Sequence record: MN850605.1
Reading direction: 5' to 3' (one strand)
Source: Escherichia phage fjerdesal
Length of the DNA: 64,000 bases
Every line of letters begins with the position of its first letter. Position 1 is the stretch's first letter. Under the pieces are notes generated by a model. It worked only from the letters and a program-made list of their open reading frames with translations. It was not told where the DNA came from and searched no databases. Positions 1 to 64,000 of this stretch are shown piece after piece. The translations under genes were made by a program, and so were the position numbers.

Positions 1-1163
1 TGACTTGACGAATACGGGTAATACCAGTATCATCATAAGTAATCTTACCACCCTTCTGGTTAATTAGCAAGTCTCTCAGAGAAGTTTTCAGGTCTGATTC
101 TAACCAGTCAACACCACGGACGATATCAATCCATTCCCCACCAGAAGTAATCCCTCTACGAACCACTGGAACACCACCATCAAGGTCAATAAAGTTACAG
201 TGACGTACATCTAAAGCAGACTTCTGAATACTTGTCAGAGGTCTCTGATTAGATGGTTGTAGAGAAGCTGCTACACCAGTTAGCTGAGCATTACCCCAAG
301 CAATTGAACCTGCATCATATGGAGCACCATAAGCAATGTATGCCATCTCTGGGTAATCTTCTGCTGCTGCGTGATGCCACAAGCAAACTGTACGAGTGTA
401 CATATTCTTAGCAAGCTGTGCTGGAACATCATTTGCACTGGCTAGTTCTGTGCCTTGCAGTGCTGTTACATCCGAGTTAGCTGTAAAGAAGATTTTCTTG
501 CGAGCCTGAATCTCAGAAGCCATTGCTAAGACAAACTGTTGAGTTCTGTCTTCTGCTGCAATGAAATACCAGTCGGTAGAATAAGCTTCGATAGCTGCCA
601 GAGCAGTTGCTGCTGTATCGGCAGTTGTACTTGCAATATATACAGTCTGTGCTGTGGTTGTTACTTTCACAAAGTCATTATCACCAGCTTTGGTAATAAT
701 CATTGTGGCAGAGCCATTGCTACCAGTTACATTCACAGAAACCTTATCTTTGATTGTTGGGTCAGCTTCAATCTGTGTTTTAAACTGTTGCAACACTACC
801 TCAGCAGTGTCTGAATCTTGTGCTGTGTACTGGTATGGTTGAGAAATTCCACCGCCAACAGCTACAGTAATTGAGTAGTCTGTACTTTCGGTAACGGCAT
901 CAGGAATTGATACAGTGTACTGCATAGCACGTCTACCAATATAAAGCTGAGTTACTTTAGGAGTCTGACTCCAAAGTTGTTTAGCAGCCTTATATGCAGC
1001 AGAGTTTTCATCGAAATCTTCAGCAACTTCAGTTAAGGAAGTGTAACCACGTACTCTTTCTTCAAAGTTATCTGTTGAAGCTAAGAATAGTGGCAAACCA
1101 AAACCTTCTCTTGTAGTTCCTGCGGTGTTCAATGTAATATCTACATTAACAATTGGATTCCAC
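1..1163 (-). CDS. putative tail sheath-like structural protein, N-terminal part (gene runs off window start)
   Basis: Open frame from ATG at 1163 to position 1 without stop (not in ORF track because no stop in window); follows head/neck genes; sheath assignment by position and loose resemblance only. Confidence 0.45.
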
Positions 1164-1165
1164 AT

Positions 1166-1765
1166 TTATTTTACCCCTTTGGAGTCTACATCTAGATGGA
1201 TAGTATATTCTGGTGGCTCTTGTCCTTCTTCATAAACCAACTCACCATCAACAATGACACGCTCAATAATACTTCCGCGTTCATCTTTCAGGACTGAGTT
1301 TTTTACAAGAGTTACAACAAGAGGCGCAGAATTTTCGAAATCTGTATTGAGATAAGTATAGTCATTCGGGATAGCTCCAGTGTCTAGTACTGTAGCTCCT
1401 GTTTCTTCAAGGATTAAATCTCTGACTGAACTCATCTCTAATCGTTGTTTAAGCTCAAGCATAATACTGTGAGCACCTTTACCATTTACCGTAATCAATA
1501 CAGGAATCTGAAAAGCAATTCTGTAGCAAACTACATCATCCTCAACAAACTTATCAAGAACCCAACCATAAGGTGTTGCAGCATCTTGACAATATACGGT
1601 GATAAATGGCTGGTCAGGTTTTAAACCTTTGTCATTTGAGTTATCAGAAGGGTAAGCCCTAATTACGTTTGGCCTATTATTTTTATCACGAGCTAATCTG
1701 TGACCAATAACATCCACTAAGGTTCTAACTAGACCTTTTTCAAGTTCTGCTGTTTCTAACTGCAT
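1166..1765 (-). CDS. hypothetical structural protein (neck/tail completion region)
   Basis: 199-aa ORF in structural operon, tightly packed with neighbours. Confidence 0.55.
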   Translation of the reverse strand: MQLETAELEKGLVRTLVDVIGHRLARDKNNRPNVIRAYPSDNSNDKGLKPDQPFITVYCQDAATPYGWVLDKFVEDDVVCYRIAFQIPVLITVNGKGAHSIMLELKQRLEMSSVRDLILEETGATVLDTGAIPNDYTYLNTDFENSAPLVVTLVKNSVLKDERGSIIERVIVDGELVYEEGQEPPEYTIHLDVDSKGVK

Positions 1766-2141
1766 TCATTTTATCCCTTCTAATAATGATATATTCATAA
1801 TGGGACGTATGGGCTAATTGCTGTGACCAATCCATAGTCATAAATACTTCATACTCATGACCATCAATCATAACAATATCAGACTCATTCCACTCTACAT
1901 CATCTGAAGTTCTAAGCTTATATGTGGTATACAGGATTCTTGTATCGGTAAGTCTAATACCTTCCGGTAAAGCAATCTGTGTACCGTTCTTTACAGAACC
2001 TTTGATATATGGCTGGATATTACCTTTACAGTTAACCTCTACAATATCTTGTGAAGCTACCCAATCACCATCATCATTATAATAACCATCTTCAGAGACT
2101 TTACGCTTTACTACAAAGCTGTGTCTGTTTAAGAGTCTCAT
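1740..2141 (-). CDS. hypothetical structural protein
   Basis: 133-aa ORF, 4-nt overlap with upstream gene. Confidence 0.55.
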   Translation of the reverse strand: MRLLNRHSFVVKRKVSEDGYYNDDGDWVASQDIVEVNCKGNIQPYIKGSVKNGTQIALPEGIRLTDTRILYTTYKLRTSDDVEWNESDIVMIDGHEYEVFMTMDWSQQLAHTSHYEYIIIRRDKMNAVRNSRT

Positions 2142-2620
2142 TTCTTAATACCCTTCTTAGTAGAAATTTTATAAGCAAGGTTATCCCTTAAGTCACCTGT
2201 CTCAACAAGAGGTGCGTTAAAGCCTTTTTTCTTGACTGTGGAAGGTGCGTTAGGAGGGAGGATAGCAGAATTACCAAAACCCCTTTTAATTGCCTTTTGA
2301 GCATTCTTTGCAAATGCTTCTAAGGTATTTGAAGGGTCTGTGTTGAGACTGCTAAGTTGCTTATATAGATTCTTCTTAGTCTGCTCTAACAAGGTCTGTT
2401 TGTTTAGCATCATAGTGATTTCAAACAACCTACGATATACTTTACCAGAAGCTGAAGGAACCCCAATAACTTCTTGTAAATACATTAAAGCAGGATAAGA
2501 AAAACCAGAGCTATGTTGACCTTGTTCTTGAAAATACCCAACTTGAGCATTAGCCGTTTGCAAGTTCTTCATAGCCCCGACTAATTTTGCTCTAGCGGGG
2601 TGAATAACCCTTTTAACCAT
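2138..2620 (-). CDS. hypothetical head-tail joining protein
   Basis: 160-aa ORF, overlapping start/stop coupling in structural operon. Confidence 0.55.
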   Translation of the reverse strand: MVKRVIHPARAKLVGAMKNLQTANAQVGYFQEQGQHSSGFSYPALMYLQEVIGVPSASGKVYRRLFEITMMLNKQTLLEQTKKNLYKQLSSLNTDPSNTLEAFAKNAQKAIKRGFGNSAILPPNAPSTVKKKGFNAPLVETGDLRDNLAYKISTKKGIKK

Positions 2621-3069
2621 TATTCATCTCGCTCGATAATAAATACGCCATTAACACGGTTGCAGTAATCTCTGCCTTCGTATCTGGCAGCATCACCATA
2701 TTCTGTGTATTTCTTGACAGAGCAAGGATTCTGACGACGCATGTCAATATCACACTGATTAATACCACCTGCATAGGGTAGTCCTGAAACAGAGCTTTTA
2801 ACAAGGTCGTCATAAACAGCTTTCAGAGACTTGAATCTGGAAGAGTTACGTAAATAAACACCACCAACCTTCTCATCTCCCATCTTGGCTACTTGAAAGA
2901 GTAAATATTTAAGAGCTTTGATGGCTGCTTTCTTTTCATCCTTTCCAGATTCTAGATAGAACCACTCTAGCACAGACTGCTCAATAAGAATTTCATCATT
3001 ATTAGTGTCTGTGCAGAGGATTCTTACTCTATCAAGAGGGTTATTGGCTGGGTCGCCTGTATAACACAT
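2620..3069 (-). CDS. hypothetical head completion protein
   Basis: 149-aa ORF immediately downstream of major capsid gene. Confidence 0.55.
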   Translation of the reverse strand: MCYTGDPANNPLDRVRILCTDTNNDEILIEQSVLEWFYLESGKDEKKAAIKALKYLLFQVAKMGDEKVGGVYLRNSSRFKSLKAVYDDLVKSSVSGLPYAGGINQCDIDMRRQNPCSVKKYTEYGDAARYEGRDYCNRVNGVFIIERDE

Positions 3070-3091
3070 TCATAACCCTCCTTACCTATCA

Positions 3092-4198
3092 TTACTCAGA
3101 GTCTGAGCGAACGTCAACCAGCAGTTGAGGACGTGTGCAGTATGGCAGCATGTAAGAGTGAGCTTCGAAGTCAATACCTTCATCACGGTCTTTTTCGTAT
3201 TCAAATACGTACAACTCCTGACCCAGAGTATTTGCGTAGCCCATCTTCGGACATGGAGCGTAAGCTACTTCAAAGATGTTGTTTGCTTCACCAAGCATAG
3301 AAACGTTAGGGAAAGCGTGCCCTACACCTACAGTTCCATCCTGAGTAACACCATCGATGCTAACCAGAGTATGGGTCTTGCCGCGCTTGTCTTTGAACTT
3401 ACCGTTGTACTGGACAAACTTAACACCACCGTAGTAGAACGTGTTCATATGAGCCTGAACACCATCAGAACCACCAGTTCTCAGAGAGCCAGTAATCTGT
3501 TGCCATGCCAGCGGAGTCTGCTGTGCAAGGTATGCGTCACGAATCTTCGGATGCTTGGTAAGTTTACTGAAGAAAGTTCTGTCAACAACTACGTGAATCT
3601 CTTCACCGTTGATTACAGTACCAGTCTTAGCTTCGTCTTCCATGTGCATACGTAGGTCTTCGATGTGAGCATCAATATCAGAGTTCGGATTGTCAAGGTC
3701 GAAGTAGATAGTCTTCTTAGTTACATCGAACTGTTTGTACAGGTCTGCGTACAGAACACCATTAGCGTCGATAACTTTACCCTTCAGAGCTTGCATGAAC
3801 AAGAACTCACGAGTAATATCGAACTTGGTGCGAATCTTCATCAGCTTCTTAGCACGAACGATAGCTTCAGTGGTTAGTTCATTTGCAGTACCTGGCTGAC
3901 GTACACCCTGAATCTCATCAGGAGTAATGCTTTCAACTTCCTTGAAGTACATCATTGGGAAGCTGATTTGACGAACACGCTCAGGAGCACTTGTTTCAGC
4001 TTTACGGCTAGTGCGGTCTACAGCATCAAGCAAGCTGATATCCCAATCTGTCAAGTCCATCAGGAAGGTTGTCTGAGTTTGTGGTGCTGAACGGAACAGA
4101 CCTAAGTTGGAAATATACCCATAAGTGTTTGGGATAGACTGGACTTCACGAGTCAGGTCAGCAAGTAAAAATCTGCTTTTTTCAGAATTAGTCAACAT
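3092..4198 (-). CDS. major capsid protein (HK97-fold, lambda gpE-like position)
   Basis: 368-aa ORF following protease and decoration-like gene; size and order typical of a major capsid protein. Confidence 0.8.
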   Translation of the reverse strand: MLTNSEKSRFLLADLTREVQSIPNTYGYISNLGLFRSAPQTQTTFLMDLTDWDISLLDAVDRTSRKAETSAPERVRQISFPMMYFKEVESITPDEIQGVRQPGTANELTTEAIVRAKKLMKIRTKFDITREFLFMQALKGKVIDANGVLYADLYKQFDVTKKTIYFDLDNPNSDIDAHIEDLRMHMEDEAKTGTVINGEEIHVVVDRTFFSKLTKHPKIRDAYLAQQTPLAWQQITGSLRTGGSDGVQAHMNTFYYGGVKFVQYNGKFKDKRGKTHTLVSIDGVTQDGTVGVGHAFPNVSMLGEANNIFEVAYAPCPKMGYANTLGQELYVFEYEKDRDEGIDFEAHSYMLPYCTRPQLLVDVRSDSE

Positions 4199-4231
4199 TG
4201 TAAAATTCTCCAGAATGTCTTATTATTGTTA

Positions 4232-4609
4232 TTACAGGCCAGTTGGTACGAAATCAATACCTTTAGCAGCCAGAGCTTTCTTGACTTCAGCAGCATTAAC
4301 GCTTGATTCAAGAGTCAGCAGGTCTTTTAGTTCTGCATCACGGTGGATACCTACCACTTTCAACTGACCATGATAAGACAGTTGCAGGTCTGCGTAGAAA
4401 TTAACGATACATACAGAGTCTGCTTGGGCTTCTTCTCCAGCTTGTACCTTAGTACCATCTGCTTTCAGAACTTCACCTACACGGTATTCTGTTGAAGCAA
4501 CCGGAGTGTACTCTTTACGAGAGTGGCCTGTTGGGGTAATCTGTTCCCAAAGAATGATATCATTCAGAGGTTCTCTGTTACCTAACTTAGTAAAACCTTG
4601 ATATGCCAT
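4232..4609 (-). CDS. putative head decoration protein (gpD-like position)
   Basis: 125-aa ORF between prohead protease and major capsid gene. Confidence 0.5.
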   Translation of the reverse strand: MAYQGFTKLGNREPLNDIILWEQITPTGHSRKEYTPVASTEYRVGEVLKADGTKVQAGEEAQADSVCIVNFYADLQLSYHGQLKVVGIHRDAELKDLLTLESSVNAAEVKKALAAKGIDFVPTGL

Positions 4610-4620
4610 TATTGTGTTCC

Positions 4621-5967
4621 TTATTTGATAAGAGATTTTAGAGCATTCTGGAGAGCCAGTTTGCGTTGTTCAGCGGTGTCTTCGGAAGCATTCTTAGCTG
4701 GTTCTTTTTCTTCTTCAACCAAATCAGCTTCGCCGTCATTACCCACTTCTTCCATAGCGTTGGAATGTTCAAGAACAGCACCAGCAGTTTCTTTCAGCTT
4801 GGTAATTTCTGATTCTTTTTCTTCCATTGCAGAAGCATGGGACGCGATAGTTTCATTAAGTTTCTGGTTAGCACCTTCCATAGCATTCATAAACAGAACG
4901 CTCAGAGGGTTATCAAGACCAGCACCTAAAATAGCCGTTGCAGCTTCTTTTGCATCAAACCCAAAAGCTTCAGCAGAAGCAGAAATCTTATTAGTCAAAT
5001 CTGACAAAGCAGCTTCCTGTTCTTTAGCTTTCATTTGAGCAACCTGAAGACGCAAAGCTTCTAGTTCTTGCTTTTCTTGTTCAGTCATTTCTTCACCTGA
5101 ATTGTTAACGTTTAAACTTACAGGAGCCTCTTCAGAACCTTGTAAGTAATTTAAGAAATCATCTTGAGACATGATTGAGTTAATTAAACCAAGTTCAAGA
5201 GCTTCCTGAGCAGAATAAACATTCGCCTCAGTATTCTTTACAGCTTCTTCAGAGAGATTACGAGATTCGGCTACAAAACCTGTAAAGGTTGCGTAGGTAT
5301 CATTAATTCTCTTTTGAAGTCTTTCTTTGCTTTCTTCTGAAAGTGCTTGGAATGGTGAACCCATACCTTTAAACTCACCAGCTTTGATGACGTTAATTGT
5401 CACGCCATTCTTTTCAAATGCTTTAGTTAATTCCTGATGAACCATAATTACACCAATAGAACCAACATCTGCATCTGGTGATGCAATAATTTCTTCAGCA
5501 GAAGATGCAAGAGCGTATGCAGCGGAACAAGCGAACTCATCTACATAAGCAATAATTTTCTTTTGGCCTCTTGAAGCCATAATGTGACGTGCTAATTCAA
5601 AGCAACCTGAAGCTTCACCACCACCAGAATCAATGTGCAGAACAATAGTCTTGATTGACTCATCTGCTAAAGCTTCGTCAAAGCCTCTACGCAAACCTTC
5701 ATAAGAGCTTAATCCACCTGTACACATTGCATCAATGAATGTCATACGATGGGTTAAACCACCCATAATAGGGATAATAGCAATGTCATCTTTTACTTTT
5801 AAAAGACTTCTTGCTTCACCTTTGGGTTTATCAAAGTTTACTGCTGCTTGGACATCACCCAGCAATCTGTTATTCACATAAGTTGCTGCTGAGTGAGCTA
5901 ATGATTCAGTGGCTAGTAAAGGTTGGTTGAATAATCTATCAGCAAGTCTGAAGATATTCGAACTCAT
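4621..5967 (-). CDS. prohead protease (S49/ClpP-like) with C-terminal scaffold-like coiled coil
   Basis: N-terminal region with S49 peptidase-like motifs (IPIMGG..., DSGGGE...), C-terminal charged coiled-coil; located between portal and capsid genes. Confidence 0.75.
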   Translation of the reverse strand: MSSNIFRLADRLFNQPLLATESLAHSAATYVNNRLLGDVQAAVNFDKPKGEARSLLKVKDDIAIIPIMGGLTHRMTFIDAMCTGGLSSYEGLRRGFDEALADESIKTIVLHIDSGGGEASGCFELARHIMASRGQKKIIAYVDEFACSAAYALASSAEEIIASPDADVGSIGVIMVHQELTKAFEKNGVTINVIKAGEFKGMGSPFQALSEESKERLQKRINDTYATFTGFVAESRNLSEEAVKNTEANVYSAQEALELGLINSIMSQDDFLNYLQGSEEAPVSLNVNNSGEEMTEQEKQELEALRLQVAQMKAKEQEAALSDLTNKISASAEAFGFDAKEAATAILGAGLDNPLSVLFMNAMEGANQKLNETIASHASAMEEKESEITKLKETAGAVLEHSNAMEEVGNDGEADLVEEEKEPAKNASEDTAEQRKLALQNALKSLIK

Positions 5968-5978
5968 TTTTACTCACC

Positions 5979-6311
5979 CTATTTGTTTAAATCTACAGAG
6001 ACTGAAGAGATAACATAGATACCTTCTTCAGCAAAGAATTGAGGTTTGCTAAGAGCACCAGTTGCCACGCATTTATCGTTAGCATCCCACAAGCTATAGT
6101 GTGAGACCGTTGCAGAAGCTGGAACAGTAATATTAACTGTGTCTTCTGAGGCAATTAAGCCATTATCCGGTTCAGAAAAATAAATAGCCACTGGCTGAGT
6201 AACCTTATTTGCTGTAGGGTCTGCCGTTGGGTCTACATTGTGTAAAATAATAGTCGTTGGGGTTAGCGTGGCGAGGATTTTATTCTTACCATCAATAGTT
6301 AATGTTCCCAT
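5979..6311 (-). CDS. hypothetical protein (head module)
   Basis: 110-aa ORF. Confidence 0.5.
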   Translation of the reverse strand: MGTLTIDGKNKILATLTPTTIILHNVDPTADPTANKVTQPVAIYFSEPDNGLIASEDTVNITVPASATVSHYSLWDANDKCVATGALSKPQFFAEEGIYVISSVSVDLNK

Positions 6312-6811
6312 TAATTAAACCTTACTTTTTGTTTAAGGACTGTTGAATGGTTACCAGATTCATCTACCACATTTACAATCATATCATATACTTTGCCTTT
6401 GACAAGTACTTTGTAATCATTTTGTGAAAAAATGTATTCAAGTCTGTTTGTTTCTTTATTAACTGTCATTGGAGATTGAAATGCAGTGTCGAGGGTAATG
6501 AAAGCGGCTTCAATGCTATTAACATTGATACGTTTATTCTCGCAGTTATATAACTTTACACCCAAAAGGCATGAACTGTCAAATGGAATTTTAACAATTT
6601 CACTACAATTTCCTGAAATAAACGGTTTTCCACTCATTGGTGCATCAAGTAACCTACAAATAGTGAAAACGTCAGAGGCTCCACCATCACTTACATAACC
6701 TGAAAGGCTAACCCTTGAGCCAGCCTCTACAGATAATTTGTCAGTGATAATAAGAACACCTCTATACGAATGCACTCGTGTAGCATTTGAAATAGAGATA
6801 ACTTCAGCCAT
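6311..6811 (-). CDS. hypothetical protein (head module)
   Basis: 166-aa ORF directly downstream of portal. Confidence 0.5.
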   Translation of the reverse strand: MAEVISISNATRVHSYRGVLIITDKLSVEAGSRVSLSGYVSDGGASDVFTICRLLDAPMSGKPFISGNCSEIVKIPFDSSCLLGVKLYNCENKRINVNSIEAAFITLDTAFQSPMTVNKETNRLEYIFSQNDYKVLVKGKVYDMIVNVVDESGNHSTVLKQKVRFN

Positions 6812-8286
6812 TATTTATTTGCCTTATTTGCTGTGCTTGGGTCTTTCGCTGAAGGTGTCTTTGCAGTACCTTCTCCAGCGGTCTTATAACCATCTCCTGA
6901 GCGGCTTTGGCTATTTGGAGAAAGCTTTTCAGATACTGGCTGAGACTCATCAGCAGGAGGAAGACCAATATGCTCTCTAAGCTTGTTAGATAGCTCTTTG
7001 TCAACTTCCAAAGCACCTACTGCAACAGTCTTCTGGATATAAGAACCAATTGCTTCAAGGTCTGGAGTTTCGATATCATCATATGTGATTTGCACATGTT
7101 CTTCATCATCCCACATATTAAGAGCATAAGTCTGAGCAACTAAATCGCGGTTAATTACGTTCTTAATTTGCTTCAGCAGAATATCTACTGACATTGCTAG
7201 TAAGCTTGTCTTAGAATCTGCAAGAGAGAATGAACCATATTTTGACTGACCCATAGCAAGAACATCTGACATAAACGCCATCATAATCTGCTTAGAATAT
7301 CTGTCAATAATAGAACCTGTGTCGTATGCTTTAGCACCCTGTCTAGAAACTAATGAGAACTCAAAAATATCCTCTTTAGTATCTGGGTCGATATATCTAG
7401 GCCAGATTAAACCTGCTCTATCATTAGCAATCATATCGTTAACAACAGTTTTGCAGTATTGTACGAAAGCTTTCTTTTCAGGTTCTGCATTTTCATCCAG
7501 ATAATCTGGTGGTAACCCAATTTTTGGCATACCTACCAAGTCTCTTGAAACGCCAACAGCTTCATACTCTTCAATCTGTACTTTATACTTCCACGGTACA
7601 TAAGCATTAAGTAATGGTGAACGACCTTCTGGGTTTCCATATTCATCATCATACTTAAACAGCATGAATTTAGCTCGTGGAAGTTTTCTTGTTAGTGGTC
7701 TTTCTCCAAGATTAATTGCTCCAGCAATATGTGAAACATTTCTCAGATTCTGTCTAACACCAGTAACTCTTCTAAAGTCTTCGTCAAAATACCACTTATC
7801 AAGTGTTGATTGGTTTCTGATTGGTAATTTAGCCCATCCAATTAGACCATCATCAAATTTTGACTGGTACTTTCCTTTTTTGCCCTGTCGCTTCTTATAA
7901 ACTTTCTCGTTAACACAGAACCCATAAGTGCAGAATGACATTACAGAGTTAATAAAATCTGCCCAATCATGCTCCATGTCATCCATTAAAGAATTAAAGA
8001 AGTCTGCTCTTTCAAGCATTTTAGGGTCTTGCTCTTTTCCCTTTGGAGGTACAAATCTCCAGTTGACTTTTCTGACAAACATCTTAATAATATTTACAGA
8101 TGCTGCTACAGCAGGGTCACGCATCATTAATTGGAAAGTTTTAATACTTTCAGGGAACCTTAGTGCCTGACGAGGTTCTTCATAGATTCTTCCATTCTTA
8201 ACCTTCAGACCCAAAGAACCTACTTCACCCATTCTAAATGGTGGTAAGCTTTCTTGTGTTTCTGTAATATCTGCCATTCTTCTCAC
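6811..8286 (-). CDS. portal protein
   Basis: 491-aa ORF immediately downstream of large terminase; size and position. Confidence 0.8.
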   Translation of the reverse strand: MRRMADITETQESLPPFRMGEVGSLGLKVKNGRIYEEPRQALRFPESIKTFQLMMRDPAVAASVNIIKMFVRKVNWRFVPPKGKEQDPKMLERADFFNSLMDDMEHDWADFINSVMSFCTYGFCVNEKVYKKRQGKKGKYQSKFDDGLIGWAKLPIRNQSTLDKWYFDEDFRRVTGVRQNLRNVSHIAGAINLGERPLTRKLPRAKFMLFKYDDEYGNPEGRSPLLNAYVPWKYKVQIEEYEAVGVSRDLVGMPKIGLPPDYLDENAEPEKKAFVQYCKTVVNDMIANDRAGLIWPRYIDPDTKEDIFEFSLVSRQGAKAYDTGSIIDRYSKQIMMAFMSDVLAMGQSKYGSFSLADSKTSLLAMSVDILLKQIKNVINRDLVAQTYALNMWDDEEHVQITYDDIETPDLEAIGSYIQKTVAVGALEVDKELSNKLREHIGLPPADESQPVSEKLSPNSQSRSGDGYKTAGEGTAKTPSAKDPSTANKANK

Positions 8287-8293
8287 CTAGCTA

Positions 8294-9910
8294 TCAACGT
8301 CTAAGCCCCTCATATGGATTTCCCCTCACTAAGTCTGTGTGAGCACCCATTGATGGTGGCTTGAATAATTTAACTTCGTTAAGACTGTTGAAAGCATCAC
8401 TGGTAGCATCCACTTGGTCATCTTTAGTTTTGCCATCACCACAAAAGCCTTCAAGCTCTTGGAAATAAGCTTCGTTCCAACTACCTCTCAAAACTTTTAC
8501 AAGTCCAGCTTCAGAAGCAGCAGAAAACCCCGCAAATCGGGTAACTTTATCTTTATTTGTTGGTTTAGCTCTTGCACGATAGCCTTTCTCAGCAAGTTTC
8601 CTGATGAGGGATGTTGCGTAGGATTTACCAGCAGCGCCTGGGTCTTGAGGGATAAAAATACCAGTTCGCTTACCGTCACTTTCAGCAGTCAAATTAATTT
8701 GTGTTTCGACTCCAGAGGGTCTATCTCTAAATCTTACTACATCAATGATATAATAGCAACCGTCTTTTTTAGATTTACCCATCTTAACACCTGCTGTCCA
8801 GTCTGGATTAGGGTTAACCTCAGATGGTAAAGTTGCTGCTAAGTCCCATGCTCTAACATCAAATATATCTTCTGGGAGTGAATCAACAATCTCACACCAT
8901 TGTCTTTGCCAGTAGTTTGAACCTTCTGCACGAGCCTTCCAGTTACCGAAACGAAGTCTTGCAACGTTTACAGGGGTGTTGTTTTCAAGCTTACCGCGAT
9001 ACTTTGGTTCTAAGAAGTCAAGAATTGGGTTATCATCAATCGTACCAGAGATGAAGGTGTATGTTTGAGGAATCTCAAGAGGGAACATTTCAAGAATCTT
9101 GTCTCTCTCCCAATCAGAAACCATCACACCATCATTCATTACATACCAACGAATACGACCACACTTTTCAGGGTCTGGGTAACCTTCTTCATCTAAGAAT
9201 GGTTCTACCCAATCGTAAATAAAGTGGTCTCTATCTGGGTTCATGGAAATCTTCATGTATGAATCACCTTCAGCACCAGAACGTAGACGGGTTTGTAGGT
9301 ATGAAATCTGTGAAGCAGAGAAGTGTGTACCTTCGTCAAAGTAAATAGCTGAGTATTCAATACCCTGATGGCCTTCAGCGTGCTTTTCAAGTTCTAGATA
9401 GGTAAACTTGATAGTCGCCCCAGAAGGGAATGTGATAGTCATTTTCTGCTCATGAGGAATCCCACCAAACTTACCAAATAGTTTCTTTGCAGCAGGCCAT
9501 AAACCACCTTGTAACTGTGTTGTATTTCGACGGAAATATACAGCATTATAGTTAGGGTCTTCAATAAATCTTAAAGAGTCCATTAACAATGCAGCAGTTT
9601 TACCAGCACCAGCAGCACCACCATAAAGAACCAAGTCAGCATTAGTGTTTAAAAAGACCTCTTGAGAACCCGGTTGAGGGGCTACATAGTTCTTATCAGT
9701 CATCAATTTAAAGATAAGGCGAACTTGGTCTGGTGTGTATCTTAATAAAGTCAGAATTTGAGTTGGAAGGAATTTAGAGGGGTCTTTACCGAATGATTTG
9801 ATAATTTCTTTTACTTCATCAGAAAGCCCCAACTCTCCAGCTAGGACTTTCCTAACATCTTCCACTCGCTTCTGCTTAACAGCATTTAAGTCCATTAAGC
9901 ACCTCCGCAA
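8294..9910 (-). CDS. terminase large subunit
   Basis: 538 aa with Walker A (GGAAGAGKT) and C-terminal nuclease-like region. Confidence 0.9.
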   Translation of the reverse strand: MRRCLMDLNAVKQKRVEDVRKVLAGELGLSDEVKEIIKSFGKDPSKFLPTQILTLLRYTPDQVRLIFKLMTDKNYVAPQPGSQEVFLNTNADLVLYGGAAGAGKTAALLMDSLRFIEDPNYNAVYFRRNTTQLQGGLWPAAKKLFGKFGGIPHEQKMTITFPSGATIKFTYLELEKHAEGHQGIEYSAIYFDEGTHFSASQISYLQTRLRSGAEGDSYMKISMNPDRDHFIYDWVEPFLDEEGYPDPEKCGRIRWYVMNDGVMVSDWERDKILEMFPLEIPQTYTFISGTIDDNPILDFLEPKYRGKLENNTPVNVARLRFGNWKARAEGSNYWQRQWCEIVDSLPEDIFDVRAWDLAATLPSEVNPNPDWTAGVKMGKSKKDGCYYIIDVVRFRDRPSGVETQINLTAESDGKRTGIFIPQDPGAAGKSYATSLIRKLAEKGYRARAKPTNKDKVTRFAGFSAASEAGLVKVLRGSWNEAYFQELEGFCGDGKTKDDQVDATSDAFNSLNEVKLFKPPSMGAHTDLVRGNPYEGLRR

Positions 9911-9916
9911 ATAGAA

Positions 9917-10117
9917 TTATTCAGAGTCTGTAGCAGTCTCTTCTTTCTTAACTTCGAACTTTGCATCAACAGCATCAAGAAGTGCATCCATAGAGGCTTC
10001 TTTGATATCAATACCTGTTGCTACAGATAATCTATCTGCAATTGCCATGATAGTGTTCTGCATAAATTCTAGCTTTTTGTTAGCTTCATAAAGTTCTTTA
10101 TAAACGGTCTCACTCAT
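9917..10117 (-). CDS. hypothetical small protein upstream of terminase
   Basis: 66-aa ORF with GGAGA Shine-Dalgarno 7 nt upstream of ATG. Confidence 0.5.
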   Translation of the reverse strand: MSETVYKELYEANKKLEFMQNTIMAIADRLSVATGIDIKEASMDALLDAVDAKFEVKKEETATDSE

Positions 10118-10164
10118 TATGTTTTCTCCAAATAATTAACCATGTTTCTCCTTAAAAAAGACGG

Positions 10165-10195
10165 CACAGAGACCGTCAAGGAGAAACCACAATGT
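10165..10195 (-). terminator. putative rho-independent terminator
   Basis: Minus strand GACGGTCTCTGTGCCGTC hairpin followed by TTTTTT. Confidence 0.5.
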
Positions 10196-10339
10196 ACGTC
10201 AGAGACATACTGTATAAGCCTTCTTATAAAGTATAACTCTGTAAAAAAGCCCTGTCTAAAAATACTCTTCGGTAGCGAAAGGAAGAATACTTATAGCAGG
10301 GCATTATTATTATTTTAATTGAGAGAGAGTAAAATAACT

Positions 10340-10415
10340 TGGAGAATCCGAAGGGACTCGAACCCTTATAAACCTGTTTTGCAGACAGGCACATATCCAT
10401 TTCTGTCACGGATTC
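10340..10415 (-). tRNA. tRNA-Cys (anticodon GCA)
   Basis: Perfect 7-bp acceptor stem, T-arm AAGGG/TTCGAGT/CCCTT, anticodon loop CTGCAAA, U73, encoded CCA. Confidence 0.75.
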
Positions 10416-10419
10416 AAAT

Positions 10420-10512
10420 TGGAGGAAGATACCAGACTTGAACTGGTACACCGATTTCTCAGCTACTGGCAGTTTAGCAAACTGCTCCCTTACCTTTTAG
10501 GGTTAATCTTCC
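10420..10512 (-). tRNA. tRNA-Ser (anticodon GCT), type II
   Basis: Acceptor GGAAGAT/ATCTTCC, anticodon stem GCAGT/ACTGC loop TTGCTAA, long variable arm, T-arm ACCAG/TTCAAGT/CTGGT. Confidence 0.7.
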
Positions 10513-10513
10513 A

Positions 10514-11248
10514 TTATTTCTGTAATGCGCTCTTCATTTCTGGTGTTGCAATAGTGTCAATCACACCAGTTTTACAAGCATCGTCAAACCAGTCTGGTAA
10601 GATACCTGCTAAGAACCCATTGATATTCGTTTTAAGGTACTCTGCAATAAGGGCAGCTTCTTCTTCAATCATCTGCACAACTTCATCTGCATAAGCTGTA
10701 ATCTTTGAAATACCTTCATTAATCTTACTGACAGCTTGGTTAGCTAAATCAGAAACAGTATCAAGACCCTTATCAATAGCATCTTGTAAGTCACTTAACA
10801 CACCATTAACACTATCTAGTGTACTGTTCATCATGTCAATAGCTTTTTGACCATACTCTGTAGCAACACCCATGATACCACTGAATGGTTTACAACCAAC
10901 TTGTTCTCCTGCTGCACCCATAACATTGGAATACCCCTTTGCTACCTGCATACGTGATGAAAACTCATCAATAGATTTTTGACCGTAGTCTGTCAGAGTT
11001 TTAGTAGTTGCTGTAGTGCTTGTAAGGCTTGTTGTAAAGCTGTTTAGAAGGACTGTTGTAAGTCCAGCAGCAACAAGTTTCTCCTTCATTGTAGGGTCTG
11101 TTACAGAACTAATAGAGCTTACAAGTGATGTAGAAGCAGCTACGGTTCCACCGAGAACTGCTGCACCAGTAATAAGCGGGTTAGAGAACCCTTTACCAGT
11201 TTTTAAGAGATTAAAAATCTCCTTACCTTGTTCTGTCATCTCTTTCAT
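10514..11248 (-). CDS. hypothetical protein (Ser/Thr-rich)
   Basis: ORF 10514..11311 in track; start trimmed to ATG at 11248 because upstream part overlaps tRNA-Phe; AGGTG SD. Confidence 0.5.
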   Translation of the reverse strand: MKEMTEQGKEIFNLLKTGKGFSNPLITGAAVLGGTVAASTSLVSSISSVTDPTMKEKLVAAGLTTVLLNSFTTSLTSTTATTKTLTDYGQKSIDEFSSRMQVAKGYSNVMGAAGEQVGCKPFSGIMGVATEYGQKAIDMMNSTLDSVNGVLSDLQDAIDKGLDTVSDLANQAVSKINEGISKITAYADEVVQMIEEEAALIAEYLKTNINGFLAGILPDWFDDACKTGVIDTIATPEMKSALQK

Positions 11249-11266
11249 TAAGCACCTTTGAAATTG

Positions 11267-11343
11267 GTAGTCCAGTGGGATTTGAACCCTCTTCTCATGT
11301 TTTTCAGACACGCGCTTTAACCATATAAGCTACTTGGACTATA
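11267..11343 (-). tRNA. tRNA-Phe (anticodon GAA)
   Basis: T-loop TTCAAAT, anticodon stem CGTGT/ACATG loop CTGAAAA, D-stem GCTT/AAGC; 5' region slightly noncanonical. Confidence 0.6.
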
Positions 11344-11348
11344 AATTG

Positions 11349-11424
11349 GGGTGACCTACGGGATTTGAACCCGTATAGACCATGTTCACAGCATGGGTCA
11401 TTACCGTTTATGATAAGGCCACAT
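11349..11424 (-). tRNA. tRNA-His (anticodon GTG)
   Basis: Acceptor GTGGCCT/AGGTCAC, anticodon stem CCATG/CATGG loop CTGTGAA, C73, encoded CCA. Confidence 0.7.
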
Positions 11425-11455
11425 TTAAGGACTCTCGCAAGAATCCTTAGAAGTG

Positions 11456-11531
11456 GCAGCGGCATAAGGATTTGAACCTTAATAGGACAGCTTCAGAGGC
11501 TGCTGCATTGCCAGTTATGCTATACCGCTAA
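11456..11531 (-). tRNA. tRNA-Gln (anticodon CTG)
   Basis: D-stem GCAT/ATGC, anticodon stem GCAGC/GCTGT loop CTCTGAA, T-arm TAAGG/TTCAAAT/CCTTA, G73. Confidence 0.7.
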
Positions 11532-11536
11532 ATTTG

Positions 11537-11615
11537 GTACTCCATATCGGATTCGAACCGATACATAACACAGATTTTAAGTCTGGCCTCTCTGCCAATT
11601 GGAGTAATGGAGCAT
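11537..11615 (-). tRNA. tRNA with anticodon TAA (Leu-type anticodon, short variable arm)
   Basis: Acceptor GCTCCAT/ATGGAGT, T-arm ATCGG/TTCGAAT/CCGAT, anticodon loop CTTAAAA, A73; only 76 nt plus CCA. Confidence 0.6.
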
Positions 11616-11617
11616 TG

Positions 11618-11693
11618 GCGGGGGATGTTGGAATTGAACCAACTTCTTCGATTTCAAAGACCGAGGTTTTAACCTTGTAAACTAATCCCCTTT
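11618..11693 (-). tRNA. tRNA-Gln (anticodon TTG)
   Basis: T-arm GTTGG/TTCAATT/CCAAC, anticodon stem TCGGT/ATCGA loop CTTTGAA, G73, A1-C72 mismatch. Confidence 0.6.
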
Positions 11694-11699
11694 AAATCT

Positions 11700-12257
11700 T
11701 TACTTTCTCAGTGGATGAATAAAGAATGCCAACATAACTCTTTCCCTTGAGAATGCTCTTTCTTCTGGGACAACACTTTTTAGTTTCCATCCAATATAAA
11801 TTCTCCAGTAAAATTGTTTACCAAAGATTTTAATTGATGGGATAAAAGCGAATAATCCCCAAGCATTACTGTTCCACATTAGGAGATAACCTGTCTGATT
11901 ATCTTCGGGGTCAGAACTTACGTTGATATTACCTTTCCACTTAGTAACATCTCTTACATCTCTTCCTAATACATGGTAAGAGAAGTTATAAGCTTTGTTT
12001 CTCCAGAGCCATCCGACTCTTTGCATGTAGACACCTAGTTTACCAATCCATCTAATATTAGCCCATCTTTTAACGTGACCTTCATCACCATCAATTGGGT
12101 TGTCATATGTCTCCATCCATCTGAACCCGAAAGGTAAGTGTCCTTTCTTCTCACTGTAGAATGGAACTACAAAAGGTGCTAAGATAACTGCTAAGATTGC
12201 TGCAAATGGCTCTAACAAAGCTAAGAAAATCCATGAAGCATACTTCAAATATCTCAT
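11700..12257 (-). CDS. hypothetical membrane protein embedded in tRNA cluster
   Basis: 185-aa ORF with hydrophobic N-terminal segments. Confidence 0.55.
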   Translation of the reverse strand: MRYLKYASWIFLALLEPFAAILAVILAPFVVPFYSEKKGHLPFGFRWMETYDNPIDGDEGHVKRWANIRWIGKLGVYMQRVGWLWRNKAYNFSYHVLGRDVRDVTKWKGNINVSSDPEDNQTGYLLMWNSNAWGLFAFIPSIKIFGKQFYWRIYIGWKLKSVVPEERAFSRERVMLAFFIHPLRK

Positions 12258-12276
12258 CTAAATAGCCTCTTTAAAT

Positions 12277-12352
12277 TGGCGCAGGATAAGGGATTCGAAC
12301 CCCTATTAACAGCTTCGTAGACTGTTGCTCTATCCATTTGAACTAATCCTGC
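12277..12352 (-). tRNA. tRNA-Arg (anticodon ACG)
   Basis: Perfect acceptor GCAGGAT/ATCCTGC, anticodon stem ACAGT/GCTGT loop CTACGAA, encoded CCA. Confidence 0.75.
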
Positions 12353-12357
12353 AAAAT

Positions 12358-12435
12358 TGGTGTTCCAAGACGGATTCGAACCGTCACTAATACAAGGTTT
12401 GAGCTTGCATCCTCTGCCAATTGGGATACTGGAAC
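12358..12435 (-). tRNA. tRNA with anticodon CAA (Leu-type anticodon, short variable arm)
   Basis: Acceptor GTTCCAG/TTGGAAC, T-arm GACGG/TTCGAAT/CCGTC, anticodon stem GCAAG/CTTGT loop CTCAAAC, A73. Confidence 0.6.
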
Positions 12436-12436
12436 A

Positions 12437-12511
12437 TGGTACTCACTAAAGGACTTGAACCTTTTTCTTCATCTTGTAAGGGTGATGTTTTACCATATAA
12501 ACTAAGCGAGT
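12437..12511 (-). tRNA. tRNA-Val (anticodon TAC)
   Basis: D-stem GTTT/AAAC, T-arm AAAGG/TTCAAGT/CCTTT, anticodon loop CTTACAA, A73. Confidence 0.7.
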
Positions 12512-12518
12512 ATGAAAG

Positions 12519-12607
12519 AGGTCTGAAGTTGTGCCGCTAACTCAACTTCGTGGAATTTGTTACGGTCTTCAGTTGACTCAAAGCGGTCTTTCACTTGACC
12601 TCTGAAT
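12519..12607 (-). ncRNA. structured non-tRNA spacer element (GAGGTC...GACCTC closing stem, internal GAAGACCG motifs)
   Basis: 89-bp gap in tRNA array; terminal inverted repeat and internal hairpin, no canonical T-loop. Confidence 0.3.
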
Positions 12608-12683
12608 TGGTGCTCCCACAAGGACTCGAACCCTGATAAGTTGCTTACAAGGCAACCATAATAACCAATTATACGATAGGAGC
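12608..12683 (-). tRNA. tRNA-Thr (anticodon TGT)
   Basis: Anticodon stem GTTGC/GCAAC loop CTTGTAA, T-arm CAGGG/TTCGAGT/CCTTG, encoded CCA. Confidence 0.75.
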
Positions 12684-12690
12684 ATTAATT

Positions 12691-12765
12691 TGGAGCATCC
12701 AGAGGGAATCGAACCCTCAACCTCAGTTTGGAAGACTGTAATTTTCCCGTTTAAACTATGGATGC
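12691..12765 (-). tRNA. tRNA-Gly (anticodon TCC)
   Basis: Acceptor GCATCCA/TGGATGC, T-arm GAGGG/TTCGATT/CCCTC, loop CTTCCAA, U73. Confidence 0.75.
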
Positions 12766-12771
12766 ACTAAT

Positions 12772-12846
12772 TGGTGGAGTCACTGAGAATTGAACTCAGT
12801 TCCCAAGTTTGCAAAACTCGAATTTTAACCATATAAACTATGACCC
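12772..12846 (-). tRNA. tRNA-Ala (anticodon TGC)
   Basis: Acceptor with G3-U70 wobble (Ala identity), anticodon loop TTTGCAA, T-arm CTGAG/TTCAATT/CTCAG. Confidence 0.75.
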
Positions 12847-12854
12847 CCATTGTT

Positions 12855-12930
12855 TGGTACAGGTGGAGGGAATTGAACCCATCGTCTTACTGATTAAGAG
12901 TCAGCCGCATAACCATTTTGCTACACCTGC
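12855..12930 (-). tRNA. tRNA-Lys (anticodon CTT)
   Basis: Acceptor GCAGGTG/CACCTGT, anticodon stem GCTGA/TCAGT loop CTCTTAA, T-loop TTCAATT. Confidence 0.65.
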
Positions 12931-12937
12931 ATTAATT

Positions 12938-13014
12938 TGGTACACCTAGAGAGATTCGAACTCACACTGAGCAGATTCTAAGTCTGCTGCCTCTACCAGT
13001 TGGGCTATAGGTGC
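12938..13014 (-). tRNA. tRNA with anticodon TAG (Leu-type anticodon, short variable arm)
   Basis: Canonical D-arm GCC/AACTGGTAGA/GGC, perfect anticodon stem GCAGA/TCTGC loop CTTAGAA, T-loop TTCGAAT, A73. Confidence 0.65.
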
Positions 13015-13020
13015 ATTAAA

Positions 13021-13101
13021 TCTTTTTAGAGAACTTCTAAGAACCTGAGCAACAAGGTTCCACAACAAGCGACTAATAACCTTAGAAGCCCTCTAAAAAG
13101 A
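13021..13101. repeat. long inverted repeat (about 20-bp arms, about 40-nt loop) in tRNA cluster
   Basis: tctttttagagaacttctaag ... cttagaagccctctaaaaaga are reverse complements. Confidence 0.5.
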
Positions 13102-13268
13102 CCTAAATAGGTCTTTGCATAGTCTTGTTTAATCCGGTGACTAGAACCTTTGGAGAGCTTGATATTATCTCTTCTCCGTGACACCTACTAGGTGCTTTGA
13201 CAGTGTACGACAATACACGAGGGATAAACCGACAATGCGAACAAGCATGGACGGAGTAAATCTTATTA

Positions 13269-13358
13269 GGCGGTAAGTAAAGGAGTCGAACCCTCACCGT
13301 ATCTCTACAGTGGCAACAGTTTTCAAGACTGTTTGGCTGCCATTAGCCGCTACCTACC
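13269..13358 (-). tRNA. tRNA-Ser (anticodon TGA), type II
   Basis: Acceptor GGTAGGT/ACTTACC, anticodon stem ACAGT/ACTGT loop CTTGAAA, long variable arm, G73. Confidence 0.7.
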
Positions 13359-13371
13359 CCTAATAAGACTT

Positions 13372-13454
13372 TGGCATGGGACGGAGGAGTTGAACCCCTT
13401 TGAAACGGTTTTGGAGGCCGTTGCTCATGCCTTAGAGTCTTAACATCGTCCCAT
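13372..13454 (-). tRNA. tRNA-like gene, possibly tRNA-Trp (anticodon CCA) with atypical D-arm
   Basis: Perfect acceptor ATGGGAC/GTCCCAT, G73, encoded CCA, T-loop TTCAACT; anticodon stem AACGG/CCGTT enclosing 9-nt loop CCTCCAAAA. Confidence 0.45.
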
Positions 13455-13596
13455 ATTATAATTCGAAGCTTACCCTGTTATCTCAACACTGTCAAGCTTC
13501 TTCTCAGATTATTTACATGTTCTGGAAAACATGAGATACAGACCACCTCCCTACAGGAAGACCCGCTAAGGCCGTCTAAGTAATCTGCTAACTATT

Positions 13597-13673
13597 TGGT
13601 ACACCCTACAGGATTCGAACCTGTAACTAACGATTTAGAAGACCGTTGCTCTATCCAATTGAACTAAGGGTGC
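13597..13673 (-). tRNA. tRNA-Arg (anticodon TCT)
   Basis: D-arm GTTC/AATTGGATA/GAGC, anticodon stem ACGGT/ATCGT loop CTTCTAA, T-arm ACAGG/TTCGAAT/CCTGT. Confidence 0.75.
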
Positions 13674-13875
13674 ATTATCTTTAAAGACTCTCTTAGAAAG
13701 CCCTTAAAGATGCCCACCTTATTAATCATACCGTGGGCGAGTACGCCAAATTCTTTGATGAGGGATTGGAAGACCTCACTGGTGTTTAGCCTATCAAGCT
13801 ACTGCCAGAAAAACATTGTCGTTTGCATTTATTTTAAATTTGCAAAATAGACGCTACGCAACGAAAACTAAGGTT

Positions 13876-13904
13876 ACTATAAAGTAGTCACATCTCAATG
13901 TCAA
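13876..13904 (-). promoter_or_regulatory. sigma70-type promoter inside tRNA cluster (TTGACA-N17-TATAGT)
   Basis: Minus-strand TTGACATTGAGATGTGACTACTTTATAGT; reads toward tRNA-Arg(TCT) sub-cluster. Confidence 0.55.
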
Positions 13905-13919
13905 CAACTTTATTGAAAT

Positions 13920-13995
13920 TGGTACTGGTAGGTGGAATCGAACCACCGATGTTCCCTTATCAGGGGAGTGTTATAACCTTCTTAACTATACCAGC
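13920..13995 (-). tRNA. tRNA-Ile (anticodon GAT)
   Basis: D-arm GTTA/AGAAGGTTA/TAAC, T-arm GGTGG/TTCGATT/CCACC, loop CTGATAA. Confidence 0.7.
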
Positions 13996-13996
13996 T

Positions 13997-14073
13997 TGGA
14001 GGTTCAGATGGGAATCGAACCCACATTCATAGGGCTTATGAGACCCTTGCATTACCTTATCTGCGACTGAACC
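13997..14073 (-). tRNA. tRNA-Met (anticodon CAT)
   Basis: Acceptor GGTTCAG/CTGAACC, anticodon stem AGGGT/GCCCT loop CTCATAA. Confidence 0.7.
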
Positions 14074-14077
14074 ATAT

Positions 14078-14153
14078 TGGTAGAAGTGGAGGGATTCGAA
14101 CCCATCGCCTGTCAGATTAAAAGTCTGCCGCATCACCATTCTGCTACACTTCC
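14078..14153 (-). tRNA. tRNA-Lys (anticodon TTT)
   Basis: Acceptor GGAAGTG/CACTTCT, loop CTTTTAA, T-loop TTCGAAT. Confidence 0.65.
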
Positions 14154-14163
14154 ATTAAATTAT

Positions 14164-14297
14164 CTTTGTAGATAAGCTACCCAGACTTGCTTAAGGTCTG
14201 TAGCGATGTGCCTTTTTTGGGTTTAAATCTAGAATTTACCCATTCACCCTTTGTGGTCGCATACTCACAAGTAAGCTTAATAACTTATCTACAAAGG
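14164..14297. repeat. 13-bp perfect inverted repeat (ctttgtagataag / cttatctacaaag) separated by about 108 bp
   Basis: Exact reverse-complement arms at 14164-14176 and 14285-14297. Confidence 0.5.
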
Positions 14298-14299
14298 TA

Positions 14300-14440
14300 A
14301 TTACCAGACCGTTGTTTATCATCTTAAGTGCTACCATTACACCAACTCGACATCTGCCGAGTGAAGGAATCGAACCTTCGCCTTTTCTTTACCGGAGAAA
14401 TAGATTGTTTAAGTTTTGCTGTAAACGGCCTTCTGTAAAT
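14300..14440 (-). ncRNA. candidate Y-RNA-like element containing a circularly permuted tRNA-like module
   Basis: Minus strand order: T-arm GAAGG/TTCGATT/CCTTC (14363-14379), closed acceptor-like hairpin ACTCGGC-AGAT-GTCGAGT (14345-14362), D-arm-like GTG/TAATGGTAG/CAC (14328-14343); flanked by AGGCCGTT / AACGGTCT complementary segments; no anticodon arm. Confidence 0.35.
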
Positions 14441-14586
14441 TTGTTGAGCCAGACCAAGTTTTAAATTTTCAAAATTAAATTGGCTTGAAAATATCATACG
14501 TTCTTGCTGAATTTGGTCTTCTGCTCCTTTAAAGAATACTCGTAAGAACTCTTTAAGGGAGGGGCTAAATAGCCCTCTCAAAATTG

Positions 14587-14661
14587 GCGGCTACGATGAG
14601 ACTTGAACTCACATCATCTCCCGTGACAGGGGAGTATTTTCTCCAGTTAAACTACATAGCC
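14587..14661 (-). tRNA. tRNA-Asp (anticodon GTC)
   Basis: Acceptor GGCTATG/CGTAGCC, perfect anticodon stem CTCCC/GGGAG loop CTGTCAC, G73, encoded CCA. Confidence 0.75.
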
Positions 14662-14666
14662 TTTAT

Positions 14667-14754
14667 TGGTGTGCCGTGTAGGAGTCGAACCTACCGAGTC
14701 TCAATGACAAGGGATTTACAGTCCCCACCGCTACCATCTACGGGATAACGACAC
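14667..14754 (-). tRNA. tRNA-Tyr (anticodon GTA), type II
   Basis: T-arm GTAGG/TTCGACT/CCTAC, anticodon loop CTGTAAA, long variable arm. Confidence 0.7.
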
Positions 14755-14762
14755 ATTTAATT

Positions 14763-14839
14763 TGGCGGTTAGTCAGGGATTCGAACCCTGTGCCATTCGC
14801 TTAACAGGCGACCGCACATACCTTATGTGCTTCCTAACC
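14763..14839 (-). tRNA. tRNA-Asn (anticodon GTT)
   Basis: T-arm CAGGG/TTCGAAT/CCCTG, anticodon loop CTGTTAA, G73. Confidence 0.65.
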
Positions 14840-14917
14840 TTAATACATTGCCAGACCGTGTTTTTTCTTTTATCCGCAAAAAAGTATTTTGTTGCTGAAT
14901 ACGGTCTTCTGCAAAAT

Positions 14918-14994
14918 TGGAGGCGGGTGCAGGAGTCGAACCTGCCGATACCATGCTAATGAGACATGTGAGACGCCCTTTCTCTATACCCGCA
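14918..14994 (-). tRNA. tRNA with anticodon CAT (Met or lysidine-type Ile2)
   Basis: T-arm GCAGG/TTCGACT/CCTGC, anticodon stem CATGT/GCATG loop CTCATTA. Confidence 0.6.
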
Positions 14995-15085
14995 ATTCTT
15001 AATGACCAGACCAAATCTCTTCTTTGTCCGATTTACCTTCAGATGAATAAGATTAAGTTTGCTGTAATTGGTCTTCTGTCAAAAC

Positions 15086-15163
15086 TGGCGTTCCAGAAGG
15101 GATTTGAACCCTCAGATATCCACTTTGAAAGAGTGGTGACTATACCATTTTGTCTACTGGAAC
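15086..15163 (-). tRNA. tRNA-Glu (anticodon TTC)
   Basis: Acceptor GTTCCAG/CTGGAAC, perfect anticodon stem CCACT/AGTGG loop CTTTCAA, G73. Confidence 0.75.
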
Positions 15164-15170
15164 ATTAATT

Positions 15171-15247
15171 TGGTCTCTGTTGGAGGACTTGAACCTCCGG
15201 CCTTACCGCCCCAAACGGAACGCTCTACCAATCTGAGCTAAACAGAG
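15171..15247 (-). tRNA. tRNA-Pro (anticodon TGG)
   Basis: Perfect acceptor CTCTGTT/AACAGAG, D-arm GCTC/AGATTGGTA/GAGC, loop TTTGGGG, T-arm GGAGG/TTCAAGT/CCTCC. Confidence 0.75.
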
Positions 15248-15365
15248 ATAAACTTTTCAAACTCTATGTAACCACTTTAACATTATTTTTTAGTGGTTGT
15301 CAAGAACTTTTTTAAAATATTTTTCAGTATCTTAGAAAAGCTCTCATTTCGCTTCTATGTAGAAC

Positions 15366-15394
15366 ATATTAAAGGGTATTAAACACATTGTCAA
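15366..15394 (-). promoter_or_regulatory. sigma70-type promoter embedded in hairpin (TTGACA-N17-TAATAT), heading the tRNA cluster
   Basis: Minus strand AGGGTATTGACAATGTGTTTAATACCCTTTAATAT; hairpin arms AGGGTATT/AATACCCT flank the -35. Confidence 0.5.
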
Positions 15395-15412
15395 TACCCT
15401 TTTTAAAACTTT

Positions 15413-16828
15413 TTACCAGATATAACGGTCAATCATTACTGCTTTGAGCATTACACTGATTGGGTCAAACTTCTCACCACCAAGCAGAGCTTTTAAAGTG
15501 GCTGGAGAGAACCCTGATACCATTGCTACACCGTTATCCTTAACAGATACTTCGCAAGTACCATTACGGTTTGCTAAGTACCAGAATACCAGTTGTGGCA
15601 TCTCATATCCAGCTTTTTTGTACTTACTCTGAATTGCTTCAAAGTTTGTACGACCGTTAGCTCCATCAACCTGATTGAACTCCATATCGGAGAAGATGAT
15701 AAGCTTACTTGGCATATCTTTCTGAGTCAAGTTGTTTCTTTTACCTGTTTCAAGAATGCGGTCAAAAGCTGCTTGTAAGTTAGTTGAGCCATATTCAACG
15801 TGTCGCATCACCTGACGATGACGGTTTCGTAAATCACCACTCAGTTCGATGAAGTGAGGGTTTGTTGAATAAACCATTAACTCATTCTTAAAGCAACCTG
15901 TATTGCGTTCTGCTACATACAAGGCAAGTGATACACCAATATCCAGAGCAGTAATGGAGCCAAAATTCACCCAAGACATTGAACTTGATACATCAGACAT
16001 ACACAAGATGTTTTCACCTTCTGCCATCCAGTTTGGTAGTGCTTTCCACTGCTCATTAGCAACATCTGCATTACCATACTTGACAGATTTAATCACATCG
16101 TATGGGTAAACAGCACCAGCGTTAATCTTAGTCTCACCTTTTGATAAGGACTCGATGTAAGCTTTGTAACGCTCTCCATCTTTACGGTTAAACAGTTTTT
16201 GGTAACGTGCAGCAGCAAGTGAAGGAATCTTACTGTAGTCAATCTTACCAAACTCATTAGCAGAGATTTTTTGCTCAACTGTATCAGATAGTGCAGACAA
16301 CAGTGTGCGGTACTCTTTCTCACTCAAGTTGGCAAACTTGCAGAAACGTTTTACAAACTGCTTATGACGTGGTTTGACTCGTGGTAACCACTTAGCCGCC
16401 AAACCTGCTGTTGCAGGGTCTAGTAATGCTGCTTCTAAATGTTTGAAGGCATCTGTCTCGAAACGAGTACCTACGAAGATTTTGAAGTCATCAAAACGAC
16501 CAAGTTCTGCAATCTTATCCATAATGCGAAGAACCTGCGTAGACTCTAAAACTTTGTCTTCAATTGCTTGAAGCAAAACAGTTCTGAAGGCTTTACGCTC
16601 ACCCATACCTTCTCGTACATCTCGCATATGAAGCAAAATACGAACTGCAACATCAACATCCTCACGCAAAGCTTTGTAGAACAGGTCTGGTAAGATTTCT
16701 ACGTTGCTACGGCTTGAACCAGCAGCTTTGTAAAAGTCTACAAGAGCAGACATTGATGAAGTATGGTTTACAGCACCATTTTCAGTTCGACCTGCATGAA
16801 GGTGCGCATGTTTAAATAATTCGCTCAT
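15413..16828 (-). CDS. vWA-domain protein, possibly Ro60/TROVE-like (Rsr-like)
   Basis: 471 aa; MIDAS motif DVSSS (CMSDVSSSMSW) and downstream beta-strand LIIFSDMEF typical of vWA; N-terminal ~280 aa helical region with loose resemblance to Ro60 motifs (LVDFYKAAGSS, YPYDVIKSVKYG); no adjacent AAA+ partner. Confidence 0.6.
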   Translation of the reverse strand: MSELFKHAHLHAGRTENGAVNHTSSMSALVDFYKAAGSSRSNVEILPDLFYKALREDVDVAVRILLHMRDVREGMGERKAFRTVLLQAIEDKVLESTQVLRIMDKIAELGRFDDFKIFVGTRFETDAFKHLEAALLDPATAGLAAKWLPRVKPRHKQFVKRFCKFANLSEKEYRTLLSALSDTVEQKISANEFGKIDYSKIPSLAAARYQKLFNRKDGERYKAYIESLSKGETKINAGAVYPYDVIKSVKYGNADVANEQWKALPNWMAEGENILCMSDVSSSMSWVNFGSITALDIGVSLALYVAERNTGCFKNELMVYSTNPHFIELSGDLRNRHRQVMRHVEYGSTNLQAAFDRILETGKRNNLTQKDMPSKLIIFSDMEFNQVDGANGRTNFEAIQSKYKKAGYEMPQLVFWYLANRNGTCEVSVKDNGVAMVSGFSPATLKALLGGEKFDPISVMLKAVMIDRYIW

Positions 16829-16861
16829 ATTTTACTCTCTTCTCTCATTTGTTTGTTGATG

Positions 16862-16892
16862 TGACAGACTTTAGAGCAACTTTGTAGAGTCT
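16862..16892 (-). promoter_or_regulatory. putative promoter (TTGACA-N18-TAAAGT) within hairpin, upstream of vWA gene
   Basis: Minus strand TTGACAGACTCTACAAAGTTGCTCTAAAGTCTGTC; 8-bp arms GACAGACT/AGTCTGTC. Confidence 0.4.
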
Positions 16893-16909
16893 GTCAACAC
16901 CTTTTAAAA

Positions 16910-17281
16910 TTATTTTTTGAGGGTTGCAACAGCAGAGAACGTTGGTTTGTTATCTGTCTGTTGTTGACCACCATTATCAGGAGTCTTCTTAGTGTCTGCT
17001 GCAAGTGCTTTCATCTCACCTGCTGAGTGAGTAAAGATAGTTTTACCTACCTCAATCATGCTCTTGATGGTTACGTCGTCTGTGTTTAACCCGAACTCTG
17101 CAAGCTTAGCAGCGTCCCTTGTAACAATCGCCTCAAACAACTTTGCAGCAAACTCAGCAGAATTATCAATGGTCAGTTGAGCTTTTACAAGTGAGCTTTT
17201 GTTACGAGAGCCTTTTGGTCTTCCAGATGGGTTTCCAGATTGGCCTTTTTTAAACTGGCCTTTGTTTGTTCTGTTTTTCAT
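16910..17281 (-). CDS. hypothetical protein with basic Gly/Ser-rich N-terminus
   Basis: 123-aa ORF, first gene of the minus-strand block after the divergent promoter region. Confidence 0.55.
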   Translation of the reverse strand: MKNRTNKGQFKKGQSGNPSGRPKGSRNKSSLVKAQLTIDNSAEFAAKLFEAIVTRDAAKLAEFGLNTDDVTIKSMIEVGKTIFTHSAGEMKALAADTKKTPDNGGQQQTDNKPTFSAVATLKK

Positions 17282-17402
17282 TGGTATGCCTCTTATAAGA
17301 CCTCTTAAAAGGCTTTTAAGATAAAAGATAGATATCCAGAAAGATATCTGTTTAAATAGCCTTTTTAGAGGAACCTTTTAAGTTATCTTCTAAGTATTTA
17401 TA

Positions 17403-17431
17403 AGCCTACACCTTGTCAAGTACTTTGTCAA
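17403..17431 (-). promoter_or_regulatory. putative minus-strand promoter (TTGACA-N17-TAGGCT) in divergent control region
   Basis: Overlaps conserved motif CCTTGTCAAGTACTTTGTCAAC. Confidence 0.35.
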
Positions 17432-17456
17432 CAACTTTTTTAACTTGCAATAGTTC

Positions 17457-17485
17457 TTGACTTGTTGTATGGATTACTGTACCAT
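17457..17485 (+). promoter_or_regulatory. putative plus-strand promoter (TTGACT-N17-TACCAT)
   Basis: Precedes AAGGAGA SD and ATG at 17531. Confidence 0.4.
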
Positions 17486-17530
17486 CTTACTTAAAGCTGT
17501 AGGTCTGCCTTGTTCTACAAAGGAGACTTA

Positions 17531-17692
17531 ATGAGAAAATCAAATAAACCGAAGAAAGGTAAGAATACCAATCACTGTAAGGAATCAAAAAGGGTAGAAT
17601 TAATCTACTATTCGTCCTCTGAAATTGGTCTGTACCTGTTCTTTCAAAATTACAGAAGACAAGAGGATTATCTATGTGTAGTTCCCAATTAG
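17531..17692 (+). CDS. hypothetical small basic protein
   Basis: Internal ATG of track ORF 17510..17692 with strong SD AAGGAGA 5 nt upstream. Confidence 0.45.
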   Translation: MRKSNKPKKGKNTNHCKESKRVELIYYSSSEIGLYLFFQNYRRQEDYLCVVPN

Positions 17693-17907
17693 AAATCGCA
17701 GATATTATAGATTTATATCAAACTGCAAAGAGTCATGGCTATATAACCTCAATTGGAAAGAATAGTCACTATGATGCTTTGACTGGAATGTATTTCAGGG
17801 CAATGGCTCAATCTAGTGAACAACACTTAATGGTTTCTTCCAGTGAGTTTACTTCGTTTCTCTATTGCAGCAAAATTATAAACCGCAGGAGAACTGAAAA
17901 ATGTTAA
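17674..17907 (+). CDS. hypothetical protein
   Basis: 77-aa ORF, GAGGA SD. Confidence 0.45.
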   Translation: MCSSQLEIADIIDLYQTAKSHGYITSIGKNSHYDALTGMYFRAMAQSSEQHLMVSSSEFTSFLYCSKIINRRRTEKC

Positions 17908-18491
17908 CAGTAAGTTTTAATTACAATAGTGATGGCTCTGTATCAATTAATTCACCATATGCAAATGACCTACTTAAAGAGCTAGTAAACCAGTGTGAAA
18001 GAGGTCTTCACTATGTTCAAAATTCTTTTAAACAGAAAACTATTGCTAATAACTTGATGCGTGTAACAGTGACGGCATCGAATCCAAATTATGACTTTGA
18101 TAGTGAAAGTCCGTACTCATTAGTTGCGCTTGGAGAGAGCAGCCAATTCAAACTTGTTTGCCACGACTCAGAAACATTCCTTAAGGTATTTTCAAACCTT
18201 ATCCATAATAATAAGTACAGCTACGTTGATGGTAGTGTAAACTTCTATCCAGCAAATTATACATGTTTGTTGGTTGATAATATGAGAAAAAGTAAGCAAG
18301 AGCCTACGGAAATTTCATTTGATGTGAACTCTAGTCCAGACGCAGAAACAAGTAAGAACTTTGATATGAGTTACGCATTGTCACTTAGTAAGAAATCCGA
18401 GTTCATTGATTATGTCAATGGATTTGGTTTTAAGTTTGATGAGAGTATGAATCTTAAAAAACTTAAGAACCTACTTAAGACCAAAGCTTAA
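17901..18491 (+). CDS. hypothetical protein
   Basis: 196-aa ORF followed by terminator hairpin. Confidence 0.55.
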   Translation: MLTVSFNYNSDGSVSINSPYANDLLKELVNQCERGLHYVQNSFKQKTIANNLMRVTVTASNPNYDFDSESPYSLVALGESSQFKLVCHDSETFLKVFSNLIHNNKYSYVDGSVNFYPANYTCLLVDNMRKSKQEPTEISFDVNSSPDAETSKNFDMSYALSLSKKSEFIDYVNGFGFKFDESMNLKKLKNLLKTKA

Positions 18492-18502
18492 GTGTGAATA
18501 GG

Positions 18503-18528
18503 GGCTGATGCCCCTTTAACTATTTATA
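18503..18528 (+). terminator. putative rho-independent terminator
   Basis: GGGGCTGATGCCCC hairpin followed by TTTAACTATTT. Confidence 0.45.
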
Positions 18529-18538
18529 AGGATATTTA

Positions 18539-18910
18539 ATGAAAGCTAAGAGTGCAAAAGACTTTTATTGCTTCCTACAATCCTATGTCAATTCCGTGCA
18601 AAATGGTGAAAGGTACAGCCTTAATGATGTTATCCCAACACCTTTGACATGGAGACTCAGCAAATGGCCTGAAGAAGATATTACACCAACAATCGAACAT
18701 CGTACCTACAAACCCGAAATCAATATTCCAGACTCTGAGAATCTATTATATCCAATGTTCCATATTGTTGGTCTTGGAAGATTCCTTATGGATATCCAGT
18801 ATGTAATTGGTAAAGGTTATAAGGTTAAAGGTATTGTTGTTGGTGACGTATCTCCGCATCACAAAGGTTATTTTAGACTAAACGCACATTTAGAGGCTAA
18901 AAAGAAATGA
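18539..18910 (+). CDS. hypothetical protein, paralog of N-terminal domain of next gene
   Basis: 123 aa; shares motifs (KxGxRYxxxxxxxxxLP...YKP...FFMDLQY) with 18907..20040. Confidence 0.55.
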   Translation: MKAKSAKDFYCFLQSYVNSVQNGERYSLNDVIPTPLTWRLSKWPEEDITPTIEHRTYKPEINIPDSENLLYPMFHIVGLGRFLMDIQYVIGKGYKVKGIVVGDVSPHHKGYFRLNAHLEAKKK

Positions 18911-20040
18911 TTAAAGCAAAGACTTACCCAGACTTCAAAGAGTTTGTGAAGGGCTTCATTGCAAACGTAAAGGCTGGTAAGAGATATGATTTTAGAACAT
19001 ATCAAGAGGCTATTTTACCGCTTACCTACAGTTCGTATTGGCCTGAAGCTGATATTGCAGAAGTCGATGAGTTTGACTACAAACCAGACTACAAAGTTCC
19101 ATTTAGTGATGAGTTGCTTTACAGCATTGGTGCTCAAATGAGAACTTCTGACTTCTTCATGGACTTACAATATGCAATTATCAATGGTAAAGACGTTGAC
19201 ACAATTTATTGTGAATGGCTGGCAAGAGTTAAACCATTCTCAATGTTGAATGCTAAGTTGAAGGATGCTATCAAGCCACCAGCAATCACTCAGCAACCAA
19301 CCAATCAAACAGTAAATGAAGGTGGTACGCTTACCCTAAGTGTTATTGCAACGAATGCCACTGGATATCAATGGAAAAAGGATGGAGAGGATATTCCTAG
19401 TGCCACCTCTGCAACTTATACAAAACAGTCCGTAGTACCTTCTGATGCTGGCTCATACACTTGTGTTGTATCTGGAGAGGCTGGAACAAGTGTTACCTCA
19501 GATGCGGCAACAGTTGCTGTTAATGCACTGCCTGTGATTACACAGCAGCCTTCTGGTCAGACTGTCAATGAGGGTGGAAGCATTAACTTGGAAGTGACTG
19601 CAACAGGTGCGACAGGTTACCAGTGGAAGAAAGATGGCTCTGACATTCCTTCAGCTACAAATGCTACCTATAGCAAGTCTGGTGCTCTGCCAGCAGATGC
19701 AGGCTCATATACTTGCGTTGTAACAGGTGCGGGTGGTGCAGTGACATCTAATGCTGCTGTAGTAACTGTGAACGCACTTCCAGTAATTACTCAACAGCCA
19801 ACCAATCAAGAAATCAATGAAGGTGAGACCTTAACGCTGAATGTTGTGGCAACAGGTGCGACAGGTTACCAGTGGAAGAAAGGTGAGGAAGACATCCTCG
19901 ATGCAACTACTGCAACTTACACCAAAGAAGGTGCGACCGCTGCTGATGCAGGAAGCTACACCTGTGTAGTTACTGGTGCAGGTGGCTCTGTAACATCTAA
20001 TGCAGCAACAGTTACAGTTAACCCAGCAGGGGAGGCGTAA
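18907..20040 (+). CDS. protein with N-terminal paralogous domain and three tandem Ig-like domains
   Basis: 377 aa; three ~80-aa repeats (ITQQPTNQTVNEGG...ATGYQWKKDG...DAGSYTCVV) resembling Ig-like/I-set domains. Confidence 0.6.
   Translation: MIKAKTYPDFKEFVKGFIANVKAGKRYDFRTYQEAILPLTYSSYWPEADIAEVDEFDYKPDYKVPFSDELLYSIGAQMRTSDFFMDLQYAIINGKDVDTIYCEWLARVKPFSMLNAKLKDAIKPPAITQQPTNQTVNEGGTLTLSVIATNATGYQWKKDGEDIPSATSATYTKQSVVPSDAGSYTCVVSGEAGTSVTSDAATVAVNALPVITQQPSGQTVNEGGSINLEVTATGATGYQWKKDGSDIPSATNATYSKSGALPADAGSYTCVVTGAGGAVTSNAAVVTVNALPVITQQPTNQEINEGETLTLNVVATGATGYQWKKGEEDILDATTATYTKEGATAADAGSYTCVVTGAGGSVTSNAATVTVNPAGEA
19276..20030 (+). repeat. three tandem ~250-bp direct repeats encoding the Ig-like domains
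   Basis: Nucleotide-level repetition visible (cagtggaagaaag..., tcatacacttg...). Confidence 0.6.
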
Positions 20041-20504
20041 TGCAACTCTCAAGAAAAGGTTTAGATGCTATTAAGTTCTTCGAAGGTCTGGAGTTAGAGG
20101 CTTACGAAGATTCTGCCGGAATCCCAACAATCGGGTATGGGACAATCCGTATTGACGGAAAACCTGTTAAGATGGGTATGAAGATTACCGCTGAACAAGC
20201 TGAACAGTATCTTCTCGCAGATGTTGAAAAGTTTGTTGCAGCAGTGAACAAAGCCGTCAATGTTCCAACTTCTCAGAATGAGTTTGACGCACTTGTAAGT
20301 GAAACATACAACATTGGTATCACAGCTATGCAGGATTCCACATTTATCAAGCGCCACAATGCTGGTAATAAGGTGGGTTGTGCAGAAGCTATGCAGTGGT
20401 GGAACAAGGTTACAGTCAAAGGTAAGAAGGTCACTTCAAACGGACTGAAAAACAGACGTAGAATGGAAGCTGACATTTATCTTGACAGTGTATACCCAAA
20501 GTAA
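20040..20504 (+). CDS. endolysin, GH24-type lysozyme
   Basis: 154 aa; N-terminal EGxxLxAYxDxxGxxTIGYG motif typical of phage lysozymes. Confidence 0.8.
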   Translation: MQLSRKGLDAIKFFEGLELEAYEDSAGIPTIGYGTIRIDGKPVKMGMKITAEQAEQYLLADVEKFVAAVNKAVNVPTSQNEFDALVSETYNIGITAMQDSTFIKRHNAGNKVGCAEAMQWWNKVTVKGKKVTSNGLKNRRRMEADIYLDSVYPK

Positions 20505-20514
20505 TATCTTCATA

Positions 20515-20540
20515 GGCTCCTTCGGGAGCCTTTTTTATTT
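20515..20540 (+). terminator. rho-independent terminator
   Basis: GGCTCC-TTCG-GGAGCC hairpin followed by TTTTTTATTTT. Confidence 0.6.
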
Positions 20541-20555
20541 TCTAAGGAGAAAACT

Positions 20556-20954
20556 ATGAAACTTTGGGCTAGTGACTTTGGGACTTTTAAGTACACTCGT
20601 AATGGCTCGCTTGTACGCATTGTCGGGAACAATGTGGTTTCAAGAGGTGACAAGGTATATACACGGTTTACTGTAGAGCTTGTTGAACTGTCACCTATTG
20701 AGTCTGTGAACAATGGCCTGTTCAAGTTTGAGACTTACAATGTCAACGAACATGGACAATTCAACCCTCTCGGTGAAAGTGGACTTGATATTATTTCAGA
20801 GCACCCATTGACAAAAGAGCAACTTGCAAGTTATTATAAAACTGTTCTGGAAAGGCAGTTAGCAACACATGAACAAGAAGCTAACTATCATTTACAACAT
20901 TGCGAAGCTTTAAGAGCAAAAATCGAACAAGCAGAGAGAGGTTTCTATGAATAA
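20556..20954 (+). CDS. hypothetical protein
   Basis: 132-aa ORF with SD AAGGAGA. Confidence 0.55.
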   Translation: MKLWASDFGTFKYTRNGSLVRIVGNNVVSRGDKVYTRFTVELVELSPIESVNNGLFKFETYNVNEHGQFNPLGESGLDIISEHPLTKEQLASYYKTVLERQLATHEQEANYHLQHCEALRAKIEQAERGFYE

Positions 20955-21336
20955 AGAGATTCAAGTAAAAGTTGACACTTTTGGCCATGATGGCCGTGAA
21001 GACGCTGGTCTTGCTGATGCAGTAATTTTTGAGTGTAATGGTAATATCAGCCTTCGTTTTACAGGCTCAGGTAGCACACTACGTAGGATGCGAGATGATG
21101 CAGATGGCTGCCCTGTATTTGGTTGGTATGACATGGAGTTCCCACTTTATGCAATCCATTATCCAGATGGTGGGGAAGATTGGACAACTCAATCAATCCG
21201 TGATGAGCTTAACGGTATTCCAGTTGAGCAAGAAGAGCAAGAGCCTGTTGAACTCACCTTCACTTTTATCAAAGAAGAGAAAGTTGGTGATTTGTCTGTA
21301 ACTGAAGCAATTCAAGTCTCACAGGTTATTCGTTAA
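20947..21336 (+). CDS. hypothetical protein
   Basis: 129-aa ORF, overlapping coupling. Confidence 0.5.
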   Translation: MNKEIQVKVDTFGHDGREDAGLADAVIFECNGNISLRFTGSGSTLRRMRDDADGCPVFGWYDMEFPLYAIHYPDGGEDWTTQSIRDELNGIPVEQEEQEPVELTFTFIKEEKVGDLSVTEAIQVSQVIR

Positions 21337-21629
21337 TGAGTAAAGTACAGGTTGTTTTCCCTATTTGTGACTTCTCACTAGAGCGTGAACTTGACCTGTA
21401 CGAAGAAATTACTGACGAAATCATCTGGTCTGTTGTAGAAGAGGCTATCAAGAAGCTGTATGGTGGCCTCTTAAACCCATCAAGTAAAAAGCTCAACACT
21501 AAACAAGTAGCTGATACGTACACTGCATACGATGCCTACAACAAGCCTTTTGAAAATACCTGCTTTGACCTTATGGTAGGTAATAATAAAGTCAACTATT
21601 TCTTCGTCAGAGAGTTTAACGATGAGTAA
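21336..21629 (+). CDS. hypothetical protein
   Basis: 97-aa ORF. Confidence 0.5.
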   Translation: MSKVQVVFPICDFSLERELDLYEEITDEIIWSVVEEAIKKLYGGLLNPSSKKLNTKQVADTYTAYDAYNKPFENTCFDLMVGNNKVNYFFVREFNDE

Positions 21630-21966
21630 GCTCCATGTCACAGTGTACAAAAACTTCTCAGATATCAAAGAGTCTTTAACAAATAAGCTTGACTTACAAC
21701 GTAAAAGACTCTTTTTAATGTACGATATAGACAACTACAACCATCCTAAAGAGTTCAACTACAAAGATGGTACAAAGGTTGTTGAGTTTGAAGATTCTGT
21801 GACGGTGTATGTCAAATATGACTTACCAGCAAAGTACATAGGGATGTTAGAGTATTACATATTCAAACATACAGGTATGCGTGGTGAAGCTGTCAAGATA
21901 TCTTCTATAGAAGTTTTTGAGAAACCTAACACACAACTTAAAAAGTATTTAATGAGGAAACTGTAA
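21622..21966 (+). CDS. hypothetical protein
   Basis: 114-aa ORF. Confidence 0.5.
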   Translation: MSKLHVTVYKNFSDIKESLTNKLDLQRKRLFLMYDIDNYNHPKEFNYKDGTKVVEFEDSVTVYVKYDLPAKYIGMLEYYIFKHTGMRGEAVKISSIEVFEKPNTQLKKYLMRKL

Positions 21967-22547
21967 TGTCCGAAGAGCAACAGGATATCATTCCACAAGT
22001 AACATTAGTCCAACATTTTGGAAACATTGAAGGGTGTGTTGCACTTTTTCAACCGAGTATCAATTCCCCTGCAAAAGTTTGCAAGTTGACTATGAATGTT
22101 AATAACATTAGTGTCTGCCTTGTTGATGAAGTCCAGTACTTCAAGTTTAATGACAGAGAGGTTGATGCTGCACTATTGAAGTACCGAGCAAGCCTAGAAA
22201 AAGACATCGACCACAAAGAACTTGTAACACTGTTTGGTGACCTTCACAAGCTTCTTGAAAAGGTTATTAAGCGCACATATTACATGAACAATGGTTCAAT
22301 CATCACCACTTTGATTTCACCATGTATTTCAGAGCCAATTTTAACTGATGATGGTGGATACTACGTGGTAGCATCAGCAGATTCTGATTGGTGGATGAAG
22401 AACACAGCACTTAAAACAGTGATTGATGCTATCCGTGAACACATCCCTTCATTCAGCCCGTGGAAAGGTAAAAGTGATGATTTCATTGCACTATTGAGTG
22501 AAGAGAGTAACAAGCGCAGTGCATTACTGCCTAAAAAATACTCTTGA
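21966..22547 (+). CDS. hypothetical protein
   Basis: 193-aa ORF. Confidence 0.5.
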   Translation: MSEEQQDIIPQVTLVQHFGNIEGCVALFQPSINSPAKVCKLTMNVNNISVCLVDEVQYFKFNDREVDAALLKYRASLEKDIDHKELVTLFGDLHKLLEKVIKRTYYMNNGSIITTLISPCISEPILTDDGGYYVVASADSDWWMKNTALKTVIDAIREHIPSFSPWKGKSDDFIALLSEESNKRSALLPKKYS

Positions 22548-22630
22548 CCGAGTATACAAAACTGATTATGATGGGAGCTATCGAGAGGTAGTTCCCTTTT
22601 TAGTTTCTAGAGAAGAGACATGGTAAAAGA

Positions 22631-22849
22631 ATGAAAAAGTTAACTACAGTTGAAGATTACTACAAACTTTCCCTGTTAGAACAGTATCGCAGAAGCCAGA
22701 ATATCAGAAAATGCTATGGTAAGTACGCTGAAGGCGATTTTTACCATTGCTATGATGCAGATTTAAAAGGCGTAACACCTAGAGGGAAAGTTCTGCAAAG
22801 ATTTGTTGACCTTGAATGGAACAAACGATTGAGAGGGGTTGGGAAATGA
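22631..22849 (+). CDS. hypothetical protein
   Basis: 72-aa ORF. Confidence 0.45.
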   Translation: MKKLTTVEDYYKLSLLEQYRRSQNIRKCYGKYAEGDFYHCYDADLKGVTPRGKVLQRFVDLEWNKRLRGVGK

Positions 22850-23349
22850 TTTACGAAGAAAGATACAAAATAGATTACCAGAAGACTGGTCATCATGTCT
22901 CCCTAAGAGTAACAAAACCAAATGGAGATACCGGTATCATAGCACATTTTGGTGGTGATTACTGGTACGGTACAGGTTGCTTTGAAGGCTACAGTCAAGA
23001 ATACTTGAAAGCTTTCTACAGAGACTTTACAAACGACTACAATAGGGTTGTTGACGAAAAGAACAAGTGTATTAAGCATGAATACCATGCCAGAGGTTGT
23101 CTAAATATTGTTATGATACTAGTGTTCTTCTTAGCAACGTTACTAGCTGTATCAGCAATCAGCTACATAGCTCAAGACTTGACCATTACACAGATTACTG
23201 CAAAGTTGCATGATGTCTGGTACTTGTATGTTGTTCCTTTAGCTGGTATCATCATCTCACTAATGAGGTTCAGAGTTCATAAGAAACGACTTAAGGATTC
23301 TGAGGTTAAACTTGAAGAGGTAAGTAAAGAATGCAACCTACAATTATAG
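22846..23349 (+). CDS. hypothetical membrane protein (two C-terminal TM segments)
   Basis: Start at internal ATG with GAGAGGGG SD (ATGA overlap with upstream stop); hydrophobic segments LNIVMILVFFLATLLAV and YLYVVPLAGIIISL. Confidence 0.5.
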   Translation: MIYEERYKIDYQKTGHHVSLRVTKPNGDTGIIAHFGGDYWYGTGCFEGYSQEYLKAFYRDFTNDYNRVVDEKNKCIKHEYHARGCLNIVMILVFFLATLLAVSAISYIAQDLTITQITAKLHDVWYLYVVPLAGIIISLMRFRVHKKRLKDSEVKLEEVSKECNLQL

Positions 23350-23425
23350 CTGTATGTGTTCGTTTTGCAATCGCTGAAATGATTAACAAGGTAATCTTAA
23401 AAGATGCCTATGGAGAGACTAAGTA

Positions 23426-23650
23426 ATGATTAAGACACCTGTACCAATTTTTGGATTTCCTTCTATAGAAGAGTTCAAAGTTTATCTTGACAAAAACTTC
23501 TATAATGAGCAACCTGTAACGCTTCTGAAGAGTGACTTATCAGAACTTCTTGATATGGTTATCAAGGCAACTTCTGAGAAGGAACCTGAGCAGAAAGCTG
23601 AGAAGAAGACTAGCAAGAAATCCGATAAGAAGACTGAAAAGTCTGAGTAG
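23426..23650 (+). CDS. hypothetical protein with Lys/Glu-rich C-terminus
   Basis: 74-aa ORF. Confidence 0.45.
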   Translation: MIKTPVPIFGFPSIEEFKVYLDKNFYNEQPVTLLKSDLSELLDMVIKATSEKEPEQKAEKKTSKKSDKKTEKSE

Positions 23651-23704
23651 TAACTTGAGGGGGTTACTCGATAGCCCCTTTGTAGAAACTTAGAAGGTAG
23701 CGAA

Positions 23705-24133
23705 ATGAAAGAGCATGTAGGTAAAGAGCTTGACATTGTAGATGCAAAGACACAGAGGTATATAGCTACTGTTAAGTTTCTTGGAATTAGTGATATGAGT
23801 GATGGTTATCCTCTCAACTGCATAGTACTAGACAAATTTAAGGTTTGTGGTATTAATTTTAATGAGGATAACTTTATAAGCTTTGATAAGGACGGTTTCT
23901 GGCGTGGTAAGAGCCACCCTCAGGCAAATGAGTTTGATATGCGTCTAGTAATACCACAAAAAGGTAACCCACAAAACGTAAAAGATATCCTTGTAGAAGC
24001 CTATGAAGAAGGTATAATTGATATTGTGCATGATGTTGAAAAAGCTTTAAAGCTTGTTATGCCACATTTAGAATCTGGAAAGCTGACTTTAGAGATGCTT
24101 AATAGGGTTATTCGGAGAGCTTATGAAGGTTAA
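23705..24133 (+). CDS. hypothetical protein
   Basis: 142-aa ORF. Confidence 0.5.
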   Translation: MKEHVGKELDIVDAKTQRYIATVKFLGISDMSDGYPLNCIVLDKFKVCGINFNEDNFISFDKDGFWRGKSHPQANEFDMRLVIPQKGNPQNVKDILVEAYEEGIIDIVHDVEKALKLVMPHLESGKLTLEMLNRVIRRAYEG

Positions 24134-24587
24134 AGAGATAGTACAAAGAGCAATGCTTGACAACTCGACTAAAGATGAGATGTACACAGAAATCTGTGAT
24201 AAGTTGAACTGTTCAAGACATGCTGCTAAGATTCTTGTACATTGTTTTATTTGGGAATGTTCAGAAGCTTATATGAAACACGTAGCTTTTGAGAGTTCTC
24301 ATTTACTCGGTGATGCAAAAATAGGTGTAGCACTAAAAGAGCCTGAGATGAAAACAGTACCTAAAGTTGGTAATGTGTATAAACTAAAAAATTTTATTAC
24401 AGGCGAGATTGTTGCAGAAGGTGAAGTGCAACAGGTTTATCATGATGGTAAATATCTGTTTAAGATATTCGAGTATGATAGTCGTTACAGACACTTATGT
24501 GGGATTACATTTTTAGTTTCAGAAGATGACCTCATCAAGAACAATAGTAATAAATTCGCAGTACCAGAATATCAAGTTTTACGATAA
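24123..24587 (+). CDS. hypothetical protein
   Basis: 154-aa ORF. Confidence 0.5.
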   Translation: MKVKEIVQRAMLDNSTKDEMYTEICDKLNCSRHAAKILVHCFIWECSEAYMKHVAFESSHLLGDAKIGVALKEPEMKTVPKVGNVYKLKNFITGEIVAEGEVQQVYHDGKYLFKIFEYDSRYRHLCGITFLVSEDDLIKNNSNKFAVPEYQVLR

Positions 24588-24600
24588 TGGTGTGATAGAT

Positions 24601-25149
24601 ATGGAAAAAGATAACTTAAAAGATGTTGAAGGTAACTATCTAGTACTTGACTGGAGTGATGTTCGAGAAGCACTCTCCGAAGAAAATCTTGACTGGTTCG
24701 AACAAATTATCTTTGCAGTACGGCATAACAGAGAAGTTGAAAATGGTAAAGAGCCACTTGAAGGAATCTTTGTAGAAAGGTCTTATCCGTTCTATGAAGA
24801 CACTTTGCAGAAAGTTAAAATGTACTTTAGACAGAAGAACCGTAAAGTGGTCACTATGGTATCTCTTGGTGGACAGAGTATGTCTGTGATGGAAGATATC
24901 AACCCTAAGAGACCGAGTAAAGGCGTTTGTATAAAAATCACAGGACATGAAGAGTATATCTCAGTTGATGACTTTAGTGCATTCTGTAATGGCTCTTGTG
25001 TCTTTAATGGTTTTCACTATGATATCCGAGTTTACCCAATCAAGGGTGATGATATCATGATGCAGGTATTCGATAATAACAATGGATTTACTCATTTTTA
25101 TCAGACAACCAAGTCATCATTGAAAACAGTTCTGGAAACACTGATTTAA
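24601..25149 (+). CDS. hypothetical protein
   Basis: Track ORF 24526..25149 trimmed to internal ATG to avoid 62-nt overlap with upstream gene; start uncertain. Confidence 0.45.
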   Translation: MEKDNLKDVEGNYLVLDWSDVREALSEENLDWFEQIIFAVRHNREVENGKEPLEGIFVERSYPFYEDTLQKVKMYFRQKNRKVVTMVSLGGQSMSVMEDINPKRPSKGVCIKITGHEEYISVDDFSAFCNGSCVFNGFHYDIRVYPIKGDDIMMQVFDNNNGFTHFYQTTKSSLKTVLETLI

Positions 25150-25160
25150 AATATCTTAAG

Positions 25161-25186
25161 AGCCTCCTTAATTGGGGGCTTTTTAA
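25161..25186 (+). terminator. rho-independent terminator ending the plus-strand block
   Basis: AGCCTCC-TTAATTG-GGGGCT hairpin followed by TTTTT. Confidence 0.55.
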
Positions 25187-26744
25187 TTTTTATAAAATTT
25201 TATCGGTTGTCCCAACCTCTGGGTCACCATCATATGTGAATAAAATATCTATCCTTCTTAACAACCTTCTTAATCTTACTCTCTATATAGTTATATAGTA
25301 CTATATAGTATCTTAGTAACTATCTAGTGGTCTTAATAGCCCTCTGTATAGCCCTTCTAAATAGCCATCTAAACACTCTTCTAACAAGCCTTCTAAACAA
25401 CCTATACAATCATCTTAACCATCTCTCTATATCCTCTTAGAAGCTCCTATACACCTCTTAATCTCTAGGTTAGCTATGTTACTCTCTATAGGTGTTCACT
25501 AGGTACTACTAAGCCTCTATATAGACTGTTTTAACAAACTTAACAGGAATATCTTCACAGACCTTATCTCACAAGGTCTAACACGGTACTAACAAGGTAT
25601 CTTATAAGCCTGTTATTACCTGTATTTTTAAAAGGCTGTATAGGTAATTATTCAGAATCTTAAAATTTTTATAAAATAGGGCTATCAAGTCATTTTTTAG
25701 GGTCTTTGAAGGAACTGAAAAATATCTGATTAGGATGTATATCTGCTTGGTAGCCCTTAACAGCCCCTTAACACCCCCTTTGCAAAATTTTAAAATATCC
25801 TTAACAATCTCTTAACAGTTCTCACATCTTCTTAACAACCCTTCAAAGGTCTTAACAGATTCTTAACAGAACTAACAAGGCTGTAACAGTTTTCTAACAA
25901 GTGCTGAATAGGCTTTACAGAATCTTAACAGATGACTAACAAGAGCTAACAAGTTAATTTTAAAGAGTTATTTTGTTAAGATAATTAACAAGTTCCTAAC
26001 AAGTGTTTAATCTTTTTAACAAGCTATTAACATGGTCACTATCTCTTGGTCTATAGTTCCCTTTCCCTCTTAGTGATTCTTTAAACATACCTCTTAAAAG
26101 CTCTCTATAGCTCTTTATAAGCTCTTTTAAGTCTCTTCCTAGTAGTTACACCCCAACTATACAGAAAGCTTTTTATAGGGCTTTACAGGAGCTTTTAAGG
26201 CTATGTCAAAGGCTCTTACAAGGCTTTTACATGGTCTTAACAGAGATTTAACAAGGGGCTAACAAGTCTCTAACAAGTGCCTTAAAAGCATAACTATGTA
26301 GGGATTGTTAAGAAATTGTTAAGAAAATGTTAAGGGGGCTAGCATTTACGTAACTTTTAAGCTACTTTATATCCCCTATAACATACTTTTAAGACACTAA
26401 CAAGCCCTTTTTAGATATTCACAAGATAGCTAACGAGATGATAAAGCTTACACCCTTATAAGATTCTTTTAAGGCTGTAGGAAGCTTTATAAAGAGCTTT
26501 TAAGGGTGAGTTAATGCAATCCCTTAAGTTAGGTTGATAAGGCTGTTATAGAGCTTTATAGAGCGTTTAAACGGTTGCCCTTCCCTTTCGGGTTATGGGC
26601 TTTTATTTAAGTTGATTTGATAAGAGATTATAGAGTAGACTATAGAGTTATTGCTTTTAAGGTCTGGTAAGATTCTATCGAATCAGTAGGGTAGATTCTG
26701 GAAAGGAAAGGAAAGGGATTGTATAGAGGTTATTACATAGACGT
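25187..26744. repeat. 1.6-kb ORF-free motif-dense region (CTTAACAR / CTAACAAG array; GCTTTATAAAGAGCTTTTAAGG family)
   Basis: No ORF of 60 aa or more on any strand; many short direct repeats; lies between convergent plus- and minus-strand gene blocks. Confidence 0.6.
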
Positions 26745-26790
26745 AAAAAAGCCCCTATGAGAAGGAGCTTTGCAGGTATCTGGGGCTATT
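26745..26790 (-). terminator. putative terminator for minus-strand early array
   Basis: Minus strand GCCCC...GGGGC hairpin followed by TTTTTT. Confidence 0.35.
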
Positions 26791-26807
26791 TAGCCCCGTT
26801 GCGTCGA

Positions 26808-27056
26808 TTAGTTGTAACCTTGTTTATTGTAGTACAGTGAGATAATCAAGTCACCCCAGTAATGATAGTGATGCTCGTCGTTTAATGCCTCTTTTACAGC
26901 GTCTTTCCAGAAGTCATCAGTAGGGTTATAATCTGGGATAACTTGCTTGATAACTGTCTTCACTAATGAAAAGCATTCATCAGTTCCACCGATATCAAAT
27001 TTAACGTCCAGAGTATAACAGCCATAAGCATTGACAGTTGCGCGGATAGTTGCCAT
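26808..27056 (-). CDS. hypothetical early protein
   Basis: 82-aa ORF preceded by conserved promoter-hairpin-SD cassette. Confidence 0.55.
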   Translation of the reverse strand: MATIRATVNAYGCYTLDVKFDIGGTDECFSLVKTVIKQVIPDYNPTDDFWKDAVKEALNDEHHYHYWGDLIISLYYNKQGYN

Positions 27057-27122
27057 TTTTTGAATCTCCTAGTTTAAGGACTTTACTTAGTGGGGAAGGT
27101 CATTCCCTCCCCGTTGATTAGT

Positions 27123-27151
27123 AATTTACTGCATGTTGGCGTATGTTGCAA
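27123..27151 (-). promoter_or_regulatory. early promoter cassette type A (TTGCAA-N17-TAAATT) followed by 5' hairpin and SD
   Basis: -10 overlaps stop codon of upstream gene; hairpin GGGGAGGG/CCTTCCCC then AGGAGA SD. Confidence 0.55.
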
Positions 27152-27389
27152 GCCTTTTTTCGTTGTATTTTGTCAGAATCTCACAAGATAAAACATCATA
27201 TTTTGTAACCGCTTTGCCTTTGTCGAGGTCAAAGAATCCGAACGCTTTACCATCTTTGAATCCGACAACTTCGTAAGATTCTTTGATGATTTCACCATTG
27301 AACAAATCACTTTCGATACGGTGAAATAATGCTACATCTTCTTTGTCGGTTGCAATTTGTAAAAGTGTGGTTAATTCTACGTTTTCCAT
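27126..27389 (-). CDS. hypothetical early protein
   Basis: 87-aa ORF. Confidence 0.55.
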   Translation of the reverse strand: MENVELTTLLQIATDKEDVALFHRIESDLFNGEIIKESYEVVGFKDGKAFGFFDLDKGKAVTKYDVLSCEILTKYNEKRLATYANMQ

Positions 27390-27449
27390 CTTGATGCCCC
27401 TAGTTTAAGGATTTTATTGAGTGGGGGAGGTCATCCCCCGTTAATGAGT

Positions 27450-27478
27450 AATTTACAGATTTTTGATTGTCTCGTCAA
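27450..27478 (-). promoter_or_regulatory. early promoter cassette type A (TTGACG-N17-TAAATT)
   Basis: Conserved GTAAATTAC -10 region followed by hairpin and SD. Confidence 0.55.
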
Positions 27479-27983
27479 TGTCTTTTTCAATAGCTTTTAA
27501 AGTTTTTTCTAAGTTCTTGATATTGAAAGATAAACCCTCTCCCAATGTTTTGCTGTAACCACTAGGGCGCAAGTCATGCAGTTCGATTTCTTCCACTTCG
27601 AAGAGACTAACCAACTCACCGCTTACACTGTAAGCCATTGAAACAGTATTTACAGGGGCTTTATAGAACTTGTTTAAGGACTTGATAGAACGCTCATAAG
27701 CCATTTTATAACCGTTTAAAAGGTCTTTAACGTGGTTGCGAACGTTTTTACACTCATCTAAGTAAATCCCTAAGAATAGCGGTAATAACTCTGCTACAGC
27801 TTGCATAAAGTGAGAGACTACAACGGTTGCAACATTACGACGATGTACATAATAAGCCCCATTTTCTGATTTAGTGATGGTTGCAAAGTGTACCCCATTG
27901 CAGCGAAATTCGTAGGTATCTTTAACAGGCTTAGCCATTACAGCATTTGAACGAATGTAGTTGATAGCTTGAAATTTGTTCAT
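27453..27983 (-). CDS. hypothetical early protein
   Basis: Track ORF 27453..28028 trimmed to ATG positioned by conserved cassette SD. Confidence 0.5.
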   Translation of the reverse strand: MNKFQAINYIRSNAVMAKPVKDTYEFRCNGVHFATITKSENGAYYVHRRNVATVVVSHFMQAVAELLPLFLGIYLDECKNVRNHVKDLLNGYKMAYERSIKSLNKFYKAPVNTVSMAYSVSGELVSLFEVEEIELHDLRPSGYSKTLGEGLSFNIKNLEKTLKAIEKDIDETIKNL

Positions 27984-28046
27984 TTTTGAATCTCCTAGTT
28001 TAAGGACTTTATTTAGTGGGGAGGTCATTACCTCCCGTTGATTAGT

Positions 28047-28075
28047 AATTTACTTGTTTTGATATCTGATTGCAA
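28047..28075 (-). promoter_or_regulatory. early promoter cassette type A (TTGCAA-N17-TAAATT)
   Basis: Same architecture as other cassettes. Confidence 0.55.
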
Positions 28076-28203
28076 GCAATTTTTTAAGTTTATCTATAAA
28101 GAATCTTTTAAGTTAATCCCTTTTAGATAAACCCCCTCGAACAAATCTACCAATGTCAAGGGGCGTTGTCAATACTTTTTGAAAGTTTTTTGTAAGTTAT
28201 TGA

Positions 28204-28545
28204 TTAACTGATGAATATTTTTTCAGGTTTTACATAGCTGATACGCTGACTTTTTAGCAGGTCATCCCAGATTAACGCGGCGATATGGGCATAACCGGAT
28301 TCACGTAAAAGCTTCATTGTTTTACTTCTCGTTTCAAAACGGCTTGCGTAGTACTCACTATTTAAAACCGTTTTATTCCCTTCGTTATCTACATGGATAA
28401 TCTGCATCACTTGAAAGGGGCTTGTGTCCTCGCCTTTGTTCCACTGTTCAAAGTATTTTAGGCACTGCATAGGTGACATCTTATCACTTACTTGAGTTGA
28501 CCAAGATGAATTTTCTTTATCGGTAATTACGGTTACATAAGCCAT
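28204..28545 (-). CDS. hypothetical early protein
   Basis: 113-aa ORF. Confidence 0.55.
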   Translation of the reverse strand: MAYVTVITDKENSSWSTQVSDKMSPMQCLKYFEQWNKGEDTSPFQVMQIIHVDNEGNKTVLNSEYYASRFETRSKTMKLLRESGYAHIAALIWDDLLKSQRISYVKPEKIFIS

Positions 28546-28610
28546 TTTTGAATCTCCTAGTTTAAGGATTGTACTTAGTGGGGAAGGTCATTCCCTCCCC
28601 GTTGATTGAC

Positions 28611-28639
28611 AATTTACAGATTTTTATCAGGCTTGTCTA
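28611..28639 (-). promoter_or_regulatory. early promoter cassette type A (TAGACA-N17-TAAATT)
   Basis: Same architecture. Confidence 0.5.
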
Positions 28640-28870
28640 GTCTTTTTCAATGATAATTTCATACTGACCATCTACGCTGTCAAAATAGATACCGTCTTCA
28701 TCTTCTGTCTTAAAGTAACATTGTATATCATCACTAGCGGGATAGTCTTGTCTTGCTATCTGACAGACCTGAACAGCATTTTCTTTACTTCCTGTAAACT
28801 CCTCAAGCCCTTTAAAATCACATGAATGACCATTACAAATAGAAAGGATAAGATAAACGGTTGTAAGCAT
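28637..28870 (-). CDS. hypothetical small secreted/membrane protein (Cys-containing)
   Basis: 77 aa with N-terminal hydrophobic segment MLTTVYLILSICNGHSC. Confidence 0.5.
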   Translation of the reverse strand: MLTTVYLILSICNGHSCDFKGLEEFTGSKENAVQVCQIARQDYPASDDIQCYFKTEDEDGIYFDSVDGQYEIIIEKD

Positions 28871-28936
28871 GATTTAAGCCTCTTAAAAGCCCCTGTGAGG
28901 GGCTAATCAGTGTTTATAAGGTGATTGCATAGGTTT

Positions 28937-29479
28937 TTAGAAAAAGCTCTTTAAATCTCTCTCTGTGATGTTTCCCGCTAGTGTATCCATGATGTCACAA
29001 AAAACCTGAATACTATCCGACTGTTGAATACTTTTAGCAAGAAGCTCCAGAGACTCATCAAGATAATTTAAATTTGGGTTATCCAATGAAGGAAGACAAA
29101 AAGGCGAAAACATCGCATTAAACTCGGTTACGTAAACCTTTTTAATCCAATTTAAATCGAAGTATTCTGTAAAACTTGCTACGCCAGACATATTATCACA
29201 AGAATAATCATCATTCAGGTCATCCTCTGGGATATCAAGTTCTAAGATAACAATATTTTGGGTTTTCATCTGGAAAGCGGCCGTAATAGTGGCATTACCT
29301 AACGCTTGCTGGATGCCTTCGGCTGTTATCTCTTCCTCATCGTCGCCATAGATTTTATTTTCTGGATACACGTAAAAATTGCCGTCCATGTCCGAACAAT
29401 TCCATGCACCTGATGGCTTGTCACCGTTATTAATCAGGTTGAGGAAATTTTCTTGAGTAGTACCGTGAAAGCATTTCAT
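28937..29479 (-). CDS. hypothetical early protein, possible ADP-ribosyltransferase fold (HGT motif)
   Basis: 180 aa; N-terminal FHGTTQENFLNLINNG resembles the H-G-[ST]...N...I...G NAD-binding motif of H-Y-E class ARTs (PARP/diphtheria-toxin/Tpt1-like), followed by GNFYVYPE; unverified. Confidence 0.5.
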   Translation of the reverse strand: MKCFHGTTQENFLNLINNGDKPSGAWNCSDMDGNFYVYPENKIYGDDEEEITAEGIQQALGNATITAAFQMKTQNIVILELDIPEDDLNDDYSCDNMSGVASFTEYFDLNWIKKVYVTEFNAMFSPFCLPSLDNPNLNYLDESLELLAKSIQQSDSIQVFCDIMDTLAGNITERDLKSFF

Positions 29480-29530
29480 TTTTGAATCTCCAGTTTAGGA
29501 TTTAGTGGTAAAGCTCTTTATCTGGGGCTT

Positions 29531-29559
29531 ACTTTATCGAACTATAAGCCCCTTGTAAA
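29531..29559 (-). promoter_or_regulatory. early promoter cassette type B (TTTACA-N17-TAAAGT) with GGGGCTTA/TAAGCCCC hairpin
   Basis: Near-identical cassette copies at about 30333, 31404 and 31751. Confidence 0.5.
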
Positions 29560-29564
29560 GTACT

Positions 29565-29768
29565 TTATTTGTTATTTTTTACTACTTTTAAAACCGCACG
29601 ATAGCCTAAGCAATAGGAATCACCGAAGAGCGACCGACCCATGAAGGAGTCCTCTGTAATATCTTTCGCCGTGACGGTTTTTTCTACGCCGTGAAAGAGA
29701 ACTACATCACCGACTTTAATATCTTTGATGTGTGTAGTTTCAATGGTTAAACCGTTAATAATAGCCAT
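29565..29768 (-). CDS. hypothetical early protein
   Basis: 67-aa ORF. Confidence 0.5.
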   Translation of the reverse strand: MAIINGLTIETTHIKDIKVGDVVLFHGVEKTVTAKDITEDSFMGRSLFGDSYCLGYRAVLKVVKNNK

Positions 29769-29831
29769 TTTTGAATCTCCAGTTTAGGACTTTATTTAGT
29801 GGGGAAGGTCATTCCCGCCCCGTTGATGTGT

Positions 29832-29860
29832 AATTTAATCTATCTGAAAACCAATGTCAA
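29832..29860 (-). promoter_or_regulatory. early promoter cassette type A (TTGACA-N17-TAAATT)
   Basis: Consensus -35; preceded on plus strand by T14 tract. Confidence 0.55.
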
Positions 29861-29875
29861 CAATTTTTTTTTTTT

Positions 29876-30280
29876 TTAGAGTTCTGCATAAATTGCATCA
29901 CAGATACCACGAAAATCATGATTTGTCAAATTACGTTGTAACCAAGTGGCGAAAAAGTCAGCGATTGCAAAGTTAGCGTCATACTCGACAGATAGCCACA
30001 CTTTAACAGCAAACCGAAACATTTTCAAATCAAGCTCTTTATTCATTACCTTAGATTTGCCTAACATGTCGGACATTTCATATTGTGCACCGTCTAGCGT
30101 GATACCTGCTGCAACGTCAGCCAATGAGTTTTTTACGTTTTCAACGTCTAAGATAACGCTTTGAATCTTCCCAATAATGTTGTGCAATGTTTCGTCCGGT
30201 GCTGATGACGTAATAACATTAATCCGGTTAACGGTCAAACGTGCTTTTAAGATTGATAACTCGCGATTATTAATAGCCAT
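29876..30280 (-). CDS. hypothetical early protein
   Basis: Track ORF 29876..30295 trimmed: upstream MENLK codons are part of conserved cassette; SD-positioned ATG gives MAINNRE... Confidence 0.5.
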   Translation of the reverse strand: MAINNRELSILKARLTVNRINVITSSAPDETLHNIIGKIQSVILDVENVKNSLADVAAGITLDGAQYEMSDMLGKSKVMNKELDLKMFRFAVKVWLSVEYDANFAIADFFATWLQRNLTNHDFRGICDAIYAEL

Positions 30281-30332
30281 TTTTAAGTTCTCCAATTTAG
30301 GATTTAGTGGTAAAGCTCTTTATCTGGGGCTT

Positions 30333-30361
30333 ACTTTATCGAACTATAAGCCCCTTGTAAA
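30333..30361 (-). promoter_or_regulatory. early promoter cassette type B (TTTACA-N17-TAAAGT)
   Basis: Cassette copy. Confidence 0.5.
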
Positions 30362-30366
30362 GTACT

Positions 30367-30639
30367 TTATACTAAATGCAGCTTTTTACCTTTTACTATG
30401 ATGTAACTCGATGCGCTATTGCTTTGCACATCCTGATAAATTCTGCGCAAACGGCCTTCGTAGTATACTTTCCAACTGGTTGGAATCTTTTTCCCGTATC
30501 CTGTAGCAGTTTTTTGTAGTCCTGCAAGTTGCCAATCTAAGATATGTTGTTCGGCTTGTAAATCCTCGAAGTGCATTACACCGTTCACATAGTGACGAAG
30601 GGTTACGTTTAAGGTGCGACCGTTGTTAGTAGTATACAT
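30367..30639 (-). CDS. hypothetical early protein
   Basis: 90-aa ORF. Confidence 0.5.
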   Translation of the reverse strand: MYTTNNGRTLNVTLRHYVNGVMHFEDLQAEQHILDWQLAGLQKTATGYGKKIPTSWKVYYEGRLRRIYQDVQSNSASSYIIVKGKKLHLV

Positions 30640-30701
30640 TTTGAATCTCCTAGTTTAAGGACTTTGTTTAGTGGGGAGGTCATTACCTCCCGTTGATTAG
30701 T

Positions 30702-30730
30702 AATTTACTTGTTTTAAAAACCAAAATCAA
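30702..30730 (-). promoter_or_regulatory. early promoter cassette type A (TTGATT-N17-TAAATT)
   Basis: Cassette copy. Confidence 0.5.
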
Positions 30731-31059
30731 GAGAAATTTTTTCGTTTGCTCAATTCTTGAACAATTACAGCGTAGTAGTCTTTTAAGTCACTGACATTTA
30801 AAGCATTTATCAGAGAATTATAATCATCGACTAACTGAAAATCATCTTTGAAAATGTCGCTGATTTGATAAGTTTTTGATTGAAATCTGAAGCTCATTTC
30901 TAACCGTTTTATTTGTTCATCACTTAAACGCTCCAGAAAGCTCATTACAAGGCTATTATTGACCTGTTGCGTGATTGCCTTATTTGCTAGATTATAGGCT
31001 TTATATGCCTTATATAGCGCGAAAATGGCAATGATTGCAGTGATACCAGTCATTAACAT
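30727..31059 (-). CDS. hypothetical membrane protein
   Basis: 110 aa with N-terminal TM segment. Confidence 0.5.
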   Translation of the reverse strand: MLMTGITAIIAIFALYKAYKAYNLANKAITQQVNNSLVMSFLERLSDEQIKRLEMSFRFQSKTYQISDIFKDDFQLVDDYNSLINALNVSDLKDYYAVIVQELSKRKNFS

Positions 31060-31349
31060 GGTGTTTCCTCTTTACGTGATACTTTGCCATTTACAGTTAT
31101 CTCATAAGAATCTAGTAAGTCACTTTTAGATTTTACTGGACTTTTAAAAGTATCATCATAAATATTTACTTGCAATACAGGTTTTTTATACTCCCTGCAA
31201 CTATTCCATAAACAAATCACTACACGACGGCCTTTTATTTTACCGTGCAACCATTCCATAACATCATGATTATTTCTTGATGTCTCGATAAAATCAATTT
31301 TGTTGAGTAACTTGCTTAGATTTTCACGAACTTTATTGGATAATTTCAT
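31053..31349 (-). CDS. hypothetical early protein
   Basis: 98-aa ORF. Confidence 0.5.
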   Translation of the reverse strand: MKLSNKVRENLSKLLNKIDFIETSRNNHDVMEWLHGKIKGRRVVICLWNSCREYKKPVLQVNIYDDTFKSPVKSKSDLLDSYEITVNGKVSRKEETPC

Positions 31350-31403
31350 TTTTGAGTCTCCTAGTTTAAGGGTTAATTTGATAAAGCTCTTTATCTGGGG
31401 CTT

Positions 31404-31432
31404 AAGATATCAACTTTTAAGCCCCTTGTAAA
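31404..31432 (-). promoter_or_regulatory. early promoter cassette type B variant (TTTACA-N17-TATCTT)
   Basis: Cassette copy. Confidence 0.45.
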
Positions 31433-31440
31433 GTACTTTA

Positions 31441-31698
31441 TCAGATTAAATTGCCAGTTAATGATAAGTGCATTTTGTAACCTTGTTTAGTGAATACGTT
31501 CACTTTACCGAGTGTTTTTACACCTTTAAAAAGGTTATTTGAACTGCGTTTTAAGGTTAAATGTTTATCAGCCTTCACGCCCCACCTTACATTAGATTGT
31601 TTTCCGTTGTCAACCACTTTCCCGCATAACTTTTTAGCCATAACGCGAGCGTCATCACGAGTTTTTGCAGCAATTACAACGTTTTTGATAATAGCCAT
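31441..31698 (-). CDS. hypothetical early basic protein
   Basis: Track ORF 31441..31713 trimmed to cassette-positioned ATG (MAIIKNV...). Confidence 0.5.
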   Translation of the reverse strand: MAIIKNVVIAAKTRDDARVMAKKLCGKVVDNGKQSNVRWGVKADKHLTLKRSSNNLFKGVKTLGKVNVFTKQGYKMHLSLTGNLI

Positions 31699-31750
31699 TT
31701 TTAAGTTCTCCAATTTAGGATTTAGTGGTAAAGCTCTTTATCTGGGGCTT

Positions 31751-31779
31751 ACTTTATCGAACTATAAGCCCCTTGTAAA
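31751..31779 (-). promoter_or_regulatory. early promoter cassette type B (TTTACA-N17-TAAAGT)
   Basis: Cassette copy. Confidence 0.5.
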
Positions 31780-31784
31780 GTACT

Positions 31785-32165
31785 TTATTTAATTTTGAAG
31801 ATAGTTACGTAACCATCACTACCGATTATTTGAGACACTCCAGCTTTTTCTACTTGATAGCCCATATTTTCAAGATGATAAACAGCATCATCATAACCAT
31901 ATGCGCCACCCTGATAACGTCTCTTATCGCATTTTATCAGGTTTTTACCACGTCCCGCAAGTGCATGCAAAATGGCTTTTTCACTTGAAAGAGTACCATC
32001 TAGCATTGTCGCCGTGTAATGGTTGATTTTATTCCCGTTAATATCATACTTGAAATTGAACGAGTGAACAACAATAACGTTACCTTTAAAATTCTCATCA
32101 AGTGACTTCTCCAGTACGCTACGAAAGTTGTCTTTGTTGATGAATTTAGGTGCACGATATTTCAT
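31785..32165 (-). CDS. hypothetical early protein (first gene of array)
   Basis: 126-aa ORF. Confidence 0.55.
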   Translation of the reverse strand: MKYRAPKFINKDNFRSVLEKSLDENFKGNVIVVHSFNFKYDINGNKINHYTATMLDGTLSSEKAILHALAGRGKNLIKCDKRRYQGGAYGYDDAVYHLENMGYQVEKAGVSQIIGSDGYVTIFKIK

Positions 32166-32214
32166 TTTTGAATCTCCTAGTTTAAGGACTTTAATTTTTG
32201 GGGTCCGGCATTTC

Positions 32215-32227
32215 CCCCCCCCCCCCG
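32215..32227. repeat. homopolymeric C13 (G13 on minus strand) in 5' leader hairpin position
   Basis: 13 consecutive C at 32215-32227, replacing the GGGGAGGG arm seen in other cassettes. Confidence 0.7.
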
Positions 32228-32236
32228 TTGATGCAA

Positions 32237-32265
32237 ATACTAGATAACCCCGTTCAAAGAGTCAA
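32237..32265 (-). promoter_or_regulatory. strong sigma70-type promoter (TTGACT-N17-TAGTAT) heading the early gene array
   Basis: Minus strand TTGACTCTTTGAACGGGGTTATCTAGTAT followed by CAACGGGG leader. Confidence 0.6.
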
Positions 32266-32385
32266 GAAAATTTTAAAAATATTTTTGGGAAAACTGTAAT
32301 GAAACGTGCGCACACGACTACCACAAAACAGAACACAAATCAAGAATTATTTTTCAATCCGCTACAAATTTTTCTCTTGACTTTT

Positions 32386-32416
32386 GGGGAGAGGGGGAGT
32401 AAGAGGGGGAGAGGGG
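32386..32416 (+). other. G-quadruplex-forming motif (G4-N3-G5-N7-G5-N3-G4)
   Basis: GGGGAGAGGGGGAGTAAGAGGGGGAGAGGGG on plus strand. Confidence 0.5.
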
Positions 32417-32440
32417 TTGGTCTGGCTCTCTATAAAAACC

Positions 32441-32624
32441 TACCTGCACAATTCTAAAATGATTTTTCTTGCCCGACCTGAGCGGGGTCTGCACGTTTTG
32501 AAAATGAAAAAGCTCTTTGGAGATTACCTGCACAGTTTGAAAATGAATTTTTCTCTTTGGAGTTCAAAATACTCTCTACAGATTTCTCTATAGAGATATA
32601 CCTGCACAATTCTGAAATGAAAAA
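32441..32624. promoter_or_regulatory. iteron-like direct repeats (TACCTGCACARTTYTRAAATGAA, 3 copies plus 1 degenerate)
   Basis: Copies at about 32441, 32488 (degenerate), 32524, 32598. Confidence 0.5.
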
Positions 32625-32693
32625 GCCCTCCTTACCTGAAAAATTTACCAGATAAGAAAGGCTTAGTCTATTGTGAATATCCTACGAAGTTTC

Positions 32694-33479
32694 TTAGTTC
32701 TTTGCGGCTAAGAAGGTAACTTCTGGCGAAGAGAAAACTGTCTCGATATCCTCATCAGTTCTTGCATAGATGTAAGTATCTGCATCACTGCCAAATGTTA
32801 CTGCAATCCTGTGATTGCTCTTCGACAGGTGGGTAACTAGAGCGTTACTTAGAGACATCTTTTCAACCGGAGGGTTACTTTGATGTATCTTACCTTTTCT
32901 TCGTCTGAAGAGGGTAACTGCATTATCCGTGAACACAACTACACCTGCGAAGTATTCTGGTTCACAGTAGTTCTTCCAACCTGAGCGTAACTTGTGGTAC
33001 ATCTCTCCTTCATAGACATATAGATAAACATCTACGCTCTTCATTACCTGATTGATGATAACTGTGACGGCTTGAGGGTCCAACCCACCGATACCTGCAC
33101 CAATCATAGGTAAACCAACTTTCTTCAACTGATTAACTTCACAGTATCTGTTAAGTTGCTTCAAAGATGACTCTAAAGCACTGTATCGGGCATCTTTACC
33201 AGTCTTAAGCTGAGTGTAAAGGTTAGCTATACGACCTTGTTTTAAACGTGCTACGGAGAAATTACCTAGTAAATTTTCACAGGGTTTGTGGCCTATACCA
33301 CCTGCATATAGATAAACTTCTGTATCGGTCTCATATGCTTCTGGGTAAAGTTTAGAAATCTTGTCAGCGATACCTGCACCCATTAAATTCATACAGTTGC
33401 AACCGTGACCAATGATGTCAAACTTACCTTTATCAAATGCAGCAAAGATGTCACCATTGATGATTTTTACAATACCCAT
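32694..33479 (-). CDS. macro-domain protein (ADP-ribose binding/processing) with C-terminal extension
   Basis: 261 aa; N-terminal INGDIFAA...FDIIGHGCNCMNLMGAGIADKI and VGLPMIGAGIGGL match macro-domain glycine-rich motifs. Confidence 0.6.
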   Translation of the reverse strand: MGIVKIINGDIFAAFDKGKFDIIGHGCNCMNLMGAGIADKISKLYPEAYETDTEVYLYAGGIGHKPCENLLGNFSVARLKQGRIANLYTQLKTGKDARYSALESSLKQLNRYCEVNQLKKVGLPMIGAGIGGLDPQAVTVIINQVMKSVDVYLYVYEGEMYHKLRSGWKNYCEPEYFAGVVVFTDNAVTLFRRRKGKIHQSNPPVEKMSLSNALVTHLSKSNHRIAVTFGSDADTYIYARTDEDIETVFSSPEVTFLAAKN

Positions 33480-33680
33480 TTAACATCTCTCCCAAGATTC
33501 TTTATCTTCTGAAGGTTTTACACGTTGCCCTTCATGGTCTACCCAGATGCACCCACAACCTTCACAGATTACTGGCATTGCATAACCAGCTTTAAAGTCA
33601 TCTTCAGTGATGAGACCTTTTAAGTCACCTGTATCACGTCCGAACATTTCGATAGAACAATCTTTGCAGAAGTCAGCCAT
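33480..33680 (-). CDS. hypothetical small Cys-rich (zinc-ribbon-like) protein
   Basis: CKDC...CEGCGC motifs; start chosen at internal ATG, uncertain (track ORF 33480..33758). Confidence 0.35.
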   Translation of the reverse strand: MADFCKDCSIEMFGRDTGDLKGLITEDDFKAGYAMPVICEGCGCIWVDHEGQRVKPSEDKESWERC

Positions 33681-33900
33681 TGATAATTGCCTCTTGAATG
33701 ATGATACCTTTACCACAACGACTTTTAAAGTCTTCCAATGGCTGGGAGATAAAGCCACGTAAGCAATAACTGAATGCTAATTTTTTCCTGTAGATTATCA
33801 CATCATTTGCTGTAAAAGGAATCACTTCATTTCTTCCAATGGATACTGCTGACCGGATAATTTTCCGTGTCTTTTTATCTCTGGCTAGTATTACTTTCAT
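33673..33900 (-). CDS. hypothetical protein
   Basis: 75-aa ORF. Confidence 0.4.
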   Translation of the reverse strand: MKVILARDKKTRKIIRSAVSIGRNEVIPFTANDVIIYRKKLAFSYCLRGFISQPLEDFKSRCGKGIIIQEAIING

Positions 33901-34240
33901 AGTTTACCTTCTCAGTTAGTTCATATAAATCAACATGCTCAATACTATCAATGTTGATACCAATCTTTTTGAAGCGTTCTATCACTTCGTTGTCAGTCAT
34001 CCATATCAGACACCAATGATTGTGGATGGATTCTTCAAGAAGGTCAACACAATCTTTAAAAGTTTTTGTATCACTTCTTGTTCCAACTACTGCGATTGTT
34101 CCATATAACCACTTACCATTACCATAAGTTACTTGTGCTACACCAACTTCTTTATCGTTCTCGTAGTAAACGGCTACAAAGTCTCTTCCATTAAGCTGCA
34201 TTTGTAAGTTCCTCTGTTGGTAATTCACCATTTTCAGCAA
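33875..34240 (-). CDS. hypothetical protein
   Basis: 121-aa ORF. Confidence 0.5.
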   Translation of the reverse strand: MLKMVNYQQRNLQMQLNGRDFVAVYYENDKEVGVAQVTYGNGKWLYGTIAVVGTRSDTKTFKDCVDLLEESIHNHWCLIWMTDNEVIERFKKIGINIDSIEHVDLYELTEKVNYESNTSQR

Positions 34241-34505
34241 AGTATTGAAGGTACGGCAACAGTTCTTTTACCTGTTCTTGATTGAGTTTCATTCTTTGGT
34301 TACCTACAAAATCTTTGCCTACTAATGCTGGGATATCAAGTGTTTTCCAGCCACCATCTAGGTACTGAACAGAGACCTCTTTAGCGCCTAACCAGATACA
34401 TGGTTCATATGATGAACTTTCTTGTAAAGTACAAATCTCTCCTTTAGCATCTTTAAATTCTGCATAAGAAAATCCACGATTTGTTGGCTGGAATTGCATA
34501 ATCAT
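34191..34505 (-). CDS. hypothetical protein
   Basis: 104-aa ORF. Confidence 0.5.
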   Translation of the reverse strand: MIMQFQPTNRGFSYAEFKDAKGEICTLQESSSYEPCIWLGAKEVSVQYLDGGWKTLDIPALVGKDFVGNQRMKLNQEQVKELLPYLQYFAENGELPTEELTNAA

Positions 34506-34771
34506 TTCCTCGTTTTTAGAACTGCTAAGATTTCTTTAGAGTCTGGTAAGAACCATGTGTAGTGATTCTCTTTGATTTCTGGATGAGTGTCAACCTTTAT
34601 TTTGCACTCTTTACCAACATGCTTAAGTTGTGCTGTGACACCTTGCATAAAGATATGACACATCACGTTATCCATAATGGTTGGTGAGAAATCAACCCGC
34701 ATATAAGTTTCTTTTGGTCGTGGTAGCAGTAAGTACCCTTCTACATAGAAAGTATCTTCGTTCTCTGTCAT
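34502..34771 (-). CDS. hypothetical protein
   Basis: 89-aa ORF. Confidence 0.5.
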   Translation of the reverse strand: MTENEDTFYVEGYLLLPRPKETYMRVDFSPTIMDNVMCHIFMQGVTAQLKHVGKECKIKVDTHPEIKENHYTWFLPDSKEILAVLKTRK

Positions 34772-35037
34772 TGCTGCTTATTCCCTAATAAAATCATGTC
34801 AATAAGGTTATTAGCTTTGATTGTACACTGGTAAAATCCGTCACGGTAGAACTCAAGTGCTGCTGCTACATCACTACCTGTGTTGCCTTTGATGATATAC
34901 CGTGATTCTTCTTGAGTGTACTTATCACTCTCACTTACTTGGGAGTTTTTGAATGTACTGCTCACTTTGTTCGTTGAACACCCTGACATAATTATCAGTA
35001 ACACAAACATTATAAAACTCTGGCTTAGTTTTTTCAT
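34768..35037 (-). CDS. putative lipoprotein, possible o-spanin (Rz1-like) overlapping next gene
   Basis: Signal peptide with lipobox-like IIMSGC; 3' part overlaps 34931..35278 in another frame. Confidence 0.4.
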   Translation of the reverse strand: MKKLSQSFIMFVLLIIMSGCSTNKVSSTFKNSQVSESDKYTQEESRYIIKGNTGSDVAAALEFYRDGFYQCTIKANNLIDMILLGNKQQ

Positions 35038-35278
35038 ATGTTAGTACCTCTTTTGTGTGCTTATTCTTAGCAAGCACATCTTTCAAATCATTTTTGTAAT
35101 TGGTGCTCAGTGTAGCTAATCCTTCCTGATAAGCGTCTTTAGCTACACTTATCAGCTTCTCATTGTTTAGCTCAGTTTCAGCAACTTGGTAGTCTCTGTA
35201 AGAGTATCCTCCCCAGACACCTGCCCCAACTAAGAAAACAATTATGAAAGTAGCTTGACAGAACTCTTTAAATGTCAT
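34931..35278 (-). CDS. putative i-spanin-like protein (N-terminal TM, periplasmic coiled coil)
   Basis: 115 aa; TM segment FIIVFLVGAGVWGG then charged helical region. Confidence 0.4.
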   Translation of the reverse strand: MTFKEFCQATFIIVFLVGAGVWGGYSYRDYQVAETELNNEKLISVAKDAYQEGLATLSTNYKNDLKDVLAKNKHTKEVLTYEKTKPEFYNVCVTDNYVRVFNEQSEQYIQKLPSK

Positions 35279-35299
35279 TTAACAATCTCCTAAAATGAA

Positions 35300-35326
35300 A
35301 AAGGCTCCCGAAGGAGCCTGTATCTT
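35300..35326 (-). terminator. rho-independent terminator
   Basis: Minus strand GGCTCC-TTCG-GGAGCC hairpin followed by TTTTT. Confidence 0.55.
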
Positions 35327-35330
35327 AACC

Positions 35331-35810
35331 TTAACCGAGGACTTTAGCAAGGATATTCGCAGCCATCGAAGAAGCTTTTGCAGCAGCAACTACGCCAGCT
35401 TTGACAGTGCTATCCTTAATAGCAGATACCGTTGCAGCATCAGTAAAGAGATAAGTGATTGTTTTGGAACCACTTGTAAAGGAAAGCATAAGAGTAGTTT
35501 CCAGATTGAAAGAGCGATACGGAGCACCTTCTTTAACGATACCTTCAGCACCTAACTCTGAAGCCTTACCCATATCATAGATAGTCATCAGGTTTTCTTT
35601 GTGTGCAGTCGTTGAACCAACACCTTTTACGTGCTTCTTAACGTTCAACAATGCACGATATTCACGAATGCTACCATCAGCTTTTACATTAACAGCACGG
35701 AAAATTTTACCTTCAAAGTTGCCTTGAATCATTTTACGAACTACTTCAGATTTGTTTGCCGTATCGTCCAGTGCTACCGTAATGATATTGTTCATAAGTT
35801 CTTCTCTCAA
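35331..35810 (-). CDS. hypothetical protein
   Basis: 159-aa ORF. Confidence 0.55.
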   Translation of the reverse strand: MREELMNNIITVALDDTANKSEVVRKMIQGNFEGKIFRAVNVKADGSIREYRALLNVKKHVKGVGSTTAHKENLMTIYDMGKASELGAEGIVKEGAPYRSFNLETTLMLSFTSGSKTITYLFTDAATVSAIKDSTVKAGVVAAAKASSMAANILAKVLG

Positions 35811-36502
35811 TGTTTAACTAACATAGTTTTAATGTGTGGAAGGATTCTGTTTACCTTCTGAACATTATTCTCTGTATCTTCTATAAAGCATACTATATTA
35901 AAGTAAGGAAGAATGCAAGACTGAATCATCCTCACTTTCAAACTTTCTGCACTTATAGAGTTAGTTCCAAAACCACGCATAAAAAGCAAGTAATCATGCT
36001 CTATATTGTGCCTTAAAAACATCTCAGTAGGTATTCTCTGAGATTCACCTCTTGCTGTCAAGAGTCCAACTGCTGCATGATTTGCAATTGCATCAATAAT
36101 GTTGAAAACATATGTTGGCTTTGCTCTTACAGAATCAAGAAGATTAGTGTACTGTGAGAATGACCCATCAGTCAATTCCGTTGAGCAATCTTCGTGATTA
36201 AAATTTGTAAGAACACCATCAATATCTGCTAAGATGAGGTTACCTTTTTCTACAAGCTCTTTATTGACTATGACTAAACTATCACGCCTTACACCTATAG
36301 TTTGTCCAGTCTCTTTGTCCACAACGTTCACAATTGGTTCTGCTGTGTGGAACTCTTCCAGTGAACATACAACTTCTCTTGCAGTGTCTTCAAAATCCCT
36401 GAACTGTTCTGGAGTCCATACACAGGAATCAAGACCTAACTCATGAGGATGCAAGTCATAAGCGTGGCACAGGACTTCATCAGACTTTCTTAATTTTTTC
36501 AT
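35807..36502 (-). CDS. HAD-superfamily phosphatase-like protein (putative nucleotidase)
   Basis: 231 aa; LILADIDGVLTNF matches HAD motif I (DxDGx). Confidence 0.5.
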   Translation of the reverse strand: MKKLRKSDEVLCHAYDLHPHELGLDSCVWTPEQFRDFEDTAREVVCSLEEFHTAEPIVNVVDKETGQTIGVRRDSLVIVNKELVEKGNLILADIDGVLTNFNHEDCSTELTDGSFSQYTNLLDSVRAKPTYVFNIIDAIANHAAVGLLTARGESQRIPTEMFLRHNIEHDYLLFMRGFGTNSISAESLKVRMIQSCILPYFNIVCFIEDTENNVQKVNRILPHIKTMLVKH

Positions 36503-37028
36503 GATTTACCTTAGAAATGTTTGTTGCAAATTCACATTGAGCGATAACTTTCATATTGTTATAGACATCTTGAGAGTATTTCTTAGCTTTAGGGATTCTG
36601 TACGAATACCCAGCATTATATGATGCTAAAACTTTTTGTAAAGTCTTCTTTGACTTTGGGTGACCATGTACCTTCGTCCAAAACTCAAGCTCTTTATGTG
36701 TTTCTTTTGCGGCATAGTCAAAATCTTTTAAGAGTTTCTTTTTAGCAACATTAGGACTAATTTTGTTACGCTTTACAACAGTCTTCAAGTGATTCTGGAA
36801 GATACCGTAGTCATGGGTCTTTTTATTTTCTACCTTCAGACCTAACTCTGACTCTTGTAAGGCTATAGCTGCTAGAGTGATACCCCAACCTTTACCCATG
36901 TTATTCTCACCATACTGGTAAGCTTTTAACATGTTCACTTTTTGGCTAATTGATAGCTCTGGGCAGTCAACTGCATAAGATAAGTGTGCTGTAAACATTA
37001 AGCACAAACCTAGAATCAATTTCTTCAT
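36480..37028 (-). CDS. secreted lytic transglycosylase (SLT-domain) with signal peptide
   Basis: Signal peptide MKKLILGLCLMFTAHLSYA; SLT-like motifs QESELG, GIFQ, YNAGYS. Confidence 0.55.
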   Translation of the reverse strand: MKKLILGLCLMFTAHLSYAVDCPELSISQKVNMLKAYQYGENNMGKGWGITLAAIALQESELGLKVENKKTHDYGIFQNHLKTVVKRNKISPNVAKKKLLKDFDYAAKETHKELEFWTKVHGHPKSKKTLQKVLASYNAGYSYRIPKAKKYSQDVYNNMKVIAQCEFATNISKVNHEKIKKV

Positions 37029-37095
37029 TGGTTCTCCTGTTTAGTTTATCGTGACAACAATTATACAGCACTCTGCACAAAATACAAATAAAAAA

Positions 37096-37122
37096 GGCCG
37101 CCGAAGCAGCCTTTTAAGAAAT
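37096..37122 (-). terminator. putative rho-independent terminator after rIIB
   Basis: Minus strand GC-rich hairpin followed by TTTTTTT. Confidence 0.45.
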
Positions 37123-37128
37123 TACTTA

Positions 37129-38238
37129 TTAGATTTCACGTTTACGTTGAGAGATAAGTTCACCAGCAGTGCCAACGATGACATGCAAAGCTTCAGTCTT
37201 ACCGTCCCATGCTTCCAGCACTTTACGTTGATTATCAACGATTGCTGCAACTTCATAACGAGAGGAACGCATCTTCATATCGTTGTAATCAGTTGGAACA
37301 GATACAACATCTCGTGGGTGGACACGAACTTTCAGGATTGTATCACCTGAGAAGCTGCGAACATAATCCCAAGCACCAACATGAAGACCTTGAGAGCAAG
37401 TCACGTTACGGTTATTATCAACCATCCAACGTGGCATCTCTACAATGTTACCCAAATCGTTAGGAACTTTGTAGGTGTGGGAGTCAACCAGCTTACCTTC
37501 ACGAGTAGAGACTTTCTTCCAACCAATGATGTAGCCTTCTTCATCAATCTCAACATCGAGATGAGATATGAATCCCCAAAGCTGTTCTACAGAGTCTTTT
37601 GATGGGTTTTCCATCAGTTTTTCGAAGAACATTACAAGTCGTTCAAAACCTTTATCACCAGTCTTCATCATGTGAAGAATACGGTCAACCAGAGTAGAAC
37701 GCATCTCAACAGCACCGTAGAAGAGCTTGTCACCTTTGATTGTGATAGCACCCTGAGTGAAGTTTTCGATAGACTTACGAATGTTCATCAGTTCAAATGC
37801 TTTCTTGAACTCACCTTTCACAACATGAACTACAATCTCTTGATAGTTTGGATGAGTAGACTCAACAATTTCAGATTCTGAACCATAAGTCATAATTACA
37901 GAATCACCAGTAATCATGTACTCAATCTTGTCATCTTTCTGCATAGCTTCGTGCAGTTTATTTACTGGAGCTTGCTGTACAGTGTCTTTAACGACCTTTT
38001 CAACTGGTTTGCCAGCTTTCTTTTTAAAAGTCTTAGCAACTTGTTTCAAAGTCTTCGTAGCTGGTGTAGAAGTTACCTTTTTATTCCCTTTTAGGGTTGC
38101 TTCATGACGCTCTACAGCACGACCAACTGAACGGGTTGAAGTGTTAAATTTCTGTGCAATAGCTGTTTTGGTCAGCTTACCTTCTTTAACCAGTTTGTAA
38201 ATTTCTGCGTCAATCTGTGCTTTAGTTTTAGTAGTCAT
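37129..38238 (-). CDS. rIIB: rIIB-like protein
   Basis: 369-aa ORF immediately downstream of rIIA homolog; size and position as in T4-type rII locus. Confidence 0.6.
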   Translation of the reverse strand: MTTKTKAQIDAEIYKLVKEGKLTKTAIAQKFNTSTRSVGRAVERHEATLKGNKKVTSTPATKTLKQVAKTFKKKAGKPVEKVVKDTVQQAPVNKLHEAMQKDDKIEYMITGDSVIMTYGSESEIVESTHPNYQEIVVHVVKGEFKKAFELMNIRKSIENFTQGAITIKGDKLFYGAVEMRSTLVDRILHMMKTGDKGFERLVMFFEKLMENPSKDSVEQLWGFISHLDVEIDEEGYIIGWKKVSTREGKLVDSHTYKVPNDLGNIVEMPRWMVDNNRNVTCSQGLHVGAWDYVRSFSGDTILKVRVHPRDVVSVPTDYNDMKMRSSRYEVAAIVDNQRKVLEAWDGKTEALHVIVGTAGELISQRKREI

Positions 38239-38282
38239 CTTATTACTCTCTCTTGTTAGTTAATCAATCAATTTGTGAGGCT

Positions 38283-38312
38283 ATTTTAAGGGGCTTTGAA
38301 GCCCCTTGTCAA
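38283..38312 (-). promoter_or_regulatory. promoter with hairpin in spacer (TTGACA-N18-TAAAAT)
   Basis: Minus strand TTGACAAGGGGCTTCAAAGCCCCTTAAAAT; perfect GGGGCTT/AAGCCCC hairpin between -35 and -10. Confidence 0.45.
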
Positions 38313-38317
38313 ACACT

Positions 38318-40684
38318 TTAATCGTAAATTGTAGTCCCTTCTGGAACACACTTCACATCAAAGCCTAAAAACTTACTCACTTCGATAGGTGATACTTTAT
38401 TCCAATCTAAGTGTGAAAGCAAGAAGTTTTCTTGTTTTCTTTTTGAAAGATAGTTTGTCAGCTTAATAACCATGCGGTCACCCGCTTTCTTAATCTTTTT
38501 GTACAGTTTTGTGTCATTATCAAGGCATGACTTCAAATCCTGAAGAACACTGATAGTGTAAGTGTATGCAAACGGTGCAGCCACATACTGAATCTTACCA
38601 AACATTGCCTCAACAGCATCTTCATTCCCTTCTAAGAAGATTGTCTTAATAGTATCCCTTGAATAACAATACCCGCGAGAAATCTTCCTGTTATTAAACG
38701 TAAAGTTTCTGGCAATAATCCAACTGCTTGTAAGGTCAAGGACACCATTCATATAGATACGTGTCATATATCTGTTATGGTTAATCCAGTGAACATCAGT
38801 TAAGCTGTCGTTCAAGAGTTTCTCATCTACTTCAATCCAATCTTCTGGTATCTTTTTCCAATTTGCTTTTCGGAAAACATAGACTGTCTTACCTGTAACA
38901 TTAGCAACTGACTTAGCTACATCTTCTGGAGATGAGCAAAAACATCTACCATCAACTGTGTCACCAACTGCCTTAATATAAAGCTGAGGTTCTTCAATTG
39001 TGTCTAAGTCCTCTGAAACCTCTTTATAGGAAGCTACAGATTCTGCTGGAACAGCTTTCCAGAGTTTTACAACACCTCTCACAGCCTCTTTACGCTGATA
39101 ATGATGCTCCTTATCAGACATTTTCACAATCTTTAACAAGCTTTTATCAAGTTTGTGTAGATTGATTAAATCATCTAACTCTTTTTCAGTCGAGAATACA
39201 AACACAATACCATTGTATCTGTGGAACAGGCCTGACTCGTTAGCGTAGTCTCGACATGCACCACGCAAGATTTGATTTCGTCCTACAGTCTTCTCAGTAC
39301 CGTTTTTATTGCGACGGTCATTAATCACGAACAAAAACTGTTCAATTTGGCTTTTACGCATTGCACCAAAGATATTGAACATACTTGCCTCTTGAGTGTA
39401 GGAAAGTGCTGTTGCACGAATCTTACTCTCTAAAGAGTTGAACTTGACATAAGCAACTGGGTCATAAAGGTAATCTACTTTAGGGATGTTGTTTCCGTTC
39501 CTATCAACCTTAATATTACCTTTACCGTCACGTTCATAAATGACTGAGCCGTCTTCTGCGTAGATAATCCCACGACGAATGTTTAGCAATTCTTCTTCCA
39601 GAGAATCAAGCTTAACGCCTCCCCACTCTAGCTTTGGACACACAGCATTAAACATCTCTCGTGAGTTCAAACGTAACTCAGCATAAGCCTGTGCAGCATC
39701 CATGAGTGTAGGTTGGCTATTAACTTTCTTGATAACATCCTTTGTAATGGCTTCAGTTATCTTTTTAGTAGCCTCAATGATAACATTTTTTGTCGTGTCA
39801 TTCATCTGCAATGCTTCACGAGAAGCTGCAATAGCAACTGAACCAATAGGCATGTAGATGTTTACAAGGTCTACGCTCCTACGGAAAAATTCTGGCAATA
39901 CTTTGAAGAAATCATCACCAAGTAATGCTTCCATATTAACAGGGTAGGCAATGTTACCCATCACCACATTAAACTCTGTCCTGTTACCACTAGAACGCCA
40001 GCTTTGCTTATGAATCATGGCATCATAAACACCTTCTTCACGGGCAATGACGTTCATATCTGCTAATACATCGTCGTACTCAATATTACTTTCTGGTTTT
40101 ACAGTGAAGTATGAGTACACATTCCCAGCTTCTTCAAAGAACTTTGAGATACGGTGGTCAGCAACTGCCACACGTACAGCTAAACCATTAGGTTCTTTTG
40201 TTGGGTTAGTTGTCAGCTTAGTTACTTGAGGGATACCATTCTCAAGATAAACAGAGTACTTATTAACAACACCGTCAACATAGCTAGATACTGTGAATGA
40301 CTGAGCAATTGCAAATGGTGACTTTGAGCCGATACCCATTGCACCAATGTAGTCATTAGAGTCATTCTTCGTAGAAGCTCCATAGTTTAGGTACAAACTC
40401 ATAACTTTATCATGAGTCAATCCAGTTCCAAAATCACGAACTTCGAAGTAAGGCTCAAAACGAGTAGGTAAATGCACATGGAATGGAATGTTCTCTTTTC
40501 CAGCTTCTTTCTGAGCATCTACTGCGTTACATGACAGTTCACGAATCACTGCCCTTTCTTTAAAGGTGTATACACCAGAACTCAAAAGGCTGAACATCTC
40601 AGGTGTCATTGTAATCTGTGCTTGAGACGTCTCTAAAGAAGTTGAACTCTTAATCACTTCTGCGTGGTCATTTACCATGCGCAT
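38318..40684 (-). CDS. rIIA: rIIA-like protein
   Basis: 788 aa; N-terminal FSLLSSGVYTFKERAVIRELSCNAVDA closely matches T4 rIIA N-terminus as recalled. Confidence 0.75.
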   Translation of the reverse strand: MRMVNDHAEVIKSSTSLETSQAQITMTPEMFSLLSSGVYTFKERAVIRELSCNAVDAQKEAGKENIPFHVHLPTRFEPYFEVRDFGTGLTHDKVMSLYLNYGASTKNDSNDYIGAMGIGSKSPFAIAQSFTVSSYVDGVVNKYSVYLENGIPQVTKLTTNPTKEPNGLAVRVAVADHRISKFFEEAGNVYSYFTVKPESNIEYDDVLADMNVIAREEGVYDAMIHKQSWRSSGNRTEFNVVMGNIAYPVNMEALLGDDFFKVLPEFFRRSVDLVNIYMPIGSVAIAASREALQMNDTTKNVIIEATKKITEAITKDVIKKVNSQPTLMDAAQAYAELRLNSREMFNAVCPKLEWGGVKLDSLEEELLNIRRGIIYAEDGSVIYERDGKGNIKVDRNGNNIPKVDYLYDPVAYVKFNSLESKIRATALSYTQEASMFNIFGAMRKSQIEQFLFVINDRRNKNGTEKTVGRNQILRGACRDYANESGLFHRYNGIVFVFSTEKELDDLINLHKLDKSLLKIVKMSDKEHHYQRKEAVRGVVKLWKAVPAESVASYKEVSEDLDTIEEPQLYIKAVGDTVDGRCFCSSPEDVAKSVANVTGKTVYVFRKANWKKIPEDWIEVDEKLLNDSLTDVHWINHNRYMTRIYMNGVLDLTSSWIIARNFTFNNRKISRGYCYSRDTIKTIFLEGNEDAVEAMFGKIQYVAAPFAYTYTISVLQDLKSCLDNDTKLYKKIKKAGDRMVIKLTNYLSKRKQENFLLSHLDWNKVSPIEVSKFLGFDVKCVPEGTTIYD

Positions 40685-40870
40685 AATACTTTCCTCTTAG
40701 TTTACTGTTAAATTACTTATTAAACATTTTACCAGAACCACCACACACAGGGCAACAACCTGCTCTTGTATACCCTTCCCCATTGCAGTAGTCACACTTC
40801 TTGTGTTCTGCAAAGTACTTGCAAAGAAGGTAAACAAATACTGCTACGCTACCGAGTGACAGTAAAATTT

Positions 40871-41224
40871 CTATCCAATATGCTTGCATGACTCACCTCT
40901 CATATTTTTGTAAAGGATAAAGCTTCTGTCATGAACGATACTTGTAGATACTGCAAAGTTACTTTCAAGCATCTGTTTGTTTGGATTGTAGAAGCTTTTT
41001 TTAAACTCGTCAAGTGCAAATTGGTGATTATCTGGAAGACCTTTTACGCAAACCTTTATCGTGATTGCTGCTGCGACCTTGCCAGTCAGTTCTTCTTTAG
41101 CTGCTACTAAAATTTTGTTAAGGAATTTATGACCATCTTCCGGCTTCTTAATGTTCTCCCAACGTTCTTCTAAGACAATGTTGATGTTCATCTCTTTGAT
41201 TTTCATAGTATTCACCAAGTCCAA
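40871..41224 (-). CDS. hypothetical protein
   Basis: 117-aa ORF. Confidence 0.5.
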   Translation of the reverse strand: MDLVNTMKIKEMNINIVLEERWENIKKPEDGHKFLNKILVAAKEELTGKVAAAITIKVCVKGLPDNHQFALDEFKKSFYNPNKQMLESNFAVSTSIVHDRSFILYKNMRGESCKHIG

Positions 41225-41556
41225 TTAACTAATATGCCATCAAAACCTTTTGCTAAAGGTACACCCTCGTGTTCATAAAATTCAGGGTTAACTTCGAATC
41301 CACGATTTTCAATATATTCTATCATGTATTTCATCACAAAGCTAACCTCTTCATAGTTATCTGGGTCTCGACCAAAGAACTGCTCTATGACAAACATGCC
41401 TTCTTTTGTAGCAAATTGGCAGTGGTGGTTATAGATGCCTTCACAAAACTTTTCAAACTTTTCTTTACCTAAAACTTCTAAGATGTCTGTGTAGGCAACT
41501 TGTAAGTATTTAGGTTGGGTAGGTTTCTTATTAAACCATATAGAAAGGTTATCCAT
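41212..41556 (-). CDS. hypothetical protein
   Basis: 114-aa ORF. Confidence 0.5.
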   Translation of the reverse strand: MDNLSIWFNKKPTQPKYLQVAYTDILEVLGKEKFEKFCEGIYNHHCQFATKEGMFVIEQFFGRDPDNYEEVSFVMKYMIEYIENRGFEVNPEFYEHEGVPLAKGFDGILVNWTW

Positions 41557-41580
41557 AGCATTCTCCAGAAATTAAAAAGG

Positions 41581-41606
41581 CTCCCGTAGGAGCCTCTTAT
41601 CATATA
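41581..41606 (-). terminator. rho-independent terminator
   Basis: Minus strand GGCTCC-TACG-GGAGCC hairpin followed by TTTTT. Confidence 0.55.
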
Positions 41607-41609
41607 CTT

Positions 41610-43391
41610 TTAAAGCTGCTTGTCAATATTATTTCGAATATCACCAAGAGTTGTGTAACCGTACTGCTCAGAGTCGCTAAAGACTAAACGTAAAGCACAA
41701 GCTGGATGTTCAAGTGCATCTGCAAAGCTCTGGAATCCATAGCCATCTACAGCTTTCAAATTCTCACCATCCCACATAGGTGCTACACCACCAAAGGCAG
41801 ATTTCTTAACACCACTATCTGTTTTAGGGTCTTTTGCAAGCATAATCTCTTTGCCACCAATGCTTGCAAGAGTTGCTTTGACAGCAAATGCAAAGGTGTC
41901 ACGAGTCATGTACTGGTAAGTGTAAGAGCCTACACCAAACACCACGTTAGAGCTTGCAAACCCCATTTCATACAGACGCTTTAGGATTTCGTTTGCACGT
42001 TCCAACGTGATAGAGTCACCATAGATAAGTCCAATGTGCTCATCCAGTACCTTAAAACCTTTAGAGTTGATAGTTCCTCCAAAGATGTTATACAATGTCT
42101 TAATAGCTCCATCAATCTCTGCTACAGGGCGTGTTACAACGTTTGCAGAGCCAACCATATAAGCGTTCTTCAACATCACTGTGTCAGCAACTTCAAAGTC
42201 TTCTCTGTCAACAACCATTTCGTAGCCTTCTGACAGTAGCCATCCAGCAATACCATAGCTGACGTTTTCAAGCTTCATGTTCAGAACAGCATTCAGCATT
42301 GTGTCACTGGCTTCCAGCTTACTAAGGTGCTCATAATAAGCCTTTTTAGCGCACTCTAAGTGGATTGCTTTATAACCTGTGACAATGTGTACAGGGTCTC
42401 CAGAGTCAGGACGAATTACCAGTTTGCCATCACGTTCCATAATTTCTTTACGGAGTGCTGGTAAGATTTCTGACACAGTTCTCCAGAAGTTATAAGTATC
42501 TGAAACAATACTTGCAATACCCGTTGGGTAAGTTTCTGTTAAGAAACGACGGAAGGTTTGTAACTCACCTTTAAAGCGTCTTTCTTCTTCAATCAACTCA
42601 TTGCCACCTTCCCAAGCAATGTTTGCACACATTACAGAGTGCTCAGTGGCTGGTACAGAGCTACCAATATCAGAGATTGGGTAGGACTGTCCATAGATTC
42701 GTTTAGCCGTATACACAGCAGGGAAGCTATCAGTTCCTTTAAAGCTGGTTAAGTGACCTACAGCGTTAAATGCGTCATCAGTAAAGCCGGACATACCACG
42801 CATAGCAAAATCATGGCACTGATAAGGTAAATGTAAGTCATTGTCACAAGTAAGGTCAGCCCACTTCTTACAGATGCGTTTGTAATGCAATGCAATAGTT
42901 GCAATGGTGCAAGCCTTCCAAATTTCAGCAGAGAAAGCATCTTCCAGATAACCTGCTACCCAATGAAAACCTGAAACAGTGTTCTGAAAGACAATCATCG
43001 GGACACGCATTGGAACAACTGTGCCTTCTTCTACAGCGTATACTTCAACTGGTAGATAACCTAAGTCGTGAAGTGCTTCCCAATGCTCTCGACCGATAGC
43101 ATCTTTACCCAGAACACCATTCATGACTTCTAAGATTTCATCAATGGCTTCTTTTTTATCACGTTCAAAGAAAGTGGCATTCCAGTGGTCTATCAAGTAA
43201 TCTTTAACAAAACGTTGAATACCAAAAGCCACTACACCGTCAATTGCTAAAGGGCTGTTAAACCATTTATCACTACGTGGTGTTAGGTTGAACATCAAGT
43301 ACTCTGTTGCGCTAGGATACTGGTAAACATGACCAGATTTGTAAGCATCTGCATTTAAACCTGCTGGTACTGCATAAAGTGATTTAGTCAT
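41610..43391 (-). CDS. nicotinamide phosphoribosyltransferase family protein (NAMPT/NadV-like; possible NARP1 Namat)
   Basis: 593 aa; N-terminal NADAYKSGH... and overall NAPRTase-family look; adjacent to Prs-like gene. Confidence 0.7.
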   Translation of the reverse strand: MTKSLYAVPAGLNADAYKSGHVYQYPSATEYLMFNLTPRSDKWFNSPLAIDGVVAFGIQRFVKDYLIDHWNATFFERDKKEAIDEILEVMNGVLGKDAIGREHWEALHDLGYLPVEVYAVEEGTVVPMRVPMIVFQNTVSGFHWVAGYLEDAFSAEIWKACTIATIALHYKRICKKWADLTCDNDLHLPYQCHDFAMRGMSGFTDDAFNAVGHLTSFKGTDSFPAVYTAKRIYGQSYPISDIGSSVPATEHSVMCANIAWEGGNELIEEERRFKGELQTFRRFLTETYPTGIASIVSDTYNFWRTVSEILPALRKEIMERDGKLVIRPDSGDPVHIVTGYKAIHLECAKKAYYEHLSKLEASDTMLNAVLNMKLENVSYGIAGWLLSEGYEMVVDREDFEVADTVMLKNAYMVGSANVVTRPVAEIDGAIKTLYNIFGGTINSKGFKVLDEHIGLIYGDSITLERANEILKRLYEMGFASSNVVFGVGSYTYQYMTRDTFAFAVKATLASIGGKEIMLAKDPKTDSGVKKSAFGGVAPMWDGENLKAVDGYGFQSFADALEHPACALRLVFSDSEQYGYTTLGDIRNNIDKQL

Positions 43392-43436
43392 CTTTTAATC
43401 TCTCTCAAAATGGGGCTTGGAAGCCCCTATAAAGTT

Positions 43437-44318
43437 TTAATCAAGGTTTGCTACAGTAACTTGGCTATAATGTGTTAAGCCACGGTCTTTAGCTTCTCCT
43501 AAAGAGTTTGTAGTGTAGATATGGTCAATACCATTGTCAAGCAAGTTTTCAACATCTTTAGAGAAGATACCATGTGTTACATAGAGTTCCACACGTTTTG
43601 CACCTGCTTCACGAAGATGCTTAGCTGCTTCTATGAAGGTTCGACCACCATCACAGATATCATCCAGAATCATGACTGTTTTATCTGTCAAATCAACATC
43701 ATCAAGGATTCGCATACCAGTAATTTCACCAGTCTTAAGGTTACGCACCTTAGACATTGTGATATATGGTTTATCCACCTCTTTAGCGGTCTCTGCAACC
43801 TTCTTAGCAGCACCTGCATCTGGGGCTACTAAGTAATCAACCAGTGGGTCATTTGCATAGTGGACTGCAATCTCCTTTTGAGGAATACTCTGGAAGCAGT
43901 TAAACAGGTTATCTGGAACGTAACTGTGAGGGTCAACTGCACAGACTGCACCAAACCCCATTGCATTTATCTGTTTAGCAAAAACCTTTAAAGCTGCTGC
44001 GTCGCCTTTAAACATGTGACGGTCATAACGTGCATTTGGTAAGTAGTAAAAGATGACAGTCTTTAAAGCATAATCATGAGGAATTAAATCATCAATTGCT
44101 TCTTTAGCAAGTGCCACAGCAAACAATGTATCCTTATCATAACCTTTTACAATCATAATCACATTGTTGATGGATGATGCTGCATAAGCAGTGAAATCAA
44201 CAAACTCTGGCGAAAAGTGTCCACCAATCTCACCAGAAGGAAATTGGATGATGTTAAACTCATCTTCATGAGTTCCTTTAGTTGGTGAATGAACTGTAAC
44301 ACGGATAGATGTTTTCAT
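43437..44318 (-). CDS. ribose-phosphate pyrophosphokinase family protein (Prs-like; possible NARP1 Adps)
   Basis: PRPP-binding motif VMILDDICDGGRT; start set at SD-preceded ATG (track ORF extends to 44333). Confidence 0.7.
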   Translation of the reverse strand: MKTSIRVTVHSPTKGTHEDEFNIIQFPSGEIGGHFSPEFVDFTAYAASSINNVIMIVKGYDKDTLFAVALAKEAIDDLIPHDYALKTVIFYYLPNARYDRHMFKGDAAALKVFAKQINAMGFGAVCAVDPHSYVPDNLFNCFQSIPQKEIAVHYANDPLVDYLVAPDAGAAKKVAETAKEVDKPYITMSKVRNLKTGEITGMRILDDVDLTDKTVMILDDICDGGRTFIEAAKHLREAGAKRVELYVTHGIFSKDVENLLDNGIDHIYTTNSLGEAKDRGLTHYSQVTVANLD

Positions 44319-44329
44319 AGTTTTCTCTC

Positions 44330-44608
44330 TCAATCAAAAGTTACGTTTGTTACTGCCATTGCAGATTTGCATTTTGCAGGGTCTACAACGTGATAAAGTA
44401 CACTACAGTTACCTGTGCTGTCTGGTACAGGTTTAACCCATTGTTGCTTGACAGTTGGTTCGCCTAAGTCTTTGTAAGAACCATCTGTAAAGTTGTTTAC
44501 CATCTCAAGTGCAATTGGCTCTGGAACATGACCACGTATCATGTACATTTCACAACCATTACCTCCTTCACTGACTAATGGTAAAATCTCCCACTTTTCT
44601 TTAGCCAT
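44330..44608 (-). CDS. hypothetical protein
   Basis: 92-aa ORF. Confidence 0.5.
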   Translation of the reverse strand: MAKEKWEILPLVSEGGNGCEMYMIRGHVPEPIALEMVNNFTDGSYKDLGEPTVKQQWVKPVPDSTGNCSVLYHVVDPAKCKSAMAVTNVTFD

Positions 44609-45116
44609 TATAAGTTGCCCTATAAACTGTCTCGAACTTCAACAGGAGAGATATTGCCAAATCTGTATAGTTGTTGTCAAGCACATCTGGCATATTATTT
44701 TTGATATATCTCTCTTGCTCTTCATAGGTCATCTTAGGGGCACTTAAAAGGCTATCTCCTTGCTTCTGGTTATCAGCTTTAGTCTGAATAAACCAGTTTG
44801 CACAGTGATGTTCACCACCTTTTGTAACAGGTTTGTGGTGGCCTAATGTGAAGGATTGACTGCCTGTGTATCTGCAAAGTTTATTGAGTACTGTAATGGT
44901 GTTCTTCACAACAAAACATTCATACAGGTTGTCTATGGTGTAGTATGGATAATATCGAAATAATGCTCTTTCACGAGTACTCTCACGATTCCAGAGAATC
45001 ATGTGATTGGAGTTGGAAGGGTCGTATTGGTGGGAGTCAATGAACTCTTGACGTTCCTCAAAACTGAGTCTTAACACTGACATTGCAGCAGAACGTTTCA
45101 GATTTGACAGATACAT
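44601..45116 (-). CDS. HNH homing endonuclease
   Basis: 171 aa; HNH motif LGHHKPVTKGGEHHCANWFIQTKADNQKQG. Confidence 0.65.
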   Translation of the reverse strand: MYLSNLKRSAAMSVLRLSFEERQEFIDSHQYDPSNSNHMILWNRESTRERALFRYYPYYTIDNLYECFVVKNTITVLNKLCRYTGSQSFTLGHHKPVTKGGEHHCANWFIQTKADNQKQGDSLLSAPKMTYEEQERYIKNNMPDVLDNNYTDLAISLLLKFETVYRATYNG

Positions 45117-45167
45117 ATTATCTCCAAAATAAAAAGGGAACCTTTACAGTTCCCTTATAGTATCTGC

Positions 45168-45488
45168 TTACTGAGCTACTTTCAAGATTCTTGTGAATGG
45201 AATTTCACTTTCTTCCATTAACTCTTTAGTTTCTTTGGTAACTTTCACAAAGTTATCTAGGCAGATAATCTTCTTATCTTTCTTACTATAGGTTAATTTA
45301 ACCTTTTCAATATCTTTCTCAGAGCTTTTCTCTTCATTGAAGAGTTTTACAGCCTCTTTGAATGGGAGATATGAGCCATCATTATCACTAATGAATCCTG
45401 TACCACAATAGTAGGAGTTATGCTCTCTAGCCATAAACTGGCACAGTAAGAAAATCTGTAATTTACGAGTGTTATAAACTTTGCTCAT
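45168..45488 (-). CDS. hypothetical protein
   Basis: 106-aa ORF. Confidence 0.5.
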   Translation of the reverse strand: MSKVYNTRKLQIFLLCQFMAREHNSYYCGTGFISDNDGSYLPFKEAVKLFNEEKSSEKDIEKVKLTYSKKDKKIICLDNFVKVTKETKELMEESEIPFTRILKVAQ

Positions 45489-45490
45489 GA

Positions 45491-45775
45491 TTATTTAGCC
45501 TTCTTATTACGTTTACGGTTACGAGCTTTCTTAGCTGCTCGTTTAATAGCTGCTGCACCAGACGGACGGTGGGCTTGTTTCTTACCACCTTTGCCACGGC
45601 CTACATAGATGTAAGGCTGCTGTTCAATTTGGCTTGTAATAACCTGTGCAACCGCTGAAGCATCTACACCGACCTGCTTTCCAGTCATAGAAACAATTGC
45701 TGCTGCTTTTGCCAGTGCCTTCAAGAATCCAGCTTTCATATTACCTAAAATTCCCATTTTTAGTCTCTCTCTCAT
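45491..45775 (-). CDS. hypothetical protein with highly basic C-terminus
   Basis: 94 aa ending KRAAKKARNRKRNKKAK. Confidence 0.5.
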   Translation of the reverse strand: MRERLKMGILGNMKAGFLKALAKAAAIVSMTGKQVGVDASAVAQVITSQIEQQPYIYVGRGKGGKKQAHRPSGAAAIKRAAKKARNRKRNKKAK

Positions 45776-45855
45776 TAAAGTTTAATACAGGGCTTATGAA
45801 GTTCTTCTTCAGTGATACCAATTGGAGTTATACCTTAGTCCATTTGCCAGAATAA

Positions 45856-46341
45856 TCACTCTGCTCTCCACTGGCAATCACCTTGCCACCCATACTCTTT
45901 TCTCCAGAGGTTTTGGTTATCAGAACCACGATATGGTTTAACTGTTGGTTTAGATGAATCATACTTACCATCAATCACCACGTCAACATATTTCATCACA
46001 TCAAGGTGAATTTTTTCATGTAACTGAAAACCTGTCCATAGCCAGATAGATTTCTCTGGATAGATTGATTTAACCTTCTGACAAATCTTAGTGACTTCTC
46101 CAATGTTACGGTCATCCAATGGTTCTCCACCGAGGATAGACAGCCCACTTAAAGAGTCATCTTCCAAAAGTCTTAGAATGCCATAAAGGTTTGCATAAGT
46201 GAACTCTTTACCAGCATTAAACTTCCAAGACTCCCTGTTAAAGCAACCTTCACAGTGATGTTTGCAGCCAGCTACGAAGAGACTTACACGGACCCCTTCA
46301 CCATTAGCTGTGTCAAATGGCCTAATCTCCATGTAATTCAT
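45856..46341 (-). CDS. nrdG: anaerobic ribonucleotide reductase activating protein (radical SAM)
   Basis: CxxxCxxC radical-SAM motif (CKHHCEGC); start at SD-preceded ATG. Confidence 0.8.
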   Translation of the reverse strand: MNYMEIRPFDTANGEGVRVSLFVAGCKHHCEGCFNRESWKFNAGKEFTYANLYGILRLLEDDSLSGLSILGGEPLDDRNIGEVTKICQKVKSIYPEKSIWLWTGFQLHEKIHLDVMKYVDVVIDGKYDSSKPTVKPYRGSDNQNLWRKEYGWQGDCQWRAE

Positions 46342-46463
46342 TAGTTTAACCTCCAAATCAAAGGGTTTGGTAATCCAATTACTGACGCTACTAATGTATA
46401 TACAAATGCCACCATTAAGAAAATGACAAACGCACCTATAACCCTATACATTCACAAATTACC

Positions 46464-46763
46464 TCACCAATACATATAAGTGTTCTTAGCGGCTTTCTTT
46501 GGAGACTTGCTATCAATATCAAAATCTTCATCTAAGAAGGATGTCTTAGAAAGCTGCCTTATTTGTGTTCTTGTAAGACGTTTAGTGGCCTTCTTAATCT
46601 CTCTACAAGGCTGACTTGTAAAGTCATAAGAGCCACCTTTTCTGGACATCATATCAGAATGGAAGTAGACATCTGAAGCATTTTCTCTGTTACGTACCTC
46701 ATTCCTCCACTCATAGAGTCCGTGAACGTTCTTTAAACCTTTTCTTCGAATTGTTTTACTCAT
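46464..46763 (-). CDS. hypothetical protein
   Basis: 99-aa ORF. Confidence 0.5.
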   Translation of the reverse strand: MSKTIRRKGLKNVHGLYEWRNEVRNRENASDVYFHSDMMSRKGGSYDFTSQPCREIKKATKRLTRTQIRQLSKTSFLDEDFDIDSKSPKKAAKNTYMYW

Positions 46764-47155
46764 TCAAACACCACCTGACAAGGAACCTGTTTAGTAATAA
46801 ACTCTTCACAATGCTCTTTAATGAAGTTTTGTAATGGTACACAGTCTTGTGCACAAGTCATTAGCATAATGTACTCTGGATTCATAATATTTTCAAGACT
46901 GTAGAAGACAACATCGTCAGATAGCTCGTGACCATCTTCTTCAGACCAAGTTCCAGTGACTACAGCTAATTTGTCAAGTAATTCATTAGGCAAAGCTACA
47001 CCATCTTCTACGGAATCACTCAGAACATTGTCGCCAATATACAATGTGAAGGTCGTATGGAATGTTGAATATCTTACGTGATTCTTTTCGCAAGAGCCAC
47101 ACTCTGAGGCATAATCTTTAATCCACTCTAACTGTTTTTTGTTCAACTTAATCAT
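46760..47155 (-). CDS. hypothetical protein
   Basis: 131-aa ORF. Confidence 0.5.
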   Translation of the reverse strand: MIKLNKKQLEWIKDYASECGSCEKNHVRYSTFHTTFTLYIGDNVLSDSVEDGVALPNELLDKLAVVTGTWSEEDGHELSDDVVFYSLENIMNPEYIMLMTCAQDCVPLQNFIKEHCEEFITKQVPCQVVFE

Positions 47156-47352
47156 AATTTCACCTTAGTTGGCAATGCACTGAATGCTATGACTAACCCT
47201 AAAAATGGTTTGAAGCATGACCATAAATCCATCTGACCCTGATATGCGAAACTCCATTGTGGGTCTGAAAAACCCCATACCATAACACTAACCCCAAAGA
47301 AGAAGATTAGAATGTGGAGAATGTATATCAACGCTTTTGATATTTTAAACAT
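47152..47352 (-). CDS. hypothetical small membrane protein
   Basis: 66 aa, two hydrophobic segments. Confidence 0.45.
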   Translation of the reverse strand: MFKISKALIYILHILIFFFGVSVMVWGFSDPQWSFAYQGQMDLWSCFKPFLGLVIAFSALPTKVKL

Positions 47353-47506
47353 TTTAACTTGCCTCTTAATTCACAATAAGAGAGTCCTAAAAAGAACCCT
47401 AGTAAGACAGAACCTATGAACAACCCAATAATACTCTCTGCCATATCTAACATCCAATAAAAAAGGTGATGTAAGCCTATCAAGACTCACATCACCATGT
47501 CAAGTT

Positions 47507-49651
47507 TTACATAGAAACTCTGTCACGAATCTCAGCGATTTTTGCATCGTTCATTCGGGATTCACCTTTAATCTTAGTCCATCCAAGATACCCACACACC
47601 CTGTTAATCACAGAGATATCATGTGAGTGACAAACTTCACACTCTTCAATATCTGATTTTGGTCTGTTACCACAATGCTCACAGATTGCTAAGTCAAAGT
47701 TAAGTCCCTGATAGAAACCTTTCAACATCCCTCTTGTAATACAACTTTTAAGTGCTGATAAGTTTTCTGGGTTAGCTACTCTTACATACTGGATTCTACC
47801 GCCTCTACAGATATGGAAGAATGGTTCTTCTAAGTCCTGCTTCTCAAATGGTGAGATGTCTGCTGCAACATTCATATGGAAACTGTTTGTAAAGTATTCC
47901 TTATCAGAAACGCCTTTGATAACGCCAAACATATCTCTGAACTGTTTTAGTTGAGTTCCGCAAAGTGATTCTGCTGGAGTACCATAGACGGCATATAAGA
48001 AGCCATCTTCATTTTTAAACTCTTCGGTTTTCATGTTGATGTATGCCAGAACATCATATGCAAAACTATAGCTTCCAACTTCATGAAGTCGTTTACCTTC
48101 AGCAAGAACAGACAACTCATCAAGCGCAGTAACACCAAAAGAAGCTGTGAAGGACTTCACAATATCCCAACCAACCTTGTCAGTAGGTTTCTTAGTTCCT
48201 TTGTACAGACCACCTTGTGTGAATGCAAGAGGGTTAGAACTTGCTGGCATATTAGCAATCATTTCGTAGCGTTTCTTATGGAAACTACGAATCATCTCTA
48301 GGTACTTATCAAGCTCTTTCCAGAAATCTAAACCATTCTCTTTAGAATACTGGTAAATCATTGGTAAGTTCAAAGATACAGCACCAATGTTAGCACGACC
48401 AACGTAGAACTCTTCTCCACCCTCATTAAGATATGGAGATAAGAAAGCTCTACAACCCATCGGTGAAATTACCTTACCAGAACGCTCAAAAGCCTCTGCT
48501 ACAGCACCATGACCAGACACACTTAAGAAATCTGGGTACATTGCTTTAGAGCAACACTCAATAGCTTTACTGTACAGTTGACCTTGACAGATATTCTCAT
48601 CATGTCTCTTCTGGTCATAAATATAAACCAGTTTAGGGAATACAACAGGTTTTTTGCTCTTGCCTTGTCCATTCATACGAACATCTAGGAGAGTACTTGC
48701 AATCATGTATTGGAGTCGATTATCCTCATTAGACATATCTGAGTCAAGTAAACCAAATGTTAAAGTTGTGAATGCAAAATCACCACGGCTACAAGGTACG
48801 GTATTTAGTTTCATCTCAAGTGACTGAAAACCTTGAGTCAGTTCAATTTGTAACTGCTCCATTACATAATTGTGGTAATGCTCTTTAGGAATACCATAAG
48901 ATGATGCTTTCTCAGCATGATAGCGTAGAGACTTCTTAGCATACGGTACAAGTACCTTATCAATCTCTGCTAAAGTAAAACCACCAAATTGCTGTGCAGT
49001 TGCTGAAAGTACTACGTCACCAATAACCTGCAACGCTGACAGTACAGATTTAGGTTCACAGTACTCAATGCCGGACATTTCAAAGCCACCTTTTAGTACT
49101 TTACCAATGTCAAACAGGCAACAGTTAATACCACCAAAAATCAGGTCTCTCAAATCGTGGATATAGATAAAGCCTTTCTCAATGGCTTCAAGTTCCTCTG
49201 GTGTTAGATGATACTGTTTAAAGATTTCTTTAGTCAGGTAACCACGGATAATTGAACCTTTCGTAGAAATTAAACTGCTGTCAAAGTTAGCATTTTCACG
49301 GTCACCTAAGAAGAGTGTGTCTCTAGTCTTTTGGTAAAGTTCATCCCAATTTTGAGCAACCTCTTTACGGTAATTTCTGTATGTTGAGTAAGACTCGTAA
49401 ATCTCGTGATTAACTTCTGCCAAAGCACCCTCAACAATACTGTGAATATCATTTACTGAAATGAGCAAATTATTCTGCTTAGTGGACTTTACCAGAATCC
49501 TCATGAATGCTGACTCAAGAGCTTGGGTAACATCTGGTGGCAGTTCTTTATATCCAACCCTGTTAGCTGACTTTGTTACTGCCGCTAAAACTTTTTTGAT
49601 ATCAGGTTCTTCAAGTGAGCCATTCTTTTTAATAATCTGTACTTTGTTCAT
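47507..49651 (-). CDS. nrdD: anaerobic ribonucleoside-triphosphate reductase
   Basis: 714 aa; C-terminal Cys cluster and glycyl-radical motif RVCGYLG. Confidence 0.85.
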   Translation of the reverse strand: MNKVQIIKKNGSLEEPDIKKVLAAVTKSANRVGYKELPPDVTQALESAFMRILVKSTKQNNLLISVNDIHSIVEGALAEVNHEIYESYSTYRNYRKEVAQNWDELYQKTRDTLFLGDRENANFDSSLISTKGSIIRGYLTKEIFKQYHLTPEELEAIEKGFIYIHDLRDLIFGGINCCLFDIGKVLKGGFEMSGIEYCEPKSVLSALQVIGDVVLSATAQQFGGFTLAEIDKVLVPYAKKSLRYHAEKASSYGIPKEHYHNYVMEQLQIELTQGFQSLEMKLNTVPCSRGDFAFTTLTFGLLDSDMSNEDNRLQYMIASTLLDVRMNGQGKSKKPVVFPKLVYIYDQKRHDENICQGQLYSKAIECCSKAMYPDFLSVSGHGAVAEAFERSGKVISPMGCRAFLSPYLNEGGEEFYVGRANIGAVSLNLPMIYQYSKENGLDFWKELDKYLEMIRSFHKKRYEMIANMPASSNPLAFTQGGLYKGTKKPTDKVGWDIVKSFTASFGVTALDELSVLAEGKRLHEVGSYSFAYDVLAYINMKTEEFKNEDGFLYAVYGTPAESLCGTQLKQFRDMFGVIKGVSDKEYFTNSFHMNVAADISPFEKQDLEEPFFHICRGGRIQYVRVANPENLSALKSCITRGMLKGFYQGLNFDLAICEHCGNRPKSDIEECEVCHSHDISVINRVCGYLGWTKIKGESRMNDAKIAEIRDRVSM

Positions 49652-49670
49652 TATTGCCCCTTTACATGCT

Positions 49671-49696
49671 AAAAAGGTCTCCGAAGAGACCCTTTC
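49671..49696 (-). terminator. rho-independent terminator
   Basis: Minus strand GGTCTC-TTCG-GAGACC hairpin followed by TTTTT. Confidence 0.5.
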
Positions 49697-49699
49697 ATT

Positions 49700-49906
49700 T
49701 TAAATCTTTTTAGAAAACTTCGAAACGAGTTTTCTTAGTTTTTCAGTGATGCCTAACTGTATCTCTAATATTTCAAAGATAACCCATAGTAACATGGCCC
49801 CAAACAATGAACCTTGTTCAAAATCAGTAAATAGGTTAACAATCAGCATACCAATCACAATAGCTGGTGCATCAACAACCAAACCTTCCCAAATGCGTTT
49901 AAGCAT
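49700..49906 (-). CDS. hypothetical small membrane protein
   Basis: 68 aa, hydrophobic. Confidence 0.45.
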   Translation of the reverse strand: MLKRIWEGLVVDAPAIVIGMLIVNLFTDFEQGSLFGAMLLWVIFEILEIQLGITEKLRKLVSKFSKKI

Positions 49907-50141
49907 TATTCACCTCTGCCATAAAATTCTGTAGCGTCCCAACAGGCCTTAGGTTTTGTCCATCAGTTTTCATGATGAATGGCATCTGACGAACTGGCAT
50001 CTGTGCAATATCCATCAGGTCTGACAGTTCATAATCCTGCCCTAACATTCTCACAACATGGTCAATACCACGAGCTTTTGCAAAATTCTTTGCAGTCTCA
50101 CACTGAGGGCATCCAGTTTTGGAGTAAATCACATAAGTCAT
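49899..50141 (-). CDS. glutaredoxin-like protein (NrdH/NrdC-like)
   Basis: 80 aa with CPQC redox motif near N-terminus. Confidence 0.7.
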   Translation of the reverse strand: MTYVIYSKTGCPQCETAKNFAKARGIDHVVRMLGQDYELSDLMDIAQMPVRQMPFIMKTDGQNLRPVGTLQNFMAEVNNA

Positions 50142-51214
50142 TAAGGAACCTCTAAAAATCCACTATTCAAATCATCTACAACAGTATTCAATAGGTACGC
50201 ACCGTTCTGTTGCTCCTGATTAGCATTCTGCTCTTTATCAATTTCCATCTTCTTAATCATGTACTTCAAAGGTGGTTCTTTAGGAGCTACAAAATCTCTG
50301 GGAATGCCAAACATATCATACAGTGGGGCAGCATTATAGTAAACCCACTCATGAAGAAGCTTTGTATTTAAGCCAACTACAGCACGTCCTTCGGAGAAGA
50401 TATAATACGACCATTTCTCTTCACTTTCAACTACTTCATCTAAGATTACTTTAATCTCTGGAAGAATTTGTTGAAAAGCTTTCTGCCACTCATCATCTCT
50501 TAAAGTTTCTTTTAAAACTTCAATATCAATTTTAGTGTGAAGGATTTCATCAAGCATAATCTTCTGCACAGCTTGAGCAATACCCTGAAATTTATCTTGA
50601 GCATCAAGTGCAAAAGTACATGCAAAGGATGCCATAAAAGATATACCTTCAAGTGCAGTCACTGCAAATAGCCCTTTCAGAATCACTTTATGGAAGTGTA
50701 AAGGGTCTTTGTCCAGAAGTGAATCACGCACATAACTCAGACGATAGTTTATACCTTCATCCAGTAATTCTTCAAGAACACGATTCACAGTTTTTAATCG
50801 GTCTTGCACAGCAACATTCTGGTTAATCTCATCTAAGATTGTTTCAGGGTTTTTAATACATTGCCTTACAATCTCTGAGTAAGTAAGGGCATGTAGGTTT
50901 TCAATCTCAGACTGCTTCATAATTGCAGTTGCATAGATGTCATCAGAGATAAATGGTGCAAAGGCAAATGCCAAGCTCTTAGCAACTTGAGTATCCGCTT
51001 CCCATTGCCACTTAAGAATCTCAAGCATTACACCTGACATTGATGCTGGGACACTCTCAAAATCAAGACGTGATTGTTCAAAAGGGAACTCATCTTCTGA
51101 CCAGTCTTGTGCTTTTTGTTGTTTATAAAGTTCAAAGATTTTTGGGTAGTGCTTGTTAAGTGAGTCAAAAGTTTTTCTCTCGCCACCTAAAAAGATTGGG
51201 TGCTGGTTAATCAT
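50141..51214 (-). CDS. nrdB: ribonucleotide reductase small (beta) subunit
   Basis: Di-iron RNR small subunit look; start set at ATG with AGGAGA SD (track ORF extends to 51274). Confidence 0.8.
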   Translation of the reverse strand: MINQHPIFLGGERKTFDSLNKHYPKIFELYKQQKAQDWSEDEFPFEQSRLDFESVPASMSGVMLEILKWQWEADTQVAKSLAFAFAPFISDDIYATAIMKQSEIENLHALTYSEIVRQCIKNPETILDEINQNVAVQDRLKTVNRVLEELLDEGINYRLSYVRDSLLDKDPLHFHKVILKGLFAVTALEGISFMASFACTFALDAQDKFQGIAQAVQKIMLDEILHTKIDIEVLKETLRDDEWQKAFQQILPEIKVILDEVVESEEKWSYYIFSEGRAVVGLNTKLLHEWVYYNAAPLYDMFGIPRDFVAPKEPPLKYMIKKMEIDKEQNANQEQQNGAYLLNTVVDDLNSGFLEVP

Positions 51215-51468
51215 AGTGTGATTTCTCCTTTCTTTATCATTTCTAAGGCTTGTTTTCTGTCTAAAACTTCCCAATTTTCTTTGTTAAACATCTCATAAGG
51301 TCTTGCGTAGATTTTACCATCTGCTGTAGAGATGTAAGAGGCTCCAGTGACCCATAAGTCATCATTCTGCTTTATCATGATACCTGTGCTACTCACATAG
51401 TACAATGTTTTGCGGGGTTTGTAGAGCAAGTATATTGGTCGCTCATGTTTTTCTATTAAATCTTTCAT
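51211..51468 (-). CDS. hypothetical small protein between nrdA and nrdB
   Basis: Start chosen at SD-preceded internal ATG of track ORF 51211..51552. Confidence 0.4.
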   Translation of the reverse strand: MKDLIEKHERPIYLLYKPRKTLYYVSSTGIMIKQNDDLWVTGASYISTADGKIYARPYEMFNKENWEVLDRKQALEMIKKGEITL

Positions 51469-51523
51469 GGTCTCTCCAAAGTTATTTTTAGAGGGTCTTT
51501 TACGACCCTCATAGTTGTTAAAA

Positions 51524-53758
51524 CTAAACACCACAACCCTCGCAATAAGCATCTTGCAGTGCAGATTTACCTACACCAATGCGACTGTTAAGGTAGTACA
51601 TGGTTTTCATACCTACCGAGTTGGCATAAATCATGTACTTCAAAGCTTGAGACAATGATACCTTCTTAGCTTTTGCGTAGTCAACATAGAAATCTGAAGA
51701 GATAGCTTGACCAGTGAACTTTTGAACAATTGCATAACAATCAATCATATCAAAGGTGTCAATATCCCAAGCAATTTCATAGACATACTTCAACTCTTCA
51801 TAATCTGGAACAATAAACAGTACGTTACCAGTTGCAGACTTTTTAGTTAAAATAAAGTCACGAATTGGATACAAGCCATTTGTCGTATTAGTTGCTAGTG
51901 AAGAACTCTCATTAGGCATGTAAGCTTCTAATACAGAGTTTCGGATTCCACCATTTTCTTTGATACGTTGTGCTAAGTCATCCCAATCATATCGTAGTTT
52001 TGCATCATGCTTTTCATCAATCTTCTTGTTAGCTGTCTTTGGAGGAACCCAGCCTTCAGGATACTTAGTGAACTTCATGTATTCTGGAACACCACGCTCT
52101 TTAGCAAGTCTCAGAGAGGCTTCATGCAGATAGTAAGAGTGCATTTCAGCAAGCGCATGAAGCTTCGTTTTACCTGCTCGTGAAGAGTAGTTCACGTAGT
52201 TCTTCGCAAGGTAATGAGCCACATTTGTAAGGCCAATCCCAACAGAACGACGCTTCTGAACATGGTTACGCATCGACGGATACGGATAATCCATAAGGTC
52301 AATAACGGAGTCAACCATTGCAAGAGCATAATAAGCAACGTCAGCGTATTCATCTTCTGAAATTCTCCCTGCAACCAAACTAGCTAGGAAGCAAAGAGCC
52401 ACCTCACCATCCTCTTTCACAGCATCGTCTCTGTAAAGGTCTGTCTCTTTCTCAAAACCATACACTGGCAATACAATTTCCATACAAAGATTTGACATCT
52501 TCAATGGTTCTTTAAATGGTGTATGTGTGTTTGCATTGTTAGTGAAGAATGGGTACACACGACCTGTAGCATAACGCTGTTGAATAAACAGCTTAGCAAT
52601 TTCACGAGCCTTTACCCGTCTGTGCTTAACACCTGAATGTACTGCATGACCAACTGCCATAGCAAACTCATCAGCAGATGCTGTGTAGAACATGTCATAG
52701 AGTTTTGGTGCATCTTTGTAAGAGAATAGCAACCAATCTGTATCATACTGAACGCACTGCCAGAAATAATCGTTTGTGCCGAATGAGTAGTCCATCTCGT
52801 TAATACGTTTAGAAGGAACCGTTGTAGGGTGCTTCAAACGCAGTAAATCTTCAATCTGCGGGTCTAGAGCAGTGTAGAAGTTATTAGCTGAACCACCACG
52901 ACTCTTCTGTTTGTTTGCCTCTACAGATGAACGTACAAGCTTGTAATAAGGTAGCTTACCCATGTGCTCAATAGTATTTTGACGGATACCATCACCAATA
53001 GTGCGAGTCTCCATCAGCATACCAATACCAGCTTGCTTTGTAGTCATATCATAAGCAACCTTTGCAGCAATACCAAGAGATTCAGCAGTATCATTTGCCT
53101 TAATCAAACAGCATGACGCATAACCCGATTTAGTTGCTCTTAAACCGTTTAAATAAGGCGTAGGAGCGTTAATCTTCAGGTCAGATAGGTAAGTGTACAG
53201 TTTGATAACATCTTGCAGTCTACGGTGCTTTGGTTGCTTCTCAAAGGCTTTCATAGCCATACCCATAAACATAAATTGTGGTGACTCAAACAGTCTTCCC
53301 GTTTTAATATCACGGATGCCGTACTTGTCTCTGAACTGTTTCAAGACTGCATAACCGTAAGAGATATCTTTTGAGTGCACGATGTAACCTTGCAGGTATT
53401 CAAGCTCTTCCTGTGAATAATCCATCTTCTCCCAAAGTCCTGCTCTCTCCATATTTTTAACGAAGGTAATCAGCGTAGGAACCTTAGTAAAGCCTCCAAA
53501 GGCTTCTTTGTAGATAATCCCTAGAAGTAGCCGCCCAGCCATATCTGAGTACTCTTGAGTTTGTTTGTCAACACAAACATCAATCATGGCTTGGTGCATC
53601 TCTTTTGTGGTACAACCTTCATAGACACGTTTCATAGCTTCCATAGTGACTTCTGACCAGATAATTCCACGCTTATCTGCCCATGATGCCCATTTATTCA
53701 ATCTTTCTGGGTCAAAGCTTACTACTGTACCGTTTGATTTTTTAATTGTCTTAATCAT
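51524..53758 (-). CDS. nrdA: ribonucleotide reductase large (alpha) subunit
   Basis: 744 aa; class I RNR large subunit look with C-terminal CEGCGV-type tail. Confidence 0.85.
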   Translation of the reverse strand: MIKTIKKSNGTVVSFDPERLNKWASWADKRGIIWSEVTMEAMKRVYEGCTTKEMHQAMIDVCVDKQTQEYSDMAGRLLLGIIYKEAFGGFTKVPTLITFVKNMERAGLWEKMDYSQEELEYLQGYIVHSKDISYGYAVLKQFRDKYGIRDIKTGRLFESPQFMFMGMAMKAFEKQPKHRRLQDVIKLYTYLSDLKINAPTPYLNGLRATKSGYASCCLIKANDTAESLGIAAKVAYDMTTKQAGIGMLMETRTIGDGIRQNTIEHMGKLPYYKLVRSSVEANKQKSRGGSANNFYTALDPQIEDLLRLKHPTTVPSKRINEMDYSFGTNDYFWQCVQYDTDWLLFSYKDAPKLYDMFYTASADEFAMAVGHAVHSGVKHRRVKAREIAKLFIQQRYATGRVYPFFTNNANTHTPFKEPLKMSNLCMEIVLPVYGFEKETDLYRDDAVKEDGEVALCFLASLVAGRISEDEYADVAYYALAMVDSVIDLMDYPYPSMRNHVQKRRSVGIGLTNVAHYLAKNYVNYSSRAGKTKLHALAEMHSYYLHEASLRLAKERGVPEYMKFTKYPEGWVPPKTANKKIDEKHDAKLRYDWDDLAQRIKENGGIRNSVLEAYMPNESSSLATNTTNGLYPIRDFILTKKSATGNVLFIVPDYEELKYVYEIAWDIDTFDMIDCYAIVQKFTGQAISSDFYVDYAKAKKVSLSQALKYMIYANSVGMKTMYYLNSRIGVGKSALQDAYCEGCGV

Positions 53759-53777
53759 TTTTGAATCCTACAGATGA

Positions 53778-53800
53778 AAAGAGCCTCCGAAGAGGCTCCC
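53778..53800 (-). terminator. rho-independent terminator
   Basis: Minus strand GGAGCCTC-TTCG-GAGGCTC hairpin followed by TTTT. Confidence 0.5.
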
Positions 53801-53804
53801 TAGT

Positions 53805-54143
53805 TTAAATCTTGAAAATTTGCTCATTCTGCCACATATCGTAAAACTTATCACTTACTTTTGTGACTGAAGAAGTGTGCATACAGTTCAGGGAGAACCA
53901 TGATGATGTATTATCATCCATAATTGTTTCAAGTTTTTGTGTAACGTTCACATCCATGTCTGCAACAACGTAATTACCTCGCATCTTGCAAACAATTCTT
54001 CCAAACAAGATTGCACTTCTCCCTCTTCGGTCATCACAGTACATAACTGTGTCTCCGTGCTTAACGTCTTGTCCGATGCTGTCAACACCTAACTTAGCAC
54101 CTGAGATAATGTCATCATAAGATAGCTTTTTTGCTTTAGACAC
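53805..54143 (-). CDS. hypothetical protein
   Basis: 112-aa ORF. Confidence 0.5.
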   Translation of the reverse strand: MSKAKKLSYDDIISGAKLGVDSIGQDVKHGDTVMYCDDRRGRSAILFGRIVCKMRGNYVVADMDVNVTQKLETIMDDNTSSWFSLNCMHTSSVTKVSDKFYDMWQNEQIFKI

Positions 54144-54468
54144 GGTATTTCTCCAAGTTTCTTTTTAGATATAACCAACCGTAGTCAGTCCTTTCTACAC
54201 CCATAAAGAGTGGAGCCATCACAACTTTACCGAAAGTATTCCTGTGTTGGCAGATTTCAAAGGAATACTCTTTCTCAATATCAATCCCGTATTTGTACAG
54301 GACTGCTTTTAAAACTTGTTCATTGTCCAGAAGAGTATCTGGAGTCTCACCATACTTTTCTAGTAACGGGTCATTCATAAACACCGTCATAGAAATATTG
54401 TAGTTTGAGAAGTGGCTCTTCTGAGCCACACCCTCTTTATTAATGTTCTGTGAATCCATTATAACCAA
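54136..54468 (-). CDS. hypothetical protein
   Basis: 110-aa ORF. Confidence 0.5.
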   Translation of the reverse strand: MVIMDSQNINKEGVAQKSHFSNYNISMTVFMNDPLLEKYGETPDTLLDNEQVLKAVLYKYGIDIEKEYSFEICQHRNTFGKVVMAPLFMGVERTDYGWLYLKRNLEKYRV

Positions 54469-55195
54469 CCCCTTTTAACCAACACTTCAGGTTATTAGCA
54501 TCATAATTCAGTTTCGGGTATGAGGTTACATGGAGCTGCTCACCATCATAGTAGATAATATCTGCAATCCATAGTCCATTCTCTTTACAGAAGTCTTTAT
54601 CTGCTTTAGAGGTAATTGGATTAACTTCTACAAAACCATCTACACCCAAATCCTTTAAGCTATCTACAATACCTTTGCAGATAACGCATGTCTCAGATAC
54701 TACCACAAAAAGTTCTTGGCTTTCAAGTTCTACAATGTATTCACCAAGCTGTACTTTAGGGAGATTTGATTGCTTTATAATCTTCCCATCGGCTGCACGG
54801 ACAATCGCATACCACTCTTTACCATCAACTACTGACATTCTGATAACACACTCTTGACCAGTACGCTTTTCAATGTCTGCAAGACGTTTTAAAGCTTCTT
54901 CATAGTCATCTGTGTACTTCAGGTCATTATTATGGCAAACAGCTTCCATAGCACCGTTATGGTCATGTTGTGACAGGTAAATCAAACCGTCAAGAACATA
55001 TTGTAAATCTGCCTGAGCATCCAGTGTCTCAATGGGGTCTTTCTCTTCAATTGCTTTTACAAGCTCTTTTGCTTCTTCAAGCATACACAGAGATTGAGAT
55101 TTTAAAGATTCCCAATACTCATCACTGTAAGGTTGCTTTTGAGTGTTTCCACAACGAAGGTTCCAGTTTTTTACTGATTCTCTTGAGTTAAACAT
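54440..55195 (-). CDS. hypothetical protein, possible MazG-like NTP pyrophosphohydrolase N-domain with C-terminal CxxC thioredoxin-like region
   Basis: N-terminal EEAKELVKAIEEKDPIETLDAQADLQYVLDGL; C-terminal CVIC motif; weak. Confidence 0.45.
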   Translation of the reverse strand: MFNSRESVKNWNLRCGNTQKQPYSDEYWESLKSQSLCMLEEAKELVKAIEEKDPIETLDAQADLQYVLDGLIYLSQHDHNGAMEAVCHNNDLKYTDDYEEALKRLADIEKRTGQECVIRMSVVDGKEWYAIVRAADGKIIKQSNLPKVQLGEYIVELESQELFVVVSETCVICKGIVDSLKDLGVDGFVEVNPITSKADKDFCKENGLWIADIIYYDGEQLHVTSYPKLNYDANNLKCWLKGVGYNGFTEH

Positions 55196-55434
55196 TCGGA
55201 CTCCTTAAAATATTTGTTAACCTTTAGCTCTCGTGTTTCAATATACTCTAGATGCTCACGTAGCTCTTGACGTTTAAGCATTAGGTGCTGCATTTGAGAT
55301 TCAACAGCTTCAACTTCTTTAATTATTGACTCTCTAGCATTTGCAAGAACGCGCTCAAGTTCTTCAATCTTGCTGTCAACTTTTGCTACATGACTCACAG
55401 CTTTACTTTTGTTAAACATTTTATTCTCTCTCAA
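55171..55434 (-). CDS. hypothetical coiled-coil protein
   Basis: 87-aa ORF. Confidence 0.45.
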   Translation of the reverse strand: MRENKMFNKSKAVSHVAKVDSKIEELERVLANARESIIKEVEAVESQMQHLMLKRQELREHLEYIETRELKVNKYFKESECLTQENQ

Positions 55435-55440
55435 TAGTTA

Positions 55441-55941
55441 TCAAGCACAATTTGCTTTCATGACCTTATGGATTCTTTTTTCAGCATCTTCATAAGTTTC
55501 TTTAGTAATAAACTTAATTGCTGCAATATTGGCATTGTAGAAGAGTCTGAGCTTCGAGTCAATCCTTTTTGTCATTACATCGAATTTATGTTGAAGGTTT
55601 GCTTCACCATAGACTAGGCCACCTTTTGTGTAGTAGGTCTGAATAATGTAAAAGTCAAAAAATTCTTTTCCAAAGCTTTCAATATCTTTTTTAATATACT
55701 CAGAAGAAGTCTCATAAGTCATCCAATCACTTTCCTTAGTGACTACCTTCTTCCGAGTCTTGCCAGCAACTTTTCTTTTGGTCACACTGTTAAGCTGTTT
55801 CTTACCCAAATAGTACTGTCCAGTCTTTTTGCAGTACACTAGGTAGACAAAACCAAAGTGCTTTGCTGGGTCAACTTCACCACATAGTGAAACCCAATGT
55901 CCATATTCAGGACAATTGCCAAAACCTTTTATTTTTCTCAT
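55441..55941 (-). CDS. hypothetical protein, possible GIY-YIG-like endonuclease
   Basis: FGFVYLVYCKKTGQYYLGKK loosely resembles GIY...YIG; weak. Confidence 0.45.
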   Translation of the reverse strand: MRKIKGFGNCPEYGHWVSLCGEVDPAKHFGFVYLVYCKKTGQYYLGKKQLNSVTKRKVAGKTRKKVVTKESDWMTYETSSEYIKKDIESFGKEFFDFYIIQTYYTKGGLVYGEANLQHKFDVMTKRIDSKLRLFYNANIAAIKFITKETYEDAEKRIHKVMKANCA

Positions 55942-56462
55942 TCATAAGCTTCTCCGTGATTTGTAAACTCTTTATGGAGTTCTTCTCTTTTCTTTTTGAC
56001 AACTAATTCAGCCTCAGCGATAGAGTCAAATAAACCTAGATGATAGCAAACTTTATTATGCTTGACTTGTGCAGCCCATCTACCTCTTTGCTTATGGTAA
56101 TATACACCCTTCACACCAGATTTATTATCTCTTCTTTTGGCTGCATTACAGTTATTATCTGACCTGCTACACTCTCTCAAATTGTCGAACCAGTTGTCGT
56201 GCCTGATACCATTCTTATGGTCAACAAATTTTGGTAGGTATCCTTTCATATACAAGAATGCCAGTCTGTGTGCTGCATATCTTTTCCCGAAGAGTTTTAT
56301 GTAGATATAACCACTATGATGTTTAAGACCCGCTACTGAGCCAGCTTTGGCCTTACCTTTTCTATTAACTAACCAAGTAAAGACCCCTGTTTCGGGGTCA
56401 TAGTGCAGGTATTCTTTAAGAGTTTGTTGGGTTAACATTTGGTGTCCATCCATACTTATCAA
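55938..56462 (-). CDS. HNH homing endonuclease with AP2-like DNA-binding domain
   Basis: HNH motif VDHKNGIRHDNWFDNL...N; AP2-like SGVKGVYYHKQRGRWAAQV. Confidence 0.65.
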   Translation of the reverse strand: MISMDGHQMLTQQTLKEYLHYDPETGVFTWLVNRKGKAKAGSVAGLKHHSGYIYIKLFGKRYAAHRLAFLYMKGYLPKFVDHKNGIRHDNWFDNLRECSRSDNNCNAAKRRDNKSGVKGVYYHKQRGRWAAQVKHNKVCYHLGLFDSIAEAELVVKKKREELHKEFTNHGEAYE

Positions 56463-57462
56463 AAGTGAAATCGTCTTTCTTATTTCTTTCCTGATAAGCT
56501 AAGAAAAAGTGTTGCTGCATTAACTCTAAAGGTGTTCTGGTAATTGTTTGACCATCCCACGAGACATAAGTGTATGACTCTTTCTTAGCATAAAGCTCAT
56601 AAATTGCATCAAGACACTCTTTGTAAGTGGTTTTACCTTCAAGGGCTTTCATTATAGTAACCTTACCAACACCCTTTAAACCGAAATAATTATCCGCATT
56701 ATCACCAGCCACGGCTTGATAGCAAAGAAATTTAAAACCTACCCCAACTGTCTTCTTAGCTTTGGGTGTCGATTTTATTGGGCAATCCCAAATTTCACCA
56801 ACGTTGTTATCAGCAATGAAAATCAAAGGTGACTTTTCATAGGTCATATCAATGCAGTAAGTCCCTTCAGCTTGGCGAAGGTCTTTATCAATACTCATCA
56901 AGGCAGCCTTTTTACCCATCTTTTCAGCTTTAGCAATAACGATAGAGTCAGCTTCGAATCCATCAAGAATTAGCTTGAACTCTGGCCTTGACAGAAGATA
57001 CTCGCGACAAGCAACTAAGTGTGTTGGTGTGACAGCATCTTTACGGTTACCTTGATATTGGTGCTCAAGACCTTTAATGTCTTTATGTTTATGCACACCT
57101 TTCTCTGTTAAATAACCTACCCAAGTTCTTTCTTTACCAACAACCTTAAGCCATTCCTGAAGCACCTGTTGAGTAGCCATGATAGCTTCTTTTTCACTCT
57201 TAGCTTCTTTCCAAGTCTGTCTTTCCCATTCATCTTCATCAAATGTCAGGCCAAGCTCTTCCACAAGGATTCTCTGGTCTGCTAACCATCTTGCAGCATC
57301 TTTCGCATTATCAAACGAATCAGATTCTTCTGCTGTGAGTTTATTGACATATTTATATTTTGCTTTCTCAACTACACAAGCACCTTTATAGGCAATACTG
57401 TCAGAGTCAATAAAAACATGTGTAACTGAATCGGGAAGTTTTGTTAATGTGTACTTCTCCAT
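56416..57462 (-). CDS. 5'-3' exonuclease / RNase H (FEN family)
   Basis: 348 aa; acidic active-site clusters (FIDSDS..., FEADSIV..., SIDKD) as in T4 RNase H-type flap endonucleases. Confidence 0.65.
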   Translation of the reverse strand: MEKYTLTKLPDSVTHVFIDSDSIAYKGACVVEKAKYKYVNKLTAEESDSFDNAKDAARWLADQRILVEELGLTFDEDEWERQTWKEAKSEKEAIMATQQVLQEWLKVVGKERTWVGYLTEKGVHKHKDIKGLEHQYQGNRKDAVTPTHLVACREYLLSRPEFKLILDGFEADSIVIAKAEKMGKKAALMSIDKDLRQAEGTYCIDMTYEKSPLIFIADNNVGEIWDCPIKSTPKAKKTVGVGFKFLCYQAVAGDNADNYFGLKGVGKVTIMKALEGKTTYKECLDAIYELYAKKESYTYVSWDGQTITRTPLELMQQHFFLAYQERNKKDDFTFDKYGWTPNVNPTNS

Positions 57463-57482
57463 TATGGCTCTCCATATGAAAA

Positions 57483-57510
57483 AGCCCCATACTAAGTACA
57501 GGGCTTTAAA
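57483..57510 (-). terminator. rho-independent terminator
   Basis: Minus strand AGCCC...GGGCT hairpin followed by TTTTT. Confidence 0.5.
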
Positions 57511-57524
57511 GTAACTTTTAGAGA

Positions 57525-58382
57525 TTAGTCTTCTGTGTCGAAGTCTTCATCTTCTTCGTCATCTGGGTCTGGCAAATCTTCATCATCACCATCATCAGAA
57601 GTATTCGAAGATTTATGGTCTGTTGCGTCTTCTTCAGTGATTTCACCGTTATCTTCAACACCATCAAGACCAAGCATAGCCAGTTCATCTTCATCCAGTT
57701 CAGGTTCACCATTAGCACCGTTACCACCAGTGTAAGGTACAAGGGTATCAATGATAAACTGTTCCTGAATAGGTTTTGTCAGAACATTGTTCTCAAAAGT
57801 GTAGAAGTGAGTAGAAAGAATCACACTACCAAAAGAACCGTTACCAACTGCGATATCTGGATGAATTACATCATAGTTCTTGTCATCTTCATGTTTATCA
57901 GATGCTTGAGCTTTGATTTTCTTCATCGGCTGCTTAACAGCTACACGCTTACCATTTACTTCTTCAATCAGCATTACAGGGAATGACTGTTTAGCTGTCC
58001 ATACAGCACCATCTTTATAAGCTGCTGCACGACTTACTTTCAAGATGTAGTAGGTGTCTGCTTCAAAAGGTGGTTTACAACCAAACTTCTCTTCGAAGTC
58101 ATCTGCATCAACTGCTTCAGTAGTAACTTTGTCCCAGCCTTCTGGGTTTTTCTTAGACTTAGTAAACTCTTTAAACAGCTTGTTACCATCTTCTGCCAGA
58201 ATTGACACACTGTAGTTACAGTCTTTGCCTGGGAATTTCTTATCAATAGACTTACCTTTCCCCGGACGTGGTGAAGTATTCAGGTAATAAAACCAGACAT
58301 CTTTCAGCAGGTAACGCAGAGTTTGACGTTCAGTACCGTTGTATTTCTCTACCGGAGCTTTCATTTTAACAACTTTAGACAT
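57525..58382 (-). CDS. single-stranded DNA-binding protein with acidic C-terminal tail
   Basis: 285 aa ending DDGDDEDLPDPDDEEDEDFDTED; position next to primase-helicase. Confidence 0.55.
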   Translation of the reverse strand: MSKVVKMKAPVEKYNGTERQTLRYLLKDVWFYYLNTSPRPGKGKSIDKKFPGKDCNYSVSILAEDGNKLFKEFTKSKKNPEGWDKVTTEAVDADDFEEKFGCKPPFEADTYYILKVSRAAAYKDGAVWTAKQSFPVMLIEEVNGKRVAVKQPMKKIKAQASDKHEDDKNYDVIHPDIAVGNGSFGSVILSTHFYTFENNVLTKPIQEQFIIDTLVPYTGGNGANGEPELDEDELAMLGLDGVEDNGEITEEDATDHKSSNTSDDGDDEDLPDPDDEEDEDFDTED

Positions 58383-58454
58383 TATTTAAACCTCTATCTC
58401 AATTTATGAAGAGTACCAATTCTAATTTGTTGATACTCTATTGTCAAATACTAA

Positions 58455-58604
58455 TTACTGGAAGTTGTGCTTATCTTTAGAAGCTGCTTTACGTGCAGTT
58501 TTTCCAGTTCTTACACGTTTCTCTTCATAGTATTTTGCTGGTTTTCCAGCAGTGGCTTTTAAGGAATCCCCAAAAACTTTTTCAAATGCTTTAGAGTGTT
58601 TCAT
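58455..58604 (-). CDS. hypothetical small basic protein (below 60-aa ORF-track threshold)
   Basis: 49 codons MKHSKAFEKVFGDSLKATAGKPAKYYEEKRVRTGKTARKAASKDKHNFQ with GGAGA SD 6 nt upstream. Confidence 0.35.
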   Translation of the reverse strand: MKHSKAFEKVFGDSLKATAGKPAKYYEEKRVRTGKTARKAASKDKHNFQ

Positions 58605-58855
58605 GATATTCTCCGATATACTTGATATTCAAACACATTTTCTTTAATTATAAACAGCCAGCTAATATTATGCTGAGGCAGCGCAATGATGACTGTAATC
58701 ATGCTCTGGTGGAAATCTTGTTTTATCTCAACTTCCCCATCGCATTTCATGTGGAGCATTCTATAGAACCTATCAATCTTTGTCAAACACTCTTCCTGAA
58801 ATTTATTTAAACTTTTTCTTCAAAGAAGGGTGTGAACCCCTCTCTTTTATAACTA

Positions 58856-60847
58856 TCACTCAGTTTCAAACGGGCAGTCATCTGCATCCTCACTTAATAC
58901 AGGTGGAATCGTTGAGCTTTGACGTTGTTCTTCAGTATAGACTTCACCAGTCTCACGGTCAAACACTTCATCCTCATAATGAGGCAAAGAGTCATCATAA
59001 TGGTCTTCAGCTTCACCAATACCAAACTGTTGACGAATATTTTCTGCTGCGCCATCAATGTCAACACCACATCCAGAAGCTTTAATAAGACGTCCTGTAT
59101 CTGGATTATACCAAGTATGGCCAGCAATACCTGTTGACTTACCATGACGACGACACTTAGTTAACTTGATTTTTGTCAAGTTTTTCTTAACTGGGTCTGG
59201 GTCAACCTTGTTACGCATTAACAGAATGTTATTCATAGAAATCTGAAAATACGCACCAGAACCTTTGATATCCTCTTCAGAGATATCTCCACCTTCAGAG
59301 TTAGCTTTCTGACCACCTGCACTCTTACGAACGTGACATACGTTTACCTGCGCATACTGGTAGCGTTTGCAACGACGCAATAGCTCAGACAAAACTTCTT
59401 CTTCATCCGTATCAGAACGTGACAGGGCTAACGTGATAGGGTCAAGAATGATAATCTTACAGTCTAAACTGTTAACAAGATAGTCAACAAACTCTAGCAG
59501 GTTATCTTGGTCAATTGCCCCTTGATGGTCAACGATATGGATACGACGGCCTTTAGATAGTTCTGCGTGTGCTCCTTTTAATTCATCCCAATCCCGTTCA
59601 TCATAAGGAATCTCAGAAATCTGCTTGCTCAGGTGGATTGCACAGAGCATCTCCATCAACTCTTCATAGGTATCTTCTACAGGAATTACACCGATATTAT
59701 AATCAGTTTCTTTCCAAGCTGAGTAAATCATCTCACGAGTGTAAGCTGACTTACCTACTGAAGATGGTGCTGCAATAGTTGTAATCTCACCTAGACCATA
59801 ACCACCATAAGTCAGCCTGTTCAAATCTCCGAAAGATTCTGGGAAAGGAATCAATGGAATCTGACCACGATTCTTCATTGCCTCAAAACCATCTGCAAAG
59901 TTCTTGATACCAGCAGGACAGTAACGAGGTGCATTGTAGATACGCTGCTTAAATCCTTCCAGAACTGTATCTTTCTCTTTATAGAACTTTGTCCACCACT
60001 CGTTAAGGTCTTTTACGCCTTCTGGATACTGGAATAAGCGAACCTTCTCAATAGGTAGGATACCAGCAGCCTCTTTGGTAGCTTTAGCACCTGCTTCATC
60101 GTTATCAAAGCACAAGTAAATCTCATCAAATGATGTGATGTACTGATAGTTGTCTTTGATAGACTTAATGTTTGCACCTGATGGAACAGATACGTGACAG
60201 TAATTCTTACGACGAGACTTGTCCTTAATCGCAAGAGAAGTCATATAGATTGCTGTCGCACATTCCATCTCACCTTCCCAGATGAATAGACGGTTACCAC
60301 CTTCTGGAGCAATCCATGAACCGAACATTGCTAGTTCACCTTTAATGTCTCCAACACCACCAGAAAAGTCTTTTAGCTTACCACGTAGGTGCTCTTTTGG
60401 ATGGTCTTCTGGGTAACGGTGACGAACACGGTAGCCAACATGTTCTAGCTTACCATCTTCATTACGTTTGTAAGTTGGATAGAAGTGCGCATCAATTTCA
60501 CCGTCACTGTCAATGTCAACCTTGATACCTAAGCGTTCAAGGACTTTTGCAGGAATCTTCCTATCCTTTAAGTCCATTGCTTCAAGGTTTTCTTTCACAT
60601 CGTCTAAATCCATTCCACGGAAAGTACGGTTTTTATTGTCTGAACCAGTAGAATAAGTGCTCACGATTTGTCCTTTATCAAAATCCCACTCTGGGAAACC
60701 TTTGTTACAACTAAAGCAAGTCATTGAATAAGAATCATCGTCATGATGATAGATTGAACCAGCATCTGATGAACCACAACGTGGACATGCGCAATGACCA
60801 ACAAACTGACCAGCCTCTTTCAATTTACGACCTTTAGACATTAGCAC
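58856..60847 (-). CDS. DNA primase-helicase (T7 gp4-like: zinc ribbon, TOPRIM, DnaB-like helicase)
   Basis: CPRC...CFSC zinc motif, TOPRIM acidic motifs (WEGEMEC, FDNDEAG), Walker A APSSVGKS. Confidence 0.85.
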   Translation of the reverse strand: MLMSKGRKLKEAGQFVGHCACPRCGSSDAGSIYHHDDDSYSMTCFSCNKGFPEWDFDKGQIVSTYSTGSDNKNRTFRGMDLDDVKENLEAMDLKDRKIPAKVLERLGIKVDIDSDGEIDAHFYPTYKRNEDGKLEHVGYRVRHRYPEDHPKEHLRGKLKDFSGGVGDIKGELAMFGSWIAPEGGNRLFIWEGEMECATAIYMTSLAIKDKSRRKNYCHVSVPSGANIKSIKDNYQYITSFDEIYLCFDNDEAGAKATKEAAGILPIEKVRLFQYPEGVKDLNEWWTKFYKEKDTVLEGFKQRIYNAPRYCPAGIKNFADGFEAMKNRGQIPLIPFPESFGDLNRLTYGGYGLGEITTIAAPSSVGKSAYTREMIYSAWKETDYNIGVIPVEDTYEELMEMLCAIHLSKQISEIPYDERDWDELKGAHAELSKGRRIHIVDHQGAIDQDNLLEFVDYLVNSLDCKIIILDPITLALSRSDTDEEEVLSELLRRCKRYQYAQVNVCHVRKSAGGQKANSEGGDISEEDIKGSGAYFQISMNNILLMRNKVDPDPVKKNLTKIKLTKCRRHGKSTGIAGHTWYNPDTGRLIKASGCGVDIDGAAENIRQQFGIGEAEDHYDDSLPHYEDEVFDRETGEVYTEEQRQSSTIPPVLSEDADDCPFETE

Positions 60848-61034
60848 CTCTTCGTTGTAGTTCTGCCTTCAATCCATTTTCAATCTTGTCCAGTTCATGA
60901 ATTTCATCTGCAATCTCTTTCCTTCGTGATTCAACTCTCTTAAGACGTTCAATCATTACCTCATTGGAAAGAGATGAGAGTTCCACTAAACGGTGGTCAA
61001 TAACTTTAAAATTGTCTTTTACTCTCATCTTCAT
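60834..61034 (-). CDS. hypothetical coiled-coil protein
   Basis: 66-aa ORF. Confidence 0.45.
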   Translation of the reverse strand: MKMRVKDNFKVIDHRLVELSSLSNEVMIERLKRVESRRKEIADEIHELDKIENGLKAELQRRGANV

Positions 61035-61042
61035 TCTCTCTT

Positions 61043-61786
61043 TTAAACTTTAATGATGGCTCTTAGCTTGTTCTCAAGGTCTGCAAGAGTACCATTATTA
61101 TGAATAATGTCACGCTCATATTTTGTAGAAATCCCATTTTCTGAAACATGTGATGAAACTTTGTCCACATTGTCTCTTTTTACTTCAATAGTTTGGTGTG
61201 CAAATCTACTCAGCCATTCAGCTTCAGAGTCAAATCTTAAATCACTGATTAAGACAAAACCATATTGGTTTCTAAGTGAGCACATTTCATGGAATCTAAC
61301 CATTCTTTTTTCAAGGTCTTTAGACCAGAACTTGTCGCCCATTACTTTACGGACAACTTCAGTACCCCAAATCTGTTGAATTTGTCTTGATGAGAATTTA
61401 TACTTTTTACTAAACCCCAGACGTGTCAATAGAGTCGGTTTAGCAACCTTCTTAAGCTCCATGATTAATCGTCCGGTTAACTCTGACATAAGCTTGAAGT
61501 CCATATGGTAACGTTCATCTCTGAAGGTGAACTCCATAGCTTCCGTAACTTTAAACATCAGTTCAGAGTATGATAAGTCAAAAACCTGTGGAGTCTCTTT
61601 AGTTTCACCGTACAGGTCATTCCAAGTCAAGTCAAATATCTTTGATGCAGATAGTTTAAGGTTGTCTGCAAAGGCCATTACAGCAACATTGTAGCCATAC
61701 TCATCCTCTAAGATGTTCTTCACAATAGAACATGAGGTGTCTTTTCCAGAACGTGCCTTTCCAGTAAATGCGATAATATTACTCAT
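61043..61786 (-). CDS. deoxynucleoside monophosphate kinase
   Basis: N-terminal IIAFTGKARSGKDT P-loop matches T4 gene 1 dNMP kinase N-terminus as recalled. Confidence 0.7.
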   Translation of the reverse strand: MSNIIAFTGKARSGKDTSCSIVKNILEDEYGYNVAVMAFADNLKLSASKIFDLTWNDLYGETKETPQVFDLSYSELMFKVTEAMEFTFRDERYHMDFKLMSELTGRLIMELKKVAKPTLLTRLGFSKKYKFSSRQIQQIWGTEVVRKVMGDKFWSKDLEKRMVRFHEMCSLRNQYGFVLISDLRFDSEAEWLSRFAHQTIEVKRDNVDKVSSHVSENGISTKYERDIIHNNGTLADLENKLRAIIKV

Positions 61787-61804
61787 TTTATCTCCCTTAA
61801 TTAC

Positions 61805-61831
61805 TAAAAAGCCCCCAACTAAGGAGGCTTG
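61805..61831 (-). terminator. putative rho-independent terminator
   Basis: Minus strand AGCCTCC...GGGGGCT hairpin followed by TTTTT. Confidence 0.45.
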
Positions 61832-61847
61832 TAAGATTTATAAAGAC

Positions 61848-62648
61848 TTAGTGCAGTTGCTCAGCAGACTCTTTTTCAGCCATAGCTGAGATTTGCTTCA
61901 CAAAATCATCACCGAAGTTAATGCGTAGTTTTTCTTCAATGATTGAAGCACCAATGTTCACCAAAACATCATTGATGGCTTGCATACTAACGCCACCAGT
62001 CATCTCCTCAATGAACTCAATACTTACACCCATCATCTGTGAAAGTTGGATTAGTGCAACGATATTCATCATCGTAGAGATAGCTGGAATCATCAGTGCA
62101 ACTTTCACCTGAAGTGGTTCTATATCAGCTACAGAGTCATTTTCAACAGCTTCTTCCAAAGAATCTTTGGTTTGCTGGATAATTTCTTGGATTCGTGGGT
62201 TTAGTTCTTCTACCCCCCAATCAAGTTTTTCATATCGTGACAGCTTCTCTTCCATTCGCTTCTCAAGAGCAGCCATAACAGCACTTGTTGATGAAATTAT
62301 CATGGAAATTAACTCATTATTACCTAATGACAGTAATAAGTCCTTTTCTTCAGAGTTAAGGGAGATATAGTCATTTTTCTGCATCTCCTTAAAAATGAAC
62401 TCTGCAAGAGCATCAACACCTACGACTATAGATGCTAAAGCAAGTGTAGTGTCTGTCAACATCATGTTAACCTGTTCTGCAAAAGCACCGTTATCAGACT
62501 TGTCTTCAGGCAAGTTATAGCTTGAAGGCATAAACTGTTCTGTGTAGTTGTTCCCACGAAGAATCATAGCCATGCTTTCTACGGCATTGATTAAAAATGC
62601 TTCGTCAATACCTTTTTCTTCAAGCATCTTTTCTACATCGATATTCAT
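61848..62648 (-). CDS. hypothetical protein
   Basis: 266-aa ORF. Confidence 0.55.
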   Translation of the reverse strand: MNIDVEKMLEEKGIDEAFLINAVESMAMILRGNNYTEQFMPSSYNLPEDKSDNGAFAEQVNMMLTDTTLALASIVVGVDALAEFIFKEMQKNDYISLNSEEKDLLLSLGNNELISMIISSTSAVMAALEKRMEEKLSRYEKLDWGVEELNPRIQEIIQQTKDSLEEAVENDSVADIEPLQVKVALMIPAISTMMNIVALIQLSQMMGVSIEFIEEMTGGVSMQAINDVLVNIGASIIEEKLRINFGDDFVKQISAMAEKESAEQLH

Positions 62649-62649
62649 A

Positions 62650-63072
62650 TTATTTCTCTCTCAGTTGGTTAAGTTTCTTTCTAGAACATTTTAAGTTTTC
62701 GGATGAAGAAAAGTCAAGTGTCTTTTCAGAACGTGGATAATAGTGCCTATCCCAAGAAGTTTCAACATCGTTAATCAGTGACGCTAGATTACACAGGTCT
62801 GTACCACTTTGCAACCTCTTTTTAAGAGAATCTAGTAAAGCAACTGTGTCTTTAGCTTTACGTCTCGCTGTAGCAACATCTTTCATATGCTCAAATACAG
62901 AGCATTTTAAGTCATCTTCATAGTTTTCAGACAACTCTATTTCATGTTGTATATCAACCATTCTCCTGTGATGGTGAGCATATTCCCGCTGAGCAGCAAT
63001 GTCAAGTTCTTCCAACTTCTGCAAAGCTCTAACAAAGTCAGCTATGTCTGGGTGAACAAACATTTTCTGCAT
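62650..63072 (-). CDS. hypothetical protein
   Basis: 140-aa ORF. Confidence 0.55.
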   Translation of the reverse strand: MQKMFVHPDIADFVRALQKLEELDIAAQREYAHHHRRMVDIQHEIELSENYEDDLKCSVFEHMKDVATARRKAKDTVALLDSLKKRLQSGTDLCNLASLINDVETSWDRHYYPRSEKTLDFSSSENLKCSRKKLNQLREK

Positions 63073-63248
63073 GTAAGCCTCTTTTAAGTAACTATTAAGT
63101 TTTAATCTTTTATCTTAACGTATTCTATACGTTATACTTTAAAGCTTTTTAAAAGCTATTAAATAATCTTTTAAGAGTTTTAAAGTATCTGTATAGTTAA
63201 ACTGTTAAGTAACCTTTTAAGTAAAACCCACTTCGCAAAGATTAACAC

Positions 63249-63269
63249 CTTGTCAAGTACATTGTCAAC
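63249..63269. promoter_or_regulatory. conserved 21-bp motif CCTTGTCAAGTACATTGTCAAC in divergent promoter region
   Basis: Near-identical to CCTTGTCAAGTACTTTGTCAAC at 17411-17431, also in a divergent intergenic region. Confidence 0.45.
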
Positions 63270-63328
63270 TTGCTTTTTATAATTTTTTGCAGTAATGTAT
63301 GAGGTTAATGATTTTAGAGGGAGTAAAA

Positions 63329-64000
63329 ATGGAAAACGTAGATTTTAAAAACTTACATTTGGTTGGTGATACAGAAACTGATGGTTTACTCCTTGAGTTC
63401 ACTAAAGTTCACGTAATGGCCTTTGCAGACTATAAATCTGACGATGAAGAGCCACCTGTATGGGTCTTTACAGATGAGCCTATCCTCGGTCACAAGTACA
63501 CTAAGTACATTAAGGGTGGCTTACGAGAAGGTATTGAGTTTGCGTTAAAGGCAAAACGTCTTTGCATCCATAATGGTCTCGGTTATGACTGGTGGGTTTT
63601 CAATCACATTGCACCTGATTTATGGAACTTTGATAATCCAAAGTGTAAACCGTGGAGTAATTTCTTTCAGGACTCTCTTATCCAGTCTCGTGTTCAGTGG
63701 ATGGATAGACCAACTCCAAAGGGTTATAAAGGTGCTCATGGTTTGGCTGCATGGGGTGCTCGTGTCGGTGTTCGTAAACCAGAGATTGAGCATTGGGGTG
63801 TGTGGAATGCAGAAATCTTCACGCGTGTTGTAGAAGATATTCGTATTAACGCCAAAACTAAACGGGCACTTGATAATGAGTATCTCAAGCTTAAGAAGTG
63901 TGGCATAGACACTTATGAAACCTACATGCGAGCTAAAGAAACATCTTTCTGGATGAGTCAACAAGCTATCAATGGTTGGAAAGCTGATAAAGAGCTTATG
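63329..64000 (+). CDS. DNA polymerase (family A), N-terminal 3'-5' exonuclease domain; partial, continues beyond window
   Basis: ATG at 63329 with GAGGGAG SD; Exo I motif LVGDTETDGL and Exo II-like IHNGLGYDWWVF; no stop within window. Confidence 0.7.
   Translation, partial: MENVDFKNLHLVGDTETDGLLLEFTKVHVMAFADYKSDDEEPPVWVFTDEPILGHKYTKYIKGGLREGIEFALKAKRLCIHNGLGYDWWVFNHIAPDLWNFDNPKCKPWSNFFQDSLIQSRVQWMDRPTPKGYKGAHGLAAWGARVGVRKPEIEHWGVWNAEIFTRVVEDIRINAKTKRALDNEYLKLKKCGIDTYETYMRAKETSFWMSQQAINGWKADKELM

Follow-up and report, generated by a model that had tools for sequence, protein, structure and literature searches.

Three short-armed tRNA-Leu genes of a Felix O1-like coliphage are probable class I leucine isoacceptors

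According to review literature, tRNA-Leu carries a long variable arm everywhere but in animal mitochondria (PMC9976931), and one published exception comes from Streptomyces (PMC6614811). The DNA of Escherichia phage fjerdesal (MN850605.1) raises the question of whether phages, too, use leucine tRNAs without this arm. We analyzed a 64,000-nt stretch of this DNA, here called the window, which holds three tRNA genes with leucine anticodons on short-armed cloverleaves (Table 1). A sequence-only reading had placed these genes at 11537–11615, 12358–12435 and 12938–13014. ARAGORN returned the last two intervals exactly and moved the first by 2 nt. The anticodons assigned earlier (UAA, CAA and UAG) and the short-armed fold agree across ARAGORN, Rfam and our own parsing.

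Table 1. Features of the tRNA array and its surroundings (window coordinates)
Feature	Position	Strand	Evidence and remarks
tRNA-Leu(UAA)	11535..11613	-	ARAGORN; Rfam 47.5 bits
tRNA-Leu(CAA)	12358..12435	-	ARAGORN; Rfam 44.0 bits
tRNA-Leu(UAG)	12938..13014	-	ARAGORN; Rfam 57.3 bits
Array of 26 tRNA genes	10340..15247	all -	ARAGORN, Rfam; holds the three Leu genes
ORF with DUF7217, function unknown	10514-11311		Pfam; interrupts array
ORF with DUF7338, function unknown	11700-12257		Pfam; interrupts array
Two putative sigma-70-like promoter matches	15274..15394	-	Upstream of first tRNA (Pro)
Intrinsic-terminator-like hairpin, then T run	10160..10177	-	Downstream of last tRNA (Cys); weak candidate

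The source of the window is a Felixounavirus, a Felix O1-like coliphage. The array region is 95–99.7% identical to Felixounavirus genomes, in which three tRNA-Leu genes are annotated. Every array tRNA ends in an encoded CCA except tRNA-Ser(UGA) at 13269–13358, whose ARAGORN call ends ...GCC. Long arms are kept by the tRNA-Ser (93 and 90 nt) and tRNA-Tyr (88 nt) of the same array. The sigma-70-like matches are possible, if weak, candidates for array promoters; the search scored consensus matches only and gave 17 sites in the region versus 12.0 ± 3.6 in shuffles.

With their encoded CCA, the UAA, CAA and UAG genes measure 79, 78 and 77 nt; without it they measure 76, 75 and 74 nt, the type I size range that had been read by eye. 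Each gives a full-length match to the Rfam tRNA model (gathering score 29). The variable loops, parsed by hand and by script, are GUUAUGU (7 nt), AUUAGU (6 nt) and UCAGU (5 nt), respectively. No stem is possible in variable regions of these sizes, and since a class II tRNA has a variable arm of at least 10 nt with a stem, the three genes do not fall in that class. All three anticodons sit in 7-nt loops with U33, and all three genes have A9, C12:G23, C13 and, as claimed before, A73. G1:U72 is found in the UAA and UAG genes, the latter with one U/U mismatch in the T stem, and the anticodon loop of the CAA gene is CUCAAAC, with C38. A long arm or a different anticodon frame had been named as what would overturn the initial assignment; software folding (ARAGORN, Rfam, ViennaRNA) produced neither for any of the three genes. 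Covariation over 23 tRNA-Leu sequences, seen both from genus to genus and from phage to phage, backs the cloverleaf with its 3-bp D stem: 97.8% of cells were paired and double-sided changes occurred at 18 of 20 pairs, compared with 37–46% pairing in slid controls.

To which amino acid does the rest of the molecule point? The D arms of the UAA, CAA and UAG genes read CUC/CAAUUGGCAGA/GAG, UCC/CAAUUGGCAGA/GGA and GCC/CAACUGGUAGA/GGC, in the same register as in E. coli. Each has a 3-bp D stem, an 11-nt D loop, the same G18G19 position and A20a. All three have T8, A14, A15 and U48 (giving U8:A14 and the A15:U48 Levitt pair), together with the T loop GTTCGAATC, which holds the partners U54, U55, C56 and A58. 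When the short genes were aligned with tRNA-Leu of E. coli, T4 and T5, a clean 8–10-nt gap appeared at the arm; common to all were the 3-bp D stem, the D loop N-A-A-Y-Y-G-G-Y-A-R-A, U48, the TTCGA T loop and A73. The discriminator A73 occurs in 490 of 493 parsed tRNA-Leu genes and U48 in 99% of the short-armed ones.

As a marker for leucine tRNAs, the plain D-arm string AAYYGGYAGA was rejected as too unspecific, being present in 50 of 1686 non-Leu tRNAs, mostly Lys, Gln, Asn, Trp and Thr. We therefore adopted a register-aware body set: a 3-bp D stem, the D loop N-A14-A15-Y-Y-G18-G19-Y-A-R-A, U48, A73, and 16 nt from G19 to the anticodon. This set was found in 429 of 489 tRNA-Leu genes (88%) versus 16 of 1522 other tRNAs (1%), and all three window genes have it. 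Isotype scoring, which had been suggested as a check, is available for near-identical homologues in Sf14: published tRNAscan-SE scores rank Leu first for all three (67.4, 49.1 and 60.2), with a thin margin for the UAG tRNA (Leu 67.4, Ile2 65.7, Lys 63.4) (PMC12482277). Judged by sequence, the window tRNAs carry the identity set of E. coli LeuRS other than the arm.

A leucine anticodon could also have arisen by a shift in a class I tRNA with a Lys-, Thr- or Trp-like ancestor. Such tRNAs would carry another amino acid, and UUA, UUG and CUA would be ambiguous or have a new meaning. The A9/C12:G23/C13 core does resemble a class I core, the D-arm string is shared with the non-Leu tRNAs listed above, and the runner-up isotypes in Sf14 are Lys and Ile2 (PMC12482277). 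Yet the register-correct body set, with U48 and A73, is rare outside tRNA-Leu, and codon use speaks for leucine. TTA, TTG and CTA make up 51% of phage Leu codons in 40 ORFs, and 47% in phage nrdA, nrdD and nrdB versus 8% in the E. coli orthologues. When the encoded proteins were aligned with those orthologues, phage UUA, UUG and CUA codons faced E. coli Leu in 30 of 74 cases (41%), with Ile, Val and Phe next; for the other phage Leu codons the share was 32%. These alignments indicate that UUA, UUG and CUA mean leucine in phage genes, which lends indirect support to the predicted leucylation by the host enzyme. The host's type II tRNALeu would read all three codons as leucine regardless. By the identity rules, LysRS, IleRS, ArgRS, ValRS and PheRS all require anticodon bases (also PMC9976931), and these bases are absent from the window tRNAs. 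Anticodon-swapped tRNAs charged with another amino acid, which had been proposed as an alternative, thus find no support, and we regard this origin as scarcely credible. The earlier proposal of type I Leu isoacceptors for UUA, UUG and CUA in an AT-rich genome fares better, in that the body set, the Sf14 isotypes and codon use all favor it. The three anticodons are exactly those that match the phage-enriched codons.

Whether host LeuRS would accept such tRNAs can be judged from what this enzyme reads. E. coli LeuRS recognizes A73 and the D/T-loop elbow (U8:A14, A15:U48, the G18G19 position, A20a and U54:A58); the anticodon and the long arm are not read, and the arm is dispensable (PMC9976931). 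Charging is therefore likely, because the known identity set does without the arm. As summarised in that review, an engineered minimal E. coli tRNALeu lacking both the variable and anticodon arms is charged and edited by EcLeuRS, provided that A73 and the D/T-loop interaction are intact (PMC9976931). This minimal tRNA is a laboratory construct, whereas the window genes are natural and conserved and have a complete anticodon arm. Animal mitochondrial tRNA-Leu is likewise type I, lacks the long arm and has its identity in A73 and A14 (PMC9976931). In contrast to the phage tRNAs, which keep canonical D and T loops, the mitochondrial ones are degenerate and floppy and have their own mitochondrial LeuRS.

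The closest natural case is tRNALeu(CAA) of Streptomyces coelicolor, a type I tRNA in an organism that also has type II tRNALeu and just one LeuRS (Fan et al. 2019, PMC6614811). Like the window tRNAs, it combines a Leu-type body with a short variable loop, here of 5 nt. It differs in that the window genes are phage-borne, comprise three isoacceptors together and belong to an enterobacterial host; two of their three loops are 6–7 nt rather than 5 nt, and they have U48 where the Streptomyces tRNA has C48 (PMC6614811). This case also supplies evidence against charging. EcLeuRS left the S. coelicolor type I transcript uncharged in vitro, the authors stated that EcLeuRS charges type II only, and in the crystal structure of EcLeuRS with tRNALeu the C-terminal domain contacts arm residues 47f–47i (PMC6614811). 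Given C48 in Streptomyces and U48 in the window, the failure of EcLeuRS may not transfer. The experiment of Fan et al. is the only direct EcLeuRS test on a natural type I tRNALeu that we found in the literature. Several further observations count against charging in our assessment: the thin Sf14 margin for the UAG isotype, the Rfam scores of the UAA and CAA genes (among the lowest within the array), the minimum-energy structure of the UAA sequence, which is not the cloverleaf, and position 37 of the UAG tRNA, which is A rather than the G37 of E. coli tRNA-Leu(UAG).

Conservation bears on whether these RNAs act in translation at all. Of 263 phage records, 215 carry the UAA gene at 99% identity or more, whereas only 3 of 367 match the whole 5-kb array this closely. 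For the CAA gene, 248 of 291 records show 95% identity or more, and homologues of the UAG gene in distant phages are equally short. In Erwinia phage Roscha1, the acceptor stems of the orthologues are entirely different yet still paired. Alternatively, the genes might give rise to tRNA-like RNAs outside translation, serving as decoys or sponges for tRNA-targeting nucleases or defence proteins, or they might be decaying pseudogenes. That phage tRNAs can counteract host defences aimed at tRNAs is established (PMC10264068, PMC11555353), some tRNAs of this array were already listed as pseudo in the Felix O1 paper, leucylation of the window tRNAs is a prediction, and EcLeuRS failed on one type I tRNALeu in vitro (PMC6614811). 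But near-invariance over hundreds of genomes, together with compensatory stem changes, is hard to square with decay. No LeuRS identity element is missing from the genes, their anticodon loops are intact, their CCA is encoded, and their anticodons are those for the phage-enriched codons; a pseudogene would not keep all such features. We consider a role outside translation, or decay, very unlikely, and count the apparent selection on the three genes among the support for functional isoacceptors.

Gene structure, the Leu-type body, conservation, codon meaning, codon bias and the wide phage distribution described below are thus best explained if the window genes are functional class I Leu isoacceptors charged by host LeuRS, a reading we hold with good confidence. 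It implies that the genes are transcribed, that their products are processed and aminoacylated, and that ribosomes use them, all of which we infer. The three genes would be transcribed together with the rest of the array, and the tRNAs would mature with their encoded CCA and be leucylated by the LeuRS of E. coli or Salmonella. The UAA tRNA would then decode UUA and UUG, the CAA tRNA UUG, and the UAG tRNA CUA plus other CUN codons by wobble, supplying codons that are heavy in the AT-rich phage and rare in the host.

How do these tRNAs relate to those with a long arm? Like tRNA-Leu of E. coli (leuQPV/Z/W/X), T4 and T5, they have Leu anticodons, A73, U8:A14 and A15:U48, as well as the 3-bp D stem, 11-nt D loop, G18G19 position, A20a and T-loop partners. 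They differ in the variable region (5–7 versus 13–15 nt; T4 tRNA-Leu of 87 nt and T5 tRNA-Leu(UAG) of 85 nt are both long-armed) and in the core, where A9, C12:G23 and C13 stand in place of G9, G12:C23 and G or A at 13. Outside the arm, mean identity to the E. coli genes is 47–57%. Over the 493 parsed tRNA-Leu genes, variable-region length is sharply bimodal, at 4–7 nt versus 9–25 nt, with the E. coli, T4 and T5 genes at 13–15 nt. We defined the short-armed lineage by a 4–7-nt variable loop ending in U48, together with A9, C12:G23 and C13. This core occurs in all three window genes and in 100 phage and 11 bacterial short tRNA-Leu genes, whereas G9 and G12:C23 occur in 95–100% of type II tRNA-Leu genes. 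Chromosomal tRNA-Leu(UAA/CAA) genes of Actinomycetota have the same core and are up to 68–79% identical to the window tRNAs. Global identity was rejected as clade evidence: its means (0.59 within type I, 0.64 within type II, 0.57 between types) separate the types weakly. On the basis of a nearest-neighbour test and four signature positions, rather than a resolved tree, we infer that the window tRNAs belong to a distinct short-armed lineage and are not recent deletions of host genes. This lineage, marked by A9, C12:G23 and C13, appears common to many phages and to Actinomycetota chromosomal tRNA-Leu.

Phages infecting at least seven host groups carry short tRNA-Leu genes; the hosts include Mycobacterium, Streptomyces, Pseudomonas, Cronobacter, Enterococcus, Lactobacillus, Aeromonas, Erwinia and Prochlorococcus, and a crAss-like phage has such genes as well. 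In an IMG/VR sample, the short form made up 36% of 200 tRNA-Leu genes among the matches listed, and across samples its share of viral-contig tRNA-Leu genes among the matches listed was about 35–43%. The IMG/VR fractions are estimates, not a census: they cover the first 120 contig stretches by database order, in a scan that required a Leu-type D loop together with a GTTCGA T loop. Among the bacterial genomes sampled, short tRNA-Leu was seen only in Actinomycetota and in two Planctomycetota MAG contigs.

Why was the arm lost? The short arm may have no function of its own, reflecting neutral deletion in compact phage genomes that is tolerated since LeuRS ignores the arm. The dispensability of the arm for E. 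coli LeuRS (PMC9976931) fits this, as does the success of T4 and T5 with the long form. The tRNA-Ser genes, whose synthetase needs the arm, keep it: short forms numbered 0 of 58 in the IMG/VR sample and 1 of 84, among the matches listed. At least two core types exist among short tRNA-Leu, so arm loss happened more than once, again in keeping with neutral deletion. However, the dominant short class has coordinated core changes (A9, C12:G23, C13), and this core is common to phages of unrelated hosts and to Actinomycetota; it looks maintained and spreading rather than randomly decayed. The short form is also frequent in viral contigs (36–43% among the matches listed), whereas the bacteria sampled yielded it only in the two phyla named above. 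Finally, saving 10 nt per gene is a negligible gain. On these grounds, we put neutral loss close to an even prospect.

It is also conceivable, though on our estimate rather unlikely, that arm loss is an adaptation of mobile tRNA-Leu genes, a phage-typical design that would have arisen repeatedly and spread across phages of many phyla. A tRNA-Leu stripped to A73 and the elbow, as bacterial LeuRS reads it, might serve in any host. Without the arm it could avoid mis-serylation by a foreign SerRS, which selects via the arm. The short form would also evade any host factor that attaches to the arm, arm-dependent recognition having a precedent in the MenT3 toxin (PMC11541572). If this adaptive reading is true, E. 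coli LeuRS charges natural type I tRNALeu, against the published statement. Human SLFN11 favours type II tRNAs. A link to Schlafen nucleases was considered and rejected, as the bacterial Schlafens described in 2026 papers cleave many tRNAs, in the anticodon arm or the T loop, and without arm preference.

We found no description of short-armed tRNA-Leu in phages in the literature open to full-text search. The carriers form a familiar group of phages that infect E. coli and Salmonella, some of them in use for typing and therapy. If the tRNAs are uncharged, another role would have to be sought for a large class of phage genes annotated as tRNA-Leu. If they are charged, as the reading of the window genes as leucylated class I isoacceptors predicts, their structural features would join the list of differences between phage and host tRNAs, and they would provide a compact, anticodon-indifferent tRNA scaffold that is possibly useful for engineering. 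Charging in E. coli would make these genes a natural test of which elements LeuRS truly needs.

The three tRNA-Leu genes were called by ARAGORN and matched the Rfam tRNA model (threshold 29 bits) from end to end. A long variable arm was sought by thermodynamic folding of the three sequences, and none was found. The CAA and UAG sequences formed cloverleaves, and for the AU-rich UAA sequence a misfold was favored in silico, to which we give little weight. These data confirm the sequence-only reading of three tRNAs, 74–76 nt long, with leucine anticodons but a short variable arm. A73 is present in all three, as it had noted, and no software fold revealed a long arm or an anticodon other than UAA, CAA or UAG. 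Two of its intervals were exact, and that of the UAA gene, 11537–11615, was off by 2 nt. The anticodon loop of tRNA-Leu(UAG) reads CUUAGAA (C32, A37, A38), compared with UUUAGGU (G37) in E. coli tRNA-Leu(UAG). In CUN-reading tRNALeu, G37 is the position that carries m1G, a modification that the phage tRNA would be without. In the CAA tRNA, C38 interrupts the A36-A37-A38 run of the host tRNA.

Locations of the tRNA genes, nearby ORFs and loci of other genomes
Sequence	Feature	Position	Strand	Detail
Window	tRNA array	10340-15247	-	26 tRNA genes (ARAGORN)
Window	tRNA-Leu(UAA)	11535-11613	-	76 nt without CCA; Rfam tRNA 47.5 bits
Window	tRNA-Leu(CAA)	12358-12435	-	75 nt without CCA; Rfam tRNA 44.0 bits
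Window	tRNA-Leu(UAG)	12938-13014	-	74 nt without CCA; Rfam tRNA 57.3 bits
Window	tRNA-Phe	11265-11340	-
Window	tRNA-Ser(UGA)	13269-13358	-	call ends ...GCC
Window	tRNA-Tyr(GUA)	14667-14754	-	sole Rfam match tRNA-Sec model, 29.6 bits
Window	tRNA-Met(CAU)	14918-14994	-	no Rfam match at E <= 1
Window	DUF7217 ORF	10514-11311	-
Window	DUF7338 ORF	11700-12257	-
Window	DUF2828 + DUF7788 ORF	15413-16828	-	'vWFA protein' in phage heid
Window	spacer tRNA-like match	13378-13452	-
Window	spacer tRNA-like match	14362-14412	-
Window	site lacking the HNH gene of heid	about 13674-13919
Phage heid (L001)	HNH endonuclease gene	4792-5190
Streptomyces phage Elmer (L004)	'Ro-like RNA binding protein'	5826-7454
Streptomyces phage Elmer (L004)	annotated tRNA-Tyr	22007-22078		72 nt
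Enterococcus phage Bop (L006)	tmRNA	12301-12648		tag AKNEELLAVA
Aeromonas phage TS3 (L018)	annotated tRNA, label Pyl	3065-3139		CUA anticodon
Planctomycetota MAG contig JBCCHQ010000007.1 (L302)	short tRNA-Leu CAG, UAA, GAG	3550-3794		in a 4-tRNA cluster

The window comes from a Felix O1-like E. coli myophage (Ounavirinae, Felixounavirus). Phages Tribble, heid and Barry share 99.2–99.7% identity with its 5-kb region at the array, and BLAST with this region matched 367 phage records. All the array tRNAs lie on one strand, with an encoded CCA at the 3' end of every one except tRNA-Ser(UGA) (ARAGORN). Long arms are kept by the tRNA-Ser (93 and 90 nt) and tRNA-Tyr (88 nt) of the same array. The calls for tRNA-Tyr(GUA) and tRNA-Met(CAU) both fall below the Rfam tRNA gathering score; in the Felix O1 genome paper, the Tyr gene is given as pseudo and a Met gene has a Cove score of 28.9. 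Two array spacers hold sub-threshold tRNA-like matches (one to the tRNA model at 22 bits, partial; one to the tRNA-Sec model at 23 bits), perhaps the traces of tRNA genes that have decayed. Two conserved ORFs within the array (DUF7217, DUF7338) encode predicted proteins of no assigned function, and the 5' end of the former overlaps tRNA-Phe. An HNH endonuclease gene inserted in the array of heid is absent from the window, and the BLAST match between the two phages is broken in two pieces around it. The DUF2828 + DUF7788 ORF lies directly upstream of the array, and the Ro-like protein of phage Elmer is encoded within that phage's own tRNA array; a recurring link may exist between RNA-quality-control-type proteins and phage tRNA arrays.

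A single alignment was built of the three genes, 13 short tRNA-Leu of seven distant phages and a set of long ones (E. coli K-12 leuV, leuZ, leuW and leuX, T4, T5 and an Enterococcus phage). The two forms match up along their whole length save for a clean 8–10-column gap at the variable arm. Common to both are T8, a 3-bp D stem, an 11-nt D loop (N-A14-A15-Y-Y-G18-G19-Y-A-R-A), U48 (before the T stem, the partner of A15), a TTCGA T loop and A73. Across the cloverleaf, 97.8% of cells were paired, with both-side changes in 18 of 20 pairs; none of 500 shuffles reached the observed covariation score, and slid controls were 37–46% paired. These shared elements are what E. coli LeuRS requires (A73, A15:U48, G18G19, A20a and D/T-loop pairs), according to a 2023 identity review; the anticodon and long arm are dispensable, and a truncated tRNALeu from which both arms have been removed remains a substrate for charging and editing (PMC9976931). 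A combined set of body features (A14A15, G19 lying 16 nt upstream of the anticodon, a D stem of 3 bp with no 13/22 pair, U48 and A73) was scored on the 2011 tRNAs called by ARAGORN in all fetched loci. It occurs in 429 of 489 tRNA-Leu (248/270 long, 181/219 short) versus 16 of 1522 tRNAs of other isotypes, and all three window genes carry it. The D-loop string alone was unspecific as a leucine marker, being found in 50 of 1686 non-Leu tRNAs. Two IMG/VR contigs (L064, L074) hold long-armed tRNAs of 85–86 nt whose D-loop string fits the simple Leu-type motif, one with a UUU (Lys) anticodon and A73, the other with GUU (Asn) and G73; these may be anticodon-shifted class II tRNAs. For Shigella phage Sf14, a related Mooglevirus, a 2025 paper that nowhere mentions the variable arm tabulates tRNAscan-SE isotype-model scores: the Leu model gives the top score for each of the three tRNA-Leu (67.4, 49.1 and 60.2), with a thin margin for UAG (Ile2, 65.7) (PMC12482277). 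Two of the three Sf14 Leu anticodon loops are identical to those of the window.

Across 40 long ORFs of the window, leucine codons are divided among TTA (24.8%), TTG (15.1%), CTT (28.2%), CTC (5.4%), CTA (11.0%) and CTG (15.5%). TTA, TTG and CTA together make up 47% of leucine codons in phage nrdA, nrdD and nrdB versus 8% in the E. coli K-12 orthologues, about six times more in the AT-rich phage; in the host genes CTG alone accounts for 77%. The sequence-only reading had also raised the alternative of anticodon-swapped tRNAs charged with another amino acid. When the three Nrd proteins were aligned to their E. coli orthologues (24–34% identity), TTA, TTG and CTA positions faced leucine in 30 of 74 cases (41%), with Ile, Val and Phe next, compared with 26 of 81 (32%) for other leucine codons. 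These alignments give no sign of another meaning for the three codons, so this alternative is no longer a serious one.

The best-supported account, which we consider likely, is an ordinary one: the tRNAs would be made from the array, charged by host LeuRS via A73 and the elbow and used to supply leucine codons favored by the phage. The chief reason for doubt comes from biochemistry: E. coli LeuRS did not charge the S. coelicolor type I tRNALeu(CAA), and in a crystal structure the C-terminal domain of the enzyme contacts arm residues 47f–47i (Fan et al. 2019, PMC6614811). Yet that tRNA has C48 and hence is without the A15:U48 pair needed by E. coli LeuRS, whereas U48 is found in the window's three tRNAs and in 99% of short phage genes. 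We therefore think that the S. coelicolor result probably does not transfer.

Of 263 phage records that match the UAA gene, 215 do so at 99% identity or higher; for the CAA gene, 248 of 291 reach 95% or higher. Over the whole 5-kb array, by contrast, a level of 99% is attained by only 3 of 367 records. Erwinia phage Roscha1 (a Kolesnikvirus of the same subfamily) likewise has its three tRNA-Leu in short form (77–78 nt, variable region of 5 nt), and their acceptor stems differ wholly in sequence from those of the window with pairing retained. On these comparisons, the window genes are maintained as tRNAs by purifying selection.

Among 493 parsed tRNA-Leu genes, variable-region length is bimodal (4–7 versus 9–25 nt), and four linked core positions outside this region differ between short and long genes. 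Position 9 is A in 66% of short and G in 98–99% of long genes, pair 12:23 is C:G in 71–73% and G:C in 95–100%, respectively, and position 13 is C in 70% of short genes and G or A in long ones. We take these positions to be those that, in class I tRNAs, contact the variable loop through core triples. For 177 of 207 short and 243 of 259 long genes, the nearest neighbor outside the gene's own locus belongs to the same type. The window genes have the A9/C12:G23/C13 core. Their mean identity to E. coli tRNA-Leu is only 47–57%, and the sequences that match them best, at 0.68–0.85 identity, come from short genes of other phages and of Actinomycetota, so they did not arise by recent deletion from host genes. 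A second short group (46 in phages), exemplified by Aeromonas phage TS3, a T5 relative, keeps the long-form core G9/G12:C23, so the arm was lost more than once.

Sensitive BLAST with the UAG gene recovered annotated tRNA-Leu of equal short length in very distant phages, whose arrays we fetched and analyzed with ARAGORN. Short tRNA-Leu (74–78 nt) number three each in Mycobacterium phage Ghost and Aeromonas phage TS3, two each in Streptomyces phage Elmer, Pseudomonas phage vB_PseuGesM_254, Cronobacter phage CR3, Lactobacillus phage LpeD and crAss-like phage cr111_1, and one in cyanophage P-RSM6; Enterococcus phage Bop has one short and one long. In all nine, tRNA-Ser is 84–95 nt. Unlike the window genes, tRNA-Leu is long-armed in the two classical models, T4 at 87 nt and T5 at 85 nt; this may account for the short form having gone unremarked. 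Other features of these phages include a short tRNA-Tyr in Elmer, uncalled by ARAGORN, that adjoins an 83-nt one; a tmRNA inside the tRNA array of Bop; and a tRNA in TS3 that, by anticodon, would decode UAG (amber).

IMG/VR was searched with a pattern (Leu-type D loop, NAR anticodon, GTTCGA T loop) whose free gap admits both forms, and ARAGORN was run on the first 120 contig stretches in database order. In this sample (loci L020–L218), conditioned on the pattern and not a census, 71 of 200 tRNA-Leu (36%), none of 58 tRNA-Ser and 5 of 28 tRNA-Tyr were short (80 nt or less) among the matches listed. The short share of tRNA-Leu, again among the matches listed, was 41% in stretches with at least five tRNAs and 43% with at least ten, which we regard as genuine arrays and not as host tRNAs that lie at the end of a prophage. 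The same pattern in GTDB (one genome per species, groups assigned by record title), likewise a conditioned sample, gave 12 short of 128 tRNA-Leu. Actinomycetota account for seven, each a lone chromosomal gene with a UAA or CAA anticodon (three in Nocardioides, the others in Gordonia, Arcanobacterium, Herbiconiux and Saccharothrix). Another four are on two Planctomycetota MAG contigs, with three in one cluster, and the last, which has no Leu-type D arm, is a doubtful call. No short tRNA-Leu was seen among sampled GTDB contigs of other groups, including Pseudomonadota, Bacillota and Bacteroidota. The Planctomycetota cluster looks like a phage-type array; it may belong to a prophage, or its contig, binned as bacterial, may be phage DNA assigned to the wrong bin.

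Among sampled genes, the arm is lost often in Leu, sometimes in Tyr and never in Ser. SerRS needs the long arm and LeuRS does not, so this pattern fits known synthetase rules. It is compatible with neutral loss of the arm. Selection is also compatible with the data, either for a portable tRNA safe from mis-serylation by foreign SerRS or for escape from arm-docking toxins. MenT3 provides a precedent for arm-docking recognition, though for tRNA-Ser in mycobacteria (PMC11541572). We found no evidence of an E. coli defense system tied to the arm, and papers on bacterial Schlafen proteins show no arm preference.

Hundreds of GenBank records give the window genes the annotation tRNA-Leu, and type I tRNALeu is already known from animal mitochondria and one Streptomyces gene. 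In the full-text literature searchable without subscription, we found no statement that phage tRNA-Leu is commonly short-armed or that coliphages have such genes, and recent phage-tRNA papers likewise contain none. For the window itself, the short arm is a real, slightly unusual feature of tRNAs whose function is likely ordinary. The broader short-arm pattern across phages is of more interest than the window genes themselves.

Follow-up and report, generated by a model that had tools for sequence, protein, structure and literature searches.

What are the structured spacers that interrupt the tRNA array of Escherichia phage fjerdesal, and do they have a partner? The 64,000-nt stretch that we analyzed (the window) belongs to a Felixounavirus and shares 99.4% identity with E. 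coli O157 typing phage 1, and a preliminary description had proposed that its spacers were either processing signals or small stable RNAs co-transcribed with the tRNAs. There is a precedent for stable non-tRNA species in a phage tRNA cluster, namely the species 1 and 2 RNAs of T4, which are released by the tRNA processing machinery; their likeness to the elements of the window is one of placement within the cluster, and T4 is not known to encode a Ro-like partner for them. Animals, some bacteria and a few phages are known to have Ro60/Y RNA particles, but their biology in phages has barely been explored, and on Y RNAs in phages with a Ro-like gene of the present type two papers offer only speculation. 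Our results indicate that four spacers, E1–E4 (Table 1), are probably analogues of Y RNAs, the putative partner being the Ro60-like protein encoded beside the array.

Setting of the Elements in the tRNA Array

All the tRNAs and spacers, including E1–E4, are on the minus strand, and the order and spacing of the array are kept in 33 related genomes. The repeat elements fill tRNA-sized slots, 6–7 nt past the 3′ end of the preceding tRNA. ARAGORN called no tRNA in any spacer, and Rfam 15, searched at E values up to 10 for the element and up to 1 for the region, returned no family except tRNA; the homologous loci of 10 other phages likewise gave only tRNA at the Rfam gathering thresholds. A consensus scan for intrinsic terminators (G+C-rich hairpin plus U run) and sigma-70 −35/−10 hexamers found no excess over shuffled sequence, and none of the predicted minus-strand sites coincided with an E stem. 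The array also contains a degenerate Trp-like tRNA (13378–13452), and among relatives homing endonuclease genes have been gained and lost within it.

Table 1. Coordinates of the features discussed in the text
Feature	Description	Position	Strand	Evidence
Array	26 tRNA genes	10340..15247	(-)	ARAGORN
S1	88-nt stem-loop closed by GAGGUC/GACCUC, tRNA-Thr/tRNA-Val interval	12516..12603	(-)	fold
H1	long hairpin with ~26-bp stem, directly 5′ of tRNA-Leu(UAG)	13016..13106	(-)	fold
H2	~140-nt RNA closed by ~22-bp stem, directly 5′ of tRNA-Lys(UUU)	14158..14298	(-)	fold
E4	candidate long Y-like RNA enclosing a circularly permuted tRNA	14301..14438	(-)	fold, covariation
E3	candidate short Y-like RNA	14446..14526	(-)	motif match, fold, stem covariation
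E2	candidate short Y-like RNA, tRNA-Met/tRNA-Asn interval	14848..14914	(-)	motif match, fold, stem covariation
E1	candidate short Y-like RNA, tRNA-Glu/tRNA-Met interval	15003..15081	(-)	motif match, fold, stem covariation
Gene	Ro60-like protein, 471 aa, DUF2828 + DUF7788	15413..16828	(-)	Pfam, AF2 model

Repeated Hairpins with a Covarying Stem

The motifs GAAGACC and GGTCTGG, which had been singled out as common to the spacers, are indeed enriched in the window (16 occurrences vs 6.0 expected and 13 vs 4.1, respectively), and no shuffled sequence reached either count. Three hairpin spacers of the form CCAGACC...GGTCTTCTG had been noted; these are real, but the window holds four, and because tRNAs and spacers are on the minus strand, the repeat reads 5′-CAGAAGACC...GGUCUGG-3′ on the RNA. 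The pattern CAGAAGRCCNNNTWCAGCAA matched at 14416–14435, 14504–14523, 14892–14911 and 15059–15078, always on the minus strand, against a chance expectation of 0.51.

On the RNA strand the four elements share a common plan: an outer 4-bp helix, an AGA/G internal loop, a helix of 7–8 bp (AGACCNN/NNGGUCU) and an invariant UWCAGCAA. In E1 the outer helix is UGAC/GUCA and, beyond the AGA/G loop, the inner helix AGACCAA/UUGGUCU leads to the motif UUACAGCAA and a variable loop. The corresponding helices are UUGC/GCAA (UUAC/GUAA in relatives) and AGACCGU/ACGGUCU in E2, and GAGC/GCUC and AGACCAA/UUGGUCU in E3, both with the motif AUUCAGCAA; E3 also has an internal hairpin, UUUUCAAG...UUUGAAAA. E4 is closed in the same manner (UUAC/GUAA, then AGGCCGUU/AACGGUCU, with motif UUACAGCAA), while E1–E3 show no tRNA features.

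Covariance of the paired arms among relatives had been put forward as a check, and the closing stem shows it. Across 33 distinct variants, 99.7% of the pairs of the closing stem were formed, as compared to 21–44% in a control with slid partners, and 5 of the 11 pairs showed compensatory changes, largely among paralogues and a few deep lineages, so that the independent events are modest in number. In relatives E1 occurs with identical stems and two unrelated loop types, and the loops of E1 and E2 have been swapped wholesale while stem and motif stayed constant. The folding energies of E1–E4, relative to shuffled sequences, gave z values from −1.1 to −2.3, not unusual in themselves, meaning that the structure is supported by covariation of the stems rather than by stability. 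The stems, both in the closing helix and within E4, include G-U pairs, which fit pairing in a minus-strand RNA.

E4 Encloses a Permuted tRNA

The long element E4 contains, in this order, an anticodon-like arm (UUUCU-CCGGUAA-AGAAA), a T arm (GAAGG-UUCGAUU-CCUUC), a closed acceptor (ACUCGGC-AGAU-GUCGAGU) and a D arm (GUGU-AAUGGUA-GCAC). As read from the sequence, the tRNA elbow residues are kept in the T loop UUCGAUU and the D loop AAUGGUA. In 15 variants, 96.3% of the pairs in the six E4 helices were formed, with compensatory changes at 11 of 33 pairs (4 of 7 in the closed acceptor), and the closed acceptor occurs as three unrelated sequences (ACUCGGC/GUCGAGU, ACACG/CGUGU and ACCCUUC/GAAGGGU).

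We considered and rejected E4 as a standard tRNA: it was not called by ARAGORN, its arm order is permuted and its partial match to the Rfam tRNA model scored 22 bits, below the threshold of 29. A decoding role is disfavored because the anticodon-like loop varies freely among close relatives (CCGGUAA, CGGUAA, CUGGUAA, CUAUGAA and CUUAUAA). Circularly permuted tRNA genes, such as those of the red alga Cyanidioschyzon merolae, yield functional tRNAs via a circular intermediate; as in E4, the 3′ half (T arm and 3′ strand of the acceptor) precedes the 5′ half (acceptor 5′ strand and D arm). In the relative L027, the T loop of E4 is fused to that of tRNA-Lys.

One could take the elements for tRNA genes in decay and scars of recombination, left in an array that changes fast, given the tRNA arms of E4, the tRNA size of the spacers, the Trp-like remnant, the L027 fusion and the turnover of homing endonuclease genes. 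Decay, however, would hardly lead to compensatory changes that preserve all helices of E4 as well as the closing stem in each of the four elements; neither would it explain E1–E3, devoid of tRNA features, or the recurrence of the permuted layout in unrelated phages beside the same gene (see below). We regard this origin as very improbable, and Y RNA analogues account better for all four elements.

The Neighboring Gene Encodes a Ro60-like Protein

Directly upstream of the array, on the same strand, lies a gene annotated in relatives as 'RNA-binding protein' or 'Ro-like RNA binding protein'. E1 starts 331 nt past the end of this gene (15413), and E4 ends ~1.1 kb downstream of it. Pfam recognized DUF2828/DUF7788 in the product, with no TROVE domain, and sequence and profile searches against PDB chains found nothing. 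The AF2 model (pLDDT 86.7) gave top 13 PDB structural matches that were all Ro60/Rsr or the Ro60 of Thermus phage phiLo (499–572 aligned columns, TM 0.38–0.67), the phiLo structures 9l5y and 9kop being among the best; the protein thus models as a Ro60 fold over its full length, its likeness to Ro60 being one of fold only. Its DUF7788 part corresponds to a vWA-like domain with a MIDAS motif (DxSxS), whose residues D279, S281 and S283 are invariant.

This Ro60-fold DUF2828 family counts more than 2,500 homologues, 709 phage records and at least 591 IMG/VR loci, and in several phages RNA ligase genes adjoin the locus. The orthologue in phage Bas63, gp130, has been reported to be Ro60-like, to lie upstream of the tRNAs and to counter the Ppl defense system. 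For the homologue in Listeria phage CKA15, whose best HHpred match is Rsr, abundant unannotated RNAs have been described upstream; the one highly transcribed region defined there by coordinates (26,236–26,727) differs from the module hairpins that we located at 25,214–25,612. While the structures listed in the preliminary description are present, that account had overlooked their strand, the fourth copy, the permuted tRNA within this copy and the neighboring Ro60-like gene, which gives the E elements a likely partner.

Module and Gene Occur Together in Unrelated Phages

We formulated the module as a helix of 7 bp or more in which the 5′ strand is followed at 0–3 nt by WCAGCAA and the 3′ strand, 12–125 nt downstream, by G; as members of the module family we took descriptor matches that adjoin a DUF2828 gene and are on its strand. 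E1–E4 all satisfy the descriptor. In 12 phage lineages with hosts among Proteobacteria, Firmicutes, Actinobacteria, Campylobacterota and Fusobacteria, there were 17 same-strand matches in the 24 kb flanking the gene, vs 4 in 202 kb elsewhere, the descriptor having been refined on some of these loci but on none of the IMG/VR loci that follow. At 75 unrelated IMG/VR loci, not inspected beforehand (protein identity 39–45%), we found 55 matches on the strand of the gene and 1 on the opposite strand. The module was present at 47 of the 75 loci, with matches peaking less than 500 nt from the gene; no clear module was seen at the other 28, nor in Serratia phage BF and Vibrio phage phi-ST2.

An action of the elements as DNA (protein-binding inverted repeats, endonuclease targets or miniature mobile elements) would suit inverted repeats in several copies. 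Yet the G-U pairs of the stems would be A-C mismatches on the other strand, the 55-to-1 bias relative to the gene would have no reason, and the copies in the window are confined to the tRNA array, with a single further, chance-like match in 128 kb (both strands). Such a role is scarcely credible, and the elements are better read as RNAs.

Pectobacterium phage Arno162, of the same subfamily and with a syntenic tRNA array, lacks both a Ro-like gene genome-wide and the module in its array. This bears on the possibility that the spacers are hairpins for processing or stabilizing the tRNA precursor (RNase III, RNase E or RNase P signals), unrelated to the neighboring protein. Their location between tRNAs would agree with such a function, and H1 and H2 do have double-stranded stems of 22–26 bp directly upstream of a tRNA, but one would be left without an explanation for the absence of the module from the array that has no gene, as well as for an invariant WCAGCAA beside one gene family, and on its strand, in phages of Gram-positive, actinobacterial and campylobacterial hosts. 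For the E elements we therefore judge the processing explanation improbable: their motif tracks one protein family across host phyla. The other early proposal, small stable RNAs, is favored for E1–E4 by the sequence evidence, namely covarying stems, tRNA-sized slots and a motif family linked to Ro60-like genes.

In many lineages the module lies 30–750 nt upstream of the start codon of the gene, and in other phages it is also found within otherwise complete tRNAs, inserted between the D and anticodon arms, implying that it can work inside a larger RNA. These positions would be expected if the modules were cis-acting sites where the Ro-like protein binds longer transcripts, protecting or chaperoning the tRNA precursor or autoregulating its own mRNA. 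In the window, however, they lie downstream of the gene, with tRNAs that are normally cut out standing between gene and modules and between one module and another; moreover, there are 2–5 copies per genome, and the 5′ and 3′ ends of the module pair with each other, as in Y RNAs. We consider cis-acting sites unlikely and Y RNA analogues the better reading.

Among 20 long elements from IMG/VR, 5 had a T-loop-like motif, and 4 of these showed the order T arm, closed acceptor, D arm, so the permuted-tRNA layout recurs in unrelated phages next to the DUF2828 gene. A series from tRNA, through tRNA with module, to permuted tRNA mimic is a likely evolutionary course.

Comparison with Known Ro60 Systems

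The closest parallel is offered by bacterial and mycobacteriophage YrlA Y RNAs, which associate with Ro60/Rsr (Chen et al. 2014, PMC4201824). There, too, no more than 4 kb separates the RNA from a Ro60-fold gene of the same strand; the paired 5′ and 3′ ends form a stem that carries a short conserved motif, as in E1–E4; the body mimics a tRNA, running from T arm to closed 'acceptor' stem-loop to D arm, as in E4; and a locus may hold several Y RNAs, one tRNA-like and others shorter (YrlB-like). The complete YrlA order (V, T, closed acceptor (AS), D, ends paired) is found among the E elements in E4 only.

There are also differences. The window protein is of the DUF2828/DUF7788 type, whereas that of YrlA is a TROVE protein recognizable by sequence, and the window motif, located where stem meets loop, is UWCAGCAA instead of GNCGAAN0-1G. 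This canonical Ro60-binding motif (CGAA) is absent from the E closing stems, which carry CAGAAGRCC...UWCAGCAA. A GGCGAAG in E4 was discarded as a candidate, since it belongs to the T stem and lacks conservation, relatives having GGAGAAG. Unlike YrlA, E4 retains a complete anticodon-like arm (5-bp stem, 7-nt loop), and therefore the stem predicted to bind the protein leaves the body between this arm and the D arm instead of taking the place of the anticodon stem. Finally, the RNAs of the window are interleaved with real tRNA genes.

In phage phiLo, a Ro60-fold protein is bound by adjacent small RNAs, Yrl1 and Yrl2 (NAR 2025, PMC12135203). Unlike E1–E4, these RNAs were found through the CGAA motif and are located upstream of their gene, and neither a tRNA array nor a permuted tRNA is described there.

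A Possible Mode of Action

The elements would be transcribed within the tRNA array transcript and released by the enzymes that mature the tRNAs, presumably RNase P, acting on the 5′ end of the tRNA that follows, together with 3′ trimming of the preceding one. Their ends then would pair into the closing stem that covariation supports (outer helix, purine internal loop AGA/G, helix of 7–8 bp). Judging from the gene–motif association and the analogy with Ro60 and Y RNAs, this stem and the adjoining invariant UWCAGCAA may constitute the binding site for the Ro-like ring. More speculatively, the variable loops of E1–E3 and the tRNA-shaped body of E4 might recruit or mimic other factors, such as host exonucleases, tRNA-binding enzymes or tRNA-targeting defense nucleases.

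That module and DUF2828 gene occur together in many unrelated phages suggests that phages have their own form of the Ro60/Y RNA particle, one not described so far. As a tentative extension, which we hold possible but rather doubtful, DUF2828 proteins and the WCAGCAA module could form a widespread, unrecognized phage RNP system, in which the module is a portable handle on plain hairpins, circularly permuted tRNAs (E4) and complete tRNAs, docking tRNAs or tRNA mimics on the Ro-like ring to shield, decoy or repair tRNAs attacked by host defense nucleases. Such a tRNA-protecting purpose would agree with the presence of RNA ligase genes next to the locus in several phages.

A very large and sequence-divergent Ro60-fold family gains candidate RNA partners, whose putative recognition motif departs from the canonical one, and non-tRNA spacers in phage tRNA arrays gain a possible reason. 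The sequences are unannotated in many phages that are therapeutic candidates (Felixounavirus, P100/A511-like Listeria phages, staphylococcal and enterococcal myophages). Exact RNA coordinates, a motif to target by mutation and a descriptor for genome annotation are now at hand, making the hypothesis testable.

The Long Hairpins H1, H2 and S1

The three long hairpins are conserved among relatives and, here in keeping with the early proposal, may be generic processing signals. S1, seen before as an 89-bp element closed by GAGGTC/GACCTC (12519–12607), is present and folds (12512–12607) with z = −3.3 relative to shuffled sequence. In its loop, CUGAAGACCGUAAC, S1 is similar to the 5′ strand of the E elements, but a scan of S1 for WCAGCAA found none; S1 is nearly invariant in 18 distinct relatives, with too little variation for a covariation analysis.

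The other two inverted repeats proved longer than reported. What had been given as a 13-bp perfect repeat (14164–14297) is, in H2, a pair of 22-nt arms, 14158–14179 and 14281–14302, with 91% complementarity; the fold (14154–14303) has z = −5.8, and of the 30 pairs predicted by RNAalifold, 6 show compensatory changes between two sequence types. H2 contains a small hairpin, CAGACC-UUAAGCAAG-UCUGG, the loop of which is also found upstream of tRNA-Lys in Arno162, the phage without a Ro-like gene.

Similarly, the repeat with ~20-bp arms (13021–13101) corresponds in H1 to arms of 26 nt, 13016–13041 and 13081–13106, with 85% complementarity and z = −5.6 for the fold (13015–13115). Only 1 of its 26 predicted pairs is compensatory, but changes between G-C and G-U or A-U and G-U are many and broken pairs almost nil. 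H1 may be a site for a double-strand-specific RNase. A small hairpin, AAGACC-UAUUUA-GGUCUU, followed by a U run (13098–13115), precedes and overlaps it, and in three relatives an HNH endonuclease gene stands in place of H1.

Repeated Hairpin Spacers of the tRNA Array

The 26 tRNA genes found by ARAGORN (10340-15247) all lie on the minus strand, so the spacers between them must be read as minus-strand RNA. The region is matched by 344 phage records, mostly of Felixounavirus (E. coli O157 typing phage 1 is 99.4% identical to it). In GenBank relatives the spacers are either unannotated or given inconsistent tiny ORFs, and we discounted the small ORFs of some records because their strand and position disagree from record to record.

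The structured spacers listed in a preliminary description of this DNA were all present (see the table), and the heptamers that it regarded as common to them are enriched (GAAGACC, 16 vs 6.0 expected; GGTCTGG, 13 vs 4.1 expected). Its repeated hairpin spacer was confirmed as well, albeit in four copies (E1-E4) rather than three, and its long inverted repeats, in two other spacers (H1 and H2), have longer arms than it stated.

Coordinates of the spacers, the Ro-like gene and related features (window positions unless a numbered phage locus is named)
Feature	Position	Strand	Remark
E1, hairpin spacer	15003-15081	minus	
E2, hairpin spacer	14848-14914	minus	
E3, hairpin spacer	14446-14526	minus	
E4, hairpin spacer	14301-14438	minus	
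Repeat CAGAAGRCCNNNTWCAGCAA	14416-14435, 14504-14523, 14892-14911, 15059-15078	minus	pattern match, 0.5 expected
Ro-like ORF	15413-16828	minus	471 aa; end 331 nt upstream of E1
H1, structured spacer	13016-13106	minus	
Inverted repeat of H1	13016-13041/13081-13106		26-nt arms
H2, structured spacer	14158-14298	minus	
Inverted repeat of H2	14158-14179/14281-14302		22-nt arms
S1, structured spacer	12516-12603	minus	
Degenerate tRNA-like sequence	13378-13452	minus	
Sigma-70-like promoters	13876-13904, 15274-15394	minus	near-consensus
Oversized tRNA	L069 6003-6116		near DUF2828 gene
Oversized tRNA	L071 1494-1613		near DUF2828 gene
Oversized tRNAs	L075 5895-6018, 6025-6137		near DUF2828 gene
Oversized tRNA variants	L112 2217-2332; L128 7184-7305		

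The folding energy of E1-E4, taken alone, was unremarkable (z = -1.1 to -2.3 vs shuffled sequence). Each copy starts 6-7 nt past a tRNA 3' end, occupying a tRNA-sized slot, and is closed by an outer helix of 4 bp that is copy-specific yet always paired (UGAC/GUCA, UUGC/GCAA, GAGC/GCUC, UUAC/GUAA), an internal loop with AGA in its 5' strand and G in its 3' strand, and an inner helix of 7-8 bp, AGACCNN/NNGGUCU. Directly 3' of the 5' strand of the inner helix stands an invariant UWCAGCAA.

These structures are conserved with compensatory change. The preliminary description had proposed a covariance check in related genomes; among 35 related sequences (33 IMG/VR and GenBank loci, the window and one Mooglevirus) we found 33 distinct versions of the closing stem, in which the arms are kept: pair positions were standard in 99.7%, with both sides changed at 5/11 pairs. 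When the partners were slid by 1-3 columns as a control, pairing fell to 21-44%. In some relatives the loops of E1 and E2 are swapped for unrelated sequence, stem and motif being unchanged.

A variant E1 loop, UUUUCGCGCAUAGAAAAC, occurs in some Felixounavirus and Mooglevirus relatives (L010, L041, L049) and resembles AUUUCAUGCAUAGAAAAU, the loop of the second module of Klebsiella phage FBKp34 (L069 5612-5672); this likeness between sequences suggests that the loop type may be conserved across subfamilies.

The repeat was also considered as a sigma-70 promoter, given that TTGACA/TTTACA overlaps CAGAAGACC in two copies, but there is no consistent -10 element downstream; a sigma-70 consensus scan gave no excess of sites.

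E4 Contains a Permuted tRNA Structure

Inside the closing stem of E4 come, in order, a 5-bp stem with a 7-nt loop resembling an anticodon arm, four nucleotides, a canonical T arm (GAAGG-UUCGAUU-CCUUC), a 7-bp "acceptor" capped by a tetraloop (ACUCGGC-AGAU-GUCGAGU), U and G where tRNA residues 8 and 9 would be, and a D arm (GUGU-AAUGGUA-GCAC). Over 15 variants, one of them from a Klebsiella phage, 96.3% of the pairs are formed, with compensatory changes at 11/33 pairs, and the closed acceptor occurs as three unrelated sequences. The anticodon-like loop changes freely among close relatives, which makes a decoding role unlikely and disfavors E4 as a functional permuted tRNA gene.

In one IMG/VR Felixounavirus (L027), E4 breaks off at its T loop and continues as tRNA-Lys(UUU), from the T loop of that tRNA to its 3' end; the remainder of E4, H2 and most of the tRNA have been lost. 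The fusion looks like a recombination between T-loop sequences.

The Neighboring Protein Has a Predicted Ro60 Fold

The ORF upstream of E1 encodes a protein with two Pfam domains, DUF2828 and DUF7788. Its AlphaFold model, obtained from 35 homologues (pLDDT 86.7), shows a predicted Ro60 fold: the 13 best PDB matches were all Ro60 (Xenopus, human, Deinococcus Rsr and Thermus phage phiLo), with alignments of 499-572 columns, TM 0.38-0.67 and 11-16% identity, and isolated vWA domains ranked after them. The MIDAS motif residues D279, S281 and S283 are invariant. Searches of PDB chains with phmmer and with the 35-sequence profile detected no sequence similarity to Ro60, meaning that the link is visible by fold comparison only.

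Relatives carry the annotation "RNA-binding protein" or, in cluster L mycobacteriophages, "Ro-like RNA binding protein". The PhageMaP preprint describes Bas63 gp130, encoded upstream of tRNAs, as structurally Ro60-like and as countering Ppl defense.

Modules Accompany the Ro-like Gene in Other Phages

The association of the motif with the Ro-like gene is strong, strand-specific and extends across phyla. In place of a covariance model of the short hairpin class, for which MAFFT left the 3' strands out of register because loop lengths vary, we used an explicit descriptor, controlled by strand and by shuffling: WCAGCAA, 0-3 nt before which ends the 5' strand of a helix with 7 or more bp; the 3' strand comes 12-125 nt downstream and has a G after it. 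In the window (128 kb on both strands) it matched E1-E4 and one other site.

At the homologous loci of 12 other phage lineages, gene-strand modules were found beside the gene in phages of Aeromonas, Mycobacterium (LeBron), Listeria, Campylobacter, Cronobacter, Enterococcus, Staphylococcus, Bacillus and Fusobacterium. Klebsiella phage FBKp34 has three clear modules and a possible fourth in the 480-nt gap between gene and tRNA array, one of which contains a T arm, a closed acceptor and a D arm. The 17 matches in 24 kb of gene flanks vs 4 in the other 202 kb (Poisson P about 6e-21) are not an independent test, because part of this set shaped the descriptor.

A second set was independent: a protein-alignment search of IMG/VR gave 591 relatives, from which 75 previously unexamined non-Felixounavirus loci (39-45% identity) were kept. 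Their flanks held 55 matches on the gene strand and a single one on the other (binomial P about 8e-16), and 47 of the 75 loci were positive; 30 matches lay 0-500 nt past the stop codon and 13 lay 0-750 nt before the start. Hairpins of about 59 nt make up the majority of the elements, their consensus being (U)AAAGGNNNNN-UUACAGCAAA ... A-rich ... NNNNNCCU-G. A T-loop-like motif was present in 5 of 20 long elements, four of which (L089, L095, L113 and one in L127) have the order T arm, closed acceptor, D arm.

Pectobacterium phage Arno162 (Ounavirinae) is a natural control. The DUF5681 gene upstream is kept and the tRNA array is similar, yet the whole 91.7-kb genome contains no Ro-like gene and the array no module.

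Uncultured phages also contain a recurrent class of 96-133 nt modules (L088 2276, L091 2737, L095 149, L096 1265, L119 2734), which have in common an inner segment, GAACCUUUCUGGAGGGGAAAGCAAAAACUCGCCAAAA, conserved inside the WCAGCAA-closed stem. Bacillus phage FADO (L078) has about 16 tRNAs by Rfam at 1100-3900, where its GenBank record annotates none, and five WCAGCAA modules between them, upstream of the DUF2828 gene, in a layout like that of the window.

Near DUF2828 genes of Klebsiella, Aeromonas, Cronobacter and uncultured phages there are oversized tRNAs of 111-131 nt (that at L075 5895 is identical to the tRNA at L113 4895-5018). Each has an insert of 28-49 nt between the D arm and the anticodon arm, consisting of a closed hairpin followed by UUACAGCA, AUUCAGCA, UUACAGCG or UUACCGCAA. 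Judged by its sequence, this insert is the same module as in E1-E4, joined to an otherwise complete tRNA.

Comparison with Y RNAs

We consider it likely that E1-E4 are Y RNA analogues. The "small stable RNA" idea of the preliminary description is partly supported, in a much more specific form. YrlA RNAs are encoded on the Ro60 strand, no more than 4 kb from Ro60; they carry a short 5' motif and a V stem-loop, and their remaining parts run T arm, closed acceptor-like stem-loop, D arm (Chen et al. 2014, PMC4201824). E4 shares this layout, and E1-E3 are like the shorter YrlB type. In sequence E1-E4 fall outside YrlA, with UWCAGCAA in place of GNCGAAN0-1G, while sharing its architecture and genomic logic; Rfam searches returned nothing besides tRNA and chance matches. 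Canonical Ro60 goes with CGAA-type RNAs both in the phiLo work (PMC12135203) and in Chen et al. (PMC4201824). E1-E4 fit best among the Ro60/Y RNA systems, as a new variant. We found no description of the WCAGCAA module in the literature, of which our coverage was incomplete, and an earlier one is possible.

tRNA-processing enzymes would release E1-E4 from the tRNA transcript, and the closing stem with UWCAGCAA would form a putative binding site for the Ro-like protein. More speculatively, the variable loops and the tRNA-shaped body might recruit other factors. The main alternative to a Y RNA role, in which the modules work solely in cis as parts of longer RNAs, appears to us rather improbable.

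A literature search for Felixounavirus transcriptomes gave nothing useful. In a multi-omics study of Listeria phage CKA15, the homologous protein, whose best HHpred match is Rsr, was detected in virions, and abundant unannotated RNAs were reported upstream of its gene, Y RNAs being mentioned only as speculation. The module hairpins map to 25,214-25,612, away from the one abundant-RNA region given with coordinates, 26,236-26,727.

Several phages have genes for RNA repair close to the Ro-like gene, namely an RtcB-type ligase (Listeria phages), an RNA ligase immediately upstream (Serratia phage BF) and RNA ligase 2 (Aeromonas phage 4_4572). In Listeria phage List-36 there are, in addition, two strong sigma-A-like promoters that drive unannotated regions of 300-600 nt upstream, probably equivalent to the abundant RNAs of the CKA15 study. 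These observations come from L073 (List-36) 1960-3000 and 6810-8021, L080 2256-3515 and L071 9071 onward.

Other Features of the Array

Compared with shuffled sequence, the stretches around S1, H1 and H2 are much more stably folded (12512-12607, z = -3.3; 13015-13115, z = -5.6; 14154-14303, z = -5.8), and these spacers could be either processing sites or further small RNAs. H2 is a conserved RNA of about 140 nt; of its 30 predicted pairs, 6 show compensatory change between two sequence types. The loop of its inner hairpin, UUAAGCAAG, is found in Arno162 too and is therefore independent of the Ro-like gene. The 26 pairs of H1 are nearly unbroken, with one compensatory change. H1 is dispensable, because three relatives (L044, L046, L062) have in its place an HNH-type endonuclease ORF, whose 3' end (...CPNCHSQF...) lies at the end of a tRNA-Ser(UGA)/tRNA-Leu(UAG) spacer of 720-723 nt equivalent to window 13015-13268. 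Phage heid, another relative, has an HNH endonuclease annotated within the array. Across 18 distinct relatives S1 shows almost no change, too little for covariation to be assessed. We rejected S1 as a fifth E member: its loop is like the E 5' strand, but WCAGCAA is absent and the corresponding stretch varies unconstrained.

The degenerate tRNA-like sequence ends in GCCA; its acceptor-like stem is 8 bp long, and it also has a T-arm-like hairpin and an anticodon-like stem with CCA in a 9-nt loop (Trp-like); ARAGORN did not call it, and Rfam gave only 23 bits, with the tRNA-Sec model. In the matching part of the array, relatives L021 and L037 have a called tRNA-Trp(CCA). The leader and trailer of tRNA-Ser(UGA) show 13-nt complementarity (92%, 13258-13270 vs 13359-13371), and their pairing would lengthen the acceptor stem in the precursor. 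The sigma-70-like promoters comprise one within the array (TTGACA-17-TATAGT, 11/12 positions matching) and two between the Ro-like gene and tRNA-Pro, one of which is overlapped by a hairpin directly after the Ro-like stop codon.
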